Part shown: piece by piece, positions 1 through 36,391 of the stretch
Layout: each line of letters opens with the position of its first letter
How positions within the stretch are numbered: the stretch's first letter is position 1
Notes under the pieces: generated by a model
Seen by the model: only the letters and a program-made list of their open reading frames with translations
The model's database searches: none
Told to the model about the DNA's origin: nothing
Source of the DNA: a virus
Lineage: Duplodnaviria; Heunggongvirae; Uroviricota; Caudoviricetes
Length of the DNA stretch: 36,391 nucleotides
Reading direction: 5' to 3' (one strand)
Virus record (IMG/VR): IMGVR_UViG_2778261056_000002
Translations under genes and position numbers: made by a program

Positions 1-344
1 TAGAACCCTGCTTCTTTACAGGTATCACCAATTATCGCGTTGGTTAATCCAAGGTTTTCGAGAGCCTTTTGCACCGTGCCGTCCAATTTGATATCGCCAA
101 ACGGATTCTTGCGGCTTAACAGCAACGCGCGAAGCGCGGTAAGTAGCTGATCCGTTTTTTTGGGGTCAGGTTGAATATGTGCACCACCAAGAACATTAAG
201 GAGTTCCTGCTGTAAATCACGGGTTGCCCCCTGCTGATTGTTTAAATAACCAGCAGTCACGAGGGTTCCTTCTATCCCCTGAGTGGGGTCACCATCATGA
301 AACAATTGATCCGGTGTATTTATCGGGGGCATCAGATTTTGCAT
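1..344 (-). CDS. Tail fibre protein, N-terminal part; the gene continues past the window start
   Basis: Minus-strand ATG at about 342..344 overlaps the stop of the upstream baseplate gene (TAATG); the frame stays open to position 1 ([26 protein letters not shown]...); position after the gpI-like gene matches tail fibre. Confidence 0.45.
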
Positions 345-916
345 TACTGCTCCTCCTTATATGTGAAATGGCAATAAGTAAAAGCGGGTTTAAGGTCTTT
401 AAATGTTTCTTCCAGTACAGGGGCACCAAAGGAAAGTAACGGCTCCCCGGCAGCAGATACTCCGGTTCTGAATCTGTAGGCTGGCGTTCTGCTTCCTGTG
501 ACATTAACCTGCCAAATCCATCGGGCATCTGTTATATAGAGACGATCACCACATCGGTTTATCCCCGCTCTGAATGGATGAAGTTCAGTAATTGTTATGG
601 TGTACCCGAGGCTGGCTGCAAGTTGTTTAAAATAAGGGATAGATAACCCACCAGTTGCAGCCATCTTTATAAGAATATTTTCTCGGCGTTCCTGCTGTGT
701 GGCACCGTCGCGGGGTATTACTCCATACACTCGTTCCCAGTCAGACAGCGTCATGGATGCGTAAAATGGTGTGACAGATGCAAGCACTCGTGCAGCTGAC
801 GCTTTTACTTCATCCATAATGGCTGCTTCTGCGTTCAGTTCTGCTGAAATATATTTCCCGTTCGGGTCATAGCTGACCGGTGGTAACATGGCACGAAATA
901 AATCAACCGTATTCAT
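344..916 (-). CDS. Baseplate protein, Mu gp48 / P2 gpI-like
   Basis: 190 aa ORF, last gene of the baseplate cluster; family recognised from sequence and position. Confidence 0.6.
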
Positions 917-919
917 GTA

Positions 920-1999
920 TTAACTCTCCCGGGGAAATGGCTGGATATCAATACTCCCCGGACGCAGCCACTCCCATGTGGATTCATTGACAACTGCTTT
1001 TACATTATCTGACGGCATAATAATTCGCCGGTCACTGACGCCAGAAATTAATGAAATCTGAGTTTCCAGTTGTGAAATAATTAATTCCTGCCCCGGCTCC
1101 AGCCGGTTCATAAAATCCGTGATAACTTCAGTTATCTGTGGTTTTATCTGTTCAACAGTAAGACCACTGGTTTTTACCCGGACAACGAAATCAACGGCTT
1201 TTTTCGTCGGGGCCAGCACCATCGTGTCCTTCGCTGTCACCGGGCGGACTTCCTCAATATGTGCCAGCACGGCATTAATCAGTTCCTGCGAAGGGAGGTC
1301 ATTGGCTGACGTAATGGCCACATCAACCGTCCCCAGTCCACGACGCAACGGCTCCACATACGCAGACGTAACGCCATCCACTTCCAGCGCCCAGCGTTTG
1401 TAATCATATTTATTACCGCCAGCGGGCGGCCTGCGCAGAATATCCAGATAACGCGCCAGCAGGTCGGCGTCGCTTTCCCTGTCCGTTCCGCCGGTCAGGG
1501 ATTTAATCGTCACCGTGCTGTTGATGCCTTCAGGTGGGCTGACCAGCGTTGCCGTCTGCGTCGTGGATGCATTCGTCTGTGCACCCGTGGCAGTGCTTTT
1601 TACCGTCACCTCTGCGCTGCCTTCATCACCGACGGTGCAGTCTGCTGCGGTGGCCACGCTGACACCTTCACCACGAATTTCCGCACCGGCTGGCAGCGTC
1701 TTACCGGGTGTGCCGGTAATCACTGCCGGACCGGATGAGGCCGTTGCTTTTTTACGAAAAACATTGCGCGTGCGGCAGTGCAACTCCAGATATTCAGGGT
1801 CTGCCGTATCAGGAAACACCTGACGGAGTATCCACCCCTGATGCATATACAGTCCGTCCGCCACGCCGGATACGGCATTTGCACGAATGCGGTAATCGCT
1901 GTCAGCACCGGTGTCGATGGTTTCGCCCGGCAGGGCGTTAGCGATATCACGTAGCTGGCGTTCTGTGTTTTCAGCAACGCCCGGAACAGGAAACGGCAT
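920..1999 (-). CDS. Baseplate J-like protein (Mu gp47-like)
   Basis: 359 aa ORF in baseplate cluster; size and position fit the Baseplate_J family. Confidence 0.7.
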   Translation of the reverse strand: MPFPVPGVAENTERQLRDIANALPGETIDTGADSDYRIRANAVSGVADGLYMHQGWILRQVFPDTADPEYLELHCRTRNVFRKKATASSGPAVITGTPGKTLPAGAEIRGEGVSVATAADCTVGDEGSAEVTVKSTATGAQTNASTTQTATLVSPPEGINSTVTIKSLTGGTDRESDADLLARYLDILRRPPAGGNKYDYKRWALEVDGVTSAYVEPLRRGLGTVDVAITSANDLPSQELINAVLAHIEEVRPVTAKDTMVLAPTKKAVDFVVRVKTSGLTVEQIKPQITEVITDFMNRLEPGQELIISQLETQISLISGVSDRRIIMPSDNVKAVVNESTWEWLRPGSIDIQPFPRES

Positions 2000-2349
2000 T
2001 ACATAATCCTCACAGGGTGTTCAAACGTCTGCGGTGTGCCCGCGTTATCCGTGACGGTGATTAACAGCAACAACCAGCCGCGCTGCCCCGGTTTTGTGTC
2101 AACGGTAATGGATTTTGCCCGCCCGTCATCGAGCAGGGGCTGAAGTGCCTGGCTGGCATACTGCGCCGCAAGCTTATGAACACGGGAAACGTCTTTTTCC
2201 CGCTTCAGCTCGTGCAGGCGTGACCCCAGCGACGCATCCGCCCAGTAACTGCCAAGCGGCGTCGCCAGTCGCAGATAAACCGCGTTATGAAGGGTATAAA
2301 TCCGACGGCGTTCGTAGTCGCCGGTTGCAGGTGAAATCGTCTGGTCCAT
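1999..2349 (-). CDS. Baseplate wedge protein (Mu gp46 / P2 gpW-like)
   Basis: 116 aa ORF whose stop overlaps the start of the J-like gene. Confidence 0.6.
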   Translation of the reverse strand: MDQTISPATGDYERRRIYTLHNAVYLRLATPLGSYWADASLGSRLHELKREKDVSRVHKLAAQYASQALQPLLDDGRAKSITVDTKPGQRGWLLLLITVTDNAGTPQTFEHPVRIM

Positions 2350-2402
2350 GCCGCCAGTCTGGCAGCATGGACAGGTCAGAATCAGGTGAGGGTGTTCAGC
2401 AC

Positions 2403-3056
2403 TTAATTAACCGGCGTGTCAGACATGCCGTGTGGGGTTGGATGTTTGTGCGTTCCGATTTTAACGCCATTAATGGTGACGTCAACGGAGGTAATCACTC
2501 CACCCACATGGTTGATATTGCCTTCAAAGGTGGCAGTGTATCCCTTGCCCCCACTGATGGCCATGCCACCGTTGCCGGTGATTTTGCCTTCCACCGTCAG
2601 CCTGTCACTGGCTGTCAGTAACGGTGTCGTGAATGTGGCGTTCTCCTCTGCCTCAACCTCGTAGCGTTTGCATTTCACGCGATAAACGTCACATTCGGTT
2701 TCAATAACCCGTCCGCGCTTCAGTACGATTTTCGCGCCTTCATCGGTATACAGGGCCACTTCCCCGGGTTTCAGTTCCGTCAGACGATATGCGCCGTGCT
2801 CTGTGGCCACCACGACAGTATGGGAGGTATTGCCGTTCAGCGGAACGGCAATACCCATTGAGCCGGGCGGCGGGGATGTGGTGAGGCCGTAATGCTGAAA
2901 ATACTCCGCACCGTCCAGCTGTTCGCCAGCCAGCCCGTTAAGCTGAAGCAGCTGTACTTTGGTCGAACTGTCCACCGTACCGGTCACCACCCTGAATGCC
3001 TGGCGAACGGCGGCCAGTGCCTGCTGTACGCGTTGATTAACTTTGTCCCACATCAT
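2403..3056 (-). CDS. Baseplate spike / assembly protein V-like (Mu gp45-like)
   Basis: 217 aa; Gly-rich C-terminal needle-like region (GKITGNGGMAISGGKGYTATFEG...GTHKHPTPHG) typical of gpV spikes. Confidence 0.7.
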   Translation of the reverse strand: MMWDKVNQRVQQALAAVRQAFRVVTGTVDSSTKVQLLQLNGLAGEQLDGAEYFQHYGLTTSPPPGSMGIAVPLNGNTSHTVVVATEHGAYRLTELKPGEVALYTDEGAKIVLKRGRVIETECDVYRVKCKRYEVEAEENATFTTPLLTASDRLTVEGKITGNGGMAISGGKGYTATFEGNINHVGGVITSVDVTINGVKIGTHKHPTPHGMSDTPVN

Positions 3057-4264
3057 TTCTCCCAGACCTTAACAATGGCGACCTCTTTTTTCTTTTTGCC
3101 CCTGCGGTGATGGCGTTTCTTCTCGCGCGGGAAGGCATCAGGTATCCACACGCCGTCCTCCTTAAAGCGGAGCCGGGTTGTCTGCCCGTTCCGGCCTCCG
3201 CTGAACTCACGCCCCATCAGGAAAAAGATGGCATCAATGCCGTGGAGTTCGCTGACAATTCGCACCCGCTGGCCGGGCTGCCACAGAACACCATCTGCCG
3301 TGCGATGACCTGCAACCAGCGCGACGATATCCAGCCCCGACAGGCGGGCATCACTCATCATTTTTTTTGCGCGCCAGTTCACCTGCTCCAGATTGCTGGT
3401 GTCGCCCTGGGTGATTATCTGCGGGCGGTAATAATCCACGGTGGGGTCGGTGGCAACGGCTTTCATGTTATGAATGCCTGTCTGGCCACTGTCCGTATTA
3501 CCGCTGTCCTGCCCGGACAATGTGCGCACGCTGCCGTCCTCGTTCCAGATATCCAGCGGCACCACGGCCACCTGTTTCTTGCTGTCTGCGCGGCGGGCGT
3601 GGCTCTGGGCCAGCACAGTAAGTTCGGAGAAACAGCCGTTAATGGACTGGGTATCGTCCAGCTCCATCACGTTGTTCCCGGTGCCGTTCAGCTTCAGAAT
3701 CAGCGTATCCACCGGCGTGGTGGTGTAGTCAGGGCCACCCACAACCAGCGTCCCGTCAGGCTCAAACCACGGCCATAAGCCGCGACCGGCGGCAGCTTTG
3801 GCCAGTGCATCCCACGCACGCATCCCAGGCTCAATAACAACTTTGTCATTACGTGACACACCGGACGCCTGTATACGGATGCGCTGTATCCCCAGTGGTC
3901 TGACTATCCTGTCGATGACCTCGTCCAGCGTCAGCTGATTGGCGCTGAACACCGGCGCGGCACAGTCCACCAGAATGGCAGCATCATCACGCCCGGACAG
4001 GGCCAGCGTGCAGCTCTGACGGGACACACTGCGGCGCACGCTGTCTATGCGCCCACTGAGCACCGTTTCGTCTCCCACCTGCAACCGGATTTGTGCGCCC
4101 CGGACGATATCCGCCGGGAACACCTTTTCAGGCAGCCCCAGCTGAAGCTGCCAGCCGTCGGCAGCTTTCAGGAAATCGCTGTCAATACGATAACTGCTCC
4201 AGTCAGAATGCGACCTTCCGGCAATGACCAGGCTGATTTTGTCTTCGTTATTTGGCGTAGGCAT
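3053..4264 (-). CDS. Baseplate hub / tail protein (Mu P/gp44, P2 gpD-like)
   Basis: 403 aa ORF between DNA-circulation and spike genes; overlapping start/stop coupling. Confidence 0.6.
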   Translation of the reverse strand: MPTPNNEDKISLVIAGRSHSDWSSYRIDSDFLKAADGWQLQLGLPEKVFPADIVRGAQIRLQVGDETVLSGRIDSVRRSVSRQSCTLALSGRDDAAILVDCAAPVFSANQLTLDEVIDRIVRPLGIQRIRIQASGVSRNDKVVIEPGMRAWDALAKAAAGRGLWPWFEPDGTLVVGGPDYTTTPVDTLILKLNGTGNNVMELDDTQSINGCFSELTVLAQSHARRADSKKQVAVVPLDIWNEDGSVRTLSGQDSGNTDSGQTGIHNMKAVATDPTVDYYRPQIITQGDTSNLEQVNWRAKKMMSDARLSGLDIVALVAGHRTADGVLWQPGQRVRIVSELHGIDAIFFLMGREFSGGRNGQTTRLRFKEDGVWIPDAFPREKKRHHRRGKKKKEVAIVKVWEK

Positions 4265-5597
4265 TAATTACCACCCCGGCGGTTATGTTGTTCGGGTCAC
4301 GTAACTGCGGGTTCAGGCGTTGCAGTTCTGCCGCACGACTGTAATCGCCGTACCACTGCCACGCCAGCAACAGCAGACAGCTGTCCGCCTGCACCTGTTT
4401 CTGCGTCAGCGGTGGGCGGCGTGACAGAACCAGCAGGCCGACATCCTGCACGGTTGCCGCCACGTTTTTCATGCTCTGAATGATTTCCGGGTACATCAGC
4501 CCCAGCGGTGATGCGGTTTCGGTTATCCGTTCGCGTTCGCCTTCATAGCGTTCACGGAACAGCGTGATGGCAGCCTGTAAGCGGGTGCGCACATCCCCGA
4601 CCAGTCGCCCGATATCCGCCGGTATAAGCTGTTCTGACTGCGCATCATCAACCAGTATCGCCATTGCAACACTGGCCAGTTCAGATGCGGCCTGTGTTGC
4701 GTAAACTGCTTTCACATCCTGCACATCGTCTGGCGAGGCATCCACAGGAAGTGCCACCTCCGCTACTTTATCGCCACTGACCAGGGTAACAGGCAACGCA
4801 ACAAATTCATCCATATCAGTGATGACCTTATTCCAGCAGTTCATCACTGTCGCAGAACTGGCGACGGTCGTCTCTCCTGCCAACCCGGTCCGGGTGGCAG
4901 AATCAACACGTTGCAGAACCTGCACCGGTTGCCCGACATCTGATGTGTGGATTTCCAGCACCTCTGCCAGTTCATTGATAAATTTTCCGGGTTCGCCTGC
5001 CAGTGACACGATATTATCGACAGTGGAGACAAAATCACTTTTGAACGACAGCAGGGTATTCACCAGTGTGGCACGCACTGTCTGGGCTTTTTTAATCATG
5101 CTGTTAACGGTATTTAAAGGTGCAGTAACGGCATCAAAAAAATCACTTAACCGCGCCTGTAAAGTGTCCAGTTCATCAAACAACTGTTGCGCGAACAGCT
5201 CCGGTAACGGGGTGCTGAACAACGCGCTACCGGTGCGGTTTTCCAGAAAACTCATGTCAATGGTGCAGCTGTCCGGGCTTTCTGCGTCATGGCGGATGCT
5301 GTAGCCGGTCACAATCACCGACGGCACAGAGCCATAAACCGGATGAATCAGTTCACCATCGCCGCCTTCATCCAGGGCGGCGGTCAGTTTCCCGAGTTTA
5401 TATTCATAGTCATCGCCCCACAGGAACGCCGTCATGCGGAACGGTCGCGCCTTGCGTCCGAGGTCGTGCAAATCCGCCCCGTCAACAAACGGGTATTCAT
5501 AGACCGCATGGTCGCGGCTGATTTGTTCGTCAGTATTCAGCACCTCAAACTGCACGCCACGAAAGGAAGCGTTTTGCAGGTTTTCAGCCCAGCCCAT
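4248..5597 (-). CDS. DNA circulation protein (Mu N/gp43-like)
   Basis: 449 aa ORF immediately downstream of the tape measure gene, the conserved Mu-like position. Confidence 0.65.
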   Translation of the reverse strand: MGWAENLQNASFRGVQFEVLNTDEQISRDHAVYEYPFVDGADLHDLGRKARPFRMTAFLWGDDYEYKLGKLTAALDEGGDGELIHPVYGSVPSVIVTGYSIRHDAESPDSCTIDMSFLENRTGSALFSTPLPELFAQQLFDELDTLQARLSDFFDAVTAPLNTVNSMIKKAQTVRATLVNTLLSFKSDFVSTVDNIVSLAGEPGKFINELAEVLEIHTSDVGQPVQVLQRVDSATRTGLAGETTVASSATVMNCWNKVITDMDEFVALPVTLVSGDKVAEVALPVDASPDDVQDVKAVYATQAASELASVAMAILVDDAQSEQLIPADIGRLVGDVRTRLQAAITLFRERYEGERERITETASPLGLMYPEIIQSMKNVAATVQDVGLLVLSRRPPLTQKQVQADSCLLLLAWQWYGDYSRAAELQRLNPQLRDPNNITAGVVINAYAK

Positions 5598-7870
5598 CAG
5601 TAAGTTCCTCCCGTACCTCTGTTACCGTCCTGAAGGTTGTATTTGTTCACTGCCTCCGCCACGACCTGACCATCGAGCACCAGTTGTGTGGTGAAATTAA
5701 TGGGGCTGGCAGGTGGCCCCCAGTGCGTGAGGTATTCCGGCTGGGTGATGCGTCCGGGTTGAGTTGATGCCGGTTCAGGCTTTGTGTTTCCTGCGGCTTT
5801 GTTAACCTGCGCCGGTGATGGCAGGGCATCAGCTGCGGCTTTTTTCCTGTCTTCCTCCCAGCGCCTCAACCATTCTTCGTTTTCGGTGGAATAGCCTTCC
5901 CCAAACTGCCACCATGGCTGGTATTTTTTGCGGGCGGCGTCGATTTCTTCCTGGGTGTATCGGGCGCGGATGCGTTTCCAGCGTTCTTCGCTTCCTTCGA
6001 CGGCGGCGTCTTCCTCCGGGCTGGTTGCGGTGGCCAGTGCCGTAACAGTGCCACCTAAAGAAAGCAGGCCACCGGCAATACCGGGGAATTTAAATCCTTT
6101 GCCTTTTTTGACCGTGTTTTCAATTACATCACCAACAACCTCGCCAGTCTTGCCACCGGGTTTACCCCCGGTCAGGATTTTGATCCCGGCCCATGTCAGA
6201 GCCGCTGCGGTCATCGCTTCAATCGCAGTTGTGGCACCCACCACCGCCGTGGTCAGCCCCGGAAACTTTTCACCCGCCCAGCTTATGGCATCGGCCACAG
6301 TACCGGACGCATCAGCCAGTTTTTTCATGCTGTCCATTTGTGAAAATTCAAGCGTGTTTTTAGCCTGTTCGGTTTTAAAATCATTGAGGCCGGATATGAA
6401 TCTGAAATCAACATCCCCCGCGCGCTGGCCTTCCGGCAGGGTACGTTGCTGATTAATCGCGTCTTCAACCTTCTTACGGTATTCCGGGTTGTTACGGTAG
6501 GCTAACAACGCCATCAACGCCTGACGGTCTGCAACCAGTTTCCCGACACCAAAGCCTTCAAGGAGTTTTGCCATCGAATCGTAAACAGCCGTCTGTTCAC
6601 CTTTATCCCGGGCAGATGACAGTTTCTTTTGCAACTCCTGATAGCGTTTATCGTTGGCAACGATTTTATCTATCAGGCTGGAAAGCGCGTCTATCGGATC
6701 CAGCCCATGCTTGCGCGCTTCAGTCAGCGTACCTGAAAAATCAATCCCTTTACCGTTGTAATCAATGCTCTTTGCCGCAGTTTCAATATCATGGCTGGTC
6801 AGTTTAGCCAGCAGGTTAACCACGTTATTCCCTGCTTCATCACTGCTACCAGCCGTGATCGCGGCGGCTTCATTCAGCGCAAGAATCTTGACGAAATCAT
6901 CCTTGCCTTTCATTCCCGCAGCTGACGCAGATCCCATTTGTTGGGATAACCAGCGGGCCATATCGTTCAGTTCAAAGCTGCCTTCTTTTCCTGCCGCAAT
7001 CGCCATATTCAGGACAGTGGAAATATCTTCATCCCGGAATCCAAAGGTCTTTTTGCCCTTAAGCATCACATTAGCCAGGTCTGTCGCTGATGCACCAGAA
7101 GCCGTGGCGTATTTCATCAGTTCAGGTAGCCACTTGCTGGCTGTGTCAAATGAAATACCGCCATCTTTCAGCAGGGCATCCAGTGTTTCGGCTGCATCCT
7201 CTTTTGTGCCGCCACCATAGGTCACCGCGTTACGGATGCTGCTTTTCATCTGCTCAAGACCGGCTTTGCGCCCCTCCAGCCCGCCATCACTGAAGGCGGT
7301 ATTGGCCATCATTGCCAGCTGGCGTTCGTAGCTCATCTGCTTTTTGACCGGCTGCGCCATAATGGCAGCACCTGCCGCGATACCACCACCTATTGTCACG
7401 GCATTCCCGCCAAATGCAGCCGCACGCGCAAAACGCCCCCGTTCAGGGATAACAGGCGTTTTCGCCATCTTCATCTGAGCCTGAGTGACGCCATCCAGTT
7501 CACGCTTGAGTGCCCGGGCTTTTTCCCGGGTGGCCTGCATGGCGCGCTCCTGCTCCTGCGCAGATTCAAAACCGGCGCGGGCCAGACGGTTATAGCTGGC
7601 AACCGTCTGATAAATTTCACGCCGGATCTCGCGTTCTGCACGAATACCGAGCGTTTCCCGGGCACGGGCGGCACGCTGTATCTCTTTTGCCGCCTTTTTC
7701 GTGCTGTTAACGCTTTCCTGCCCGGTACGCGTCTGCTCTGCGCCTGCCTTCCGGGTTGCCTTTGTTACACCTTCGGTGGCTTTGATAACCTGTTTTTGTC
7801 CCTTTTCCAGAACCTGCGAGGCTTCGTCCTTCGCAGTCAGGGTCATGCCAACTTTGAAATTACCGGCCAT
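5597..7870 (-). CDS. Tail tape measure protein
   Basis: 757 aa, Ala/Gly-rich with coiled-coil segments, located between chaperone and baseplate genes. Confidence 0.8.
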   Translation of the reverse strand: MAGNFKVGMTLTAKDEASQVLEKGQKQVIKATEGVTKATRKAGAEQTRTGQESVNSTKKAAKEIQRAARARETLGIRAEREIRREIYQTVASYNRLARAGFESAQEQERAMQATREKARALKRELDGVTQAQMKMAKTPVIPERGRFARAAAFGGNAVTIGGGIAAGAAIMAQPVKKQMSYERQLAMMANTAFSDGGLEGRKAGLEQMKSSIRNAVTYGGGTKEDAAETLDALLKDGGISFDTASKWLPELMKYATASGASATDLANVMLKGKKTFGFRDEDISTVLNMAIAAGKEGSFELNDMARWLSQQMGSASAAGMKGKDDFVKILALNEAAAITAGSSDEAGNNVVNLLAKLTSHDIETAAKSIDYNGKGIDFSGTLTEARKHGLDPIDALSSLIDKIVANDKRYQELQKKLSSARDKGEQTAVYDSMAKLLEGFGVGKLVADRQALMALLAYRNNPEYRKKVEDAINQQRTLPEGQRAGDVDFRFISGLNDFKTEQAKNTLEFSQMDSMKKLADASGTVADAISWAGEKFPGLTTAVVGATTAIEAMTAAALTWAGIKILTGGKPGGKTGEVVGDVIENTVKKGKGFKFPGIAGGLLSLGGTVTALATATSPEEDAAVEGSEERWKRIRARYTQEEIDAARKKYQPWWQFGEGYSTENEEWLRRWEEDRKKAAADALPSPAQVNKAAGNTKPEPASTQPGRITQPEYLTHWGPPASPINFTTQLVLDGQVVAEAVNKYNLQDGNRGTGGTY

Positions 7871-8032
7871 TTTTCTGTTTACCTTTTCTGCGTTTCTTTC
7901 TGAGGGATTTAAATGACTGGCGGGTGGTCTGTGAGGTGTCCTTTCTTCCTGAGCCGCCGCCGTTCAGCCTGTCAACGGCGGCAAGCCAGCCGTCCAGCTC
8001 GGGACGGCTCATGGTCATGATTTGTTCTTCGG
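7860..8032 (-). CDS. -1 frame extension of the tail assembly chaperone (putative programmed frameshift product, G/GT-type)
   Basis: The -1 frame relative to the chaperone is open from inside its 3' end across the whole 162 bp gap and stops at a TAA overlapping the tape measure ATG (..EEQIMTMSRPELDGWLAAVDRLNGGGSGRKD..KKRRKGKQKNGR). Confidence 0.35.
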
Positions 8033-8416
8033 TTATTCCGTAGCGCCCGAGGATAAGGACTGCGAGCCGGAGTCCGGCGAGCCGGGATTCCCGCCGCTCC
8101 GCTTTACCTTCAGGACGTTGCGTGATGCCAGCAGAATATTAAAATCTTCCGGCGTCATGTTGTCGTGCAACAGCTCCGCCGTCAGTTCTTCCTGCGGAAT
8201 ATCCCCCAGACGGACCAGCGTTGCCGCCATTACCGCACAGCGGTAGTAATAATCCGCCGCGAAGCCGTCCACTGTCTGAAAGCGTTCTTCAGTTTCTTCC
8301 AGTGCCTGCCCGTTATCACGCATGACCGGCAGACGCAGCTCAAAGTTTTTATGAATGGTGCCGTTAAAAACCAGACCATCGGACAGTTCGCCGGTCTGTG
8401 TAGCGATAATCGTCAT
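8033..8416 (-). CDS. Tail assembly chaperone (Mu gp41-like)
   Basis: 127 aa acidic ORF between tube and tape measure genes; open -1 frame downstream. Confidence 0.55.
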   Translation of the reverse strand: MTIIATQTGELSDGLVFNGTIHKNFELRLPVMRDNGQALEETEERFQTVDGFAADYYYRCAVMAATLVRLGDIPQEELTAELLHDNMTPEDFNILLASRNVLKVKRSGGNPGSPDSGSQSLSSGATE

Positions 8417-8787
8417 CCTTCCACCTTCCTGAGTGCAGCCATTTTGATATCAATTTTCGCTTCATTATCGACGGTGTATTTCTCACCCACTTCGGTTGTG
8501 AAGCAGTCCAGATAAGAGGTGCGTTTACCGCTGTTACTGAGCGGGTACAGCGAGATTTTCACACCTTCCAGATTTTCCCAGTCCGGCTCGTTGGTATCAG
8601 GAATAACCGCCGAAACGGACAGTTCGTAGGTGGCAATGCCACGGGCAAAGCCTTTAGCCCTGCCGGTTTTGTTCATGGTCTTGACCAGCTTTCGCCCGGT
8701 GTTGATCTGAACATCAAGGTCGGTGATCTCGATTTCCTGGCTGTCAATTTCCAACACAATCGAGCCGATATATTCTTTCAGGGACAT
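8413..8787 (-). CDS. Tail tube protein (Mu M/gp40-like)
   Basis: 124 aa ORF immediately downstream of the sheath gene. Confidence 0.7.
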   Translation of the reverse strand: MSLKEYIGSIVLEIDSQEIEITDLDVQINTGRKLVKTMNKTGRAKGFARGIATYELSVSAVIPDTNEPDWENLEGVKISLYPLSNSGKRTSYLDCFTTEVGEKYTVDNEAKIDIKMAALRKVEG

Positions 8788-8799
8788 TTATCAGGCTCC

Positions 8800-10221
8800 T
8801 TACAAAATCATGTCGATGCGACCGGCAAACACATGCAGGCCGTTAACCACGTCGGCAGGGATCGCGCAGTCCAGGCGATTTGCATCTTTCCCGTTTCGCT
8901 GAACGCGCAGTTTTGCCTTATTCGCTTCCACATTCTCCAGAATTTCAGACTCCTCCAGCTTGAGCAGCACGTCATACAGTTCGCTTTCCACTTTTGCGAT
9001 GGTTCGGGTGCTGAGTTTTTCACGCGGGAAGCGAAGGCTGATACGTTCGCGGCACGCCTTGCGGGTGTAGTCCAGCGTTCTGATGGACGTGATATCCAGT
9101 AACGAGACATCAGCCACACCCTGAGCGTTCACTGTGTAGGTACTGACCGCACGCACAATCTGCACCGTATTACCCGGTCCAACCTCAACCGGTGTCAGGC
9201 CGTTATGCAGGGCGCTTTCCTGCTCGTTACGGCTTTCGCGCTGTGACATGGCGACCACATCCAGCCCGGACAGCGCCAGCGAGTTCAGCGGGCGTGCCGG
9301 GTCTTCTTCGCTCGCCATTACTGCGCCGTAGATGGCGGCCAGCACAGCAGGAAGCATCACAGAACCACGATACCAGGGGACAGACACGCGCCCGCTGTTC
9401 ACACCGGCTGCCAGGGTGATCCCGTTTCCCAGACTACCTGTCCAGCCCGCACAACCAATCGCGCCACGCTGTTCCATCGCGTTCCCGGTTTTCTCCAGGT
9501 GCTGCTTCAGGGCGGCAAGGGCTGGCGTGGTACTGAACGGACAAATCAGAATGTTGTGACCGGCAGCAAAGACCGCATCAAGTGCGGGCTGAATATCCGG
9601 GTCCATTTCGCCGCTCGCCATCGGCGTGGTAGCCACTACAAGGCCGGTTGCAGTGGTGGATACCGACAGGGTGATATCATTCCCCCAGGTACCTTTGGTC
9701 CGGGCGGTCACTGTCAGTTGAGAGGTGTCAGATTTGTATTCCCCCGTGACCAGAAGCGATGGCGTCTGCGTCATTGCCGTCACCAGTGCCGGAATGATTT
9801 TCGACGGTTCATCCCCGACGTCCACATTAATGGCGATCTGCTCGCCAGCAATCCATACCGACAGCGTACCGCTGCTGGTTGCAGTGCCGGTGACTTTAAC
9901 TGCGCCTGTTGCCGCTTTTCCTGCACCACCGTCTGCAATACCGATAACATCCAGTTGCAGATAGCTGTTGGCGTTAATGGCCGCGCGCGCCATTGCTGCG
10001 GCCAGTGAACCGGCCCCGAAATACAAATCCGCTTCGTCTTCGGAATACACGGAAACCGCATTCAGGGGGGTGGCGGTGCCATCAGGCAGCATCGGGCCAA
10101 TCACCAGAACACGCTGTTCGTTACCCGGCAACGTGTTAACGGCCAGCCGGGTATTAAACTCAAAATGCACACCGGGCTTACGGATACTGCCCGAAATGGT
10201 GTCAAACTGAATTTCACTCAT
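8800..10221 (-). CDS. Contractile tail sheath protein (Mu L/gp39-like)
   Basis: 473 aa ORF, sheath size, followed by tube gene. Confidence 0.85.
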   Translation of the reverse strand: MSEIQFDTISGSIRKPGVHFEFNTRLAVNTLPGNEQRVLVIGPMLPDGTATPLNAVSVYSEDEADLYFGAGSLAAAMARAAINANSYLQLDVIGIADGGAGKAATGAVKVTGTATSSGTLSVWIAGEQIAINVDVGDEPSKIIPALVTAMTQTPSLLVTGEYKSDTSQLTVTARTKGTWGNDITLSVSTTATGLVVATTPMASGEMDPDIQPALDAVFAAGHNILICPFSTTPALAALKQHLEKTGNAMEQRGAIGCAGWTGSLGNGITLAAGVNSGRVSVPWYRGSVMLPAVLAAIYGAVMASEEDPARPLNSLALSGLDVVAMSQRESRNEQESALHNGLTPVEVGPGNTVQIVRAVSTYTVNAQGVADVSLLDITSIRTLDYTRKACRERISLRFPREKLSTRTIAKVESELYDVLLKLEESEILENVEANKAKLRVQRNGKDANRLDCAIPADVVNGLHVFAGRIDMIL

Positions 10222-10447
10222 CGGAGCCCACCTGTTTCTCTTTCTTCGCCTTCGCTTTTTCTGGTCCGGTGTCCTGTTCTGCCGTTTCAGGCTCTTCAGC
10301 CACCAGAATCAGGTCACCATCCTGAACAGCGCGCCGGTAATAAGCGGTGTTTTCAACGATCACCGCTTCCGTGGTGATGTATTTCCGGGCGTTATCCTCC
10401 ATCGGGAACTTCATCCCGGGAGCCGCCTTAACCTTCATTTTGTTCAT
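10214..10447 (-). CDS. Small conserved protein upstream of sheath (Mu gp38-like)
   Basis: 77 aa ORF with Lys/Glu-rich tail, coupled to sheath gene. Confidence 0.5.
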   Translation of the reverse strand: MNKMKVKAAPGMKFPMEDNARKYITTEAVIVENTAYYRRAVQDGDLILVAEEPETAEQDTGPEKAKAKKEKQVGSDE

Positions 10448-11009
10448 GCTGTTGCTCTCTTAATTCATCCAGACCACAGATATCTGCGCCGTATTGCGTA
10501 CCAATTCGCAGTAAATCCGGGTCAGGGTCTGACAGACGGCCGTGGTAACGGTTGAAAGCCATATCCGCTTCTGCACCGCGCTCCGGCCATTTGCCGTTTT
10601 CCAGCGCGTGCTCCACCCAGCGGGTATCAAACTCACAGGCAAACACGGACATTGCCCGCTCTGCCACGCCAGTGTTAAACAGCGTCCTGACCCGCCCGGG
10701 TTCGAAATAATCAATCTCCAGCCCCAAATCCTGACCGATCAGCAGGCGACGGACGGATTCAACCAGCAGGTTTGTACCGACCTCATCCCGGACGGTGCCT
10801 CCCTGTCTGGCGCTCTGTTCGCTGCGGGTGTTGTAATCACCCACCACAACCACAAAGCGTCCGGTGGCAATGTATTTCTGGCGTGACGTGGAATAGCGTT
10901 CGGTTTTCGCGATGCCGCCGAACGTCACCCAGGCTGCCGGAAGGCTGCGAACAATCCGGCCCGGGTCTTCATCCAGTTCACCGGCATAGGTGCGGACTTC
11001 CCGCACCAT
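10428..11009 (-). CDS. Neck / tail completion protein (Mu gp37-like)
   Basis: 193 aa ORF in head-tail joining block. Confidence 0.5.
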   Translation of the reverse strand: MVREVRTYAGELDEDPGRIVRSLPAAWVTFGGIAKTERYSTSRQKYIATGRFVVVVGDYNTRSEQSARQGGTVRDEVGTNLLVESVRRLLIGQDLGLEIDYFEPGRVRTLFNTGVAERAMSVFACEFDTRWVEHALENGKWPERGAEADMAFNRYHGRLSDPDPDLLRIGTQYGADICGLDELREQQHEQNEG

Positions 11010-11062
11010 TTTCCCCAGACCACAACGCAGACGTTCAACCAGCGCCCGTTCAATTTCAGTAA

Positions 11063-11494
11063 TCAGAATGCACCTCCCCGCGTGGACTCACGCCCGAACT
11101 GACGGGAGCCGGAGCGGATACGCACCTGTGACGATGACGGGATCACGCTGCCGGACGTATCCCGCCCGAGGTTGATTTGTCCTGCCGCGACTTTCTCCAG
11201 AAAGCGGATGGCGTCCCGGTAGCGCATCTGAATTTCTTCTGAGCTGATACGGTAATCGGTCGCCAGGTGATAACGGGCGATATCGCAGCAGTAACCCACC
11301 AGAATCCCCGGGCTGTCAGGCCACGGGGTCCGGTAACGCCCCACCAGATAGCCATCAATCTGGGCACTGGCGCGCGCAAGCGCGGAAGCCAGTTTTTCTT
11401 CGTCGATGAATCCCGTCATGTTTTCATCCGTCAGTGTGCGCGCCTCGCGTTCACTGAACGCCCTGATGAACTGTTCCGGTGTGGCGTAAGACAT
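11063..11494 (-). CDS. Head-tail connector protein (Mu gp36-like)
   Basis: 143 aa ORF (MSYATPEQFIRAF...); position after the capsid block. Confidence 0.6.
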   Translation of the reverse strand: MSYATPEQFIRAFSEREARTLTDENMTGFIDEEKLASALARASAQIDGYLVGRYRTPWPDSPGILVGYCCDIARYHLATDYRISSEEIQMRYRDAIRFLEKVAAGQINLGRDTSGSVIPSSSQVRIRSGSRQFGRESTRGGAF

Positions 11495-11497
11495 GGG

Positions 11498-11830
11498 TTA
11501 CTTCTCCTTTTTGTCCGCTTTCTGCGCTGCTTTAAGCGCAGCTGTCAGTTCCCGGATCTTCCCGCGCTCTTCTTCCAGCTGCGCCGTCAGTTCGCTGACT
11601 TTCTGGCGTTCGGCATCCAGCTGTGCGGCCAGCTCATTACCCCGGGCCGCGTCGTTCTGGCCGGACGCTTTATCGCGTTCGACCACAATCAGCATGGGGT
11701 CAGCCTTCAGCACCGCCAGCTGTTCCGGGGTGAACGCATCCGCAGGCCATGCCTTCGTGGTTGCGCTGTGTGCCACACCGCAGCGGCGAAAACCCTCACG
11801 GCGGGCGGTAATTTCAATCACCTTTTCCAT
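11498..11830 (-). CDS. Hypothetical head protein with coiled-coil C-terminus (Mu gp35 position)
   Basis: 110 aa ORF immediately downstream of the major capsid gene. Confidence 0.45.
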   Translation of the reverse strand: MEKVIEITARREGFRRCGVAHSATTKAWPADAFTPEQLAVLKADPMLIVVERDKASGQNDAARGNELAAQLDAERQKVSELTAQLEEERGKIRELTAALKAAQKADKKEK

Positions 11831-11833
11831 GCA

Positions 11834-12784
11834 TTACTCCGTCGTACCATCTGAACCAAATGCCATCTGCCAGAAGCCGTAACCGCCGTTACAGCGCGCT
11901 TCGGCACCAAACAGGAACTTCTTACGCTTGAACACGTTGTCGCTGTTGTAGTCCGTCTGCTCCACAAAAACAGGCTTTTTACGCAGCTGATAAATCAGCG
12001 GTTTCACCGGTTTGGTGGTGTCAAACAGGAACCACGCAGAATCCGACGCCAGCTCCGGCATCACCAGCACTTCGGCGGTATTACGGTACGGGTTTGGTGT
12101 ACCGTCCGGGAACTTCTCGGCGGTCATCAGGTAGTTCGCGTCATCCTCCAGCGCCGGTGGCACAACCAGCAGATTCGGGCGAATTTTGAGGGATGCGCCT
12201 TCGTCATCTTTCAGACTACGCATGGCCGTACGGGCGGCACCGTAGGAGGCTTTCGCCTCGGCAAGCGAGCCAACTTTGAGTTTTTTGGTGCCTTTGTTGG
12301 ACACCGATTTACCGGCGACCAGGTGGTCGGTATCAAAGAACATCTGACCGTCGTAACATGGATTGGTAAAACCGTTACTGATAAGGGACGCCACAATATC
12401 TGCCGGTAGCTCTGCTGCCGACTGCCCGGCTCCTTTCGCCTGAAGGGCATAGCCCATAATCTGGTCGTCCTCGATGTCGTTACGATCGACTTCAACCGTG
12501 GCTTCCCAGTCCTTGTTACGGATGGTGTAGTTAAATGCCGCCAGTGATTTGACGACCTTGTCACCAATCCACTCGCGCATTTTCGGGAAACGACTTAACC
12601 AGCTGTAGTCGTTTTCCTTGCCGTTTGATGGCACTTCCATTGCCACCTTCTGCCAGTCAGTTGGCGACTGGTCGAAGGCTTTCTGGAAGGTGGCCTTCAG
12701 ATTGATAAAAATCTGTTTGACGTTTTTAACGTTGACTAACACGTTTTGCTCCTTAACTGAAATAAACCCAGACGCCATCGCCAC
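11834..12784 (-). CDS. Major capsid protein (Mu T-like)
   Basis: 316 aa ORF downstream of protease/scaffold gene; sequence recognised as Mu-like major head subunit. Confidence 0.8.
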   Translation of the reverse strand: MAMASGFISVKEQNVLVNVKNVKQIFINLKATFQKAFDQSPTDWQKVAMEVPSNGKENDYSWLSRFPKMREWIGDKVVKSLAAFNYTIRNKDWEATVEVDRNDIEDDQIMGYALQAKGAGQSAAELPADIVASLISNGFTNPCYDGQMFFDTDHLVAGKSVSNKGTKKLKVGSLAEAKASYGAARTAMRSLKDDEGASLKIRPNLLVVPPALEDDANYLMTAEKFPDGTPNPYRNTAEVLVMPELASDSAWFLFDTTKPVKPLIYQLRKKPVFVEQTDYNSDNVFKRKKFLFGAEARCNGGYGFWQMAFGSDGTTE

Positions 12785-13148
12785 AGATGCCGATCACTTT
12801 ACCGGCGACAGGACGGGCGCTGCTGTTGTCGGTTTTTGCCACGGTCACGCTGTCTTCCACGTAACACAGCTTACCGACCTGCGATTGTGTGACCGGGTCT
12901 GAGGTGCTGTTCGCCATCAGAAAGGCTTTGCCGCAACGCACCAGAACGGTGACATCACCATCGCTGCCGGTGCTGTTATCCGCCCAGCCATCAGACACGC
13001 CCAGCGTAATCTGTGAGGCCGTGGCACTGGCCGGAACGGCATAACCGGATGCGTTAACGGCCACCATATGACCGCCAAAAATTTCGGTTGCAGCGGCAAC
13101 CGGCACCGGGTTCAGCTCGCCGTCACGGTAGGGGGTATTGCGATCCAT
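12753..13148 (-). CDS. Capsid-associated protein, DUF2190-like (possible decoration/cement protein)
   Basis: 131 aa ORF between protease and capsid genes. Confidence 0.5.
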   Translation of the reverse strand: MDRNTPYRDGELNPVPVAAATEIFGGHMVAVNASGYAVPASATASQITLGVSDGWADNSTGSDGDVTVLVRCGKAFLMANSTSDPVTQSQVGKLCYVEDSVTVAKTDNSSARPVAGKVIGICGDGVWVYFS

Positions 13149-14318
13149 TTACTTATCTCCTGCGTAACGGGCGACATCCTCTGGATCAACGCCCATCATT
13201 GAACAAATGGCGATATCGACATCAACGTCATCGCCGGTTTTAATCTGCGCCGAAGCCGGTGACGGCGTTTTGGGTGGTTTGCCGCCGGTCTGGGTGCTGC
13301 TGAGTGCGGCAAGCGGGGTGGTTTTATCCAGCCAGGTTTTAAAACCGTTGATATCGCGACGAGCGTAATCTTTCGCCCAGTCTTCCAGCGTCGGAAGCAG
13401 TCGCCCGTCAGACAGCGCCGCCTGAATCAGTGCCCCGGCTTCGGCCTCACCGGACTGTTGCGCCAGTGCGGCATAACGCCCCTGAAGTTCTTCATATGCC
13501 GTCAGAGGAATATGCTTCGTCGGGTCATAGGCATTTGCTGACAGGCTGGCGATTTGCTCGTCTTTCTGATTCAGCAGGGTCAGCAGACCAACAGAAGCCG
13601 CTGCCGTTCCTTTGCCACCAGAGACAGCATCAATAATTTTTTGCAGCTCTGCGCAGACTTCCTCTTCGGTTGAGGTTTCCGGCAGCGTCAGCAGCCAGCG
13701 TAACTGCGCGAGTAAATTTGCTAATTGTTCCGGGTTCACGGTTTTGGTCTCCGTTTCAGTTGACAGACTCGCCAGACGGCTGGCCGCAGCCAGCATGACC
13801 GCGTCCATACCGTCCAGCGCAGGGGTATTGGTCAGCGCAGCATGTAACAGCTCCAGCACTTCGCCGCGCTTGTTGTAGGCAAAAACAGGGGAAATAAACT
13901 TGTACTCACCGGCGGCAATCATGGCCGCCGCGTTCTCCGTCCACTCCACACCGGTGGCATACAGGCCCGCACCTTCTCGCCATTCCACCTGGCTGAACCA
14001 GCCCGCCGCCGGGGCGGGCTTGCCGTTGTTTACGGCGCGCAGCGTCTGATGTTCGTAATCAATGACAAAAGGCGTGGCGCGGGCGGCCACCTGTGCGACA
14101 AGCTGCGCGGCCAGTCCGGCAGTCAGCACCCATTTACCGCTTTCGACTTCATCGGTATGTGGGCGACCATCCACCGCGCTGAACTCGCCCGCCGGAAACA
14201 GCTGGATTTCGCTGTGGGTTGCTTTAGTAATTTCGAGGCTTAACGCCGCAATGTTCATCTTCATACGCGGCATGATGACGGAAGGGGAACACGGGGTACT
14301 GTGGAGGGTGTTCAGCAC
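13149..14318 (-). CDS. Head maturation protease / scaffold (Mu I-like)
   Basis: 389 aa ORF with long coiled-coil C-terminal half; precedes capsid gene; true start may be internal (MPRMKMN...). Confidence 0.75.
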   Translation of the reverse strand: MLNTLHSTPCSPSVIMPRMKMNIAALSLEITKATHSEIQLFPAGEFSAVDGRPHTDEVESGKWVLTAGLAAQLVAQVAARATPFVIDYEHQTLRAVNNGKPAPAAGWFSQVEWREGAGLYATGVEWTENAAAMIAAGEYKFISPVFAYNKRGEVLELLHAALTNTPALDGMDAVMLAAASRLASLSTETETKTVNPEQLANLLAQLRWLLTLPETSTEEEVCAELQKIIDAVSGGKGTAAASVGLLTLLNQKDEQIASLSANAYDPTKHIPLTAYEELQGRYAALAQQSGEAEAGALIQAALSDGRLLPTLEDWAKDYARRDINGFKTWLDKTTPLAALSSTQTGGKPPKTPSPASAQIKTGDDVDVDIAICSMMGVDPEDVARYAGDK

Positions 14319-14356
14319 CCTGCCATAACGGGAAAGGATAAAAGGGGAAATAAAAC

Positions 14357-14381
14357 CGTTTTTAAAACCCTTTTAAAAACG
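14357..14381. promoter_or_regulatory. Perfect palindrome CGTTTTTAAAA-CCC-TTTTAAAAACG in the G-I intergenic gap
   Basis: 11 bp arms are exact reverse complements; it sits in the only sizeable non-coding gap of the morphogenesis block. Confidence 0.4.
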
Positions 14382-14473
14382 ATTCTGACAGCATTTACGG
14401 GGTGCAGTGCTGTAATGCCTCATCCGTGAGGCGTTTATGTTGTCACATGCGATTACAGCGCGTTTGTCGCCAT

Positions 14474-15025
14474 TCAGTCAATCACACGCGCAAAATAGCG
14501 GTTTGCGGTGTTCTCCAGCTCGTCGATGTCGTCCTGCACAAGCTGAAGGAAGGGGCGCGCGGGCATGTTGACCGTATATGCCCCGACTGTTGCGCTCTGC
14601 ACAAAATTACTGTTGCGCTTTTTCACAAAGCGGGGGCTGACGCTGCCGTTTTTGTACTGTTTAAAATACAGGTTCTGCGTCCGTGCCTGATGGCGGATTT
14701 CGCCGCCTTCGTTGTGGATACGGGCATAACGGACATTTGTCCCGACCGTGGCCTCGTTATTGTTAACCGCAGAGCGGATACTGGCAGCCAGTCGCCCGGA
14801 CTTCTGAAGGATTTGCCCGGGGCCGCGTCGCTTCGCATAAGCCGGACTCCAGCCCATCCATTTCGGGCGACCCTGTTGTTCAAAGTTAGTCTCAACCGCA
14901 TCCAGCATGGAGCCTGCAAGTGCCGTCATCAGGTCGCGCCGGTCCTTCACGGAACGAATCAGTTTCCCCAGCGTGGTGTTATACGCGCTTAAATCAATCT
15001 TAATATCCAGTTTACCGCTGCTCAT
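14474..15025 (-). CDS. Virion morphogenesis protein (Mu G-like)
   Basis: 183 aa ORF downstream of the F-like gene. Confidence 0.7.
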   Translation of the reverse strand: MSSGKLDIKIDLSAYNTTLGKLIRSVKDRRDLMTALAGSMLDAVETNFEQQGRPKWMGWSPAYAKRRGPGQILQKSGRLAASIRSAVNNNEATVGTNVRYARIHNEGGEIRHQARTQNLYFKQYKNGSVSPRFVKKRNSNFVQSATVGAYTVNMPARPFLQLVQDDIDELENTANRYFARVID

Positions 15026-16188
15026 GATGCCTCCGGGGTGTCCTGCATAACCCAGTCTGTCAGCACGTCATCCTCAACCGTCACCACCGACCAGCGGTCG
15101 CCTGACTGTAACGCATACCGCCACGCGTTACCGTCCTGCGTGACATGCTCCGCCCGTTCGATGGTCTGCTGCATCAGCGCATAGTCGGCGGCAGTCGGGG
15201 GCGTGTTTGCTGCACTGAGGCGCTTCATGACGTCAGCCGTAAGGTTTACCGTCTGCCGTGCAGCGCCCGTGGCGGCGACCTGTTCCGGTGAACGGATGGC
15301 CAGCGGATATCGCTGGCGCGCATCCAGTTCGCTGACGTTCGCCAGCCCCCGTGCAAAATCCGGCCCGGTCAGGGTGCCGGTGACATACTGGCGGGCGCTG
15401 CGGTAATCGTATTTTTCCAGTTCCGGCTGCCATGCCACCCGACCGGGATTAAATCCGAAGCCCGGGTCGGCGGTATACACGGAACCGTCCGGCATCTTCA
15501 GCCCCATTGTTCTGATGGTCTGGCCCGGCTGGCCATATTCCTGTTCAACCTCAACCAGTCGCCCCTCGCTGCTCTGCACCGTCAGGCCATATTTCTCCAC
15601 ATCTGACGCCGAACGCGCCCGGATACGGCAGCGGCATCCGTATCCGTCAGGCGCGTAGAAATACTCCCAGACCGGGTCATCCGCCCGGGCGGTAAAGCCG
15701 TTCAGGGCGGCGTGTTTCGGGCGGGTGTGAAGGTCCATCACCGCCACCCGCTCAAAATAAGGCCGGTCAGCCACGTTCGCCATCTGTTGCTGATAACGCC
15801 CGGCGTTGTAGGACGACTGAATATTGGTATCAAATATCGTGCGCAACCGGCGCGGCGTCAGTTGTCTGCCGTACAGTTCGCCGGTGTCCTCGTCCACAAT
15901 CAGCCGCTTACCCAGCCAGCCTTTTTTCTCCAGCAGCGGCTCCAGTTGTGCGGCAAACTCCCGGAACGTCCCGCCGTCAGCCAGTGCCGCCGTCAGGCCA
16001 TCACGGATATCCTTCAGAACATCCAGTTTCAGCACGCCCGCCACCGTGAACGCCCGGGCGTGTGCGATGTCCTTCACATCGTGCCAGCGGAAGCCGATGA
16101 CGTATCCCTTGCTTTCGAAATACTTAATCGCTTCTTCCGGCTTCAGGGTGTACGCATAACCCAGGTCAACATCGTCAACAGTCGGCAT
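15022..16188 (-). CDS. Head morphogenesis protein (Mu F/gp30-like)
   Basis: 388 aa ORF coupled to portal gene. Confidence 0.75.
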   Translation of the reverse strand: MPTVDDVDLGYAYTLKPEEAIKYFESKGYVIGFRWHDVKDIAHARAFTVAGVLKLDVLKDIRDGLTAALADGGTFREFAAQLEPLLEKKGWLGKRLIVDEDTGELYGRQLTPRRLRTIFDTNIQSSYNAGRYQQQMANVADRPYFERVAVMDLHTRPKHAALNGFTARADDPVWEYFYAPDGYGCRCRIRARSASDVEKYGLTVQSSEGRLVEVEQEYGQPGQTIRTMGLKMPDGSVYTADPGFGFNPGRVAWQPELEKYDYRSARQYVTGTLTGPDFARGLANVSELDARQRYPLAIRSPEQVAATGAARQTVNLTADVMKRLSAANTPPTAADYALMQQTIERAEHVTQDGNAWRYALQSGDRWSVVTVEDDVLTDWVMQDTPEAS

Positions 16189-17770
16189 TCAGTCGCCCCC
16201 AGATATCCGCCACAAAGAATGCCTGCGTCAGCAACTGCCGCAACGTTTCATCCGGCAGCTCCGGCCACGCTTCCGCCAGTACGTTCATAGCCTCGTCTGC
16301 ATCCCGGCCTTCCTGTATGGCCTGCACCAGTGGGGCCACCAGTTCGTTCATCCCCTGCGCGATGGCCTCTGCCGGAAGCTCTGCCCGGTCGATGGCGTTC
16401 TGTGCCGGGTCGTCCTCCCCGTTGTCCTGCTGACTGAGTGCGGCAACATTCATCCGCTCACGCAGCTGGCTGAGGCCAGCCTGCACAGGGAGAGACTGTG
16501 CCACCGGCACCAGCACCTCTTCGCCGTCTTTCGGGGTGGGGATGCCGGTTTTTTTGCGCACCCACGACGCCGGGATATCCTTCATCCCCACATTGTTGAG
16601 CAACACGCTGACGGCTTTCGCCACGCCCTTAATGTCAGCTTCCTGCTGCACATCAAACACCAGGCGCGGAAGACGGCGTGACGGGATATCCTGCCAGCCG
16701 TTGAGACTGGCCATCATCTGTATCAGACTGCTGAACATGCCGGACAGCTGGCGTGCATCAGCGGTCAGAATGTCGTGCCGGACCTCGTTATGGACATTAC
16801 CCAGTGCGTTGGTGGAGGTTTTACCGTCGGCCTGGCTGGTCAGCGTACTGCCCAGAATCACTTTTGAGGTGGTACGCTCCGCCCATTCCACCATCGACAT
16901 GAACGCCTCCGGTCCGCCGGATGCGGCTTCCTTGAACTCGATTTCGTTACCCTGCGGCAGGGCTGCCACCGCTTCATGACCCAGATTGACCAGCGCCTCA
17001 AGAATGTTATCCCGGTCTTCGTCACTGGTGCCCTGTGCATAGTAGGCAATGCGCGCCGGAAGGCCGTAAATCTCCAGAAATTCCGCCATATCACGCAGCG
17101 CAAAGTTTTTAAACAGATACGGCCAGACCAGTACGCGGAACAGGCCGGATGAACCCAGGAACCCCGACCGGGCGTTGTAACGGTGAACCAGCCAGCCGAA
17201 TGGCCACAATGCGGAACCGTCCTTACCGTCTTCCCCACGGTTGCCGTCATCCAGCCGGAGTTCGTCATTGTGTTCCGGCAGGGTAATAAACCAGTTATGC
17301 GGGCGCAGCGTCACCGCATCCGGTAACCACGTTTTATCCACGAACGCCCAGCTGATTTCCTGACAACTGAAGCCATAACCGACACTGGTCATCCCGTTGA
17401 GGATGATGTCCTCCATGTCCGGGATGCCGTGCAGCCACTCATCCACGGCGGCAGTCAGCTCCTTTTCTGCCTTCGAGGCATTGCGGGGCGGCTCCACCGA
17501 CCAGTCCAGCGTCAGCAACGCTTTTTTGCGCTTTTCCATCTCGGCAAACAGATGACCATCACGCTCTTCCATATCCGCAAACAGCATCGCCTGCGCCGGA
17601 AGATAGCCGCGTTCGGCAGCTTCCAGAATGCGTGGCAGTTTTCTGATGTTCAGACCACGGGACGGGTGGTCGGGATAAATGCGCAGCCGTTCCGCCACTC
17701 TGACCGACTGCGTGGTTTTGAGTGCCTCACGTTTCAGCGGGCGTCCGTAAATATCAACAAGCTGTGCCAT
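16175..17770 (-). CDS. Portal protein (Mu gp29-like)
   Basis: 531 aa ORF directly downstream of terminase large subunit. Confidence 0.8.
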   Translation of the reverse strand: MAQLVDIYGRPLKREALKTTQSVRVAERLRIYPDHPSRGLNIRKLPRILEAAERGYLPAQAMLFADMEERDGHLFAEMEKRKKALLTLDWSVEPPRNASKAEKELTAAVDEWLHGIPDMEDIILNGMTSVGYGFSCQEISWAFVDKTWLPDAVTLRPHNWFITLPEHNDELRLDDGNRGEDGKDGSALWPFGWLVHRYNARSGFLGSSGLFRVLVWPYLFKNFALRDMAEFLEIYGLPARIAYYAQGTSDEDRDNILEALVNLGHEAVAALPQGNEIEFKEAASGGPEAFMSMVEWAERTTSKVILGSTLTSQADGKTSTNALGNVHNEVRHDILTADARQLSGMFSSLIQMMASLNGWQDIPSRRLPRLVFDVQQEADIKGVAKAVSVLLNNVGMKDIPASWVRKKTGIPTPKDGEEVLVPVAQSLPVQAGLSQLRERMNVAALSQQDNGEDDPAQNAIDRAELPAEAIAQGMNELVAPLVQAIQEGRDADEAMNVLAEAWPELPDETLRQLLTQAFFVADIWGRLNADC

Positions 17771-17773
17771 TAA

Positions 17774-19414
17774 TTACCATCCTCCTGAACCAAAACGCCC
17801 GCCACGGTCACGCCCGGTGCTGCGTGGGGTGTGTATCTGAAATTTTGCGCTGCGCGATACCGCCAGCGTCCACAGCATGTGCAGACAGTCCGGGCCATCA
17901 TCGTGGTCGGCTTTGGGGTAGTGGCGCAGCTGGTCAATCAGTGTCTGATGTGTGTGACTGATGCGGATCAGGCCGTTGGCCATATGCGGCTGAAGGGATT
18001 CGATACGCAGCGCCTTATCCTCCAGCGGGATGACCGGCAGCGCCGGAACCGGCACACCCAGCGCCGCCGAACGCTCAACCAGCACGGTACGCAGAAACTC
18101 CTGAAACTGGACGGACTCAAACGACCAGCACAGGCAGTGATATTCACGCTGATACTTGATCACGTCTTCGATAAGTTTATTCGGCAGACGTCGGCGGATA
18201 TCGGCTTCAACCACATCCAGAATGCCGGTAAAGCGGTTAAAGCCCCCCACGAGAATGGCCGACGGGTCGCGGTTTTTATTCTTCTTCCCGAGGCTGGGGT
18301 CAACAGCGCCGTAGAACACCCATTCATCAAGACGGTTAACCCAGAACTTAATGCAGCCCGCAAACAGCGCATCTTCACCGCTGACCGGGTCGTTCTGGTA
18401 TTCAGAATCAAAGGTGTCATGACCGTCACGAACACGGATTTTCATCAGTGCCAGCAGGGGACGCGCCGCCCATGACACCACCGACCCGGCGAGCATGTCG
18501 GCTTCGTTCTGTCGGTAAAGTGCCTCCGCTGCTTCCGGCTGTTTGTTGCGGATGAGTTCTTCCCACTCGTCCCACAGCTTCATATTGGCAGGCCACTGAA
18601 TAACGGCCTTAAAGCGGGCTGTTTTCCACATCGGGTTATTCAGCGTGCGCGACAGCACGGAGTCGTAATGCAGGATGGTTCCGATATAAATAATATCGGT
18701 TTTACCGCCAGCCTCGCCCAGCGGCATCACGGTTTTGGTGAGCCAGTCATGCAGCTTGTCGCGCTGCTCCGGGTTACGCACCATCTCGTCGTTCTCGATG
18801 TCGTCGAGGATAACCAGGTCAGGACGGTACGGACCGTGGCGCAGACCACGCAGCTTTTTACCACTACCGGCAACGGTCACCTTGATATTGTTGGCCGTGA
18901 CGATGGTCCCCATACGCCAGACGCGACCCTGCCCGCACACCTCCGGGAAATCGTTTTTTAAACGGGGGTTAAATTCCAGTTCAGCCTTGATGGCTTCCAG
19001 CATCGGATAAGCCTGGTCGATACTGTCCATAATGATGACCGGATAATGCTTAATGGCCCGGATAATGTTCCACAGGGTAAACAACTGAGTCACCAGCGTG
19101 GATTTTGCTTCACCACGGGGGGCGGCGATGGCGTCGTTCTCCGGGGCCGGGCTTGCCACAACCTGTGGCAGACGGCTGAACAGGTATTTATGCAGCTCAC
19201 TTTTTGCCGGGTTGCGGACGTAATGCGGGAAATAGTTTTCGACAAAATAATCGTAGCCCGTCACCGGATCGCAGACTGCCGCCCGGCGGGCCTGTGTGGC
19301 CTGTGGGTTAACATCGAACCCCAGACATTCAGCCTCAATGGTCTGGCGGAGGTTGGCGATGTACTCCTGCAGGCTTCTCTGAAACTCTTTAATGGAAAGT
19401 TTACGTTTTGCCAC
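17774..19414 (-). CDS. Terminase large subunit (Mu gp28-like)
   Basis: ORF track gives 17774..19471 starting at TTG; that start overlaps the methyltransferase gene by 56 nt. A GTG at about 19414, 1 nt after the methyltransferase stop and preceded by AGGTG, is the more plausible start. Confidence 0.8.
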   Translation of the reverse strand: MAKRKLSIKEFQRSLQEYIANLRQTIEAECLGFDVNPQATQARRAAVCDPVTGYDYFVENYFPHYVRNPAKSELHKYLFSRLPQVVASPAPENDAIAAPRGEAKSTLVTQLFTLWNIIRAIKHYPVIIMDSIDQAYPMLEAIKAELEFNPRLKNDFPEVCGQGRVWRMGTIVTANNIKVTVAGSGKKLRGLRHGPYRPDLVILDDIENDEMVRNPEQRDKLHDWLTKTVMPLGEAGGKTDIIYIGTILHYDSVLSRTLNNPMWKTARFKAVIQWPANMKLWDEWEELIRNKQPEAAEALYRQNEADMLAGSVVSWAARPLLALMKIRVRDGHDTFDSEYQNDPVSGEDALFAGCIKFWVNRLDEWVFYGAVDPSLGKKNKNRDPSAILVGGFNRFTGILDVVEADIRRRLPNKLIEDVIKYQREYHCLCWSFESVQFQEFLRTVLVERSAALGVPVPALPVIPLEDKALRIESLQPHMANGLIRISHTHQTLIDQLRHYPKADHDDGPDCLHMLWTLAVSRSAKFQIHTPRSTGRDRGGRFGSGGW

Positions 19415-19415
19415 G

Positions 19416-20156
19416 TCACACCTGCGCTGCTTCTGCCTGCGCTTTTTCGAGACGTGCGCAAGCGATATCAAAATACTGGTTAGTCATTTCAATGCCGGTA
19501 AACCGTCCGCCACGGGCAAGTACAGGGATGGCGGTGGTGCCGCTTCCCATAAACGGATCGAGAACGTGCGCATCCGGTGCCAGCGGTTTAACCAGCTCGG
19601 ACATCAGCTGAACCGGCTTTGCCGTCATGTGCAGTTTTTCGGACGGGACAACACGCTGCGTAATCACACCCGGGAACGGGCCACCGTGCGGGCATTTGTC
19701 GAGTTTTCCGTTGCTGCCCCAGACCACATACTCGGCCTGATGCCGGAAATAGCCGGTGTGTGGCGCACGGGAAGCCTGCGTTTTATCCCAGACAACCAGA
19801 CCACGCCACAGCACACCACCGGCCTGAAATGCATCGGTAAGCGCTGGTAGTTGTCGCCAGTCACTGAACACCATGAAATAACCGCCGGGATTCAGCCTGT
19901 GCAATGCATGAGATATCCACATGGAACACCAGAACGCCCAGCTGCGCTGGTCGCGGTTGTCGCCGGTGAACTCGGCATACTGAGTGTGACCGACATACTT
20001 GTCCGAAGGGGCCATGCTGCGGTCTGATTTGTGTGTGCCACCACTGCTGTAAGGCGGGTCGGTAATGACGGCATCAAAACGTTCAGATAACGCTGGCAGC
20101 ACATCAAGAACATCACCGCAATACAACGTTGCGTTACCAATAATCTGTTTTTGCAT
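19416..20156 (-). CDS. DNA methyltransferase, beta-class amino-MTase (DPPY motif before FxGSG motif; probably N6-adenine)
   Basis: 246 aa; VITDPPYSS (motif IV) near the N-terminus and DPFMGSGTT (motif I) near the C-terminus; no adjacent restriction endonuclease. Confidence 0.8.
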   Translation of the reverse strand: MQKQIIGNATLYCGDVLDVLPALSERFDAVITDPPYSSGGTHKSDRSMAPSDKYVGHTQYAEFTGDNRDQRSWAFWCSMWISHALHRLNPGGYFMVFSDWRQLPALTDAFQAGGVLWRGLVVWDKTQASRAPHTGYFRHQAEYVVWGSNGKLDKCPHGGPFPGVITQRVVPSEKLHMTAKPVQLMSELVKPLAPDAHVLDPFMGSGTTAIPVLARGGRFTGIEMTNQYFDIACARLEKAQAEAAQV

Positions 20157-20202
20157 TACAAATCCCGAATATCAGACGGCCCGGAAAACCGGGCCGCTGT
20201 GG

Positions 20203-20703
20203 TTAACTGAAATTATCCTCAAGCTCTTTAGCGAAGCCTTCGAGCACCTCAAGAAACGGGGCATACTGTGCCGGGTGACGCTCCTTGATGAACGCGCCGA
20301 GCCGCTGCACCACTTCCAGTGCCGTGGCGAGCCGGTCGGTTTCCGGCAGGATTTTTTTACTGCTGGCCACCGCCTTACTGAGACTGTCAGACAGACTCGC
20401 CAGCAGTTCGACGGACTCCTGCGGCGGGATGTCCGGGTTCTGGTTCAGCCGTTCAAGCGTCGTCTGACACTTCACCACCAGACTGATAAGCACGGTGCGG
20501 GCGACACTTTCCAGCCCGTCACCGGCGAGCGCGTGCGCGGCCCGCAGCTTGTCCCAGTCGTCGCCGTTCTTCATCGCCTGCGTTTTCCAGCGCCGCGCGG
20601 TGTCGTGCGGCACGGCGTACTTCATGGCGACGATATCCAGCGGAAGCTGGTCAAAGATGTACCCGTTACGGACTTTGTCCCTGATATCCTGTGACCACGC
20701 CAT
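20203..20703 (-). CDS. Terminase small subunit-like protein (Mu gp27 position)
   Basis: 166 aa ORF upstream of terminase large subunit. Confidence 0.5.
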   Translation of the reverse strand: MAWSQDIRDKVRNGYIFDQLPLDIVAMKYAVPHDTARRWKTQAMKNGDDWDKLRAAHALAGDGLESVARTVLISLVVKCQTTLERLNQNPDIPPQESVELLASLSDSLSKAVASSKKILPETDRLATALEVVQRLGAFIKERHPAQYAPFLEVLEGFAKELEDNFS

Positions 20704-20909
20704 TAAGTGTCCTTCTGAGCCTGTTCAATCAGGCATTTAACTTCGTCGGGATTTTCAAGAACATACACGTTTTTCCCGGTATCCAGCTCAATGATCGTGC
20801 CACCATATGCACCACACTGACGGTAAAAATGGGTGATGCGTTCAGCGACTACCATGACAGCGCTGGTGCTCCCTGAGCCTGCGCATTCTGTAAATCTGAT
20901 AATGCTCAC
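20703..20909 (-). CDS. Hypothetical protein
   Basis: 68 aa ORF between lysis and packaging genes. Confidence 0.4.
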   Translation of the reverse strand: MSIIRFTECAGSGSTSAVMVVAERITHFYRQCGAYGGTIIELDTGKNVYVLENPDEVKCLIEQAQKDT

Positions 20910-20929
20910 TGTGTCAGACCTTCAAAAAA

Positions 20930-21115
20930 TCAGTTCTGTGATGAACACTGCCGGATGCCGTCAATAATCCGGCAGACCTGCGCCGCCGCGTCAAACAGCT
21001 GGCCCGCCCTGTTAATGTCTGTGCATCCCACCGGAAGCAACATCATCAGAAACAGGGCCAGAACACAGCGCGCGGCTTTACGTGGCGTTCTGTGTGTCCA
21101 GTGCTGACGCGTCAT
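20930..21115 (-). CDS. Small lipoprotein, candidate o-spanin (Rz1-like)
   Basis: 61 aa; basic n-region, hydrophobic core and VGC lipobox-like site (ALFLMMLLPVGCT); start overlaps endolysin stop. Confidence 0.45.
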   Translation of the reverse strand: MTRQHWTHRTPRKAARCVLALFLMMLLPVGCTDINRAGQLFDAAAQVCRIIDGIRQCSSQN

Positions 21116-21657
21116 ACCGCCACGCGCTCCTTCAGCCAGCCATAAACAAACGATTCGTTAGCCTCGCGTTTCTCTGCCAGCTCCAGATAGCGGTCACCCT
21201 GCGTGCAGTTCAGGGCTGTCAGCATTACCCGTTCACCGTCCTGACCGCGATTATTCAGGAATGCGCGCAATGCACTGATGGTACGAGGTCCGATGCGTCC
21301 GTCTGCGTCCATATCCGGGTACAGCCTGCCGCGCAGGTTGAAAACGTTCAGCCAGCGTTGGAGCATTCTGGACGCCACGGATGGCCCCATATTCACACCG
21401 GTATCACACAGTTCTGCGGCAATATCAGGGGATAATGCGGCGACCTGGTCAAATCGCGGGCCATACCAGTAATCGGCTTCAAGGATGTCCAGCGCCTGTT
21501 CGCGGGTTAAATCGCGCATATCGCCACGGTATCCGTGGGCACGGGCGACTTTTTCCGTAATGCCCCATTTGGTCGGACCACCCTTATCATCCGGGTGATT
21601 GACATAACCGCCTTCTTTGCCCAGGACTTCATCAAAAATTTCATCTTTTGATTTCAT
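21112..21657 (-). CDS. Endolysin, GH108-type muramidase with C-terminal peptidoglycan-binding domain
   Basis: 181 aa; N-terminal EGGYVNHPDDKGGPTKWGIT motif characteristic of GH108 lysozymes. Confidence 0.85.
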   Translation of the reverse strand: MKSKDEIFDEVLGKEGGYVNHPDDKGGPTKWGITEKVARAHGYRGDMRDLTREQALDILEADYWYGPRFDQVAALSPDIAAELCDTGVNMGPSVASRMLQRWLNVFNLRGRLYPDMDADGRIGPRTISALRAFLNNRGQDGERVMLTALNCTQGDRYLELAEKREANESFVYGWLKERVAV

Positions 21658-21937
21658 GTGGATGCCTCAGTAACGAAAGGATTTTTGACAAATTCCCGTG
21701 CGCCCACACGATAAGCGCACAGAAAACCAGATTCAGCGCCACAACCAGCCAGCTGGAGTGCGTGTATGTACCGGACAGCCAGCGGAACGGGATGATGATG
21801 TATCCGAGCATCAGCCAGTACGCCAGCCAGGTAATCATCGGCTTATGCGCCGCACCGTGGCGGCGATACACAAACAACCCCAATACAATGGCGAGACACA
21901 GCCAGACGTTCACGATACCGGCAAGGCTACTTTCCAT
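21641..21937 (-). CDS. Holin-like membrane protein (three predicted TM segments)
   Basis: Hydrophobic 98 aa protein immediately upstream of and overlapping the endolysin; start moved to ATG with GGAGG 8 nt upstream. Confidence 0.55.
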   Translation of the reverse strand: MESSLAGIVNVWLCLAIVLGLFVYRRHGAAHKPMITWLAYWLMLGYIIIPFRWLSGTYTHSSWLVVALNLVFCALIVWAHGNLSKILSLLRHPHEIKR

Positions 21938-22319
21938 TTCCACCCCCTCCGCCGCGCAGTCTGGAAAACAGGCCGAACAGCGATGAAATTTCCTGTTGAT
22001 AAAGAAAGGTCAGTATCTTGATGGATAACGCCGAGACACCGACCGCACACAATGCATCGAGCGGCTTGTCGTTGTAGTGGGTCAGCCACTGCATCAGTGA
22101 CGCAGCCACGCCAGCCCCCAGAACGCCAACCACAAACGCGACGAGCAGGTGGATGGCCATTCGCCATACCGGGATTTCTTTCTGTTGCGTGACAACAAAA
22201 AGCGCCCCGGCAAACGCGCCCACCACAACCCCGAAATCGGTATTGGTGAGAAGGCCAAACACACTGGCACCACCGATGGTGACTGCCACAGCTCCGCCGC
22301 CTGATAAGGGTTCAGACAT
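21927..22319 (-). CDS. Membrane protein, putative holin/antiholin
   Basis: About 130 aa with TM segments and Gly-rich tail; start moved to internal ATG preceded by AGGAG (track ORF 21927..22379). Confidence 0.5.
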   Translation of the reverse strand: MSEPLSGGGAVAVTIGGASVFGLLTNTDFGVVVGAFAGALFVVTQQKEIPVWRMAIHLLVAFVVGVLGAGVAASLMQWLTHYNDKPLDALCAVGVSALSIKILTFLYQQEISSLFGLFSRLRGGGGGNGK

Positions 22320-22501
22320 GAGTTTCTCCTGTAAATCTGAGCCACTGACGGCCCGTAAATAACACCCTGTCAAAGGCACATAAGCCTTTTGCAGGGCGCT
22401 ATCCCTTAAGGTGCCTTGTGGTCTGAGTGGACAGGGTAAACGGTCTGGTGTGGTGGGTACTGCTGGGGGAGTTCAGCACCCCGCGGCGGCGGGGTGATAA
22501 A

Positions 22502-22780
22502 TCAGAAGCGGGAAAGAGAATCAGGCGTAATAAGAGGTTTATTACAAAGCGGAGCAGAGGCGTTCGCCTTTTCCATCGCTGCGCGCATCTCGTTTTCGCT
22601 GGCGATGATGTCAGCAATGGCACACTGCAACGCTTCTTCCTGAACAACCATATCCGGTTGTTCAGCCATTCGGTTTAGCTGGCTGGCCAGATTTTTCATA
22701 TAAGCGAAGCGGCGTCCGGCAGCATCCCTGGCCTGCTCTGAGTAGGCTGTATACTCGCCAAGTGCCGTATAGTTGGTCAT
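22502..22780 (-). CDS. Hypothetical protein
   Basis: Track ORF 22502..22813; an internal ATG with AAGGAG 7 nt upstream gives a 92 aa product. Confidence 0.4.
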   Translation of the reverse strand: MTNYTALGEYTAYSEQARDAAGRRFAYMKNLASQLNRMAEQPDMVVQEEALQCAIADIIASENEMRAAMEKANASAPLCNKPLITPDSLSRF

Positions 22781-22805
22781 AAGTGTCTCCTTTTTCTGAG
22801 GCCCA

Positions 22806-23273
22806 TTAATCAAAAAGCCCCACCTGGGTGGGGCTTTTCAGCGAAGTCTGTTTTTGTCGTCGGTGTATCAGCTGCCATGCGTACCGGTCTGAAATGCCGT
22901 AACGGGGACAGAGCAGTGCCAGCGCCTGCCGGTGTGAGCATCCGTCTTTTACATGCTGCTGTAAATCAGCCATAAAACGGGTGTTACGCAGGGCACGTAA
23001 CGCATGATCGCAACGGGGAATGTAAAACGGAGCACCGCCAAGAAAGCGGATCAGTTTGTTGATTTCGTCTTCGGTCAGCACGTCATGTAACAGGGCATGG
23101 ACACCGCCGGTGCGTTCGGCGTGTGCGCCGGTTTTACCGCTTAACGTCACGCCACCAAAAGAACGGATTAACCGGGTCAGGGCGGGGAAGCCAATCACGC
23201 TAATCAGTTGCTGCACGGAATCGGGCAGCAGTGCCTGCGCATCGCGAAGATCTGTTTCACTGAAGGTCTGCAT
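22806..23273 (-). CDS. Mor/C-family transcriptional activator
   Basis: 155 aa; position between early-operon terminator and lysis genes; sequence recognised as Mor/C family. Confidence 0.7.
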   Translation of the reverse strand: MQTFSETDLRDAQALLPDSVQQLISVIGFPALTRLIRSFGGVTLSGKTGAHAERTGGVHALLHDVLTEDEINKLIRFLGGAPFYIPRCDHALRALRNTRFMADLQQHVKDGCSHRQALALLCPRYGISDRYAWQLIHRRQKQTSLKSPTQVGLFD

Positions 23274-23279
23274 GATGGC

Positions 23280-23335
23280 GTCTCCGGTAGTAACTTACTG
23301 TTATTATAGCCATACATGATCGCCTGTACAGACCA
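23280..23335 (-). promoter_or_regulatory. Candidate promoter of the Mor/C-like gene (TATAAT -10 at about 23303..23308)
   Basis: Minus-strand GGCTATAATAACAG about 30 nt upstream of the ATG; no good -35, as expected for an activator-dependent promoter. Confidence 0.3.
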
Positions 23336-23362
23336 TAAAAAACCTCCGCGTTTGCGAAGGTT
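23335..23362 (-). terminator. Rho-independent terminator closing the early operon
   Basis: Minus-strand CCUUCGC-AAAC-GCGGAGG hairpin followed by UUUUUU, directly after the stop of the 23373..23711 gene. Confidence 0.6.
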
Positions 23363-23372
23363 TTTGTTCATA

Positions 23373-23711
23373 TTATTTTTTATTCTCGTTTATCAACACC
23401 AGGTATCCTCTGACATACTCCCATACTTTCTGGTTATCTGTTGGATGCACTTTTCGACAATCTATGGCTTCATTTCCATAATCGCCAATGTCAGCTTGGG
23501 CTTGTGTTAAGAGAATAACCTTCCTGAGAGCGCATCCTCTGATGGTATCCTTTGAAATATCATCCCAGCCATTCATGTATGAATAAGCCAGATTACGTTG
23601 TGCCTGATAATCGCCCTGTAATGTTTTTTTGACCAAATCTTCCTCTGAATCAGAAGCATGGGATATCCCTGTAAAACATAAAGTCAGAATAAGTAATAAC
23701 AGTTTTTTCAT
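23373..23711 (-). CDS. Secreted small protein with Sel1/TPR-like repeat; AT-rich moron
   Basis: 112 aa; signal peptide MKKLLLLILTLCFTGISHA; GDYQAQRNLAYSYMNG resembles a Sel1 repeat core; visibly AT-rich; ATG overlaps the upstream gene stop (ATGA). Confidence 0.6.
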   Translation of the reverse strand: MKKLLLLILTLCFTGISHASDSEEDLVKKTLQGDYQAQRNLAYSYMNGWDDISKDTIRGCALRKVILLTQAQADIGDYGNEAIDCRKVHPTDNQKVWEYVRGYLVLINENKK

Positions 23712-24103
23712 TTACGTCTCCTTGAATCTTTAACCAGCGCCACCATCACTCCAAAAAGCTGTTCATCCGTCAGCCATTCGATCACATGTTGCTTATACAT
23801 GTGAGATGCCAGTCCTTCTGCATACGCCCAGGAACGACCGGCATCAGCCAGCAACGCTTCAATTTTGGATAATACTGATTTTCTGCTCATTGCAACACGA
23901 GGGCGGCGACCTTTACCAGCGGGTGCCTTGCGCGGGAATCCCTGTTCGTGCATGTATTCCCGGATGATGCGCAGTTCATCGAGATTGCAGCGTGTGGTGC
24001 TGGTTTTACCGGTCAGGCGGGCCAGCGTCTGGCGATAAAGGGCATCATCCCACCCCAGATACGCCTGACCAGCTTTAATGGCCCCGATCATCTTTTTCAG
24101 CAT
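23708..24103 (-). CDS. gemA: GemA-like protein (Mu gp16 family)
   Basis: Track ORF 23708..24202; start moved to ATG at 24103 with GAGG upstream (MLKKMIGAIKAGQAYLGWDDALYRQTLARLTGKTS...). Confidence 0.65.
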   Translation of the reverse strand: MLKKMIGAIKAGQAYLGWDDALYRQTLARLTGKTSTTRCNLDELRIIREYMHEQGFPRKAPAGKGRRPRVAMSRKSVLSKIEALLADAGRSWAYAEGLASHMYKQHVIEWLTDEQLFGVMVALVKDSRRRK

Positions 24104-24362
24104 GTTTGTTATCCTCAAAACGCACGGTAAAACGTGAAACGCCAATCCCTGACAAGAACGCAGCGGCACGGTCAAGAGACAACCACGTCTTGTAATCGCC
24201 ACGGCGTTCCTGTAGAAAATAGGACACCCCGGCGCGGCGATTCACAGCGAAGAGATGATACACACCACCGAACCGCTGCACGACGAACTCATCCACGCCA
24301 CCGCTTTCAGCCTGTTGCCGAAAGGCTGCCATTCCGATTTGTTCAATCTTCATAATGACCAA
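24075..24362 (-). CDS. Hypothetical early protein
   Basis: 95 aa ORF overlapping the gemA start by 29 nt; start uncertain (MVIM or MKIEQ). Confidence 0.45.
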   Translation of the reverse strand: MVIMKIEQIGMAAFRQQAESGGVDEFVVQRFGGVYHLFAVNRRAGVSYFLQERRGDYKTWLSLDRAAAFLSGIGVSRFTVRFEDNKHAEKDDRGH

Positions 24363-24507
24363 AACACTACTTTTGGCAGACCAAAAAACATGTTTTGGCC
24401 TGCATTTGATTACTGTTTAAACAACTCGCGAAATCAGGAACGTCGAGTTTCGGTGATGGCTTTCATCGTGTTGTTGCTCCGTGATTCAGAAAATTTCATG
24501 CCGGGCC

Positions 24508-24918
24508 TCAGTATGTGAAATAGACAGTTGCCACGCCGTTATAGTGATCAAACGACACGGCGTTTACCTCATAACTGGCCGGTAGCTTCGAGCCAAGAAC
24601 GTATCCGGGCCACGTTTTCCATGGAATTTCTCTGCTCTCACTGTCGCCATATACCGTACATCCCAGTGAGCCTACAGCTTCATAAGAACGCTTACCGCAC
24701 GTTATGAACCCCAGATGTTGCTTACTGCCCTTAACAGAAATCGGGAGAGCACTGGCTGATGCGTTAGCAGCGTCCCGCTCCTGTTGGCTTGCGATATTCG
24801 CAGAGTTTGCAGCAGCTACAGCAGCCGTGGTCGCAGCGGCAGATGCCACAATAACTGCTGAAGCCTGCGTATGTTGGGTAATGGTTAGCAATGCCGCCAC
24901 AAAAATCATTTTCTTCAC
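24508..24918 (-). CDS. Secreted protein with Ala-rich linker and Cys-containing C-terminal domain
   Basis: 136 aa; signal peptide MKKMIFVAALLTITQHTQA; AGGAGG upstream of the start. Confidence 0.55.
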   Translation of the reverse strand: MKKMIFVAALLTITQHTQASAVIVASAAATTAAVAAANSANIASQQERDAANASASALPISVKGSKQHLGFITCGKRSYEAVGSLGCTVYGDSESREIPWKTWPGYVLGSKLPASYEVNAVSFDHYNGVATVYFTY

Positions 24919-24930
24919 CTGGCACCTCCT

Positions 24931-25113
24931 TTACATACCGTGATTTTTCCAGCGGTTTTGGGCTGCGCTTCTGTTTCGCCAGACACCGTAAAAACGAATA
25001 GAGGACCACTCCCTAAAACCAAGATATCTATAGCGAACAACAAGCCGATTTGAGATACGGATAAGTTGCCCCGGCTTTGCTATCAGCAGTCTTGCCTTAC
25101 GGTTTTTCATCAT
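24931..25113 (-). CDS. Small basic protein (60 aa)
   Basis: AGGAG 6 nt upstream of the ATG; stop lies just before the RBS of the next gene; Arg/Lys-rich. Confidence 0.5.
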   Translation of the reverse strand: MMKNRKARLLIAKPGQLIRISNRLVVRYRYLGFREWSSIRFYGVWRNRSAAQNRWKNHGM

Positions 25114-25283
25114 TTTGCTCTCCTGCGTTTCTTTGCTTCGCGTCGTGCAGCTGCAATACCGGTATGGCGGCGCTTTTGTGCCGGGATGATGTTGTCAGCC
25201 ATCAGGACATGTGGCTTTGCAATTAGCGCAGAAGCCCAAAAACGAGTCGGGTACGGTAACAAGCCGATACATGCCACACGCAT
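25110..25283 (-). CDS. Small basic protein (about 57 aa), absent from the ORF track
   Basis: My translation: ATG overlapping the upstream TAA (TAATG), AGGAGG 7 nt upstream, stop overlapping the next ATG; MRVACIGLLPYPTRFWASALIAKPHVLMADNIIPAQKRRHTGIAAARREAKKRRRAK. Confidence 0.4.
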   Translation of the reverse strand: MRVACIGLLPYPTRFWASALIAKPHVLMADNIIPAQKRRHTGIAAARREAKKRRRAK

Positions 25284-25912
25284 TACTCACCTCCTTTGAT
25301 GCGAATGCCAGCGGCGCGTGGCACATTAACTTCCACGATTCGTACTGTTGGTTTGTACATCTCAATCGCTGTCAGCCAGTCAGCTCCCGTCATGCGCTTT
25401 TCCGCATCGCCATTAGTCCACTGAACTGGTACACCAATAGCCTTCATCGCGATTTCTATTTCCCCGGCAATGGCGCTTTTTCCGCAACCAGTAAAACCAG
25501 AAACAACGACAAGAACTTCGCCTTTGGCTGGTTTTATTTCCCGTGCTTCCAGTTCTGCTATGCGCTTCTCTGCGGCTTCCAGCTTGGCTTCTGCATCTTT
25601 GGCTCGCATCTGCCAGTTGATAGCGATGTCGATAACGCTGTTAGCACAACTGGACTCATTCTCTTCGGCAGCTTTAGCTTCAGAAAGCTCATCAAGCAGT
25701 CCAAGAACAACAGTTGGCGTGGCGAGCGTGATAAAACGCATATTGCTCATATGCTCTTCATCGCTAACATCATCGCCAGCCTCGACCGCTGCCATGTGCT
25801 GAACATAGCCGCTATCACAGGTATTCCAGATTGCCCCTGCCTCGTGCCCCCATTCACCATGTAGCGCTTTTTCTGCCGCCTCACGCAGTGCCTGATAGTT
25901 AATTTTGCTCAC
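25283..25912 (-). CDS. Ead/Ea22-like protein with C-terminal Walker A motif
   Basis: Track ORF 25283..25930; more likely start is GTG 6 nt after AGGAGG; N-terminal ATPTVVLGLLDEL motif and coiled coil; C-terminal GFTGCGKS. Confidence 0.5.
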   Translation of the reverse strand: MSKINYQALREAAEKALHGEWGHEAGAIWNTCDSGYVQHMAAVEAGDDVSDEEHMSNMRFITLATPTVVLGLLDELSEAKAAEENESSCANSVIDIAINWQMRAKDAEAKLEAAEKRIAELEAREIKPAKGEVLVVVSGFTGCGKSAIAGEIEIAMKAIGVPVQWTNGDAEKRMTGADWLTAIEMYKPTVRIVEVNVPRAAGIRIKGGE

Positions 25913-26273
25913 GGGTTGCCTCCTGTTCATTTCCCTTGTTCAGTTTTCGTCTGCATACAGCGCAATCATCGGGGCTTTCGAAGCTGTCTGGTTCGCGTTC
26001 ACCAGAGTACATCCATCTGCAGCAGATACTGGTTACTTCATTCTCGGCAAAATAATGATATTTTTTCGACCTGGCTGGTCTGCCCCATCCAGCTGTTCTC
26101 TCGCTCACATCACGTTTTAATCCCCCCGCGCGGACCTCCTTTAGCTCCAGAAGGGCCAGCCTCAGAAGCGTCCACCACTCACTGTCTGCAACCGGCTCCA
26201 TATCAAGCGCTCTGTCAGCATCAGCAATCAGTCTGGTCAGGCTCTTATCGCTTATTCTGGTTTGCTGGCTCAC
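25899..26273 (-). CDS. Hypothetical protein with CC-x17-C-x2-C cysteine cluster
   Basis: Track ORF 25899..26312; likely start GTG after AGGAGG; CCRWMYSGEREPDSFESPDDCAVC suggests a metal-binding site. Confidence 0.45.
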   Translation of the reverse strand: MSQQTRISDKSLTRLIADADRALDMEPVADSEWWTLLRLALLELKEVRAGGLKRDVSERTAGWGRPARSKKYHYFAENEVTSICCRWMYSGEREPDSFESPDDCAVCRRKLNKGNEQEATREQN

Positions 26274-26559
26274 TGGTTGCCTCCTGTTCATTTTTTTCAT
26301 TCCGGTACACAAGAATTACGACATCTCCCCGGGTAATTACGCGTGCGGGGTCGCCCTGTTGCATATGGTCAATATCAAACGCGTCATTAAACGCATTTAG
26401 CGCCTTCGCGCGCTTGTCTTTACAACGACGTTTTTCACGCTGCTTAAAGAGCGAAGAAATCAACCATCTGAATGACATAAAAGTGATATAGCCATAACCG
26501 ATAAGCGCCAGACCTGTATTCATGGCTACATCTATCGTTATCGTTTTATCAATGACCAT
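26245..26559 (-). CDS. Single-pass membrane protein
   Basis: 104 aa; N-terminal hydrophobic helix followed by a basic stretch (KQREKRRCKDKRAK); AGGAGG 7 nt upstream. Confidence 0.5.
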   Translation of the reverse strand: MVIDKTITIDVAMNTGLALIGYGYITFMSFRWLISSLFKQREKRRCKDKRAKALNAFNDAFDIDHMQQGDPARVITRGDVVILVYRNEKNEQEATSEPANQNKR

Positions 26560-26779
26560 TGCCAGCCTCCTGTTTTGCCACTTTAAACGCCCGTAACATC
26601 GGGACCGTTTTACCGCTGATGACAGTGTTCATAACAATACCGATTCCACTGTGATGTAACGCTCCCGGTGCAACAAACAGCGCAGCATCTACAACTCTGA
26701 AGTAACGGTGGAACTCCCAGAACCAGCAAGAAATAGTGATAGTTGCGGTGACCCCATGGTCATAAAATTCAATTTTCAT
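26549..26779 (-). CDS. Hypothetical protein
   Basis: 76 aa ORF with overlapping start/stop coupling to both neighbours. Confidence 0.4.
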   Translation of the reverse strand: MKIEFYDHGVTATITISCWFWEFHRYFRVVDAALFVAPGALHHSGIGIVMNTVISGKTVPMLRAFKVAKQEAGNGH

Positions 26780-27003
26780 TTGCAGTTAAACCTTCTCTTA
26801 TGACGTTCTACGGCAGCCTTCATATTGTTGTGCACGGTTCTTTTAATAATCCGACGTCCCACACTGTCATAGAACCGCCACCGGGAAGCCCCCGGATATC
26901 CGGGGAACTCAACCACCGCGCTACCGTCATTCATCCTGTATTCGTGGCGTTCTCCGGGCGGCTGGTATATTGCTTCGGTAACACTGAGAAGTTTAAAAGC
27001 CAT
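26776..27003 (-). CDS. Hypothetical protein
   Basis: 75 aa ORF, basic C-terminus, coupled. Confidence 0.4.
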   Translation of the reverse strand: MAFKLLSVTEAIYQPPGERHEYRMNDGSAVVEFPGYPGASRWRFYDSVGRRIIKRTVHNNMKAAVERHKRRFNCK

Positions 27004-27005
27004 CG

Positions 27006-27716
27006 TTACACCCTCCCCAGTGCCAGCGGTCTGTTGCTCTGACCATTAACCCCCTGATGCAGTCTGGCGTTTTTCCCGGCGATAAAACCGGCTGTAGCGG
27101 CAAACTCTGCACCCCGACACGCTTTAGCTGTGCGCATATCCCCGTCGCGTAGCCCCTTAGTGCTGTGCAGGTTCTTTCTGTAAAGCTCAAGGCGGCTTTT
27201 TTCTTCCGGGGAGACGTCATACACCGCAATGACATCACGGGCACCAAAGACCCAGCCTTCGCAGAACTGGTCGCCACGGGCTACCCGCGTGGACGGACCA
27301 CAACGTTTGCAGTGTTTATCCTGATATTTCTTGCGCTCTGCCATCATCTGACGGGAAAGCACATCAAACGCGTAAGCCGCGATTTCCGGGCGGCTGTCAG
27401 AGCCATAAAAACGCACGTGACGTTTGAGTGAACCAGAAGCCCGGTATTCGCCGGATATGTAACACTCGACACCGAAGGCTTTACAGACCAGGTCACACAG
27501 GATGTGCATATAACGCGGCGGTGTACTGGCATCACTCGGCGCACCCGCGCTGGCAGCTTCCTGAATGTCGAACAATTCAGCGTCGTTTTCGCTGATGCCA
27601 TGCTGGCGCATATAAACCTGGGCTTTTGCAATAGCGTTAGCGGCTTCTTCCGGGCTTGATGTCCCTCTGGCAAGGCGTAACAGTTTTTTGATTTTGGCAA
27701 TGTATTTATCTTTCAT
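27006..27716 (-). CDS. Hypothetical protein with DUF2786-like N-terminal helix and Cys-rich C-terminal half
   Basis: 236 aa; N-terminal KIKKLLRLARGTSSPEEAANAIAKAQVYMRQHGI pattern. Confidence 0.5.
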   Translation of the reverse strand: MKDKYIAKIKKLLRLARGTSSPEEAANAIAKAQVYMRQHGISENDAELFDIQEAASAGAPSDASTPPRYMHILCDLVCKAFGVECYISGEYRASGSLKRHVRFYGSDSRPEIAAYAFDVLSRQMMAERKKYQDKHCKRCGPSTRVARGDQFCEGWVFGARDVIAVYDVSPEEKSRLELYRKNLHSTKGLRDGDMRTAKACRGAEFAATAGFIAGKNARLHQGVNGQSNRPLALGRV

Positions 27717-27994
27717 GGTCGTCTGAACCTCAGCATCCTGAATTCTGAATTACGCAACTTCCGGCACGGCCTTCAGGAACGTGGGGAGTTCGTTCTGGCT
27801 GCGGCGCTGGATGAACATCTGCGGTCGATTGAGAACTGGTCGCAAGACGATTAAAACAAACGATTGTCAGATTAATTTCGCGGGCGAATTTTTTTTGCTT
27901 AGCGATATTCATAAATAAACTTCCTCAGATTCAGGCGTAAGCCAGCCCCGGCGGGTTTACGCCTGTTTTAAATAACAATTAAAAACAAATTAAA

Positions 27995-28186
27995 TTAATG
28001 CGGTGCTTTCAGTGTTTCGACTTTTACGAAATAAGGCTCGACATTAATTTCAACCACACAACCACATTTAAAATCTCTGGCAGGTGAAACGGTTTTCACC
28101 ACACGACCACCACGCAACGCCGGATGTGCAGTGTGCATGAAGCGAGTCCCTACCGGATACTGCTTATTAAAGTTCTTCGCATTCAT
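27995..28186 (-). CDS. Hypothetical protein
   Basis: 63 aa ORF. Confidence 0.4.
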   Translation of the reverse strand: MNAKNFNKQYPVGTRFMHTAHPALRGGRVVKTVSPARDFKCGCVVEINVEPYFVKVETLKAPH

Positions 28187-28400
28187 GGCGTGGCTTCCAT
28201 CCTTTCAGGTGAGCATTAGCACAGAACTCGGCCCGGTGTTCCGCCCAGATGCGGCGCAGGGTGCTACACGGGCTTTGTGCTGCCTTACGCCACAGCTTTT
28301 CAGCCTCGGCATAATCGCCGCGTTGTTCTGCTCTGGACGCGCCTAGCGAATACGCCGCGCAACTATTTCCGGCTCTGTACTCTTTGATATCCTGATGCAT
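28167..28400 (-). CDS. Small two-helix protein, ANR-like (candidate anti-activator)
   Basis: Track ORF 28167..28490; internal ATG directly after the upstream stop gives 77 aa with YSLGASRAEQRGDYAEAEKLWRKAAQ and WAEHRAEFC motifs. Confidence 0.45.
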   Translation of the reverse strand: MHQDIKEYRAGNSCAAYSLGASRAEQRGDYAEAEKLWRKAAQSPCSTLRRIWAEHRAEFCANAHLKGWKPRHECEEL

Positions 28401-28401
28401 G

Positions 28402-29046
28402 TTAAACCCCTGCAATATCAAGCGGGATTGCGCGATATTCGTCAGAATCGCCGACGCGCTCATACACACGAATATAGCTCTTGCTGCCAATCACCTGGAC
28501 GGCTTCACCAATCAGCGTCATGGCGTTATTCCAGCGTTCGTCCTCAATCTCGAGGCGACGCAGGGCCAGAACGCGACCGGTGTTGATGTTGCCTTCCTTG
28601 TCCGTGCTGAATGCCTCGCTGATGATGGCTTTGATTTCAGGGCGTGCACCTTCCGTCCAGTCAGCCAGGCAATCATCAATCAGCGACTTCGCGGTCTGAA
28701 TGCGTTCATCAAACGCGATACGGTCCTGCATGGCGCGCTGAATCTTGTAACGCCCGTCAAAGCTGTAAAGCGTGATATTCCCTTTTTTACCGCCTTTCAC
28801 AGCGCCGTATTTCTCCGCCGACAGGTCAATAAATGCCTGGATATCACCAAACGCACGCAGTTTCAGTTCCCGCAGTGAGGCGGAGGCGGCAATCACCATC
28901 TCCACAAGCTCACCGACCAACTGCTCGCGGTCGCGGTCAATATCTTTGATAAGGCTTTCAGGTGTCATTACGCCACGGGCATCCACCCAGTAACCTTCAG
29001 GCGCTTGAGTTTTCGTGTATTGCTTAACTTTATTTTCAGTCGTCAT
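28402..29046 (-). CDS. Conserved Mu-like early protein of unknown function (DUF3164-like)
   Basis: 214 aa ORF; family assignment from recollection only. Confidence 0.45.
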   Translation of the reverse strand: MTTENKVKQYTKTQAPEGYWVDARGVMTPESLIKDIDRDREQLVGELVEMVIAASASLRELKLRAFGDIQAFIDLSAEKYGAVKGGKKGNITLYSFDGRYKIQRAMQDRIAFDERIQTAKSLIDDCLADWTEGARPEIKAIISEAFSTDKEGNINTGRVLALRRLEIEDERWNNAMTLIGEAVQVIGSKSYIRVYERVGDSDEYRAIPLDIAGV

Positions 29047-29075
29047 AATTAAATTACCTCAGTGATATTTACAGA

Positions 29076-29291
29076 TTAATGTGTGTTATGCGCGCAGGGT
29101 TCCACGCCAACAGAAAAAGTATCAATGCCATCAAATTCTTTACTCAGGGTTTGATTTATTACCTCCCATATCCGCTGCCTTACGCCAACCTCTTTATCTG
29201 TAAATCCTCTGTTACTAAGAAATCCCTTATTCCTGACATGAACTCTGCCGTTTTCATCGGTATAGATGAGTACTTCTAACTTAACCGCCAT
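29076..29291 (-). CDS. Hypothetical protein
   Basis: 71 aa ORF. Confidence 0.4.
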   Translation of the reverse strand: MAVKLEVLIYTDENGRVHVRNKGFLSNRGFTDKEVGVRQRIWEVINQTLSKEFDGIDTFSVGVEPCAHNTH

Positions 29292-29303
29292 TCTGATTTC
29301 CTC

Positions 29304-29528
29304 TCATTGCCATACGACGGTGCAGCCGTCGATACAGGACGTTTTCACCACGCGGCGCAGGCCGCTGAATGTCTGGACGATTTCCGTTACCGGCCATACA
29401 GGACCACCCACGGGCGGGCAGGCATAAACCACAGGTAAACGGTGATGCTGTCCCGTTACACGACCGCCGGTGGTGTGAATGGCCACACGGGCACGGGAAC
29501 GGACGGCGTTAATGGTCTGCTTGTCCAT
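29304..29528 (-). CDS. Small protein immediately after B (position of Mu kil)
   Basis: Track ORF 29304..29543; second ATG has GGAG 9 nt upstream and gives 74 aa; no sequence-level identification. Confidence 0.4.
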   Translation of the reverse strand: MDKQTINAVRSRARVAIHTTGGRVTGQHHRLPVVYACPPVGGPVWPVTEIVQTFSGLRRVVKTSCIDGCTVVWQ

Positions 29529-29542
29529 CGCCTTATTCTCCA

Positions 29543-30436
29543 TCAGTGAATTAACATTTCTGCGAATTTATCAATGGCCTGCACACTGACCGGCGCATCG
29601 CTGATATCACAAATCCGGTACACACCACGCGCCAGCTTGAACAGACGGCGGGCATTACCCAGCGAACGTGTATAAAGCGCCTCGCTGATTTCCGGTTCTG
29701 CTGCTTCCGGCATCAGCCCGGTGGCTATCTGGTTAAAATCTTCCTGCGACAGCGTATCGCCCAGGTTAAGCGCCAGCGCTACACGGCTGTATAACTGGGC
29801 GAACTCACCGCGACGTCCCTTGAGGTTAATCAGAAGGCGTGGCATACCCGCCAGGACAATCCCGATACCCGCTTTGTCATGCAGACGGCGCAGAACCTCC
29901 AGTGCGCGATAGGGGAGCAGTTCAGCCTCGTCCACCATCAGCAGGCGACCGGAATCACGCAGTTCTCGCACACATGCATCAATCAGTTCGTGGATATTGC
30001 CGCGAACTTTTACCCCCAGCTGGCGGCACAGCTCCTCAAGCAGTGTTCTGGCTGTATAGCCCGGGTCGGCTTCAATCAGGACCGCATCCCGGTTTCTGGC
30101 GGCGTATTCACGCAGAATCATTGTTTTGCCAAGACCTGCCGCGCCATACAGTACGCAGATTTCACATTCCAGATGAGCATAGGCCAACACCTCCAGTCCT
30201 TTGGCAGCCATACCGGTGGCAACAAATTTCGCTTTAATACGGCGGCTGTTTTCCTTTTCCCGCTCACGGGTCACAAAGGCAGAAATGCGTTCTTCAATAT
30301 CAGCCATATCGCCCTGATATTTACCCTGTAAATACTGGTTGATAACGGCGCTGCTACGACCAATAGCACGGGCGACGTGGGTCTGCGTATAGCCGCGACG
30401 GGCCATTACGTCATTTAATTGCGTAATTAAACTCAT
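29543..30436 (-). CDS. Transposition protein B (AAA+ ATPase with N-terminal HTH)
   Basis: 297 aa; N-terminal HTH (RRGYTQTHVARAIGRSSAVINQY) and Walker A GAAGLGKT; directly downstream of the transposase. Confidence 0.85.
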   Translation of the reverse strand: MSLITQLNDVMARRGYTQTHVARAIGRSSAVINQYLQGKYQGDMADIEERISAFVTREREKENSRRIKAKFVATGMAAKGLEVLAYAHLECEICVLYGAAGLGKTMILREYAARNRDAVLIEADPGYTARTLLEELCRQLGVKVRGNIHELIDACVRELRDSGRLLMVDEAELLPYRALEVLRRLHDKAGIGIVLAGMPRLLINLKGRRGEFAQLYSRVALALNLGDTLSQEDFNQIATGLMPEAAEPEISEALYTRSLGNARRLFKLARGVYRICDISDAPVSVQAIDKFAEMLIH

Positions 30437-30454
30437 AATTAAATACCTTTTAAA

Positions 30455-32497
30455 TTAACGGTTGTTTGTGCCGTTTTTCTTTAAATTGCGTTCGCGTTCA
30501 GATGCGAATAAATAAAGTTCTTCTTTTTCCTTTTTCTCCGGGCGTTCCAGTCCATATCCCAGATTAAAGTCAGGCTTCTGCGTAATAGCCGGGGTAAGCT
30601 CGCGTTTAGCCTCTTCGATTTTCTGCGTGGCCCGTGCAATGCGGCCCCTGACGCGTTTCTCCAGTTTTTGTTCGATAACTGGTTTAGCGAAGGCATCAAC
30701 CTTGTTACCGTTCCAGATGGCATCGCAGATATAAGAGCCATCAGCCCGCCGGACAATGACACTGTTTGCATCATGAATATCGTAACTGACCCTGACTTCA
30801 TTCCCGTGCTCTGCGGCCAGCTCATACGAGTAATAAATATTGTTGAATAACTGAATTTCCCCGCGAAATGTTTTGCGCGTCACTTCCGGCCTGAACATTT
30901 CATGCAGTTCTTCCGGCGACAGGAAATCAATTTCAACATTCTGCTCTTTTATCAGTTTCCGGCGATACGCTGCCGGGCTGTAATGCTCGCCATCCTCTTT
31001 GCGAGGAAGGCTGCTGTGTGGCCGGTTGTTATAGCGTCTGACTTCCAGTTCTATGGCTGCCATCAGTTGCTCAAAGGTGGGGACTTCATCCCTTGCCTTA
31101 ACCTGCCGCTTTGTCAGCTCTTTCCCTTTGTGGGTGGCCTTAATGGCTGACTGCATAATCCGTTGCTGCATCATTACGGTTTCCTTGTCTGCTCCCTTTG
31201 AGCAGTACGTCTGGAAACTCAGGGCCACATCCCGGGGAATTTCCTTGTTAAGCCTTTCAATCACCCCGCGCCCCTGTGGGTTACCTGGTATCCCCGTGTG
31301 ATGCTCCACACCCAGCCGGGGCAAAATCCCGGTAATATCAGCGTCAAGCACCCGGTTTTTTTCGCCGCCCCCGTTATCGGAGTAATAAATCAGCGGTATC
31401 CCGTGCTGTGACATGCCATGACGCAGCGCATCAGCAACGGCTATCACGTTCTCCGACAGGGACAGTGACCAGCCCACAACAAAGCGCTGCCCCGCATCCA
31501 TAACCAGCGTCACCTCTGGCCGGAAAATATTGCCGGTCAGTGGGTTAAACGCGGTCATTTTCATACAGTGACCATCCCCGACCCATACCGCATTAACCGG
31601 TAATGTGCTCCAGTCGCGCCGCACAAAGGGATTGAGCGAACGCCAGGCTGAACCGGTGGAGCGGAAACGCTCTTTAACAATCACCGGGACGCTGCTTAAC
31701 ACCCGTCTGACTGCGTGAACTGAAGGCAGTGCTGCCAGCATTCCCGCATCATTCGCGTGTTTTTCATGCCACCAGGCTGAAAACTCGCGATACGCGTATT
31801 CAACGGTCGGGCGCTTCCATGAGCGATAGAACATAAAGAAATCGCTCAACCACCAGACCTGCTCCCACGGTGTTCCCTTATGATGACCGGGAGCCAGTAA
31901 CGCCAGTAACTGATTGGCATCACCGCGCGCCATCACCCAGCTGGAGTACCAGCTATCCAGGCTGCCGGTGCTGACACCGGTTCGCTTTCCCTGACGTGCA
32001 TTTGCAGTATTAGCTGCTTCGATAATGCGGTCAGGTAACGCCCCCATGCGCACACCATCAACGATGTGCTTTAACGCGGCCTTCCTGGTCATTCCGGCGT
32101 ATTCACGCAGTTTATGCACTTCAGTAGCCAGCAATATCCGCGCATCAGCGATGGCCTTTTGCTTGTCAGTCAGTGCCTGGACTTCGCGTAATGCCAGTTC
32201 CGGGCATTTGACCATCACCTCCAGTTCATCGCGAACGGCGACGTTTTTAACTGCCTTCTGCTCAACCACGGCGGGCAGTTGCGTATCTTCCAGGACCTGA
32301 TGGGTCAGGCGCTTACGTAAAACTTTCTGCGCTTCAGCGGGCAGGCAGTCGATGTGATACTCGAATGCTTTGGTGCCTTCACGCTTGCGCTTCCATTCCG
32401 GGTGCGTCTCTGTGATCCGATTGAGCGTCCAGCGCACCCCCTGAACTGTACCGGGCAAACCAGGAAGACCGGCCAGCTCATTGGCTGAATAAAACAT
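30455..32497 (-). CDS. DDE transposase A (Mu A-like)
   Basis: 680 aa; DDE catalytic core; ATG overlaps the Ner-like stop (TAATG). Confidence 0.9.
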   Translation of the reverse strand: MFYSANELAGLPGLPGTVQGVRWTLNRITETHPEWKRKREGTKAFEYHIDCLPAEAQKVLRKRLTHQVLEDTQLPAVVEQKAVKNVAVRDELEVMVKCPELALREVQALTDKQKAIADARILLATEVHKLREYAGMTRKAALKHIVDGVRMGALPDRIIEAANTANARQGKRTGVSTGSLDSWYSSWVMARGDANQLLALLAPGHHKGTPWEQVWWLSDFFMFYRSWKRPTVEYAYREFSAWWHEKHANDAGMLAALPSVHAVRRVLSSVPVIVKERFRSTGSAWRSLNPFVRRDWSTLPVNAVWVGDGHCMKMTAFNPLTGNIFRPEVTLVMDAGQRFVVGWSLSLSENVIAVADALRHGMSQHGIPLIYYSDNGGGEKNRVLDADITGILPRLGVEHHTGIPGNPQGRGVIERLNKEIPRDVALSFQTYCSKGADKETVMMQQRIMQSAIKATHKGKELTKRQVKARDEVPTFEQLMAAIELEVRRYNNRPHSSLPRKEDGEHYSPAAYRRKLIKEQNVEIDFLSPEELHEMFRPEVTRKTFRGEIQLFNNIYYSYELAAEHGNEVRVSYDIHDANSVIVRRADGSYICDAIWNGNKVDAFAKPVIEQKLEKRVRGRIARATQKIEEAKRELTPAITQKPDFNLGYGLERPEKKEKEELYLFASERERNLKKNGTNNR

Positions 32498-32733
32498 TAC
32501 GCCGCCTTACTGGCATACCGGCTTGGCCAGATCTCCGCAGGTTCCACACCAATAGCATCGGCTATGATGCGTTCATATTTAGGGCATGAGCGATACAGTG
32601 CATTTTTTAAAGAGTCTTTTTTTAGACCAGCGCGTTCAGAAAGTTCACGCAATGTAAAACCTTTGGTGTGCACAGCGGCAACGATGTACTCGCGGTGCCA
32701 GTCTTTGTTCATTACTTCATTTCTAACCATCAT
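32497..32733 (-). CDS. ner: Ner-like DNA-binding regulator
   Basis: Track ORF 32497..32826; the Ner-like part begins at MMVRN/MNKDWH; ...RSCPKYERIIADAIGVEPAEIWPSRY matches the Ner/Nlp family signature. Confidence 0.8.
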   Translation of the reverse strand: MMVRNEVMNKDWHREYIVAAVHTKGFTLRELSERAGLKKDSLKNALYRSCPKYERIIADAIGVEPAEIWPSRYASKAA

Positions 32734-32826
32734 TAGGTTACCCTTAAAAGTTATCCGTGCGGATAACACCGCCGTGTTATCCCTTCGGATACAAGTATTG
32801 ATCCATATGTAGCCCATGTAAAGCAA

Positions 32827-32915
32827 AAATAGCCCTTTCTTTGTATTTTCTTTTTGATTTTGGTCTTTATATGGTTTTTACAATTAAAATCAACTAGTTA
32901 TAGAGGAAAGAAAAA
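32827..32915. promoter_or_regulatory. Divergent early control region (repressor and early-operon promoters with operators)
   Basis: AT-rich 89 bp gap between divergent Ner-like and repressor genes; AGAGGAAAG RBS before the repressor ATG. Confidence 0.5.
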
Positions 32916-33563
32916 ATGACCAGAAATGATGATGCTTTTTCTTTTGTCGACCGGGGAAAAGAAAGTTTCAGAGAGCGTTTAGTAAAGCTGATAGGTAACC
33001 GCAGTGTCAGAACTGCTGCGAGTGATTGGGGAATTCCCCCTTCAACCTTAAACAACTACATTCATAAAGGAACTGAGCCTTCTTTTAAAATAGCTTGCCT
33101 TATCTCAGATAAAGAGCAGGTGAGCTTAAATTGGCTCGCTTACGGTAAGGAACCCAACGCCAAAGAAGGTTCTCTATCAAATCAAACAGCGCAGCCTTCT
33201 CCCGATATTACAAACGAGCTAGTTAACGAGTTATTGAAAAGAGCGTCCACAGAAGTTAAGGAGCAACTGATAAGTGCAATATGCGATATGGGCATTAAAG
33301 GAATCTTGGAACGCCTACAGCAACCCACCAGGCAAGCTACGCAGGCCGACAGCGACCTGGACGAACTGGAGAATGCCATCAGAAGACTAAACATCAGGGA
33401 ATCGCTTAAAGACACTATTTGCATGGCATTGGCTGGTAATGAAGAAATTGACAAAGAGATTTTGCGTCGTATCGAATCTCGTATACGAGCTGGGTCGCCG
33501 AGTGGTCATACCGTTGCCACGCCGGAGCAAGAAACGAAGCCTGTAAGCAAAAAATCAGCATGA
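32916..33563 (+). CDS. Prophage repressor (HTH, Mu c position)
   Basis: 215 aa; N-terminal HTH (VRTAASDWGIPPSTLNNYIHKGTEPSFKIACLISDKEQVSLNWLAYGK); only phage gene on the plus strand, transcribed toward the prophage end. Confidence 0.65.
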   Translation: MTRNDDAFSFVDRGKESFRERLVKLIGNRSVRTAASDWGIPPSTLNNYIHKGTEPSFKIACLISDKEQVSLNWLAYGKEPNAKEGSLSNQTAQPSPDITNELVNELLKRASTEVKEQLISAICDMGIKGILERLQQPTRQATQADSDLDELENAIRRLNIRESLKDTICMALAGNEEIDKEILRRIESRIRAGSPSGHTVATPEQETKPVSKKSA

Positions 33564-33722
33564 GCGCCTACTGCCTGGTGGGCGCATGCTGCCAACTAAT
33601 TAGCGACATCCACAACAAAACCAATACAGAAGACGGATAAGAAAGGGACAAATCAACCAAGGTTAAAACGGGTTTTAAAAGTATTTAAACGCCGTTAAGT
33701 TTGTAGCAGAACCAGATCAAAA

Positions 33723-33866
33723 GCGCCCAGAAAAAAGCGCAAAAAAAAGCGTTTTTGGTCATTTCTCACAAATCCGCCCAGAATCACACTAAATCACCAC
33801 ACCCCGCGCCACACAAGGCTTGCAGGTTCTACCAGGCTGCACGAACTCCGCCCAGAATTGATCACT
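33723..33866. repeat. Three direct repeats of (T/G)CGCCCAGAA within about 150 bp of the prophage terminus; candidate transposase end-binding sites
   Basis: TCCGCCCAGAAT at about 33773 and 33847 (74 bp apart) and GCGCCCAGAA at about 33723; terminus ends ...CCCACA at 33874. Confidence 0.5.
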
Positions 33867-33874
33867 ACCCCACA

Positions 33875-34775
33875 CGTGCGTGAAAACGGCCATGTGGCGA
33901 AGGTCGCGGTACTGGGACTGGCTCAGGCGCGTGACCCGCAGCTGGCGGCATGGATTGAAGAAAACGTCACCTTCCCGTGCACCATGGTTGACCGCATCGT
34001 TCCGGCGGCGACGCCAGAAACCTTGCAGGAAATTGCTGACCAGCTGGGTGTTTACGACCCGTGCGCCATTGCCTGCGAACCGTTCCGTCAGTGGGTGATT
34101 GAAGATAACTTCGTTAACGGTCGCCCGGACTGGGATAAAGTGGGCGCACAGTTCGTTGCAGACGTTGTGCCGTTCGAAATGATGAAGCTGCGTATGCTGA
34201 ACGGCAGCCACTCTTTCCTGGCATACCTCGGTTACCTCGGCGGCTATGAAACCATTGCCGACACCATGACTAACCCGGATTATCGCAAAGCGGCCTTCTC
34301 CTTGATGATGCAGGAACAAGCGCCAACGCTGTCGATGCCGGAAGGTACGGACCTGAACGCCTATGCGACGCTGCTGATCGAGCGTTTCAGCAACCCGTCT
34401 CTGCGTCACCGTACCTGGCAGATTGCGATGGACGGCAGCCAGAAGTTACCGCAGCGTCTGCTGGACCCGGTGCGTCTGCACCTGCAAAACGGCGGCAGCT
34501 GGCGTCACCTGGCGCTGGGCGTGGCTGGCTGGATGCGTTACACCCAGGGCGTGGATGAGCAGGGTAATGCCATTGACGTGGTCGACCCGATGCTGGCGGA
34601 GTTCCAGAAGGTCAACGCGCAGTATCAGGGCGCAGACCGCGTGAAAGCGCTGCTGGGCCTGAGCGGTATTTTTGCCGATGATCTGCCGCAGAATGCCGAC
34701 TTTGTTGGCGCAGTGACGGCGGCATATCAGCAGCTGTGCGAACGCGGTGCGCGCGAGTGTGTGGCTGCGCTGTAA
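33875..34775 (+). pseudogene. uxuB: uxuB (D-mannonate oxidoreductase) 3' fragment, truncated by the prophage insertion
   Basis: Translation from 33876 (VRENGHVAKVAVLGLAQARDPQLAAWIEEN...LCERGARECVAAL) recognised as the C-terminal part of UxuB; upstream residues in the track ORF are phage-end DNA. Confidence 0.85.
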
Positions 34776-34799
34776 CTAACTGATTACCCTACAGACTTA

Positions 34800-34844
34800 C
34801 TGGTCAATCAAACTGATATTTGGTTGACCAGTTTTCGTTTTTTT
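34800..34844 (+). terminator. uxuB rho-independent terminator
   Basis: CTGGTCAA...TTGACCAG inverted repeat followed by TTTTCGTTTTTTT. Confidence 0.55.
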
Positions 34845-34918
34845 GCCCACCTATACGTGCCAACTTCCAGTGCTAATGGTATAGTTTGAGATTAACGGGG
34901 GCCGTAAAATTGCCCGTT

Positions 34919-34952
34919 GTAGGCCGGATAAGGCGTTCACGCCGCATCCGGC
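34919..34952. repeat. REP (repetitive extragenic palindrome) element
   Basis: GTAGGCCGGATAAGGCGTTCACGCCGCATCCGGC matches the classic enterobacterial REP sequence. Confidence 0.6.
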
Positions 34953-34989
34953 AAAAATTTGATTAACCGCACCTAACGGACACAACACC

Positions 34990-35763
34990 ATGAAATCTGC
35001 CACCTCTGCGCAAAGACCTTACCAGGAAGTCGGGGCGATGATCCGCGATCTGATCATAAAGACGCCGTACAATCCTGGCGAACGGCTGCCGCCGGAGCGT
35101 GAAATTGCAGAAATGCTTGATGTCACGCGGACGGTGGTACGTGAAGCGCTGATCATGCTGGAGATCAAAGGGCTGGTGGAAGTACGCCGGGGTGCCGGTA
35201 TCTATGTTCTTGATAACTCAGGCAGCCAGAACACAGACAGTCCGGATGCCAACGTCTGCAACGATGCCGGTCCTTTTGAGCTGTTACAGGCGCGGCAGTT
35301 ATTGGAGAGCAACATCGCCGAGTTTGCCGCTTTGCAGGCTACCCGCGAAGATATCGTCAAAATGCGTCAGGCATTGCAACTGGAAGAGCGTGAACTGGCT
35401 TCCAGTGCGCCGGGCAGCAGCGAAAGCGGTGACATGCAGTTCCATCTCGCTATTGCCGAAGCAACGCATAACAGCATGCTGGTGGAGCTGTTCCGTCAGT
35501 CCTGGCAGTGGCGGGAAAACAATCCAATGTGGATCCAGTTGCACAGCCATCTGGATGACAGCCTGTATCGCAAAGAGTGGTTGGGCGATCACAAACAGAT
35601 CCTCGCCGCGTTAATCAAAAAAGATGCCCGAGCGGCGAAGCTGGCAATGTGGCAGCATCTGGAAAACGTTAAGCAACGTCTGCTGGAATTCTCGAACGTT
35701 GACGATATTTATTTTGATGGCTATCTGTTTGATTCATGGCCGCTGGATAAAGTCGACGCCTGA
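34990..35763 (+). CDS. uxuR: UxuR, GntR-family repressor of hexuronate utilisation
   Basis: 257 aa; N-terminal GntR-type HTH; sequence recognised as UxuR; follows uxuB as in the uxuAB-uxuR locus. Confidence 0.9.
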   Translation: MKSATSAQRPYQEVGAMIRDLIIKTPYNPGERLPPEREIAEMLDVTRTVVREALIMLEIKGLVEVRRGAGIYVLDNSGSQNTDSPDANVCNDAGPFELLQARQLLESNIAEFAALQATREDIVKMRQALQLEERELASSAPGSSESGDMQFHLAIAEATHNSMLVELFRQSWQWRENNPMWIQLHSHLDDSLYRKEWLGDHKQILAALIKKDARAAKLAMWQHLENVKQRLLEFSNVDDIYFDGYLFDSWPLDKVDA

Positions 35764-35775
35764 CTTATTATAATA

Positions 35776-35808
35776 AGCGCAAGGGTAAACGTTCCTTGCG
35801 CTTTCTTA
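35776..35808 (+). terminator. uxuR terminator hairpin (may act bidirectionally)
   Basis: AGCGCAAGG-loop-CCTTGCGCT followed by TTCTT. Confidence 0.5.
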
Positions 35809-35903
35809 AATTAAGAAGTCGCAATGAGTATTACTTTGTAAATTGCAGGGTATTGTTTAGCTATCTGTATAACCTGAATGTTAGTACTCATTCTTCTCAG
35901 TGG

Positions 35904-36350
35904 CTATTTACCAATATAATTCCATTCACCATTTTTTAATTCAAACAGTTCTGGAAGAGATGACGGTTGCAGAGTCATACGTTTGAGTGGTGCATTTTCA
36001 TCACCCGGGATAACTTTATATCCCATTTTTGCATGGATCTCCGCGGTACCGGGATAGACTTCTATACCAATTATTGGGTCATTACCCAACTCAATATTAG
36101 CATTAAGTAATGCGGCAAGGGCGAATCCGGAAGAATTTGCCACCCCTGAGACAGTCATTATCTGATCAATATAGATATCAATCCTTGGCTGCTCATTGGT
36201 CCATCTTTTTGCCTGAGAAGCTGGAAGGGTTGAAATATATCCTATCGTGGTTCCGGCGTAACCTGGAACATTGCAACCAGGGCCTAATGTTATTTCATGA
36301 ACTGTATAGTTCTCAACAGGATAGGAAGGGCTCTTCGGTGATGCTGCCAA
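35904..36350 (-). CDS. Hypothetical protein in AT-rich host-flank DNA, convergent with uxuR
   Basis: 148 aa ORF; track start is a TTG just after an in-frame stop, so the true start is unresolved. Confidence 0.4.
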   Translation of the reverse strand: MAASPKSPSYPVENYTVHEITLGPGCNVPGYAGTTIGYISTLPASQAKRWTNEQPRIDIYIDQIMTVSGVANSSGFALAALLNANIELGNDPIIGIEVYPGTAEIHAKMGYKVIPGDENAPLKRMTLQPSSLPELFELKNGEWNYIGK

Positions 36351-36391
36351 CTTACTGATTTAGTGTATGATGGTGTTTTTGAGGTGCTCCA

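Follow-up and report, generated by a model that had tools for sequence, protein, structure and literature searches.

A phased AT-tract array containing a perfect palindrome in the G-I gap of a Mu-like Escherichia coli prophage, a candidate right arm of a central strong gyrase site

The stretch of DNA analyzed here, hereafter termed the window (36,391 nucleotides at its full length), carries a Mu-like Escherichia coli prophage whose genes lie on the minus strand and whose gene set includes transposases A and B, a repressor, GemA, and a Mor-family gene. The prophage is identical to one found in E. coli strain GPEC349-628, and its type is carried by only 55 E. coli genomes. It spans positions 1227-36899 of locus L002 (35,673 bp), with a left end confirmed through a break in the alignment and a right end placed by the symmetric geometry of the transposase sites; a 5-bp target-site duplication was also sought to fix the right end, and none was found. 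From the terminase through the major head gene, only one sizeable non-coding gap is present, as a first-pass annotation of the sequence had stated. The upstream edge of this gap is set by the stop codon of a gene G homologue (virion morphogenesis protein; 14474-15025, minus strand; PHROG 26, 5e-44; Pfam PF05069, 2e-26; listed in the annotation of the identical E. coli genome), and its downstream edge by the ATG at 14264 of a gene I homologue (head maturation protease/scaffold; 13149-14264, minus strand; Pfam PF10123, 5e-100; PHROG 328; start as assigned by PGAP). The Pfam matches of both neighbors uphold the earlier identification of the interval as the G-I gap. The coordinates first given for it, 14319-14473, assumed a gene I start at GTG 14318 and do not hold; because gene I starts instead at the ATG, which is annotated in the identical genome and conserved in relatives, the gap comprises 14265-14473, or 209 bp.

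The most conspicuous element within the gap is an AT-rich palindrome, CGTTTTTAAAA-CCC-TTTTAAAAACG, located at 14357-14381 on the plus strand and composed, as had been noted, of perfect 11-bp arms around a 3-nt spacer. The pattern, allowing up to 3 mismatches, has a single occurrence in the window and was absent from all 100 dinucleotide-preserving shuffles, and as single-stranded DNA the palindrome folds at -9.2 kcal/mol (z = -4.9). Its center lies 19.5 kb from the left end of the prophage, or 54.7% along the 35.7-kb element with the right end placed as above, in agreement with the initial description of the site as roughly mid-prophage. The palindrome forms part of a longer block on the minus strand, 14346-14388, that reads CAGAATCG-T5A4-GGG-T4A5-CGG-T4AT3-CC and stands out by its conservation, period, and folding; further phased AT tracts (TTTTAT, TTT, and TTAT between C/G runs; 14325-14345, minus strand) adjoin it and are less conserved. 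On the phage sense strand the AT tracts of the gap thus run GTAAAT, AGAAT, T5A4, T4A5, T4AT3, and T4AT, approximately 11 bp apart with short G/C runs between them (individual spacings of about 11, 9, 12, 11.5, and 11 bp), and Tandem Repeats Finder reports a period of 11-12 with 2.5 copies for the conserved block. By a measure of AT periodicity, the block ranks 3rd (length 45) or 8th (length 50) among approximately 36,000 windows, and the Mu gyrase site's right arm ranks 2nd in the Mu genome by the same measure. T(n)A(n) tracts are self-complementary, and therefore two neighboring tracts flanked by CG happen to make a perfect palindrome; accordingly, the palindrome is best regarded as a pair of tracts within a longer, evenly spaced AT series. 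A search of Mu and the window for further exact copies of the units returned shared 9- to 11-mers within the number expected by chance, and a comparison of the gap with Rfam returned no RNA family above threshold.

Conservation within the gap is concentrated on this array. Among 18 distinct E. coli-clade sequences, 2 of the 43 columns of the block are variable, compared with 59 of the 169 columns elsewhere in the gap (Fisher p = 2e-5), and 7 of 26 columns vary across the adjoining positions 14320-14345. In more distant relatives, the feature that is kept is a set of 11-12-bp-phased tandem TTTAAA(C)-type units rather than dyad symmetry: five loci (L005, L008, L020, L038, and L016) retain the direct repeat and have lost the palindrome, and a phased T(n)A(n)/TTAAAC unit array is common to the window, Mu, an Sp18-type prophage, and distant relatives. 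In Mu-like prophages with an I protein identity of only 38-66%, tandem TTAAAC-type units offset by 11 bp occupy the G-I gap; the hosts include Photorhabdus, Xenorhabdus, Buttiauxella, Undibacterium, Chitinimonas, Natronospirillum, a Burkholderiales MAG, and others. Tandem 9-mers were present in 19 of 43 G-I gaps vs 90 of 481 control windows (p = 3e-4), and at 11 of 43 loci the top periodicity window fell inside the gap, where about 3.4 would be expected (p = 4e-4). In Pseudomonas phage Ab30, the candidate strong gyrase site region has no TTAAAC array, so the signature is not universal among transposable phages; the inverted repeats present in that region are those of what we take to be the anti-CRISPR promoter.

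The gap also holds a late promoter for gene I. A box, GTGCTGAAC, at 14318-14310 is followed after 32 nt by the -10-like hexamer CATCAT (14272-14277, minus strand), and the same box stands before three late operons (22479, 14318, and 2402), each time with a -10-like hexamer after 32 nt. The full activator box at 14294-14318 on the minus strand, GTGCTGAACACCCTCCACAGTACCC, is recognizable both from this repetition and from relatives, which conserve CTGAAC/G...TTCA within it and also keep the arrangement of the -10 hexamer and the ATG. A 24-nt pattern of the box matches only the 14294-14318 region and 22455-22478, with 0 matches expected by chance, while CTGAACNCCCNC is repeated exactly three times, always on the sense strand. 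A single Mor/C-family gene was identified in the prophage, and its product, encoded at 22806-23273, is the presumed activator that would bind the box. The late promoter of gene I is therefore the element at about 14318-14265, which is separate from the palindrome and lies approximately 60 bases downstream of it. A sigma-70 promoter scan of the gap returned none, as expected for activator-dependent promoters.

In its layout the element resembles the C-dependent late promoters of Mu (Plys, P_I, P_P, and Pmom), which likewise possess an upstream activator box and a -10 hexamer with no -35, are repeated before several late operons, and depend on a Mor/C-family activator encoded upstream. It differs in the sequence of the box, GTGCTGAAC... 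in the window as opposed to (C)CATAAyCCC in Mu, and in the distance to the gene: the Mu P_I leader is about 30 nt, whereas the -10 hexamer of the window lies 7 nt before the gene I ATG (6-7 nt, depending on how the interval is counted), and the message would therefore have little or no leader. It differs further in that the prophage has just the one Mor/C-family gene and in that a palindrome lies nearby, outside the promoter. The first-pass annotation had also offered the palindrome itself as a late-promoter element. Such a role, be it as a Mor/C-type activator site or as another part of the gene I promoter, would be in keeping with the binding of Mu C to a dyad-symmetric element, with the position of the palindrome upstream of gene I, in the interval where Mu has its P_I, and with a -10-like TATCCT approximately 29 nt downstream of the palindrome center. 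Use of TATCCT as the -10, which would place the palindrome at about -41, was rejected after the layout of GTGCTGAAC, 32 nt, and -10 was found at the three late operons. That layout defines the late promoters, the other two late operons have no T(n)A(n) palindrome, and the palindrome pattern is unique in the window. Moreover, the palindrome center lies at about -104 from the predicted start, whereas Mu C acts at -43.5 with a footprint of -30 to -55, and the homologous units in Mu lie approximately 100 bp upstream of P_I, inside the gyrase site. A dyad near -43.5, a -10 hexamer, and repetition are thus found together for the GTGCTGAAC box at 14318-14294 and not for the palindrome, and we consider a promoter function for the latter very improbable.

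The phased array is better understood by comparison with Mu's strong gyrase site (SGS), which is, to our knowledge, the strongest gyrase site and which has served as a model substrate for work on gyrase mechanism and for cryo-EM. As the earlier annotation had stated, the Mu G-I gap holds both elements: the GenBank record places the gyrase cut site at 17879/80 and the late promoter P_I at 17977-18043. Sites of the Mu type are cut by gyrase, in the presence of quinolones, at one very efficient position with a 4-bp stagger, and their deletion delays replication, for which a central location is optimal. The Mu site lies at 48.7% of the genome, and to the right of its annotated cut site the sequence continues T6A4-CGCG...ATTTTTAAACCGG-TATTTAACGGTG. 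The window array occupies the corresponding gap in a transposable Mu-like phage, with the same genes on either side and close to the middle of the genome; downstream of the predicted core, towards I, it has phased T(n)A(n)/TTTAAAC tandem units; GTTTTAT(Y)TTCC follows directly after the tandem units, as it does in Mu; and in both phages a predicted terminator overlaps the arm and the late promoter P_I lies just beyond. Published deletion analysis of the Mu SGS found the right arm essential and the left arm dispensable, and strong gyrase binding is lost on removal of the right arm. Conservation in the window has the same asymmetry: 33 of 85 columns vary across the putative core and left arm, as opposed to 2 of 43 in the block, which lies at about +23 to +65 from the predicted cleavage center. 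The two phages differ in other respects. Their I proteins are 31% identical, and G is undetectable by tblastn. The window array is more regular and more AT-rich, fills the position near +30 that is GC-rich in Mu, and has a period nearer 11.5-12 bp; its two strongest tracts make up a perfect palindrome that is absent in Mu. Finally, the candidate site is 4.7% off-center, as compared with about 1.3% for that of Mu.

Based on these comparisons, we propose that the gap holds a Mu-type central SGS and that the palindrome is the most striking portion of its right arm, a reading to which we assign a probability of roughly 0.57. Of the original suggestion of a central gyrase site, the general idea is the best-supported reading, while the emphasis on symmetry gives way: the conserved feature is the phased units, and the palindrome would belong to the right arm that is wrapped, at about +20 to +60 relative to the point of cleavage, and would not itself be that point. 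By analogy with Mu, gyrase would bind with a cleavage center at roughly 14405-14420, which is 20-40 bp upstream of the palindrome. The array of phased AT and GC runs would wrap around a GyrA C-terminal domain and present the T-segment, consistent with cryo-EM of gyrase-DNA complexes in which the AT repeats of the right arm face the GyrA CTD and the GC repeats face outward. Processive supercoiling from the near-central site would in turn help the prophage ends to synapse for replicative transposition.

The exact register of cleavage is ambiguous over a range of about 14392-14433, within which three candidate registers are spaced about one helical turn apart, with centers at approximately 14392, 14413, and 14426-14433. 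The favored core (14405-14420, minus strand) was predicted with an arm-phase template together with a GCAT(T/A)A motif that was found by inspection to be common to the window, Mu, and the Sp18-type gap; on the sense strand it would read GGCATTA^CAGC^AC, as compared with GGCATAA^AATC^AG in Mu and TGCATTACC in the Sp18-type gap. The surrogate gyrase score used for this purpose is an arm-only AT/GC template drawn from the published Topo-Seq consensus, not a frequency matrix; a full-length template from the same consensus failed the Mu positive control and was discarded. Applied to Mu as a control, the arm-only template recovered the true center exactly, ranking it 5th of 36,670 positions on its strand. 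In the window gap it peaks at centers 14413 (z 3.08) and 14433 (z 3.02); when peaks are clustered, the gap peak ranks 57th in the window, as compared with 10th for the true site in Mu. This low rank counts against the gyrase reading, which the score as a whole favors weakly. The register near 14392, which aligns the T5A4 tract with the T6A4 of Mu, was considered first and was demoted because the arm template scores it poorly (z 0.4). A MAFFT alignment with Mu, with a mean column identity of 46%, suggests the third register.

Two further comparisons bear on the proposed arm. The E. coli gyrase motif defined by Topo-Seq has a periodic arm extending from +20 to +66 (Sutormin et al. 2019, PMC6379681), and the consensus has a period of 10.75 bp, about 69% G+C, and narrow AT peaks (PMC6379681). 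On the scale of the published Topo-Seq matrix, the Mu site scores 14.3 and the genome averages about -2.7. A Mu-type SGS has anisotropically bendable AT/GC repeats, phased at about 10.75-11 bp, in its right arm; phased AT/GC repeats are likewise found downstream of the predicted core of the window, and they share the periodic AT/GC alternation of the motif: AT patches at about +20, +30, +39, +50, and +62 in the motif compare with tracts at about +15, +26, +36, +48, +59, and +70 from the predicted center in the window. The window arm departs from the consensus in its long tracts (9 nt), short G/C spacers, and period of 11.5-12 bp. The second comparison is with Sp18 of E. coli O157:H7 Sakai, whose gap sequence was read from the genome of O157:H7 strain Z852, assumed to be of the Sp18 type, and not from Sakai itself. 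This gap carries TTTCTAACCTG-TATTTAACGGGC-TTTAAAATCTG and, like that of the window, represents a candidate SGS in the G-I gap of a Mu-like E. coli prophage, with tandem TATTTAAC/CTTTAAAA units and the GCATTAC core motif in common; it belongs to another prophage lineage with no megablast match to the window, and its units are not palindromic. A review (PMC10052514, summarizing Oram & Pato 2004) reports that, of the heterologous sites tested, one alone supported Mu replication, and that this was the SGS of a Sakai O157:H7 prophage; resemblance is therefore no guarantee of function.

The transcribed form of the same sequence suggests a second role. As sense RNA, the palindrome block forms a 16-bp AU-rich hairpin (-12.3 kcal/mol) followed by GUUUUAUUU, and this U-tract-tailed hairpin comes after the last gene of the lysis-head operon. 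The hairpin and GUUUUAUUU may thus also end the late transcript that finishes with G; they lie just upstream of the gene I promoter. We regard it as a tentative possibility, somewhat short of an even chance, that the palindrome and GUUUUAUUU terminate the long late G transcript as an additional function, and then in the E. coli clade only, to which the U-tract after the hairpin is confined. In a stronger form of this idea, the palindrome would be solely an intrinsic terminator, ending the long late transcript that extends from the lysis genes across G, with no special relation to gyrase. The hairpin has C-G/G-C base pairs at its foot ahead of GUUUUAUUU, and, as a point that counts against the gyrase reading, the invariant block coincides exactly with the hairpin plus U-tract, so that, in the E. 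coli clade, the invariance could reflect selection for a terminator. The tandem units of Mu likewise overlap with a predicted terminator, whose end is the homologous GTTTTATCTTCC.

The history of a second hairpin in the gap is also pertinent. The small GC hairpin (14417-14432, minus strand; sense GCCUCA-CGGA-UGAGGC; -9.3 kcal/mol, z = -3.0), which had been correctly pointed out near the palindrome, has no sense-strand U-tract, and its 3' arm lies directly against the predicted gyrase core. One-sided C-to-T changes in it within the E. coli clade preserve G.U pairs, and at its position three relatives (L004, L005, and L008) have a canonical hairpin plus T-run terminator; it may form a structure at an RNA 3' end, or be what is left of the canonical terminator that those relatives have after G. 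That GC-rich terminator (-15.1 kcal/mol in L004, -13.4 kcal/mol in L005) has decayed in the E. coli clade, so that something must replace it, as a terminator at the palindrome would do. Yet the tandem units are kept where the hairpin cannot form (L005, L008/L069, L006/7, L020, L038, and L016), where it forms with no U-tract (L067, L068, L071/L004, and L072), and in relatives that have a separate canonical terminator. Additionally, the palindrome stem is nearly all A-U and was not called by the terminator scan, and the antisense strand has no significant fold (z = -0.55). A terminator role is in any case compatible with a gyrase role, and we consider it unlikely that termination is the sole function of the element.

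The central gyrase site reading must also be weighed against one in which the repeated units are recognized by sequence. In each of several distant phages the two units are near-identical, and they differ between phages (GTTAAACAGG twice in L020, ATTAAACAG twice in L038, and TTAACGGGG twice in L014); this counts against the gyrase reading, as pure bendability needs no such thing, and within-phage unit identity is the pattern expected of co-evolving binding sites. The units could on this basis be iterons for a sequence-specific phage protein or host nucleoid protein that organizes the prophage center, with gyrase secondary or absent. A similar phased T(n)A(n) array lies approximately 185-215 bp from the left end (33660-33692) and is conserved even between relatives whose repressors are 60-85% identical, and tandem TTWAAM pairs are enriched relative to shuffles in both Mu and the window prophage. 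However, no candidate protein is known to bind at the G-I units in Mu, comparison of the block with the IHF or Fis consensus, made by eye only, gave no convincing fit, and T(n)A(n) at a phase of 10.75-11 bp is exactly the wrapping preference of the gyrase CTD. A tandem duplication made by slippage would be a simple route to a phased signal, E. coli DNA in general contains an excess of phased A-tract clusters, and the chance probability of an 11-mer common to the center and the left end is only marginally low. We therefore hold the iteron reading with gyrase secondary or absent to be quite improbable, and judge no more favorably a broader version in which TTAAAC iterons co-evolve within each phage lineage, are read by a phage or host factor (or by gyrase together with a factor), and link the center to the left-end array in a topological domain. 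More probable than these iteron schemes is that the phased TTAAAC array marks functional central gyrase sites throughout the lineage, as a sequence signature.

For annotation, the analysis establishes where gene I starts and which element is its true late promoter, and it suggests leaderless late messages. The element also indicates that one sequence may serve both as a DNA wrapping signal and as an RNA terminator, and its more regular, more AT-rich right arm offers a natural variant with which to test how the arm tunes wrapping and processivity. If the gyrase reading is correct, the strategy of a central gyrase site applies in a lineage with an I protein only approximately 31% identical to that of Mu, and an 11-bp-phased TTAAAC array would provide a simple signature for finding such sites in the G-I gaps of gamma- and beta-proteobacterial prophages. 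Were the signature reading to prove true, it would settle whether such sites are conserved across transposable phages.

The palindrome lies in a Mu-like transposable prophage with its genes in minus-strand orientation. Searches of PHROG and Pfam identified transposase A (30455-32497), B (29543-30436), a single-copy Mor-family activator (22806-23273), the virion morphogenesis gene G (14474-15025) and the I protease (13149-14264), together with GemA, the large terminase, portal, F and the major head protein, and a plus-strand repressor (32916-33563). A 2-kb piece around the palindrome matches E. coli strain GPEC349-628, whose prophage sits between trg and ydcA, at 100% identity, and 55 complete E. 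coli genomes out of 5,426 match it at 90% identity or more; the phage records searched gave no close match to the window. Between ydcA and trg, the expected hokB/mokB region seems absent, suggesting a rearrangement at the insertion site. Mu itself is only a distant relative, its I protein being 31% identical to the window's, and tblastn with the window's G detected no Mu homologue.

The left prophage end is at 33874, where five related contigs align to ...CCCCACA and diverge beyond, and the right end is placed outside the window, at 36899 of L002 (a sequence spanning the whole prophage), from the symmetric spacing of a transposase-site motif, GCCCAGAA, whose distance to the terminal CA is 27 nt at either end. 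With the right end so placed, the prophage measures 35,673 bp and the palindrome centre falls at 54.7% of its length, in agreement with the mid-prophage position proposed in the first-pass annotation. Repeated TTCTGGGCG/GCCCAGAA motifs, presumably transposase sites, occupy both ends (left, 33874; right, L002 36826-36899), the end motif starting at position 18 from the terminal TG in each case. The ends were searched for a 5-bp target duplication, and none was found (left, GCACG; right, TTTGC).

The G-I gap extends over 209 bp (14265-14473) and not from 14319 as first delimited, since annotation and conservation in relatives place the gene I start at the ATG at 14264. Within it, CGTTTTTAAAA-CCC-TTTTAAAAACG (14357-14381) has the perfect 11-bp arms originally described; the pattern occurs once in the window and in 0 of 100 shuffles, even with 3 mismatches allowed. 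The nearby hairpin GCCTCA-TCCG-TGAGGC is likewise present, at 14417-14432. A longer inverted repeat, GCTGTAAT...ATTACAGC (14409-14463), surrounds this hairpin and is probably non-functional, since members of the E. coli clade do not keep its arms strictly. The parallel drawn with Mu is correct: in the GenBank record, Mu's 196-bp G-I gap holds a predicted terminator as well as the gyrase cut site and the late promoter P_I.

The palindrome had been proposed as either a central gyrase site or a late-promoter element, and the latter proposal fails because the late promoter of gene I is a separate, adjoining element. Exactly three sense-strand copies of GTGCTGAAC occur, at 22479, 14318 and 2402, each followed after 32 nt by a -10-like hexamer (TACCCT, CATCAT and CAGACT, respectively). 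The resulting minus-strand late promoters (22430-22479, 14265-14318 and 2349-2402) precede the lysis-head block, gene I and a gp46-like baseplate gene. An extended box of 24 nt has just two matches, 14294-14317 and 22455-22478 (0 expected by chance), and a third exact CTGAACACCCTC copy lies at 2388-2399. This layout follows Mu late-promoter logic, with no -35 element and an activator site centred near -43.5, although the box sequence differs from that of Mu; as Mu Plys follows C, the first late promoter here lies downstream of the sole Mor/C-family gene. Relatives keep a CTGAA(C/G)...TTCA element at the equivalent site upstream of gene I. The palindrome centre lies ~104 bp upstream of the predicted transcription start, and we therefore reject it as the binding site of the late activator.

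Only 6-7 nt separate the -10 hexamer from the ATG of gene I (CATCAT-GCCGCGT-ATG, 14262-14277, minus strand) and of the gp46-like gene (CAGACT-GGCGGC-ATG, 2347-2361, minus strand), which suggests that both late messages would carry little or no leader, unlike the ~30-nt leader of Mu P_I. The GACACTGGCGGCATG geometry recurs upstream of gene I in many distant relatives (loci L012, L013, L018, L023, L040 and others). Whereas Mu encodes both Mor and C, the single family member here may point to a simpler regulatory cascade.

Conservation of the gap was assessed in 43 loci from bacterial genomes, retrieved with the I protein, and 80 viral contigs, retrieved with G. Among 18 distinct E. coli-clade sequences, 33 columns vary over the initial 85 nt of the gap and ~30% of columns over the remainder, promoter included, whereas the 43-nt block CAGAATCG-T5A4-GGG-T4A5-CGG-T4AT3-CC (14388-14346) has only 2 variable columns (Fisher p = 2e-5 against the rest of the gap). 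In distant relatives the palindrome is often lost and a tandem direct repeat offset by 11 bp is kept, as in L005 (CGTTTTTAAAAGGGGTTTAACAGGGG), L006/7 (three units, GTTTAAATCG-TTTTTAAACGGGG-TTTAAATGGGG), L014 (ATTTAACGGGGGGTTAACGGGG), L016 (GGTTTTAACCGGGCTTTAACCG), L020 (GTTAAACAGGTGTTAAACAGG), L038 (ATTAAACAGTGATTAAACAG) and L013 (GTTAAACGCG...ATTTAAACGGGTTTTAAACAGG). Of the 43 gaps, 19 contain tandem 9-mers at offsets of 10-13, against 90 of 481 control windows (p = 3e-4), the top AT-periodicity window of the 4-kb locus falls inside the gap at 11 of 43 loci against ~3.4 expected, and Tandem Repeats Finder reports 2.5 copies of period 11-12 in the window. Because T(n)A(n) tracts are self-complementary, repeating them directly produces an inverted repeat as well; the perfect palindrome is thus one clade's version of a phased array that relatives conserve.

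One close relative, L065 (IMG/VR contig 2645727604_000008), diverges completely from the others ~70 nt into the gap, mid-hairpin, next to the predicted gyrase core and shortly before the contig end, which may reflect an insertion or an assembly break. In L009, L011, L012, L018 and L019, no G homologue was detected within 1.5 kb upstream of gene I, and the gene is preceded by seemingly unrelated coding sequence. The corresponding gap of Pseudomonas phage Ab30 (L128 737-800) carries inverted repeats that we take to be an anti-CRISPR promoter with Aca1-type sites. The G-I gap may thus be a hotspot for cargo insertion.

The array resembles the right arm of Mu's strong gyrase site (SGS), where T6A4-CGCGCCACGGGA-TTTTTAAACCGG-TATTTAACGGTG follows immediately to the right of the cut. 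By deletion analysis of the Mu SGS, this arm is essential and the left arm dispensable; by cryo-EM, it is wrapped on a GyrA C-terminal domain with AT repeats towards the protein and GC repeats outward, and the arms of the genome-wide gyrase motif show a GC period of 10.75 bp between +20 and +66 (PMC6379681). A prophage site of O157:H7 Sakai is, according to a review, the sole heterologous site reported to support Mu replication (PMC10052514), and the same gap of an O157:H7 Mu-like prophage (Sp18-type, taken as the Sakai type) has TTTCTAACCTG-TATTTAACGGGC-TTTAAAATCTG. In MAFFT alignments the tandem units of Mu, Sp18-type, the window, L004 and L006 align together, as does GTTTTAT(C/T)TTCC just past them. 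By AT periodicity, the Mu right arm ranks 2nd in its genome; the block at the palindrome comes 3rd with 45-bp windows and 8th with 50-bp windows. The best-supported reading, which we consider somewhat probable (roughly 0.57), is that the palindrome region is part of a gyrase site; the earlier proposal would then stand as to gyrase, with the palindrome serving as a right-arm wrap signal and not as the cleavage palindrome.

A full-length AT/GC template failed to recover the gyrase site on Mu. A template restricted to the arms (+15 to +62; the published consensus, symmetrised) recovered the true Mu centre to the base, ranking 5th on its strand and 10th overall, and gave candidate centres in the G-I gap at 14413 (z 3.08) and 14433 (z 3.02), the gap peak ranking 57th within the window. 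These scores lend a gyrase site weak support and leave several candidate cleavage registers, among which our first guess, 14392, scored z 0.4 and was demoted. Mu GGCATAA^AATC^AG has possible counterparts in TGCATTACC of the Sp18-type gap and GGCATTACAGCAC on the window's sense strand (14419-14407). Were the centre near 14411, the invariant block would occupy +23 to +65, where wrapping takes place, and the gap's variable portion would correspond to the core and left arm, which in Mu tolerate change.

On sense-strand RNA, the block folds into a 16-bp hairpin (-12.3 kcal/mol) with GUUUUAUUU after it, and transcript termination is a plausible extra function in this clade. Where G is 76-82% identical, relatives have a canonical GC-rich terminator directly after this gene that has decayed in the window's clade, and the predicted Mu terminator likewise overlaps tandem units. 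The hairpin is kept in L066, L067 (via a G.U pair), L068, L071 and L072. However, among the relatives compared, the U-tract is limited to the window's clade and several keep tandem units without any hairpin, so termination cannot explain the wider conservation.

That the units are read by a sequence-specific binding protein appears improbable: they are nearly identical within a phage and different between phages, as such a protein might require, but no protein of this kind is known and E. coli DNA commonly carries phased A-tracts. A similar phased T(n)A(n) array, TAAAACGGGTTTTAAAAGTATTTAAAC (33660-33692, plus strand), which also favours a binder, lies ~185-215 bp in from the left end, in the interval separating the transposase sites from the end of the repressor gene. 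Five related contigs (repressors 60-97% identical) preserve this array while its flanks vary, and Mu has TTCAAAAAACGTTCAAAACCG at a similar place. Mu and the window prophage each have 4 sense-strand loci with tandem TT[TA]AA[AC] pairs spaced by 10-13 bp (dinucleotide shuffles, mean ~0.1), including Mu (L003) 20085, 29816-29845 and 35224 and window 18973 and 403; those outside the SGS locus may simply follow from the overall surplus of phased A-tracts that E. coli DNA shows.

Candidate SGS sequences of Mu-like prophages have been studied earlier, and the generality of SGS-type sites in transposable phages, a standing question in the literature, is made testable by the phased TTAAAC signature.

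Follow-up and report, generated by a model that had tools for sequence, protein, structure and literature searches.

What does a DNA methyltransferase gene do when it lies between the two terminase genes of a transposable phage? We examined this question for a stretch of 36,391 nucleotides (IMG/VR record IMGVR_UViG_2778261056_000002, here called the window), which is a Mu-like transposable prophage of Escherichia coli with genes for MuA, MuB, Mor, GemA, Portal_Mu and Mu-type head and tail proteins. We consider it probable that the gene encodes a functional solitary beta-class enzyme, most probably an N6-adenine methyltransferase, and that it forms an optional one-gene cassette in the late lysis-packaging operon. 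The features of the locus are the following:

17774..19414, minus strand: terL, large terminase subunit (PHROG 38, 9e-143; TIGR01630; terL label in RefSeq on identical copies)
19416..20156, minus strand: gene for the solitary beta-class DNA amino-methyltransferase (here named MTase), an ORF of 246 amino acids with an ATG start and a TGA stop
19419..19423, minus strand: AGGTG, Shine-Dalgarno-like element of terL within the last two MTase codons, kept in MTase-less siblings
19425..20167, minus strand: segment of 743 nt confined to MTase-carrying prophages; siblings without the gene have 7 nt (TGTATAC) at this place, a net difference of 736 bp
19533..19553, minus strand: AdoMet-binding motif I, FMGSGTT (amino acids 202 to 208), inside conserved LDPFMGS
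20049..20060, minus strand: catalytic motif IV, DPPY (amino acids 33 to 36), inside the family-invariant TDPPYSSG
20177..20196, minus strand: conserved GC hairpin, on the mRNA strand CGGCCCGG-UUUU-CCGGGCCG, 5 nt past the terS stop in the gap between terS and the MTase gene
20203..20703, minus strand: DUF1804 protein, putative small terminase or DNA-binding subunit (terS; Pfam DUF1804, 2.8e-52; PHROG 756, "DNA binding protein")

The encoded protein is a beta-class DNA amino-methyltransferase. Motif IV lies N-terminal to motif I, which is the circularly permuted order of this class, and TDPPYSSG and LDPF.GS showed no variation in alignments of 14 and 30 homologues. The protein matched Pfam PF01555 N6_N4_Mtase (1.3e-24, 87.8 bits, with a gathering cutoff of 26.7), PHROG 67 (2.9e-54) and the PADLOC model MTase_II PDLC03321 (5e-65), while PDB profile searches returned M1.HpyAVI over the full length (1e-29) as well as CcrM and M.BceJIV, all of them m6A enzymes. 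An AlphaFold2 (AF2) model (pLDDT 84.5, pTM 0.83) revealed a class I Rossmann-like fold that can be superposed on solved members, with no separate recognition domain; Foldseek ranked CcrM first (3.9e-16, TM 0.75), with M.BceJIV and M1.HpyAVI close to it and MboIIA, RsrI and PvuII as further matches. The original prediction of a beta-class amino-methyltransferase with DPPY followed by FMGSGTT is thus upheld by motif order, Pfam, PDB profiles and Foldseek; the strand needs correction, as the gene is on the minus strand. Judged from DPPY and the best matches, the methylated base is likely N6-adenine, with N4-cytosine enzymes also among the matches. A homology search had been suggested as a route to the target specificity, but no target could be inferred from characterized enzymes, which are at most 25% identical.

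The enzyme is solitary. RefSeq annotation of the whole prophage contained no partner endonuclease in the 743-nt cassette or elsewhere in the element, and PADLOC and Pfam found no restriction, defense or nuclease matches among the other, unassigned prophage ORFs, in agreement with what had been predicted. Genes for another type of DNA modification were likewise not found: neither Mu Com nor Mu Mom had a tblastn match below E = 1 in the window or in two related prophages (L001 and L065), an MTase-less sibling included. A megablast search of 50,697 phage records returned no DNA match to the locus, and the element is on record solely as a prophage. At its right end, the near-identical prophage copy L001 has no more than a 31-amino-acid Gin remnant, so the prophage studied here may be defective and perhaps never packages DNA.

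The gene order in the late lysis-packaging operon is holin, endolysin, terS, MTase, terL and portal. Upstream, the MTase gene adjoins the DUF1804 gene, which is at a Mu gp27-like position, and downstream it adjoins terL. The predicted location between terminase genes therefore stands, as does the identity of terL, but the name "small terminase" is putative and taken only from DUF1804 membership and position. The MTase stop codon (TGA, 19418..19416) is separated from the terL start codon (GTG, 19414..19412) by 1 nt, exactly as predicted, and the gap between terS and the MTase gene measures 46 nt; RefSeq start codons on near-identical copies agree with those used here. The sequence CAGGTGTGAC-GTG at the terL start is common to MTase-carrying and MTase-less forms, and CAGG(N)GTAA is common to relatives. 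With its ribosome binding site overlapping the last MTase codons, terL appears to be translationally coupled to the MTase gene. A crude sigma-70 consensus scan found nothing promoter-like in the gap between terS and the MTase gene or close to it; since the scan was crude, a weak internal promoter could still exist and allow expression in the lysogen. The tight packing of co-directional late genes, the lack of a promoter-like site and the overlap with the terL ribosome binding site point to late co-expression of the MTase.

Comparison of the window with the MTase-less prophage of E. coli UMNF18 defined the cassette junctions. The MTase gene is present in 36 of 55 E. coli genomes that have this terS-terL region, and the remaining 19 lack exactly 736 bp between flanks that are 97 to 99% identical. 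A similar ratio was found in IMG/VR (13 records with the gene and 7 without), and a clade at 77% identity is also polymorphic, with one prophage lacking the gene (L052) and six carrying it (L004, L013, L014, L051, L053 and L054). The clean 736-bp presence/absence among such similar prophages supports the MTase gene as an optional accessory cassette of insertion type, where the event may have been a gain or a loss, and is in line with the earlier description of the gene as "inserted" between terS and terL. Simple deletion between direct repeats was rejected as the source of the MTase-less form: the junctions have only the terL ribosome binding site region and TTTGTA in common, which leaves TAC unexplained. 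A pseudogene in relatives, which had been named as evidence against a function, did not appear; the 15 copies examined were intact without exception, and their dN/dS values of 0.07 to 0.30 indicate purifying selection. No substitute methyltransferase is annotated in MTase-less UMNF18. With about one-third of the sibling prophages lacking the gene and no annotated substitute, any benefit of the MTase would be conditional. In relatives, the terS-terL junction also carries unrelated cargo.

The perfect GC hairpin of 7 to 8 bp that had been noticed at about 20177..20196 is real. Read on the plus strand as CGGCCCGG-AAAA-CCGGGCCG, it has 8 perfect pairs, all of them G-C, and a 4-nt loop. It is unique in the window and did not occur in 100 shuffles, and the surrounding 76 nt fold at -25.7 kcal/mol (z = -3.5). 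Its supposed tie to the MTase insertion was not borne out, as siblings without the MTase gene and relatives at 77% identity both have the hairpin in unchanged form, directly upstream of whatever gene comes next. Because it is also present where the MTase gene is missing, it lies outside the cassette, and its being a piece of the cassette was ruled out. Among 8 relatives, loops vary and 7 stem pairs are invariant, with the stem register shifted by one pair between clades; no stem pair covaries in this set, in which the stem is invariant, and no Rfam family matched at E <= 1. With its 3' tail in the window, UCUGAUAUU, the hairpin was not called by a simple terminator scan; tails in relatives are UUUUCAAUU, AUUUCAUUU and UUUCACUAUUU. 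By its distribution, the hairpin is a conserved element of the region downstream of terS, independent of the cassette, and it most plausibly acts as a leaky terminator or attenuator, or as an mRNA 3' stabilizer, that sets the dose of downstream genes.

Furthermore, we analyzed where the same methyltransferase family is found in other phages. The family is widespread, with more than 7,500 homologues and 671 phage records, and members with 51 to 80% identity occupy other late or end slots of Mu-like, P2-like and lambdoid phages. Holin and lysozyme genes flank it in a Salmonella Mu-like prophage, and HNH-terS-terL follows it directly in a lambdoid prophage of E. coli. In P2-like elements it comes after the Com gene (phage Chuche) or after a Gin-like invertase (a prophage). 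Burkholderia phage KS5 has a homologous gene, gp20, after its Com gene (PMC3091744). In a Serratia prophage whose baseplate is of the Mu Gp48 type, a homologue of 61% identity follows the tail-fiber assembly genes, with a hexapeptide-repeat gene between them; judged from the adjoining host genes, this homologue appears to be at the prophage end, which would be the mom position. More distant homologues (46 to 47% identity by tblastn) occur in Mycobacterium phages. The putative DNA-contact loops (R130, P132, H133, G135-YFRHQ, K53 and Y54) do not vary across the aligned set, which ranges from enterobacterial members to those of Bordetella. A literature search found no paper that mentions the MTase protein accessions or "Bpm methyltransferase."

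Most likely, the MTase gene is an ordinary phage accessory gene whose product modifies progeny DNA so that host restriction enzymes spare it. Transcription of the MTase gene would start at the late promoter of the genes from holin to portal, and the lack of a promoter of its own, together with its position 1 nt upstream of terL with the ribosome binding site in its last codons, suggests that this would happen only after induction. Shortly before headful packaging, the enzyme would add methyl groups to phage DNA during its replication and to the adjoining host DNA, and the modified DNA in the particles would resist restriction in the next host, much as Mom serves Mu. The hairpin, independent of the cassette, would set the dose of the genes downstream. 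The identity, fold and motifs of the enzyme, its solitary status, the cassette boundaries, the polymorphism, the intactness of the copies and the recurrence of the family in late or end slots of phages are observed, whereas enzyme activity, methylated base, target, expression timing, protective role and the function of the hairpin are putative.

Protection could also be of a broader kind. The MTase may be a "Mom substitute" of relaxed specificity that modifies a very short motif or nearly context-free adenines and thereby protects as widely as Hia5/Hin1523 and M.EcoGII, a reading that we regard as unlikely. Precedents for such enzymes exist (PMC3299994 and PMC5778455), mom and com are absent from the prophage, and the family is found in mom-like slots, namely after the Gin-like invertase, after Com and at the apparent prophage end past the tail-fiber genes. 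The enzyme is also very small and has no recognition domain of its own. The invariant contact loops and the Mycobacterium phage homologues argue for a single conserved specificity of use in widely differing hosts, but a fixed site of 4 to 6 bp predicts conserved loops equally well. In addition, homology to the Dam-like Hia5 stops at the fold, an M.EcoGII-type enzyme has only generic motifs in common with the MTase, and the closest solved relatives are sequence specific, CcrM recognizing GANTC and M.BceJIV GTWWAC. An extended form of this reading, in which the family arose independently as a third lineage of Mom substitutes with broad specificity and a very short or degenerate adenine motif, moves among interchangeable late slots and is kept at a low, safe dose by a leaky-terminator hairpin, is in our view similarly doubtful. 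The slots considered there are the lysis cassette, the terS-terL gap and the places that follow Com or Gin.

The restriction-protection reading was also weighed against alternatives that concern the modified base or the role of methylation. Methylation of cytosine at N4 in place of adenine at N6 is quite unlikely. PF01555 includes both activities, rotifer N4CMT (1.7e-13) and M.PvuII are among the profile and structure matches, and the KS5 study did not commit itself to either base for the homologous gp20 (PMC3091744). The best full-length and structural matches of the MTase are m6A enzymes, however. Its motif IV is DPPY, which is typical of adenine enzymes, whereas N4-cytosine enzymes usually have SPPY/F. 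We consider it very unlikely that the MTase is an epigenetic regulator in the lysogen, changing host or prophage expression as a form of lysogenic conversion rather than protecting virion DNA. Orphan enzymes of the same structural class, such as M.BceJIV and CcrM, do regulate genes, and links between methyltransferases of prophages and phenotypes of their hosts have been described (bioRxiv 10.1101/2024.04.17.589803), but the MTase gene is embedded in a late operon with gaps of 46 nt upstream and 1 nt downstream and no promoter-like site, related prophage enzymes are silent in lysogens (PMC5778455), and elsewhere the family is found in modules of late or structural genes. The position between terS and terL would be explained if methylation licensed or timed the action of terminase on phage DNA. 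In phage P1, Dam methylation of pac has this effect, and here the gene is exactly between the terminase genes with terL seemingly coupled to it, while the lambdoid prophage homologue lies directly upstream of HNH-terS-terL. Such a link is nevertheless highly improbable: 19 of the 55 siblings have terS and terL that are 97 to 99% identical and no MTase, so packaging does not depend on the enzyme, and in other phages the family occurs in lysis, tail or early modules. The unrelated cargo at the terS-terL junction of relatives also speaks against it.

Solitary phage methyltransferases are a well-known means of counter-defense, and the MTase adds a member rather than a principle. What the locus offers is natural matched pairs, i.e., Mu-like prophages of 97 to 99% identity with and without the 743-nt cassette, including a copy in the enteropathogenic E. 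coli (EPEC) reference strain E2348/69, which make a clean test of the anti-restriction benefit feasible. The presence of the family in slots otherwise used by com-mom supports the view that Mom-type and methyltransferase-type protection modules are interchangeable in transposable and P2-like phages. If the target of this widespread family were very short or relaxed, it would be of interest to users of Hia5 and M.EcoGII.

Among solved structures, M1.HpyAVI (5HEK/5HFJ), CcrM (6PBD), M.BceJIV (8URK) and M.MboIIA (1G60) have the fold and motif order of the MTase (Foldseek E values of 4e-16 to 1e-12, TM 0.65 to 0.75). At 18 to 24% identity and with recognition loops that do not align confidently, their specificities are not transferable to it. 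Closer in sequence are Bpm of Bordetella phage BPP-1, KS5 gp20 and the Chuche methyltransferase, which belong to the same PHROG 67 family; the MTase is 53% identical to Bpm and 53.6% to the Chuche enzyme over about 94% of its length. Like the MTase, these enzymes have about 250 amino acids, invariant motifs and no partner endonuclease, and we found no published specificity for any of the three. Their slots differ: bpm follows cro in the early region, and the Chuche and KS5 genes follow the Com translational regulator in the tail region, in contrast to the terS-terL slot without Com described here.

In Mu-like prophages that lack mom, genes for DNA adenine methyltransferases are known to take its place (Drozdz et al. 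2012, PMC3299994). The same study described Hia5, Hin1523 and Nma1821 as non-specific m6A methyltransferases homologous to Dam, DpnM and T4 Dam. The situation is alike in that a mom-less Mu-like transposable prophage encodes a solitary DPPY amino-methyltransferase with a presumed anti-restriction role. Hia5, however, has the Dam-like (alpha) order, with FxGxG first and DPPY near amino acid 194 (near residue 190 for the family as a whole), whereas DPPY is at amino acid 33 and FxGxG at amino acid 202 in the MTase, and the genes of the Hia5 group are at the right-end mom slot instead of between terS and terL. Membership of the MTase in this group was rejected, given the reversed motif order and PDB matches to beta-class enzymes rather than Dam. 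M.EcoGII and M.EcoGI, which are silent in lysogens (Murray et al. 2018, PMC5778455), are beta-class, encoded by E. coli prophages and solitary like the MTase, although M.EcoGII is longer (349 versus 246 amino acids). An M.EcoGII-type assignment was rejected as well: the 352-amino-acid enzyme of phage 1720a-02 shares only 34% identity over 56 amino acids plus the DPPY region, all of it generic motifs. The gene of that enzyme lies between Q and stx in a lambdoid Stx-type phage. A functional parallel would be com-mom of Mu, a late-expressed, non-essential modification that guards the virion DNA of a transposable phage. Mom and Com are unrelated to the MTase in sequence, the modification is acetamido/carbamoylmethyl instead of methyl, and neither Com nor a dedicated promoter is evident here; in other phages, members of the MTase family replace mom, after Com or after a Gin-like invertase.

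The methyltransferase gene (MTase) lies between a putative small and the large terminase gene of what is a Mu-like transposable prophage of E. coli:

19416..20156, minus strand: MTase ORF, 246 amino acids, ATG start
20203..20703, upstream of the MTase: DUF1804 protein, here terS (Pfam, 2.8e-52; PHROG 756, "DNA binding protein")
17774..19414, downstream of the MTase: large terminase, terL (PHROG 38, 9e-143; TIGR01630)

The DUF1804 protein is labeled a putative small terminase only from its family and its position, that of Mu gp27, and terL is followed by a Mu-type portal gene (PF06074, 6.6e-95). A single nucleotide separates the MTase stop (TGA, 19418..19416) from the terL start (GTG, 19414..19412), as originally predicted, and the RefSeq annotation of near-identical copies has identical boundaries. 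A 99.9% identical copy of the prophage in strain GPEC349-628 encodes a Mu transposase, a MuB-like ATPase, a Mor-family activator, and GemA/gp16, together with holins, a GH108 endolysin, and Mu-type head, sheath, and baseplate genes; no DNA-level match to the window prophage was found among deposited phage genomes. Between endolysin and terS, the minus strand also carries a 61-amino-acid ORF with a lipobox-like LLPVGC (20930..21115; possibly a spanin) and a 68-amino-acid ORF conserved in relatives (20703..20909; PHROG 7691). Elsewhere, an 18-nt inverted repeat (32752..32791; 83% complementary, 4-nt spacer) between a divergent repressor-like gene (32916..33563, plus strand) and the upstream early HTH gene is a candidate operator.

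The original prediction of a beta-class amino-methyltransferase with DPPY followed by FMGSGTT agrees with the ORF, with its PF01555 score (87.8 bits against a Pfam cutoff of 26.7), and with the motif order: DPPY at residues 33 to 36 and FMGSGTT at residues 202 to 208 place motif IV ahead of motif I, as in beta-class enzymes. PHROG 67 and the PADLOC type II methyltransferase model (5e-65) also match. A profile of 30 homologues found M1.HpyAVI first (1e-29, full length), followed by CcrM, M.BceJIV, M.MboIIA, a rotifer N4C enzyme, M.RsrI, and M.PvuII, and the AlphaFold model (pLDDT 84.5, pTM 0.83) superposes on CcrM, M.BceJIV, and M1.HpyAVI (Foldseek E values of 4e-16 to 5e-15; TM up to 0.75). 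Two low-confidence loops of the model, residues 39 to 68 and 126 to 140, coincide with the family-invariant residues K53, Y54, R130, P132, H133, and G135-YFRHQ and are likely DNA-contact loops that are disordered without DNA. The methylated base is probably adenine N6, since the enzyme has DPPY and its best matches are m6A enzymes; N4-cytosine is the less likely base. Because identity to any characterized enzyme is at most 25%, the target sequence is not predictable.

A search of 5,426 complete E. coli genomes for the terS-terL region yielded 55 carriers. The MTase is present in 36 of them, including EPEC E2348/69, and absent from 19, in which the flanks are 97 to 99% identical and exactly 736 bp are missing from the match; the gene had been described as inserted between the terminase genes, and this clean presence/absence pattern upholds the wording. 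Among IMG/VR contigs the proportion is the same (13 carriers, 7 non-carriers). Common to both forms are the terS stop, a hairpin, and TCTGATATT on one side and the terL ribosome-binding region and start, CAGGTGTGAC-GTG, on the other, with 743 nt (19425..20167) in the MTase form versus TGTATAC in the MTase-less form. The last two MTase codons and stop therefore fall within a terL ribosome-binding region that both forms possess. In relatives, the sequence upstream of the MTase start (GGGGGAATG-ATG) resembles that before terL (AGGGGTAATT-GTG), and this likeness suggests exchange, by gain or loss, at a ribosome-binding-site-like microhomology. Presence/absence polymorphism recurs in a clade with ~77% terS identity, in which L052 lacks the gene, and prophages of Citrobacter, Intestinirhabdus, and Buttiauxella carry a 75 to 80% identical MTase in the same slot. 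None was found there in more distant Mu-like prophages (54 to 56% terS identity).

Related Mu-like prophages use this junction as a cargo hot spot, and some relatives carry unrelated cargo there: a lipoprotein-like ORF (MKKMVKKICVCLAVLVLSAC...) at L051:1886-2258, ~500 extra nt at L054:4495-4992 (both from the ~77% clade), and three small ORFs, one of 159 amino acids on the opposite strand, in a Salmonella prophage (L006:7529-8759). In strain UMNF18 (L065), the MTase-less sibling lies between genes of other prophages, with tail fibre genes at one flank and baseplate, capsid, and head-protease genes at the opposite one; it evidently transposed into a resident prophage.

The gene had also been called an orphan, and indeed the cassette contains the MTase alone and no endonuclease or defense-type protein was detected among the other unassigned ORFs of the prophage. 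In the UMNF18 sibling, no substitute is annotated. Decay to a pseudogene in relatives, raised with the original prediction, was not seen: all 15 extracted copies are intact, with ORFs of 738 to 744 nt. Relative to the window allele, dN/dS is 0.07 to 0.30, compared with 0.015 to 0.06 for terL, and the MTase is constrained, though more loosely than terL. Its GC content (55.7%) is like that of its neighbors. The E. coli alleles fall into two types, that of the window and that of E2348/69, which differ by a dense patch of ~15 substitutions at residues 64 to 109 (19830..19967), located in the helix and strand that follow motif IV; these main differences lie outside the presumed recognition loops. 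Flanks 99% identical around the patch point to a recombination mosaic inside the gene. At the right prophage end of the GPEC349-628 copy, outside the window, a Gin-like invertase is reduced to its first 31 codons beside host ydcA (L001:621-713), and no com, mom, or clear right end was found there. This copy may be truncated and defective, and the window prophage may be defective as well; even so, the family-wide constraint argues that the MTase is used in functional relatives.

The hairpin in the 46-nt terS-MTase gap, CGGCCCGG-(A/U)4-CCGGGCCG (20177..20196), forms eight perfect G-C pairs, occurs nowhere else in the window, and was found in 0 of 100 shuffles; with its surroundings (76 nt), it folds at -25.7 kcal/mol (z = -3.5). 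MTase-less siblings carry an identical hairpin, save for one loop variant (TCTT), and it is therefore no feature of the MTase insertion. The ~77% clade keeps the stem GGCCCGG/CCGGGCC with loops ACCT, ACTC, AACGT, AACAAT, and TTCT, the 8-bp register differing by one pair between clades. No covariation was found across the relatives compared, because the stem never varies, and no Rfam family matched. In every case, the hairpin is found just ahead of the next gene, MTase or terL; in L051 the extra ORF stands between terS and the hairpin. Downstream of the hairpin, relatives have a U-rich tract (UUUUCAAUU and similar) as well as a strong GGGGGA ribosome-binding site; the tail in the window (UCUGAUAUU) failed a simple terminator rule. 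With slightly less than even confidence, we regard it as a leaky intrinsic terminator/attenuator or a 3' stabilizer for the lysis-terS message. The predicted hairpin is thus real and its proposed modulation of read-through reasonable, but terL is equally concerned.

From the holin (~22319) to the portal, genes are co-directional and tightly packed, and no sigma-70-like site was found in or near the 46-nt gap. On the minus strand, a strong, perfect 12-bp hairpin followed by a T-run, AAAAGCCCCACC-ca-GGTGGGGCTTTT (22813..22838), overlaps the stop of the Mor/C-family activator gene (22806..23273) and looks like a middle-operon terminator just ahead of the late genes. A second GC hairpin, CACCCCGC-cgcc-GCGGGGTG (22472..22501), directly follows a 103-amino-acid ORF (22502..22813; PHROG 7152), with ~150 nt of noncoding sequence between it and the holin. 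The late promoter is expected within these ~150 nt. The MTase would be transcribed as part of the late lysis-packaging operon, its product would methylate replicating phage DNA shortly ahead of headful packaging, and virion DNA would thereby be protected in the next host. As a precedent, M.EcoGI and M.EcoGII stay silent in lysogens, with switch-on at induction presumed (PMC5778455).

Relatives of the MTase occur in 671 phage records. Homologues with 51 to 64% identity have the following placements:

Salmonella Mu-like prophage: between holin and lysozyme
E. coli HK97-type lambdoid prophage: directly upstream of HNH-terS-terL
P2-like Escherichia phage Chuche: directly after a "gpCom control of modification" gene
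P2-like prophage: directly after a Gin-like invertase
Serratia prophage with Mu Gp48-type baseplate: after tail-fibre assembly genes plus a hexapeptide-repeat gene, beside host genes
Delftia P2-like prophage: apparent end, beside host genes
Bordetella phage BPP-1: after cro (Bpm)

We read the Serratia homologue as lying at the prophage end, which would equal the mom position in Mu. In Burkholderia phage KS5, gp20, likened to the MTase by PF01555 membership and equal size, is placed after Com (PMC3091744). With these varied placements and many records, the MTase behaves as a mobile accessory ("moron"-type) gene that usually resides in a slot expressed late or lying at the genome end; several phages have the family in the place that com-mom holds in Mu.

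Mom-less Mu-like prophages have adenine methyltransferases instead (PMC3299994). Com/Mom is ruled out for the MTase, and the window prophage has neither Mom nor Com. The Hia5/Hin1523/Nma1821 family, with its alpha/Dam-like motif order and a different slot, was likewise rejected, as was the M.EcoGII family, which has only generic motifs in common with the MTase. That the MTase is a compact, broad-specificity Mom substitute seems to us improbable. Dozens of genomes already have the gene labeled as a DNA methyltransferase by RefSeq, and the proposed biology is textbook for phages; our literature search found no publications on this protein or on the terS-terL slot. Three points are mildly new: a cassette cleanly present or absent between the terS and terL genes of Mu-like prophages, evidence that this family and com-mom-type positions alternate, and a conserved hairpin that forms a fixed boundary beside variable cargo. 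The MTase belongs to the beta-class N6_N4 methyltransferases and, among phage families, to the large PHROG 67; by analogy, it would resemble other solitary phage methyltransferases in its working and Mu Mom in its outcome.

Follow-up and report, generated by a model that had tools for sequence, protein, structure and literature searches.

A probable semi-essential early region of core and cargo genes in a Mu-family transposable E. coli prophage, with a DUF3164 protein in the Gam slot

The window analyzed here is a DNA stretch of 36,391 nucleotides, in which the interval 24508-29528, downstream of the transposition genes A and B, holds 14 credible ORFs (57-236 aa) plus g6, a doubtful one, with all genes of the block on the minus strand; g16, a sixteenth small gene, lies outside this interval just before gemA (Table 1). 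A and B are followed in order by a kil homologue, the small genes, gemA, and mor, and the rest of the prophage carries a full transposition, lysis, head, and tail gene set. Among deposited phage transposases, none exceeds 49% identity to transposase A, and the block core is carried by 58 of 5426 complete E. coli genomes. Eight gene junctions overlap and two more have gaps of just 1-2 nt, with AGGAGG-type sites upstream of five genes (g10, g11, g12, g13, and g15), as the sequence-only reading had described. The dense run of small genes that it reported was also found (93% of the interval is coding, g6 left out), but the run is not unbroken, being interrupted at 27717-27994 by a plus-strand gene remnant and a hairpin. 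Every ORF except g6 matched a PHROG family (14 ORFs, E values from 1e-10 to 1e-94), and dN/dS values of 0.04-0.46 for kil, g2, DUF3164, ANR, g5, g7, g8, g9, g10, g14, and g15 indicate that these 11 ORFs are real genes. No excess of promoter-like or terminator-like sites was observed inside the block, and an Rfam search of the block gave no match. Judging from the layout, the block may represent the distal part of a single long early operon (ner, A, B, small genes, and gemA).

Table 1. Coordinates of genes and other features in and around the early block.
Feature	Coordinates	Strand	Description	Evidence
A	30455-32497	-	Transposase	PGAP annotation of 99.9% identical E. coli locus
B	29543-30436	-	AAA+ transposition protein	PGAP (99.9% identical E. 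coli locus) and Pfam AAA_22/TniB
g1	29304-29528	-	Mu Kil homologue, 74 aa	phrog_2679, E=1e-37
g2	29076-29291	-	71 aa; variable slot, two alleles	phrog_7438
g3	28402-29046	-	DUF3164 protein, 214 aa; lineage core	PF11363, E=3e-81
g4	28167-28400	-	ANR-family small regulator, 77 aa	NCBIfam NF033650, 57.3 bits vs. cutoff 32; PGAP name
g5	27995-28186	-	Basic protein, 63 aa, pI 9.8	phrog_5591
Hairpin	27934-27963	.	Conserved, GC-rich	Invariant in 5 aligned loci; stem predicted by folding
g6	27730-27912	-	Doubtful ORF, 60 aa	Antisense to plus-strand remnant
Gene remnant	27717-27854	+	5'-truncated, 45 codons + stop	Translation and alignment to L002:6223-6441
g7	27006-27716	-	DUF2786 + DUF7168 protein, 236 aa, basic; lineage core	
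g8	26776-27003	-	Basic protein, 75 aa; lineage core	phrog_9400, E=2e-39
g9	26549-26779	-	76 aa; semi-variable	phrog_1001
g10	26245-26559	-	DUF4752 protein, 104 aa	PF15944, E=2e-39
g11	25899-26273	-	124 aa, two modules; variable	N-terminus phrog_14672; C-terminus phrog_2358, Cys-containing
Module junction	25907-25931	-	25 nt, AATGAACAGGAGGCAACCnGTGAGC	Repeated at 26268-26292
g12	25283-25912	-	Ead/Ea22-like, 209 aa; variable	PF13935, 56.9 bits
g13	25110-25283	-	57 aa, very basic, pI 11.9; variable	phrog_13831
g14	24931-25113	-	60 aa, very basic, pI 12.0	phrog_1380
g15	24508-24918	-	136 aa; variable	phrog_8805
g16	24075-24353	-	92 aa, overlaps gemA start	phrog_7844
gemA	23708-24103	-	gp16 family; closes block	PF06252; PGAP
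mor	22806-23273		After gemA	PF08765; PGAP

At the interruption, a full 72-aa version of the remnant gene is intact in E2348/69, where its own upstream region is kept. The hairpin is followed on the plus strand by TGTTTTAAAT, and together they look like a candidate terminator of this opposite-strand gene. The g6 ORF, which had no match in Pfam, PHROG, or NCBIfam and too few substitutions to judge selection, is probably spurious.

Although the sequence-only reading could assign no function to any gene of the block, g1 is a homologue of Mu Kil, g4 belongs to the ANR family, and g12 is Ead/Ea22-like. The g1 product agrees with Mu Kil in length and position, with 34% identity across the C-terminal 44 aa and a profile-profile match (hhalign) at 99.2% probability and E=2.6e-19; its dN/dS is 0.10-0.15, and another possible start at 29543 would give 79 aa and overlap the B stop codon. 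By analogy with Mu Kil, it might be a host-killing or cell-shape factor. The SE region of Mu comprises 14 ORFs, kil among them, that are co-transcribed with A and B (PMC3325207). The Kil homologue after B, together with gemA and mor at the end of the block, bears out the earlier placement of the block at the position of the Mu semi-essential region. The likely reading is that a Mu-family transposable E. coli prophage has here its semi-essential early (SE) region, built as a mosaic of core and cargo.

The division between core and cargo was drawn from presence and identity matrices over 19 related loci, annotated E. coli relatives, and dN/dS below 0.5. By these sequence comparisons, about half of the block is lineage-conserved core and half is swapped-in cargo. 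Lineage conservation and purifying selection mark Kil, DUF3164, ANR, g5, DUF2786/DUF7168, g8, g16, and GemA, whereas the 2.3-kb g9-g15 cassette (24508-26779) and two small slots (g2 and the g6 slot at 27717-27994) are variable; the idea that the block holds variable cargo is thus right for the latter and wrong for the former. The core part of the mosaic would have been inherited vertically. Among its members, g8 is missing from PGAP calls in the nearest genomes; its identity is 93-100% among E. coli relatives and falls to 33-65% in other genera (dN/dS 0.15). The g16 gene, which follows a 154-nt gap containing a long hairpin, is a conserved gene of the E. coli lineage, 11 relatives having it at 98-100% identity. 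The cysteine cluster previously pointed out in g7 is not kept across its family. In the g2 slot, identity among E. coli relatives is either 48% or 73-100% (dN/dS 0.33-0.46), and the gene is absent outside them.

The DUF3164 protein (g3), whose family has members in 212 phage records (B3 and BcepMu among them), sits exactly in the slot that holds Gam in Mu, D3112-like phages, and some close relatives. Both kil and gam had been expected here, but only the Kil homologue is present, and no Gam was detected in the whole 36-kb prophage by Pfam or a Gam HMM. Among 160 viral loci, which were seeded on DUF3164 and Gam themselves and include many near-duplicates, the two genes never occurred together (Gam in 0 of 80 DUF3164-seeded loci, DUF3164 in 0 of 80 Gam-seeded loci); gemA was found in 74 and 71 of them, respectively. 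Replacement of one gene by the other was seen in two otherwise conserved backbones. In Pseudomonas phages H70 (Gam) and HKPH_J3 (DUF3164), the swapped cassette is flanked on both sides by sequence of 96-98% nucleotide identity, the swapped unit being three genes rather than one. In addition, three loci (L152, L153, and L158) have the backbone of the window (kil, X, ANR, g5, DUF2786, g8, and gemA) with Gam as X, and in every case the ANR start is only a few nucleotides from the stop of X. Roseophages with DUF3164 have been independently reported to lack Gam, and for one such phage proteomics detected the DUF3164 protein (PMC5488378). The presence of DUF3164 in the Gam slot is the strongest lead to a host-interaction function in the block, and had been missed in the sequence-only reading. 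We tentatively propose, at somewhat less than even chances, that DUF3164 replaces Gam without being homologous to it and would protect linear phage DNA ends or otherwise neutralize RecBCD. No sequence similarity to Gam was detected (hhalign probability 0.3%), no structural match, Ku-like or to another known fold, was found, and with a net charge of -5 the protein is only mildly acidic and therefore no obvious DNA mimic.

This lack of resemblance to Gam in sequence and structure would also be expected if DUF3164 were unrelated to Gam function, being a transposition or replication accessory of B3/BcepMu-type phages, and if the mutual exclusion reflected alternative linked cassettes of different lineages. 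The three-gene Pseudomonas swap is consistent with such linkage, as is the frequent company of DUF2786/DUF7168, which occurs in 41 of 80 DUF3164-seeded loci and is mostly missing from Gam phages (8 of 80). A review also mentions gam as a gene of the B3 SEE region (PMC8705779), suggesting that other undetected candidates may exist; however, no Gam was identified by Pfam among the early ORFs of B3 or BcepMu. Against this reading, the swap took place at one and the same slot in two backbones unrelated to each other, those of Pseudomonas siphoviruses and of enterobacterial myoviruses, and its downstream boundary is sharp; not one of the 160 loci has both genes, and DUF2786/DUF7168 is not the determinant, since it stands alongside Gam in eight loci. 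An accessory role of this kind is a substantial possibility, if clearly short of even.

The ANR-like protein noticed earlier (g4) proved to be a bona fide member of its family. It starts 1 nt past the g3 stop, has a dN/dS of 0.04-0.08 and a weak TPR-like helical motif, and in 23 of 80 DUF3164-seeded and 3 of 80 Gam-seeded loci is an insertion that separates g5 from DUF3164 (or Gam). The g5 gene, which overlaps the 3' end of ANR by 20 nt, was present in 53 of 80 DUF3164-seeded loci and directly follows DUF3164 wherever ANR is missing; ANR may be translationally coupled to it. Binding partners of ANR proteins include AraC-type activators and the oligomerization domain of H-NS (PMC5570504, PMC4983702), and no AraC-family gene adjoins the phage ANR. 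It is conceivable, if rather unlikely, that the protein favors phage early expression through protein-protein contacts with host regulators, either H-NS or those of the AraC type.

Within the g9-g15 cassette, the g9 product shows 69-100% identity in relatives and is also found in the Gam-bearing L153, whereas g15, with an N-terminal hydrophobic, signal-peptide-like segment, is absent from E2348/69 and STEC346. The DUF4752 family of g10 adjoins ead/Ea22 genes in Stx phages, and the gene is frameshifted in the closest relative; its product had been taken for a membrane protein, but its hydrophobic segment is weak (maximal Kyte-Doolittle 19-residue average of 1.24). The start of g11 is most likely GTG 26273, where the PHROG alignment begins exactly and upstream of which lies an AGGAGG site; this start closes an apparent 136-nt gap. 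PGAP calls only the last 69 aa of g11, and in other E. coli relatives the similarity covers just about 40% of its length, E2348/69 being annotated with two short genes there. The g12 product combines an acidic coiled coil with a C-terminal domain bearing a GxxGxGKS motif and had no match among PDB sequences; this motif underlay the supposed Walker-A protein, and the domain (~75 aa) is too short for a P-loop NTPase. The tandem small basic proteins are indeed present as g13 and g14, the latter in most E. coli relatives.

Nucleotide identity of ~95% to lambdoid, phiV10, and P1-like phages was observed at 25079-25582 and likewise over the 3' half of g12, and g13 lies within a stretch ~95% identical to lambdoid and P1-like phages. 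The two copies of the junction AATGAACAGGAGGCAACCnGTGAGC bear the ribosome-binding sites and GTG starts of g12 and g11; its 15-nt core has exactly two occurrences versus 0.07 expected, and over 200 lambdoid phages share the 45 nt around 25880-25925 at 93-96% identity. The cassette may thus be built of modules circulating in lambdoid, P22-like, and P1-like phages in the Ead/Ea22 neighborhood, which would be exchanged at short conserved junctions carrying a ribosome-binding site and start codon.

The block had been put forward as one undescribed phage-host interaction system; what was found instead is a mosaic whose small genes were inherited independently of each other. It is improbable that the block is mainly an anti-defence island whose small proteins mostly inhibit restriction-modification, CRISPR, abortive infection, or the like. 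Its early-expressed position adjoining replication genes, the hypervariability of 24508-26779 and two smaller slots among close relatives (typical of counter-defence loci), the many families without known function, and the Gam slot, itself a counter-nuclease position, would suit such an island; however, purifying selection acts on about half of the genes, which are conserved between genera, and Kil, ANR, and Ea22 are assigned otherwise, Ea22 of lambdoid phages being reported as pro-lysogenic (PMC7093339). The anti-defence genes suggested earlier were not recovered either: no gene is homologous to a characterized inhibitor in the searches run, and none matched PADLOC models, which cover defence systems. 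Decay of prophage DNA into a run of largely spurious short ORFs, to which g6, the DUF4752 frameshift, and the truncated opposite-strand gene might point, is very improbable given the PHROG matches, dN/dS well below 1, intact start-stop couplings, and the full phage gene set around the block.

Compared with the SE/SEE region of Mu (kil to gemA, 14 ORFs), the mosaic occupies the same early-strand position after A and B, opens with a Kil homologue of 74 aa, closes with gemA and then mor, and consists of dense small genes that are mostly uncharacterized. Unlike in Mu, no protein beyond Kil, GemA, and Mor resembles an SE protein, DUF3164 takes the place of Gam, and ANR, DUF2786/DUF7168, and a lambdoid-type Ead/Ea22 cassette are present, all missing from Mu. 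B3 (Beetrevirus) and BcepMu (Bcepmuvirus) share a DUF3164 protein (60-69% identical) between B and gemA, directly followed in B3 by a DUF2786/DUF7168 protein. However, their transposase type differs (BcepMu carries a Tn552/IS1604 rve transposase by annotation, and a review of transposable phages names the B3/Tn552 transposase family (PMC8705779)), they lack Kil, ANR, and g5 homologues, and BcepMu carries SSB and HU genes instead.

With respect to Mu Gam, a Ku-like DNA-end-binding inhibitor of host nucleases (PF07352), DUF3164 resembles it in slot, mutual exclusion, and exchange within conserved backbones, and differs in length (214 vs. 174 aa), in having no sequence homology, and in that no Ku-like fold was found. 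The small g4 protein exceeds the NCBIfam threshold of the ANR (AraC negative regulator) family, which includes Aar of enteroaggregative E. coli, but it has 77 rather than 63 aa, its gene is a conserved one in the early region of a transposable phage and is coupled to g5, and, unlike for classical ANRs, no AraC/XylS gene is nearby. The C-terminal domain of g12 does not match the solved C-terminal domain of lambda Ea22. The g10-g14 families (DUF4752, Ead/Ea22, and neighbors) occur in the lambdoid exo-xis/Ead-Ea22 region, with some stretches ~95% identical in nucleotide sequence and the junction sequence common to both, the difference being that the cassette is here embedded in the early operon of a transposable phage.

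The window represents an entire Mu-family transposable prophage, integrated adjacent to trg in E. coli, and a copy with 99.9% identity is present in a chicken isolate. Close relatives were found in about a dozen other complete genomes besides that of the EPEC reference strain E2348/69, which is among the roughly 1% of complete E. coli genomes with this prophage type; among deposited phages no close one exists, the nearest transposase being only 49% identical to that of the window. Minus-strand genes are arranged in the order repressor, Ner-like gene, A, B, small genes, gemA, and mor, with lysis, head, and contractile-tail genes downstream of mor. The block of small genes (24508-29528; g1 nearest B, g16 before gemA) lies directly downstream of A and B on their strand, with kil right after B and with gemA and mor at its end, and contains 15 ORFs, 14 of them credible and one (g6) doubtful, all on the minus strand. 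The dense run of small genes described in the sequence-only reading is thus real and sensibly placed but not unbroken, as it is interrupted at 27717-27994; the 14 ORFs and g6 lie inside its coordinates and g16 just outside. Coding density of the block is 93%; eight ORF junctions overlap, two more have gaps of 1-2 nt, and AGGAGG sites precede several genes. Every ORF but g6 matches a PHROG family, and pairwise dN/dS values are 0.04-0.46 for the genes that have diverged homologues. These matches, the dN/dS values, and the layout show that the credible ORFs are real genes. Promoter-like or terminator-like sites are not in excess in the block, whose gene junctions are coupled, and an Rfam search of it revealed nothing above noise.

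Semi-essential early regions of transposable phages have long been known and are mostly uncharacterised. In Mu, this region consists of 14 ORFs that share a transcript with A and B (PMC3325207). The block is a variant of this known kind of region and not the undescribed system that had been proposed. As an anti-defence island it is no more than putative. The comparison with the early cargo position of Mu holds in part: kil is present and part of the block is variable, whereas gam is absent and a lineage core is present as well. Moreover, not all genes resist assignment as had been thought, since g1, g4, and g12 belong with Mu Kil, the ANR family, and Ead/Ea22-like proteins, respectively.

Features of the early block and its surroundings (window positions unless a relative is named)
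Feature	Position	Strand	Basis or remark
Transposase A	30455-32497	-	ORF map, PGAP annotation
Transposition gene B	29543-30436	-	ORF map, PGAP annotation
Conserved hairpin following the plus-strand remnant	27934-27963		Looks like the terminator of the remnant
Plus-strand gene remnant, last 45 codons	27717-27854	+	Truncated 5' in the window
Intact copy of the plus-strand gene, 72 aa	L002:6223-6441 (E2348/69)		Own upstream region and terminator-like hairpin; intact in STEC346 as well
g8	26776-27003	-	Not annotated by PGAP in the closest E. coli genomes
25-nt junction AATGAACAGGAGGCAACCnGTGAGC	25907-25931 and 26268-26292	-	Before g12 and g11; RBS and GTG start
g11	25899-26273	-	Appears to combine two PHROG families; PGAP annotates only the last 69 aa in the nearest genome
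g16, sixteenth small gene	24075-24353	-	Before gemA, outside the block
gemA	23708-24103	-	PF06252
112-aa signal-peptide protein	23373-23711	-	Between gemA and mor; variable slot
Sigma-70-like match TGTACA-16 nt-TATAAT	23303-23330	-	10/12, best of the region; just upstream of mor
mor, middle-gene activator	22806-23273	-	PF08765
Stand-alone DNA methyltransferase gene	19416-20156	-	Late region, between DUF1804 and large terminase genes

Comparison with six annotated E. coli relatives, five loci of other Enterobacterales, and further IMG/VR viral contigs demonstrated that synteny across related prophages, to which the sequence-only reading had looked, does separate core genes from variable cargo. 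The lineage core consists of kil, DUF3164, ANR, g5 (a small basic protein), DUF2786/DUF7168 (g7), g8, g16, gemA, and mor, all of which were detected in every E. coli-type locus examined (86-100% identity); with the exception of kil and g16, they also occur in other genera (such as Kosakonia, Phytobacter, Pantoea, and Edwardsiella) and more distant viral contigs with 33-82% identity. Variable positions are g2, which has two alleles, the g6 slot, g9-g15, and g18. Within the core, g8 (75 aa, phrog_9400) is kept across genera with a dN/dS of 0.15. The first core gene, g1, is a homologue of Mu Kil as judged by profile comparison: the two proteins have the same length (74 aa) and both genes directly follow B, the C-terminal 44 residues of g1 are 34% identical to Mu Kil, g1 falls in phrog_2679 (the PHROG annotated as Kil), and hhalign aligned the two families with 99.2% probability (E=2.6e-19). 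This homology is visible only at the profile level, and tblastn of g1 against deposited phages gave no match. A zinc-binding role of the previously noted Cys cluster was rejected for g7, as its cysteines are not conserved. Searches of g7, g12, g15, ANR, and DUF3164 sequences against all PDB chains revealed nothing meaningful.

Gam, encoded in the semi-essential region of Mu, is a Ku-like protein that shields linear DNA from RecBCD. Pfam detected no Gam domain (PF07352) among 20 window products, and when all six reading frames of the window were searched with a Gam HMM, no match appeared at a cutoff as loose as E<=10; the position expected for Gam is occupied by the DUF3164 gene (g3). In a census of 160 viral loci, half of them collected through DUF3164 and half through Gam (80 each, with up to 10 kb flank), the two genes were never found together, by tblastn and by HMM alike, the loci having been chosen by these two genes themselves and not by transposase; gemA was present in 74/80 DUF3164-seeded and 71/80 Gam-seeded loci. 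Two Pseudomonas phages, H70 with Gam and HKPH_J3 with DUF3164, are 96-98% identical in nucleotide sequence on both flanks of an exchange in which a three-gene Gam-first cassette corresponds to a three-gene DUF3164-first cassette. In addition, HKPH_J3 has an extra DUF2786/DUF7168 gene (8491-9162 of its locus L015) at a site that is empty in the H70 locus (L016), so that the two DUF proteins come as a pair in this backbone. Three Gam-bearing loci (L152, L153, and L158) show the order A, B, kil, X, ANR, g5, DUF2786/DUF7168, g8, gemA, and mor, where X is Gam (about 70% identical to Mu Gam) and the proteins are 37-81% identical to those of the window. In these three loci, as in the window and its closest relatives, the ANR start and the stop codon of X are only a few nt apart.

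The idea that DUF3164 is a remote Gam homologue was rejected, as the hhalign probability was 0.3% and no cross-matches exist between the two HMMs. A Ku-like fold was not found in DUF3164, whose model (pLDDT 75) is unlike any solved or viral predicted structure; Foldseek against the viral predicted structures returned no match at E<=0.001. The family comprises at least 3000 clusters at 90% identity, with members in B3, BcepMu, and Ralstonia and enterobacterial Mu-like phages, and no functional data on DUF3164, DUF2786/DUF7168, or DUF4752 were found in the literature. A roseophage study has reported DUF3164-bearing phages without Gam, in one of which the DUF3164 protein was part of the proteome (PMC5488378). 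According to a review of transposable phages, Gam is nearly universal and a gam gene is named in the SEE region of B3 (PMC8705779); in Pfam and HMM searches, the B3 and BcepMu early regions yielded no Gam. It is quite possible, if somewhat short of probable, that DUF3164 represents a non-orthologous displacement of Gam that carries out Gam's function or a different one in that pathway. Caution is needed because the evidence is positional, the Pseudomonas swap involves three genes, and the census was seeded on both genes; similarly, a role in end binding or RecBCD blocking is putative and derives from position and co-occurrence. Such a displacement would give a large DUF family a specific hypothesis that is inexpensive to test, namely that it protects ends or inhibits RecBCD.

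The ANR-like protein noted earlier was confirmed: g4 exceeds the curated cutoff of NF033650 (57.3 versus 32 bits) over model positions 3-52 of 54, and by this measure is an ANR-family protein. In many loci g5 lies directly downstream of DUF3164 with a 5-nt gap, and in 23/80 loci, as in the window, the ANR gene is situated between them, its 3' end overlapping g5 by 20 nt. It is under strong purifying selection (dN/dS 0.04-0.08). The ANR family has so far been discussed as virulence regulators, and its retention as a phage early gene would broaden this role. Classical ANR proteins (Aar and relatives) bind to AraC-type activators as well as to the H-NS oligomerisation domain, an activity likened in the same paper to that of the T7 anti-H-NS protein 5.5 (PMC5570504). 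Because of these binding properties, it is plausible by analogy, albeit on balance unlikely, that the phage ANR counters H-NS-type silencing or a host activator in early development. A combined reading, rated as doubtful and somewhat below the displacement itself, is that DUF3164 would protect DNA ends or antagonise RecBCD as a previously undescribed class of phage protein replacing Gam while ANR would serve as an early anti-H-NS or anti-activator factor. The protector would then be structurally unrelated to Gam, would have displaced it in a large share of transposable phages, and might have the small basic g5 product, the DUF2786/DUF7168 protein, or both as partners.

Families of the lambdoid Ead/Ea22 neighbourhood make up the variable cassette g9-g15 (24508-26779), and 25079-25582 is about 95% identical in nucleotide sequence to lambdoid, phiV10, and P1-like phages. 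More than 200 lambdoid phages share the 45 nt around the junction AATGAACAGGAGGCAACCnGTGAGC with 93-96% identity. At the sequence level, such junctions and near-identity are what module exchange at gene boundaries classically leaves behind, and owing to this conservation the junction is likely a recombination linker for module shuffling. It also encodes a shared C-terminal motif, NEQEAT, of the genes preceding g12 and g11. The start of g11 is almost certainly the GTG at 26273 behind an AGGAGG site, where its PHROG alignment begins exactly, which closes a 136-nt gap left by PGAP; in other E. coli relatives g11 matches about 40% of its length, and two short genes are annotated there in E2348/69. 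With 56.9 bits against PF13935, the N-terminal Ead/Ea22 domain (cutoff 27), g12 is classed as Ead/Ea22-like. The C-terminal domain of lambda Ea22 has been solved by NMR, and no likeness of the g12 C-terminal domain to it was found, as g12 had no PDB sequence match at E<=1 beyond noise. In lambdoid phages, Ea22 reportedly promotes lysogeny (PMC7093339). Two further products had been read differently: g12 was rejected as a P-loop NTPase on domain size, its Walker-A-like motif sitting in a domain of about 75 aa that is too small, and the case for DUF4752 (g10) as an integral membrane protein is weak, as is its hydrophobic segment. An intact DUF4752 gene lies at 26245-26559 of the window; the one in the 99.9% identical GPEC349-628 prophage (L001, 6246-6561) is annotated as frameshifted.

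The doubtful g6 is antisense to the plus-strand remnant and has no family match. The opposite-strand gene has lost its 5' part in the window and is intact in E2348/69 and STEC346; in relatives, the g6 slot contains DUF7448, two other genes, or this intact gene, which is convergent with early transcription and could be a lysogen-expressed moron or regulator. PADLOC analysis of 18 window proteins and the intact E2348/69 gene revealed nothing significant, and the sole match listed (E=0.0033, 15 bits) is noise. Near gemA, a 154-nt gap (24354-24507, minus strand) ends in a long hairpin, GGCCAAAACAUGUUUUUUGGUCUGCCAAAAGUAGUGUUUUGGUC, 3 nt short of the start codon of g16, which lacks an obvious Shine-Dalgarno site; the hairpin may exert translational or transcriptional control, and the gap as a whole folds with an energy in the usual range (z = -1.3). 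The slot between gemA and mor holds an unrelated 477-nt gene in E2348/69 and AZ146 and none in others, and the 112-aa protein slot has the usual features of a lysogenic-conversion or exclusion moron. The predicted sigma-70-like site hints that mor perhaps has its own promoter. The methyltransferase is a candidate for self-protection against restriction.

The value of this analysis lies in the core/cargo map, the corrected gene models of g6, g8, and g11, and two testable hypotheses (DUF3164 standing in for Gam, and an ANR protein encoded by a phage). As core genes can now be told apart from exchangeable cargo, experiments can target the right genes. Compared with known systems, DUF3164 has neither sequence or profile homology nor a Ku-like fold match to Mu Gam and other Ku-like proteins. 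Classical ANR genes are accompanied or regulated by an AraC/XylS activator, whereas the annotation of the whole 36-kb prophage with g4 includes no AraC-family gene. Although the block differs from the Mu semi-essential region in the absence of gam, it shares with it the position after A and B, kil following B, and closure by gemA and mor.

What the first reader, a model, noticed from the sequence alone, without database searches (positions are those of the whole stretch)
28167..28400. ANR-like small anti-activator candidate in the early operon
The 77 aa product has the two-helix pattern and motifs (..GDYAEAEKLWRKAA.., ..WAEHRAEFC..) that I associate with the ANR family of small proteins that antagonise AraC-type activators and H-NS. 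A phage-borne copy expressed from the early operon could rewire host virulence or xenogeneic silencing regulators.
Basis: inference. Interest (0 to 1): 0.5.

Follow-up and report, generated by a model that had tools for sequence, protein, structure and literature searches.

The report
Known rnr gene on Mu-like prophage

Summary
The ORF is real: window 28167-28400, minus strand, 77 aa, with both quoted motifs. It scores 57.3 bits against NCBIfam NF033650 'ANR family transcriptional regulator' (cut-off 32). It carries every conserved residue of the published ANR signature. AlphaFold2 models it as three helices.

It is 95% identical (73/77) to the ANR gene at NC_011601.1 2,721,409-2,721,642 in EPEC E2348/69. 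Those are exactly the coordinates of the rnr locus deleted by Rodriguez-Valverde et al. 2023. That study showed Rnr binds H-NS and Ler in a two-hybrid assay, represses the LEE/T3SS, and substitutes for Aar. RefSeq already names the identical protein 'ANR family transcriptional regulator'.

The context is a Mu-like transposable prophage, with gene order c | ner-A-B-kil-orf71-DUF3164-rnr-orf63-…-Mor. This order is kept in 26 of 26 related viral contigs and in relatives with only about 36% ANR identity. The same prophage sits at three different chromosomal sites.

The modest addition is that ANR proteins are widely early genes of temperate phages. The Rnr papers do not discuss this: the 2023 paper never mentions phage and the 2014 paper notes it once. 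What Rnr does for the phage is inference only.

The parts
28167..28400 (-). rnr allele: 77-aa ANR-family protein (the finding)
   Evidence: Translation. NF033650 at 57.3 bits. 95% identical to E2348/69 Rnr. Annotated 'ANR family transcriptional regulator', WP_029392806.1, in a 100% identical genome. dN/dS 0.02-0.30. Three-helix model, pLDDT 79.8.
28407..28411 (-). Shine-Dalgarno-like AGGGG, 6 nt before the ATG
   Evidence: Read directly from the sequence.
27995..28186 (-). orf63 (phrog_5591, unknown function), overlaps the rnr 3' end by 20 nt; constant downstream neighbour in enterobacterial Mu-like prophages
   Evidence: Natural ANR+orf63 fusion ORFs P0030, P0037, P0097 and P0102.
28402..29046 (-). 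DUF3164 gene immediately upstream of rnr
   Evidence: Pfam PF11363, E = 2.9e-81. Conserved upstream neighbour.
29076..29291 (-). orf71 (phrog_7438, unknown function)
29304..29528 (-). Kil-like early gene
   Evidence: phrog_2679 'Kil protein', E = 8.6e-35.
29543..30436 (-). MuB-like AAA+ transposition ATPase
   Evidence: Pfam AAA_22/TniB. PGAP 'AAA family ATPase'.
30455..32497 (-). MuA-like transposase
   Evidence: PGAP 'Mu transposase C-terminal domain-containing protein'. Homologues carry HTH_Tnp_Mu_1 and Mu-transpos_C.
32497..32733 (-). Ner-like first gene of the early operon
   Evidence: Pfam HTH_35, E = 9.3e-26.
32794..32822 (-). Candidate early promoter (Pe-like; TTTACA-17-AATACT) in an AT-rich divergent control region
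   Evidence: Consensus scan only. The region 32700-32999 is 28-39% GC.
32916..33563 (+). CI/c-type repressor, divergent from the early operon
   Evidence: Pfam Phage_CI_repr. PGAP HTH protein.
33874..33878 (.). Left end of the prophage, where homology to the same prophage in other strains stops; beyond it lies the host uxuB-uxuR-yjiC region
   Evidence: blastn against L001 and L002 ends at 33875 and 33878. Flank identified.

Best explanation
The ORF is an allele of rnr, the clade-2 ANR-family gene carried by a Mu-like transposable prophage of Enterobacteriaceae. It encodes an 8.9-kDa three-helix protein with no recognisable DNA-binding domain. Like other ANR proteins, it works by protein-protein contact: it binds host transcription regulators and prevents them from oligomerising on DNA. 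For Rnr, the partners shown directly are the H-NS-family proteins H-NS and Ler. AraC/XylS activators are shown as direct partners for Aar, Cnr-2 and the Vibrio ANR, and are inferred for Rnr from cross-complementation. The gene is the eighth gene of the phage early operon (ner-A-B-kil-orf71-DUF3164-rnr-orf63…). It is tightly packed with its neighbours, and I found no convincing promoter of its own, so it is most likely transcribed from the early promoter. On that reading (inferred), expression would be strong during lytic development and leaky in a lysogen. Leaky expression would be enough to dampen H-NS/Ler- and AraC-controlled host regulons such as LEE/T3SS and fimbriae. The benefit to the phage is also inferred. 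The most likely benefit is neutralising H-NS-type silencing, for example at the AT-rich early control region; in phage Mu the early promoter is repressed by H-NS.
For: Identity and family:
- NF033650 scores 57.3 bits against a cut-off of 32.
- Signature residues A21, E25, A33, W37, A40, W52, R56 and C60 match the published ANR signature.
- Direct BLASTP to Aar gives 38% identity over 53 aa, E = 5e-7.
- The protein is 73/77 identical to the E2348/69 protein at NC_011601.1 2721409-2721642. These are the coordinates given for the rnr deletion in PMC10148876.

Function shown for the orthologue:
- Two-hybrid binding to H-NS and Ler.
- Repression of LEE/T3SS and roughly 500 differentially expressed genes.
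- Rnr shuts off AafA in EAEC.
- The C. rodentium rnr mutant over-expresses regA and colonises better.

Mechanism of the family:
- Aar binds the AggR linker and blocks its dimerisation and DNA binding.
- Aar binds H-NS.

Structure:
- Three helices, with pLDDT above 90 in the core.
- No HTH or other DNA-binding Pfam hit.

Operon context:
-.
- The only promoter-like site in the right place is upstream of ner.
- Synteny holds in 26 of 26 IMG/VR loci and in distant relatives.
- Mu lysogens make low levels of early-operon product.
- H-NS represses Mu Pe and IHF relieves it.
- The c-ner region here is 28-39% GC.
Against: - Nothing was measured for this allele itself; four residues differ from the tested EPEC protein.
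- Direct binding of Rnr to an AraC-type protein is not reported in the papers I read. Only cross-complementation and transcript changes are reported.
- Transcription from Pe is inferred from gene packing and a weak consensus scan. An internal promoter cannot be excluded. The published phenotype of a lysogen mutant requires expression while the prophage repressor is present.
- The prophage as a whole is not AT-rich (47-62% GC), so self-protection from H-NS would concern only local regions.
- H-NS had no effect on the Mu prophage domain structure.
Confidence: 0.9

Rival explanations
1. Its main selected role is the one in the family name: an anti-activator with a cognate AraC/XylS partner (PerA, RegA, GadX and the like). 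H-NS binding would be secondary.
For: The C. rodentium rnr mutant has 10-12-fold more regA. Rnr from C. rodentium and from EPEC shuts off AggR-dependent AafA. Several AraC-family genes change in the EPEC rnr mutant. Other ANRs bind AraC proteins directly.
Against: There is no AraC-family gene in the 16 kb annotated around the gene. The prophage transposes to unrelated sites: uxuB, near trg, and eutC. The exact protein is on at least 1000 contigs across Enterobacteriaceae, and the listed E. coli carriers include chicken, pork and human isolates. A strain-specific virulence activator is therefore an unlikely universal partner. Direct Rnr-AraC binding is not shown in the papers read, whereas H-NS and Ler binding is.
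Confidence: 0.3
2. It is a phage-development factor working with its fixed neighbours (DUF3164 upstream, orf63 downstream) in transposition or replication. On this view the host-regulator effects are side effects of over-expression.
For: The DUF3164-ANR-orf63 order is strict even where ANR identity falls to about 36%. The coding regions overlap. Four independent fused ANR+orf63 ORFs exist.
Against: ANR genes occur without orf63 in Pasteurellaceae Mu-like phages, in PolA-type prophages and on plasmids. Without DUF3164 they occur in SuMu, the PolA-type prophages and plasmids. A chromosomal rnr deletion, not only over-expression, changes LEE expression. Rnr alone on a plasmid is active in a foreign host.
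Confidence: 0.15
3. It behaves like PerC/Pch, small prophage- or plasmid-borne proteins that activate ler, because the ANR core is homologous to the N-terminal half of PerC.
For: hhalign of the ANR profile against EPEC PerC gives probability 89.9%, E = 1.7e-6. Some ANR members pass Pfam's PerC threshold.
Against: The window protein itself gives no PerC hit. The orthologue represses ler and the LEE rather than activating them.
Confidence: 0.03
4. It is a chance ORF or mis-annotation.
For: It is short (77 aa) and has no Pfam family.
Against: NCBIfam and PHROG matches, dN/dS of 0.02-0.30, a ribosome-binding site and tight operon packing, and an experimentally verified orthologue.
Confidence: 0.01

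Closest known systems
Rnr (RegA-negative regulator): E2348C_2635 of EPEC E2348/69 and ROD_02851 of Citrobacter rodentium (Santiago 2014; Rodriguez-Valverde 2023)
   Same: Same gene. It has 95% amino-acid identity and the same length to E2348C_2635. It sits at the same position between DUF3164 and orf63 in the same Mu-like prophage type. Its mass of 8.88 kDa falls within the 8.5-9.05 kDa reported for this clade.
   Different: Four substitutions: S13R and three in the C-terminal tail. The host strain and prophage insertion site differ (uxuB here). I could not retrieve the C. rodentium locus; only the paper's statement that it is 'phage-encoded' is available.
Aar (AggR-activated regulator) of EAEC 042, the ANR archetype
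   Same: Same family model, same signature residues and the same three-helix prediction. The two are functionally interchangeable with Rnr in both directions.
   Different: Only about 27% identity overall. Aar is 63-66 aa, lies on a virulence plasmid near aggR, and is activated by AggR. The window gene is in a phage early operon with no AraC partner nearby.
ANR genes of Pasteurellaceae Mu-like phages (Mannheimia phage vB_MhM_3927AP2 gp09, Haemophilus phage SuMu_9)
   Same: ANR_neg_reg matches of 45.5 and 66.4 bits. They lie in the early region a few genes downstream of the A and B transposition genes.
   Different: About 40% identity over the core only. The downstream neighbour is not orf63-like.
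PerC/Pch family (Pfam PF06069)
   Same: The N-terminal ~50 residues of PerC align to the ANR core, with shared E, G-Y, A, W, R and FC positions. Both are small and carried on mobile elements, and both act on LEE expression.
   Different: PerC is longer (89 aa) and activates ler. The window protein does not reach any PerC score. PerC is below the ANR cut-off at 18.2 bits against 32.
T7 gp5.5 and other phage H-NS antagonists (T4 Arn, LUZ24 gp4)
   Same: These are functional analogues: small early phage proteins that bind H-NS-family silencers.
   Different: I found no similarity. This is an analogy of role, not of family.

Membership tests
ANR (AraC negative regulator) family | Match to the curated family model NCBIfam NF033650 above its cut-off | tested here: met
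   57.3 bits against a cut-off of 32, E = 1e-15, covering 50 of 54 profile positions.
ANR family | Published signature residues A10, E14, A22, W26, A29, W43 and R47, plus the conserved Cys (Santiago 2016) | tested here: met
   A21, E25, A33, W37, A40, W52, R56 and C60 are present, with a loop 2 aa shorter. The same columns are invariant or nearly so in alignments of 30 and 54 members, and in the alignment with Aar.
ANR family | Small size (<10 kDa) and three predicted alpha-helices | tested here: met
   8.88 kDa. The AF2 model has helices at 5-27, 30-42 and 47-66, mean pLDDT 79.8.
ANR family | No DNA-binding domain of its own | tested here: met
   Only sub-threshold TPR hits in Pfam. The closest folds are MIT/TPR-like three-helix bundles, none significant. 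DNA-binding activity itself was not tested.
ANR family | Binds H-NS-family proteins | not testable with these tools
   Shown by two-hybrid for the 95% identical EPEC Rnr with H-NS and Ler.
ANR family | Binds or down-regulates AraC/XylS activators | not testable with these tools
   Rnr represses AggR-dependent AafA and regA. Direct binding is shown only for Aar, Cnr-2 and the Vibrio ANR.
ANR family | Encoded close to a cognate AraC-family gene (typical of the Aar/Cnr clade; not a strict criterion) | tested here: not met
   No AraC-family gene in the 16 kb annotated around the identical locus. The neighbours are Mu-like phage genes.
Rnr orthologue group (ANR clade 2) | High identity to E2348C_2635 and the same locus | tested here: met
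   73/77 identical. The CDS coordinates equal the published rnr coordinates. The flanking genes are the same.
Mu-like transposable prophage early operon | Divergent repressor; then ner, the MuA transposase, the MuB ATPase and kil on one strand; Mor further downstream; variable insertion sites | tested here: met
   Three different insertion sites are seen.
PerC/Pch family (PF06069) | Match to the Pfam PerC model | tested here: not met
   No PerC hit at E <= 1 for the window protein. Only a profile-level relation between the two families is seen.

The most novel reading that the evidence does not exclude
The ANR family may be, at root, an early-gene family of temperate phages. I found ANR genes in Mu-like transposable phages of Enterobacterales and Pasteurellaceae, and in a separate group of integrase/PolA-type prophages. 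Weak sub-threshold matches (E >= 0.01) also point to Vibrio siphoviruses. On this reading the selected function is phage-centric: disabling H-NS-type silencers and other host regulators during early development. The 'antivirulence regulator' phenotypes of Rnr would then be lysogenic-conversion side effects of leaky early transcription. Aar and Cnr on virulence plasmids would be domesticated offshoots, and PerC/Pch a diverged branch of the same superfamily.
Probability: 0.4. Interest if true: 0.45.

Novelty: already known. Interest (0 to 1): 0.2.

Why it matters
For this finding itself it matters little. The gene is named, annotated in RefSeq, and functionally characterised in EPEC and C. rodentium.

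The wider point is worth a short follow-up. The published work treats Rnr as a bacterial virulence regulator, and the 2023 paper never mentions that it lies inside the early operon of a transposable prophage. A 2025 paper states that the distribution of ANR genes on mobile elements, and their benefit to those elements, is an open question.

The synteny data here show that rnr is a conserved Mu-like phage early gene, and that another ANR clade sits in unrelated prophages. This reframes how its expression should be studied: prophage repressor, Pe, induction. It also suggests ANR proteins belong with phage counter-silencing factors such as T7 gp5.5.

Tried and rejected
- Phage genome collection (INPHARED): megablast of 4 kb around the gene and tblastn at E <= 1e-5 gave nothing. 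Only at E <= 1 did weak core matches to Mu-like Pasteurellaceae phages and Vibrio phages appear. Two of these were confirmed as ANR by NCBIfam.
- Pfam has no ANR family; only sub-threshold TPR hits were seen.
- No ANR structure is in the PDB by sequence. Foldseek of the model gave no significant match (best E = 0.35, to MIT/TPR-like bundles).
I therefore could not retrieve C. rodentium ROD_02851 or obtain an unbiased species census.
- I tested whether orf63 is a universal ANR partner. It is not: there is no homologue after ANR in SuMu, 3927AP2 or the PolA-type prophages.
- I looked for an internal promoter or terminator around rnr. Only weak consensus matches turned up, fewer promoter-like sites than in shuffled sequence.
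- I considered that the whole prophage might be AT-rich and hence an H-NS target. It is not (47-62% GC); only the c-ner control region is.
- I planned an AF2 run on a natural ANR+orf63 fusion (P0030).

Full report
**1. The observation**

Window 28400->28167 on the minus strand is an ATG-initiated ORF of 77 codons. Its product is MHQDIKEYRAGNSCAAYSLGASRAEQRGDYAEAEKLWRKAAQSPCSTLRRIWAEHRAEFCANAHLKGWKPRHECEEL. The protein is 8.88 kDa with pI 8.4.

An AGGGG Shine-Dalgarno-like site lies 6 nt before the ATG. The ATG lies one base after the stop of the upstream gene, and the 3' end overlaps the next ORF by 20 nt. Pairwise dN/dS against eleven homologous loci is 0.02-0.30, so this is a translated gene under purifying selection.

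**2. What it is**

- The protein scores 57.3 bits (E = 1e-15) against NCBIfam NF033650 'ANR family transcriptional regulator', whose curated cut-off is 32 bits.
- Pfam has no model for it and gives only sub-threshold TPR hits.
- PHROG 2227, a phage protein family of unknown function, matches over its full length (E = 2.4e-27).
- Santiago et al. 2016 defined an ANR signature with conserved A10, E14, A22, W26, A29, W43 and R47 plus a Cys. These correspond to A21, E25, A33, W37, A40, W52, R56 and C60 here, with a loop two residues shorter.
- The same columns are invariant or nearly so in my alignments of 30 close and 54 diverse homologues, and in a direct alignment with Aar.
- All 54 diverse members hit NF033650.
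- BLASTP against Aar of EAEC 042 gives 38% identity over 53 residues (E = 5e-7).

AlphaFold2 with a 30-sequence alignment gives three helices (5-27, 30-42, 47-66). Mean pLDDT is 79.8, and above 90 in the core. There is no solved ANR structure. By sequence the PDB offers only designed TPR proteins at E >= 0.016. Foldseek gives no significant match, the nearest being MIT/TPR-like three-helix bundles.

**3. It is rnr**

The 4 kb around the gene is 100% identical to two chicken E. coli genomes and 96% identical to EPEC E2348/69. In all of them PGAP names the CDS 'ANR family transcriptional regulator'. The exact protein is a MULTISPECIES RefSeq entry seen on at least 1000 contigs.

In E2348/69 the CDS is at NC_011601.1 2,721,409-2,721,642. 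Rodriguez-Valverde et al. 2023 give 'the rnr locus (2,721,409-2,721,642, GenBank FM180568.1) … E2348C_2635' as the gene they deleted. The window protein is 73/77 identical to it.

For that orthologue the paper reports:
- two-hybrid binding to H-NS and Ler;
- repression of the whole LEE/T3SS and about 500 differentially expressed genes;
- reduced adherence when over-expressed;
- interchangeability with Aar.

The C. rodentium orthologue represses regA and limits colonisation, and it shuts off AafA in EAEC. For the family, Aar binds the AggR linker and blocks its dimerisation and DNA binding, and Aar also binds H-NS. It is also already published.

**4. Context**

The window is a Mu-like transposable prophage. 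Genes run on the minus strand from a divergent CI-type repressor (32916-33563, +):

| Gene | Evidence |
|---|---|
| ner-like | HTH_35 |
| MuA transposase | PGAP annotation |
| MuB-like ATPase | AAA_22/TniB |
| kil-like | phrog_2679 |
| orf71 | phrog_7438 |
| DUF3164 | PF11363 |
| rnr | NF033650 |
| orf63 | phrog_5591 |
| orf60 | no family |
| DUF2786/DUF7168 | Pfam |
| … gp16/GemA family | PGAP annotation |
| Mor, then lysis genes | PGAP annotation |

Homology to the same prophage in other strains stops at about 33875. Beyond that lies host uxuB-uxuR-yjiC. The same prophage lies next to trg in GPEC349-628 and in eutC in E2348/69, as expected for a transposing phage.

The only promoter-like site in a sensible place is upstream of ner, in a stretch of 28-39% GC. 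I found no convincing promoter or terminator next to rnr. Transcription of rnr from the early promoter is therefore the likeliest reading, but it is inferred. In Mu itself, lysogens make low levels of early-operon product from Pe and a second promoter. That would explain how a lysogen's rnr deletion has a phenotype.

**5. How general is the phage context?**

All 26 IMG/VR loci that encode a relative (47-100% identity) keep MuA and MuB (or just MuB, or just MuA, in two loci) upstream of ANR-orf63. DUF3164 lies between them in 22 of the 26. This holds even where MuA identity falls to 24-48%.

The same order is seen for:
- a metagenomic relative with about 36% ANR identity;
- a Plesiomonas genome, which lacks orf63;
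- Xenorhabdus nematophila.

Isolated Mu-like phages of Pasteurellaceae carry ANR genes in the same early region: Mannheimia phage 3927AP2 gp09 and Haemophilus phage SuMu_9.

A second, large ANR clade of 70-75 aa occurs in Salmonella and Klebsiella and is named in Citrobacter, Enterobacter and others. In the four members checked it sits just downstream of a family-A DNA polymerase in unrelated prophages. Two of these loci also show an integrase. In one case the ANR is fused to an HNH domain.

Other members lie beside chaperone-usher fimbrial genes, as Aar and Cnr do. The EAEC 042 plasmid pAA has a second ANR next to finO.

The 2014 paper mentions in one sentence that the C. rodentium gene lies in a 'predicted phage-encoded region'. 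The 2023 paper does not contain the word phage. A 2025 paper calls the distribution of ANR genes on mobile elements an open question.

**6. Mechanism: shown versus inferred**

Shown for the orthologue or the family:
- binding to H-NS and Ler;
- loss of DNA binding by the bound regulator (Aar with AggR, and Aar with H-NS);
- repression of LEE and AAF.

Shown here:
- family membership and orthology;
- three-helix model;
- operon position and conservation.

Inferred:
- transcription from Pe;
- leaky expression in lysogens;
- a benefit to the phage.

The most plausible benefit is counter-silencing of H-NS. H-NS represses the Mu early promoter unless IHF intervenes, and other phages (T7 gp5.5, T4 Arn, LUZ24 gp4) encode early H-NS antagonists. 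Against a general self-protection role, the prophage as a whole is not AT-rich, and H-NS did not affect Mu prophage domain structure.

A universal host protein such as H-NS is a more likely primary target than a strain-specific AraC activator. The prophage moves between sites and strains, and no AraC gene accompanies it.

**7. Side observations**

- orf63 is a constant, overlapping downstream neighbour in the enterobacterial Mu-like group. It is occasionally fused to ANR (P0030, P0037, P0097, P0102). It is absent after ANR in the other phage groups, so it is not an obligatory partner.
- EPEC PerC aligns to the ANR profile (hhalign probability 89.9%, E = 1.7e-6). Some ANR members pass Pfam's PerC threshold. 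ANR and PerC/Pch therefore look like branches of one superfamily, although they have opposite effects on ler.

**8. Verdict**

The novelty rating is 'already known': a named gene, a curated family model, a RefSeq annotation and published functional work on a 95% identical allele at the same locus. Interest is low. A modest residual lead remains: the phage-centric role of ANR proteins and the ANR-PerC relationship.

Noticed in passing
L039:18487-18753 (PerC of EPEC pMAR2) versus alignment A3; P0273, P0222, P0192 and SuMu_9: The N-terminal ~50 residues of PerC align to the ANR profile (hhalign probability 89.9%, E = 1.7e-6). ANR member P0273 passes Pfam's PerC gathering score (26.6 against 22.6), and others come close. 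ANR repressors and PerC/Pch activators of the LEE appear to be one superfamily.
   Followed up: partly
window 27995-28186 (-): orf63 (phrog_5591, no known function) overlaps the rnr 3' end by 20 nt. It follows ANR in every enterobacterial Mu-like locus examined except Plesiomonas L042, and it is more conserved than ANR (76-81% where ANR is about 50%). Fused ANR+orf63 ORFs exist (P0030, P0037, P0097, P0102). It is absent after ANR in Pasteurellaceae Mu-like phages and in PolA-type prophages.
   Followed up: partly
L029, L030, L031, L032, L035, L041: A second ANR clade (70-75 aa; Salmonella, Klebsiella and others) lies just after a family-A DNA polymerase in prophages with DUF2800/PDDEXK, Enc34-type ssDNA-binding and SNF2 genes. 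An integrase is also seen in three of these loci. In L041 the ANR domain is fused to an HNH_3 domain.
   Followed up: partly
L033:46187-46399 (-), plasmid pAA of EAEC 042: pAA carries a second ANR-family CDS (70 aa, 33.1 bits, just above cut-off) next to finO/traX, in addition to aar.
   Followed up: no
L036:615-878 and L040:1111-1362: Divergent ANR members lie beside chaperone-usher fimbrial genes in Cedecea and in a metagenomic contig. This echoes the Aar/Cnr fimbrial context.
   Followed up: no
window 33874-36391: The prophage left end abuts host uxuB, uxuR and yjiC, and the prophage appears to interrupt uxuB. The same prophage is next to trg in GPEC349-628 and inside eutC in E2348/69, consistent with transposition.
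   Followed up: partly
window 27913-27994: The intergenic stretch after orf63 holds a 9-bp-stem hairpin (CAGGCGTAA…TTACGCCTG). It is followed by TTTT only on the plus strand, so it is not an obvious terminator for the early operon. E2348/69 has an extra plus-strand CDS in the corresponding region.
   Followed up: no
search of 1.84 billion representative proteins: Besides about a hundred small ANR-like proteins, the Rnr profile hits many long multi-repeat proteins at profile positions ~21-41. Helices 1-2 of ANR therefore carry a TPR-like motif.
   Followed up: no
protein cluster holding the window protein: The 90%-identity cluster that contains Rnr also contains 214-aa DUF3164 proteins and has one as its representative. 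This is probably a clustering artefact from read-through or fused gene calls across the 1-nt gap between the two genes.
   Followed up: no

Follow-up and report, generated by a model that had tools for sequence, protein, structure and literature searches.

A Mu-like transposable phage has inserted into uxuB of an E. coli genome, splitting the gene and leaving a target duplication of 4 bp, the length found at every simple insertion of the same prophage family that we analyzed. We hold it very probable that this element of ~36 kb was integrated by DDE transposition at uxuB codon 187/188. The DNA analyzed here (the window; 36391 bp) is the whole of contig NLNX01000048.1 of the draft E. coli assembly GCA_002229935.1, and a contig identical to NLNX01000048.1 exists in the Logan assembly of SRR3989739. 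The open reading frame (ORF) map and the composition of the window give minus-strand phage genes to 33.9 kb and host genes thereafter. An earlier note, made from the sequence of the window, had proposed a Mu-type prophage insertion in uxuB, and this is confirmed by the data below. The features at the junction are as follows.

1..33874, genes on the minus strand: Mu-like prophage body, with the left end of the phage at the high coordinate
33873..33874, minus strand: left terminus of the phage, dinucleotide CA (5'-TG on the phage strand), where the shared sequence stops in nine insertions with different flanks
33875..34775, plus strand: uxuB 3' fragment (nt 561-1461 including the stop codon), 100% identical to many E. 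coli uxuB genes
34990..35763, plus strand: uxuR, intact, in the host flank outside the element, identified by megablast match and annotation

Using megablast of window positions 33000-35000 against 5426 complete E. coli genomes, we obtained a 100% match to uxuB-uxuR from position 33874 on and nothing upstream, and the phage side and the uxuB host side were found together in none of the 5426 genomes. The last 1075 phage bases are 100% identical in two chicken isolates, GPEC349-628 and GPEC1176, in which the phage end ...CCCCACA is followed by CAAAG upstream of trg, versus CGTGC in the window. Because the shared sequence gives way to different host DNA in these isolates, the phage ends at 33874; the A at this position also equals uxuB nt 560, by coincidence. 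Host sequence begins at uxuB nt 561, placing the break at nt 560/561 of 1461. The coordinates (33874/33875) and sequence that the earlier note gave for the junction are exact, and its statement that the reading continues in frame as UxuB holds, as the ORF at 33858-34775 is in the uxuB frame with Val188 as the first whole host codon. Eight more insertions of the family, each at a chromosomal site of its own, establish the position of the Mu-type terminus (5'-TG on the phage strand). The uxuB 3' fragment lacks its native start and promoter. In exact-sequence look-ups, a truncated UxuB product of 299 aa (GTG start) was encoded on NLNX01000048.1, and the 305-aa TTG-start ORF across the junction had no match; an exact-pattern scan of the IMG/VR viral contigs gave no match to the phage/host junction of the window.

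Two side observations concern the uxuB region. Per E. coli genome, the median number of places matched by some short stretch within 33000-35000 is 36, and we suspect this stretch to be a REP-type repeat in the uxuB-uxuR spacer. The 263-aa ATG-start version of the window ORF led to an unrelated ENA metagenome scaffold (ZHAN20-1 scaffold_4181) that carries uxuA, a 79-aa minus-strand ORF, and then a uxuB call starting at Met224, which suggests a different uxuB disruption in another E. coli population.

The other end of the prophage lies on NLNX01000034.1 of the same assembly, which has the order fim-gntP-uxuA-uxuB(nt 1-564)|TGTAACTTCGCG..., with the phage sequence after uxuB nt 564 reading TGTAACTTCGCGTTTTTTTCTGGGC...; the junction letters are ...GCGATAACGTG|TGTAACTTCGCG, and the same second junction is present in Logan contig SRR3989739_386. 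The reading of the earlier note depends on this end adjoining the 5' part of uxuB, and it does abut it; both fragments of the split gene are thus found in one assembly, GCA_002229935.1. Intact uxuB reads GATAA CGTG CGTGAAAAC, and undisrupted uxuB across the insertion point would read GATAACGTGCGTGAAAAC. The NLNX01000034.1 junction reads ...GATAACGTG|TGTAAC..., and the window junction reads CCCCACA|CGTGCGTGAAAAC. Because intact uxuB and the two junctions align in this way, uxuB is cleanly split, with CGTG (nt 561-564) at both junctions. In two assemblies, both junction contigs cross 560-900 bp of uxuB with no branching, which argues against a second, intact uxuB copy in the genome.

The second junction also encodes a protein. 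We predicted the UxuB-phage fusion with right-end sequence from sister prophages, for a 4-bp and for a 5-bp duplication. The fusion expected from a 4-bp duplication, UxuB 1-188 followed by CNFAFFSGLIGAQFWAERAQPKSPELDAKLLVSC (222 aa), has an exact match in the protein collection and is encoded at the end of NLNX01000034.1 and in SRR3989739_386, whereas exact-sequence look-up found the 189-aa fusion expected from a 5-bp duplication to be absent from that collection. The only matching variant is the one with E17 and the E2348/69-type right end; fusion variants with D17, or with the GPEC-type right end, were absent in the same look-up. A homologous-protein search with the predicted fusion returned only ordinary UxuB fragments among cluster representatives.

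The window comes from a draft assembly in which the contig stops within the prophage, and its junction could in principle be an assembly chimera or mark a site-specific integrase/att element that targets uxuB. We regard either as extremely unlikely, since both junctions are present in two assemblies (NCBI and Logan) and are reciprocal, sharing the 4-bp duplication, while no integrase adjoins either prophage end and the family occupies at least nine unrelated sites, with the uxuB copy in no other complete E. coli genome. The lack of an integrase at the ends and the many insertion sites place the element outside the class of site-specific integrase-type prophages. Transposition into uxuB remains our reading of the two junctions.

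Prophages of this family occur in 55 of 5426 complete E. coli genomes (~1%), where they are routinely annotated. Besides uxuB, we took both ends from eight further family prophages in complete genomes. All nine simple insertions (9/9) have TG...CA ends and identical flanking 4-mers, and the insertion sites, to which phnJ is to be added (see below), and duplications, in phage orientation, are as follows.

33875..33878, plus strand: target duplication copy CGTG (uxuB nt 561-564), with the second copy at the NLNX01000034.1 junction
uxuB: CACG
trg-hokB: TTTG
PAAR gene: AGTA
eutC (E2348/69): CACT
dtpB-uspA: CGGT
yfcC-pta: GACA
P2-like prophage, tail gene (UMNF18): GATG
agaF-agaE: CCCT
yigF-rarD: AATC

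The earlier note had predicted a 5-bp duplication, CGTGC; only CGTG is duplicated, and the length is 4 bp in 9/9 insertions with both ends intact. A duplication of 5 bp is that of Mu itself (PMC8705779), and the uxuB lysogen taken alone invites the idea that the canonical length applies and that the terminus has been misplaced by one base, as the A at 33874 equals uxuB nt 560 and ACGTG is readable as a 5-bp repeat. The following results make this very unlikely: extending the repeat by one base fails on the right-end side in 5/9 and on the left-end side in 6/9 insertions and would destroy the TG...CA termini, the empty trg-hokB site shows exactly four duplicated bases (TTTG), and the protein collection holds the fusion of the 4-bp type and lacks that of the 5-bp type. 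Based on the nine insertions, the empty site, and the failed one-base extensions, we conclude that the scar of this prophage family is 4 bp.

In F163 (NZ_OY754349.1, 2001-36567), a tenth copy lies between phnJ' and a phnL gene that lacks its 5' end. This copy is not flanked by a target duplication, ends at the right in ...GTTACT rather than ...GTTACA, and is accompanied by the loss of ~2 kb of host phn DNA; it looks like a transposition-associated adjacent deletion rather than a simple insertion. Thus, with its deletion, its terminal T, and no duplication, F163 indicates that not every family copy is a simple insertion.

Transposable phages have been described with duplications of 5 bp (Mu) and 6 bp (B3), and a "5/6 bp" scar has been used to delimit prophages (PMC8705779). 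In the literature on Mu-like phages, the E2348/69 prophage, and JNE082796, we found no paper describing a 4-bp duplication for transposable phages, and duplications are not reported in the SfMu and PluMu papers. A 4-bp scar has been noticed before, as a feature of GenBank record LC727881.

The left end of the phage carries three direct repeats, found by repeat search as 15-mers with spacings of 51 and 74 bp.

33844..33858, minus strand: L1-like putative transposase site, core TTCTGGGC, with TCTGGGC starting 19 nt from the terminus
33770..33784, minus strand: L2-like putative transposase site, core 93 nt from the terminus
33719..33733, minus strand: L3-like putative transposase site, core 144 nt from the terminus

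Exactly three copies of CGCCCAGAA are present among the 36391 bases of the window, against 0.40 expected; they are located at 33724, 33775, and 33849, all inside the last 151 bp of the phage. The earlier note had described these repeats, and its count and placement near the terminus are borne out, as are its two identical 12-mers 74 bp apart (TCCGCCCAGAAT at 33773-33784 and 33847-33858). The motif it gave, (T/G)CGCCCAGAA, needs correction; the preceding bases are G, C, and C, giving (G/C)CGCCCAGAA. Its comparison with the L1/L2/L3 arrangement of Mu, in a non-Mu sequence, fits in position, number, and orientation, and further copies of the core form an R1/R2/inverted-R3 arrangement at the right end. 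Across nine prophages, the family core TTCTGG(G/A)C lies 19, 93, and 144 nt from the left terminus and 19, 41, and, inverted, 68 nt from the right terminus. R1 is therefore as far from the right terminus as L1 is from the left (19 nt), and R2 lies 22 bp inward of R1. MuA has been described as having three sites per end "with different spacings" and HU as binding between L1 and L2 (PMC3145075), and the layout of the family sites fits this three-site description.

Because L1 and R1 are equidistant from the termini and the core is absent elsewhere in the phage, binding by the transposase is the best reading of the repeats, as judged from their pattern. The repeats lie downstream of the repressor gene, and the innermost, L3-like one overlaps one or more weak terminator-like hairpins (33723-33756), as might be expected of repressor operators or of parts of the repressor-gene terminator. 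We consider such a role very unlikely to account for the repeats: the right end, which is 36 kb away from any repressor gene, has three copies of the core, with R1 at 19 nt like L1, R2 22 bp further in, and R3 inverted as in Mu; it is found nowhere else in the 36-kb window; and the sites are kept in F163 and Z1323CEC0011, in which the repressor module differs. We therefore refer to the repeats as putative transposase sites.

Some members of the family have variant sites. In UMNF18, all six cores are of the GGAC or GGAT type (variant TTCTGGAC/T replacing TTCTGGGC), and 14 residues of the transposase are substituted in the segment 137-188. Z1323CEC0011 has the variant 137-188 segment of the transposase, GGAC/GGAT at its three left sites, GGGC at its right sites, and a clean 4-bp duplication; ends of hybrid type are thus compatible with a clean scar of 4 bp. 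As Z1323CEC0011 mixes the variant transposase with GGGC right sites, we do not claim transposase-site co-evolution or a specificity switch; the G/A difference in the core may be tolerated variation or may reflect linkage to the nearby left end.

Inward of the repeats lie four genes whose predicted products and order resemble those at the left end of Mu.

32916..33563, plus strand: repressor (analogue of Mu c), Pfam Phage_CI_repr (E 2.6e-6), reading toward the phage end
32497..32733, minus strand: Ner-like early regulator, 78 aa, Pfam HTH_35 (E 9e-26)
30455..32497, minus strand: MuA-family DDE transposase, 680 aa, Pfam HTH_Tnp_Mu_1 and Mu-transpos_C
29543..30436, minus strand: MuB-like AAA+ transposition ATPase, 297 aa, Pfam AAA_22 (E 9e-23)

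The repressor gene is in the position of Mu c, and the order c / ner / A / B is, by these assignments, that of a Mu-like left end read on the complementary strand. The transposase scored 41.8 bits for PF02316 (cut-off 23.3) and 61.8 bits for PF09299 (cut-off 21.7), with rve below its cut-off. It is 21% identical to MuA across the catalytic core, where the predicted catalytic residues D308, D374, and E414 align opposite MuA D269, D336, and E392, and its N-terminal 60 residues have 34% identity to MuA domain I-alpha; the chains of MuA in the PDB match it only at E of about 1e-4. The gene for the ATPase, which is 32% identical to MuB over 214 aa, directly follows the transposase gene. In Mu, the I-alpha domain of MuA and the repressor share an operator/enhancer region. 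The first ~60 residues of the transposase, the I-alpha-like part, have been swapped as a module in F163 and Z1323CEC0011 together with a different adjacent repressor gene, as is expected if, as in Mu, this domain and the repressor share an operator/enhancer region.

Based on these predicted functions, the insertion may be explained as follows. The 680-aa transposase would bind the three TTCTGG(G/A)C core sites at each phage end, pair the ends, and expose the terminal CA-3' hydroxyls. It would then join these to target phosphates staggered by 4 bp, in a target supplied by the MuB-like ATPase encoded adjacent to it, and gap repair would leave the 4-bp duplication CGTG. The uxuB gene is thereby left as 188 codons of its 5' part, running on into 34 phage-encoded codons, and a 3' piece that lacks a promoter.

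The remainder of the prophage is also of the Mu type. Window positions 997-33875 are 99.8% identical to a prophage of 35.7 kb that GPEC349-628 carries between trg and hokB, for which the RefSeq annotation lists Mor, GemA-like, terminase, Mu gpT head, sheath, tape measure, and baseplate proteins. Through the annotation of this relative, Mu-type late genes (Mor, GemA, DUF935 portal, gpT head, and contractile tail) are assigned to the present element, and a GemA Pfam match was obtained on NLNX01000048.1 itself. The presence of a 99.8%-identical prophage at another locus in other strains supports recent mobility of the element, and the prophage may still be active. The window opens inside the tail-fibre region, with ~2 kb and the phage right end missing. 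By comparison with relatives, from which the gap was sized, NLNX01000034.1 and NLNX01000048.1 would be joined through ~2 kb of tail-fibre DNA.

Several observations concern this part of the element. NLNX01000048.1 and NLNX01000034.1 both break in the tail-fibre/tail-fibre-assembly region, presumably owing to tail-fibre modules that are repeated in other prophages. Window positions 747-996 are absent from the GPEC349-628 prophage, in which the baseplate-J and YmfQ genes are shortened. In all family members checked, only ~30 codons of a Gin/Hin-type invertase gene (MFIGYVRASTNDQDTDLQRNALNCAGYELIF) are left, immediately inward of the right end; they lie at 10790-10895 of the extracted NLNX01000034.1 locus and form 93-bp pseudogenes in four other members, including F163. 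With so little of the gene left, the phage probably encodes no enzyme that could still invert the opposed tail-fibre modules.

For the host, the earlier note had predicted that uxuB is inactivated and that glucuronate catabolism is blocked at the mannonate step. The first part agrees with the physical split of uxuB, and the 5' fragment retains only the N-terminal domain of Mannitol_dh. The position of the block has to be revised: UxuB is fructuronate reductase (RefSeq annotation), and the step that would be lost is fructuronate to mannonate, mannonate being consumed by UxuA. From established knowledge of the pathway, we infer that the lysogen lacks fructuronate reductase and has a growth defect on glucuronate. 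The insertion explains the broken uxuB in this genome, and glucuronate is predicted not to support growth of the strain.

The insertion is ordinary in kind for Mu-type phages and introduces no new principle. For a Mu-like prophage family, the analysis defines the exact ends, the scar of 4 bp, and six putative sites for the transposase. Prophage finders or annotators that use a "5/6-bp scar" would place the ends of this family one base off. We think it somewhat probable that this clade, together with one or more sister clades (one of them with a transposase of 45% identity), represents a natural Mu-type system with a 4-nt stagger, the six-site topology of Mu, and a wholly different site sequence. 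If true, a transposase of Mu architecture with a 4-bp stagger would offer a comparison for how DDE transpososomes set target spacing, and the family ends could serve as an orthogonal mini-Mu-type tool.

Apart from the 5-bp scar, and with binding of the sites by the transposase predicted from their sequence pattern, the element has the defining features of Mu-like transposable phages. It shares with Mu (NC_000929) the gene order c / ner / A / B at the left end, the TG...CA termini, near-random insertion, the domain architecture of MuA along with a MuB-like ATPase, and, by a scan of the Mu ends, the sequence pattern of three sites per end with L1 apart from L2-L3, R1 and R2 22 bp apart, and R3 inverted. 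It differs from Mu in that the transposase is only 21% identical to MuA and the B protein 32% identical to MuB, the site is TTCTGGGC rather than of the ...CGAAA type, the like positions L1-L2 and L2-L3 are 74 and 51 bp apart rather than about 105 and 40 bp, the target duplication is 4 bp rather than 5 bp (PMC8705779), and the invertase gene is only a 30-codon remnant at the right end. Megablast of the early region against 50,697 phage records gave no match. By its 4-bp duplication and distant sequence, the element appears to lie outside Mu sensu stricto (genus Muvirus). With B3 and other Tn552-type phages, it has in common that it is transposable and temperate and makes short target duplications; B3 has a 6-bp duplication and a Tn552-family transposase (PMC8705779), whereas the Mu-type Pfam domains and the 4-bp duplication found here differ from those that define that class.

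The closest transposases of isolated phages are 41-49% identical (Pseudomonas VW-6B, Klebsiella, Yersinia, Mannheimia, and SuMu phages). The transposase of Mu_JNE082796 (GenBank LC727881, 35673-75648), a Mu-like phage of E. coli that resides within an Stx2c phage, is 45% identical. As in the present family, this phage has a duplication of 4 bp (GATG), which the depositors annotated as "duplication due to insertion", and repeated sites lie about 17-19 nt from each end and further in; it belongs to another phage lineage, with the site motif TTTGATAC and ends annotated as TG...TA. Far closer is the eutC prophage of enteropathogenic E. coli E2348/69 (NC_011601, about 2715935-2751670), a member of the same family, whose left end is 89% identical and whose transposase differs at 16/680 residues. 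Its insertion site and its accessory and tail-fibre genes are different, but it has the same site layout, the same TG...CA ends, and a 4-bp duplication (CACT), and it likewise splits a catabolic gene.
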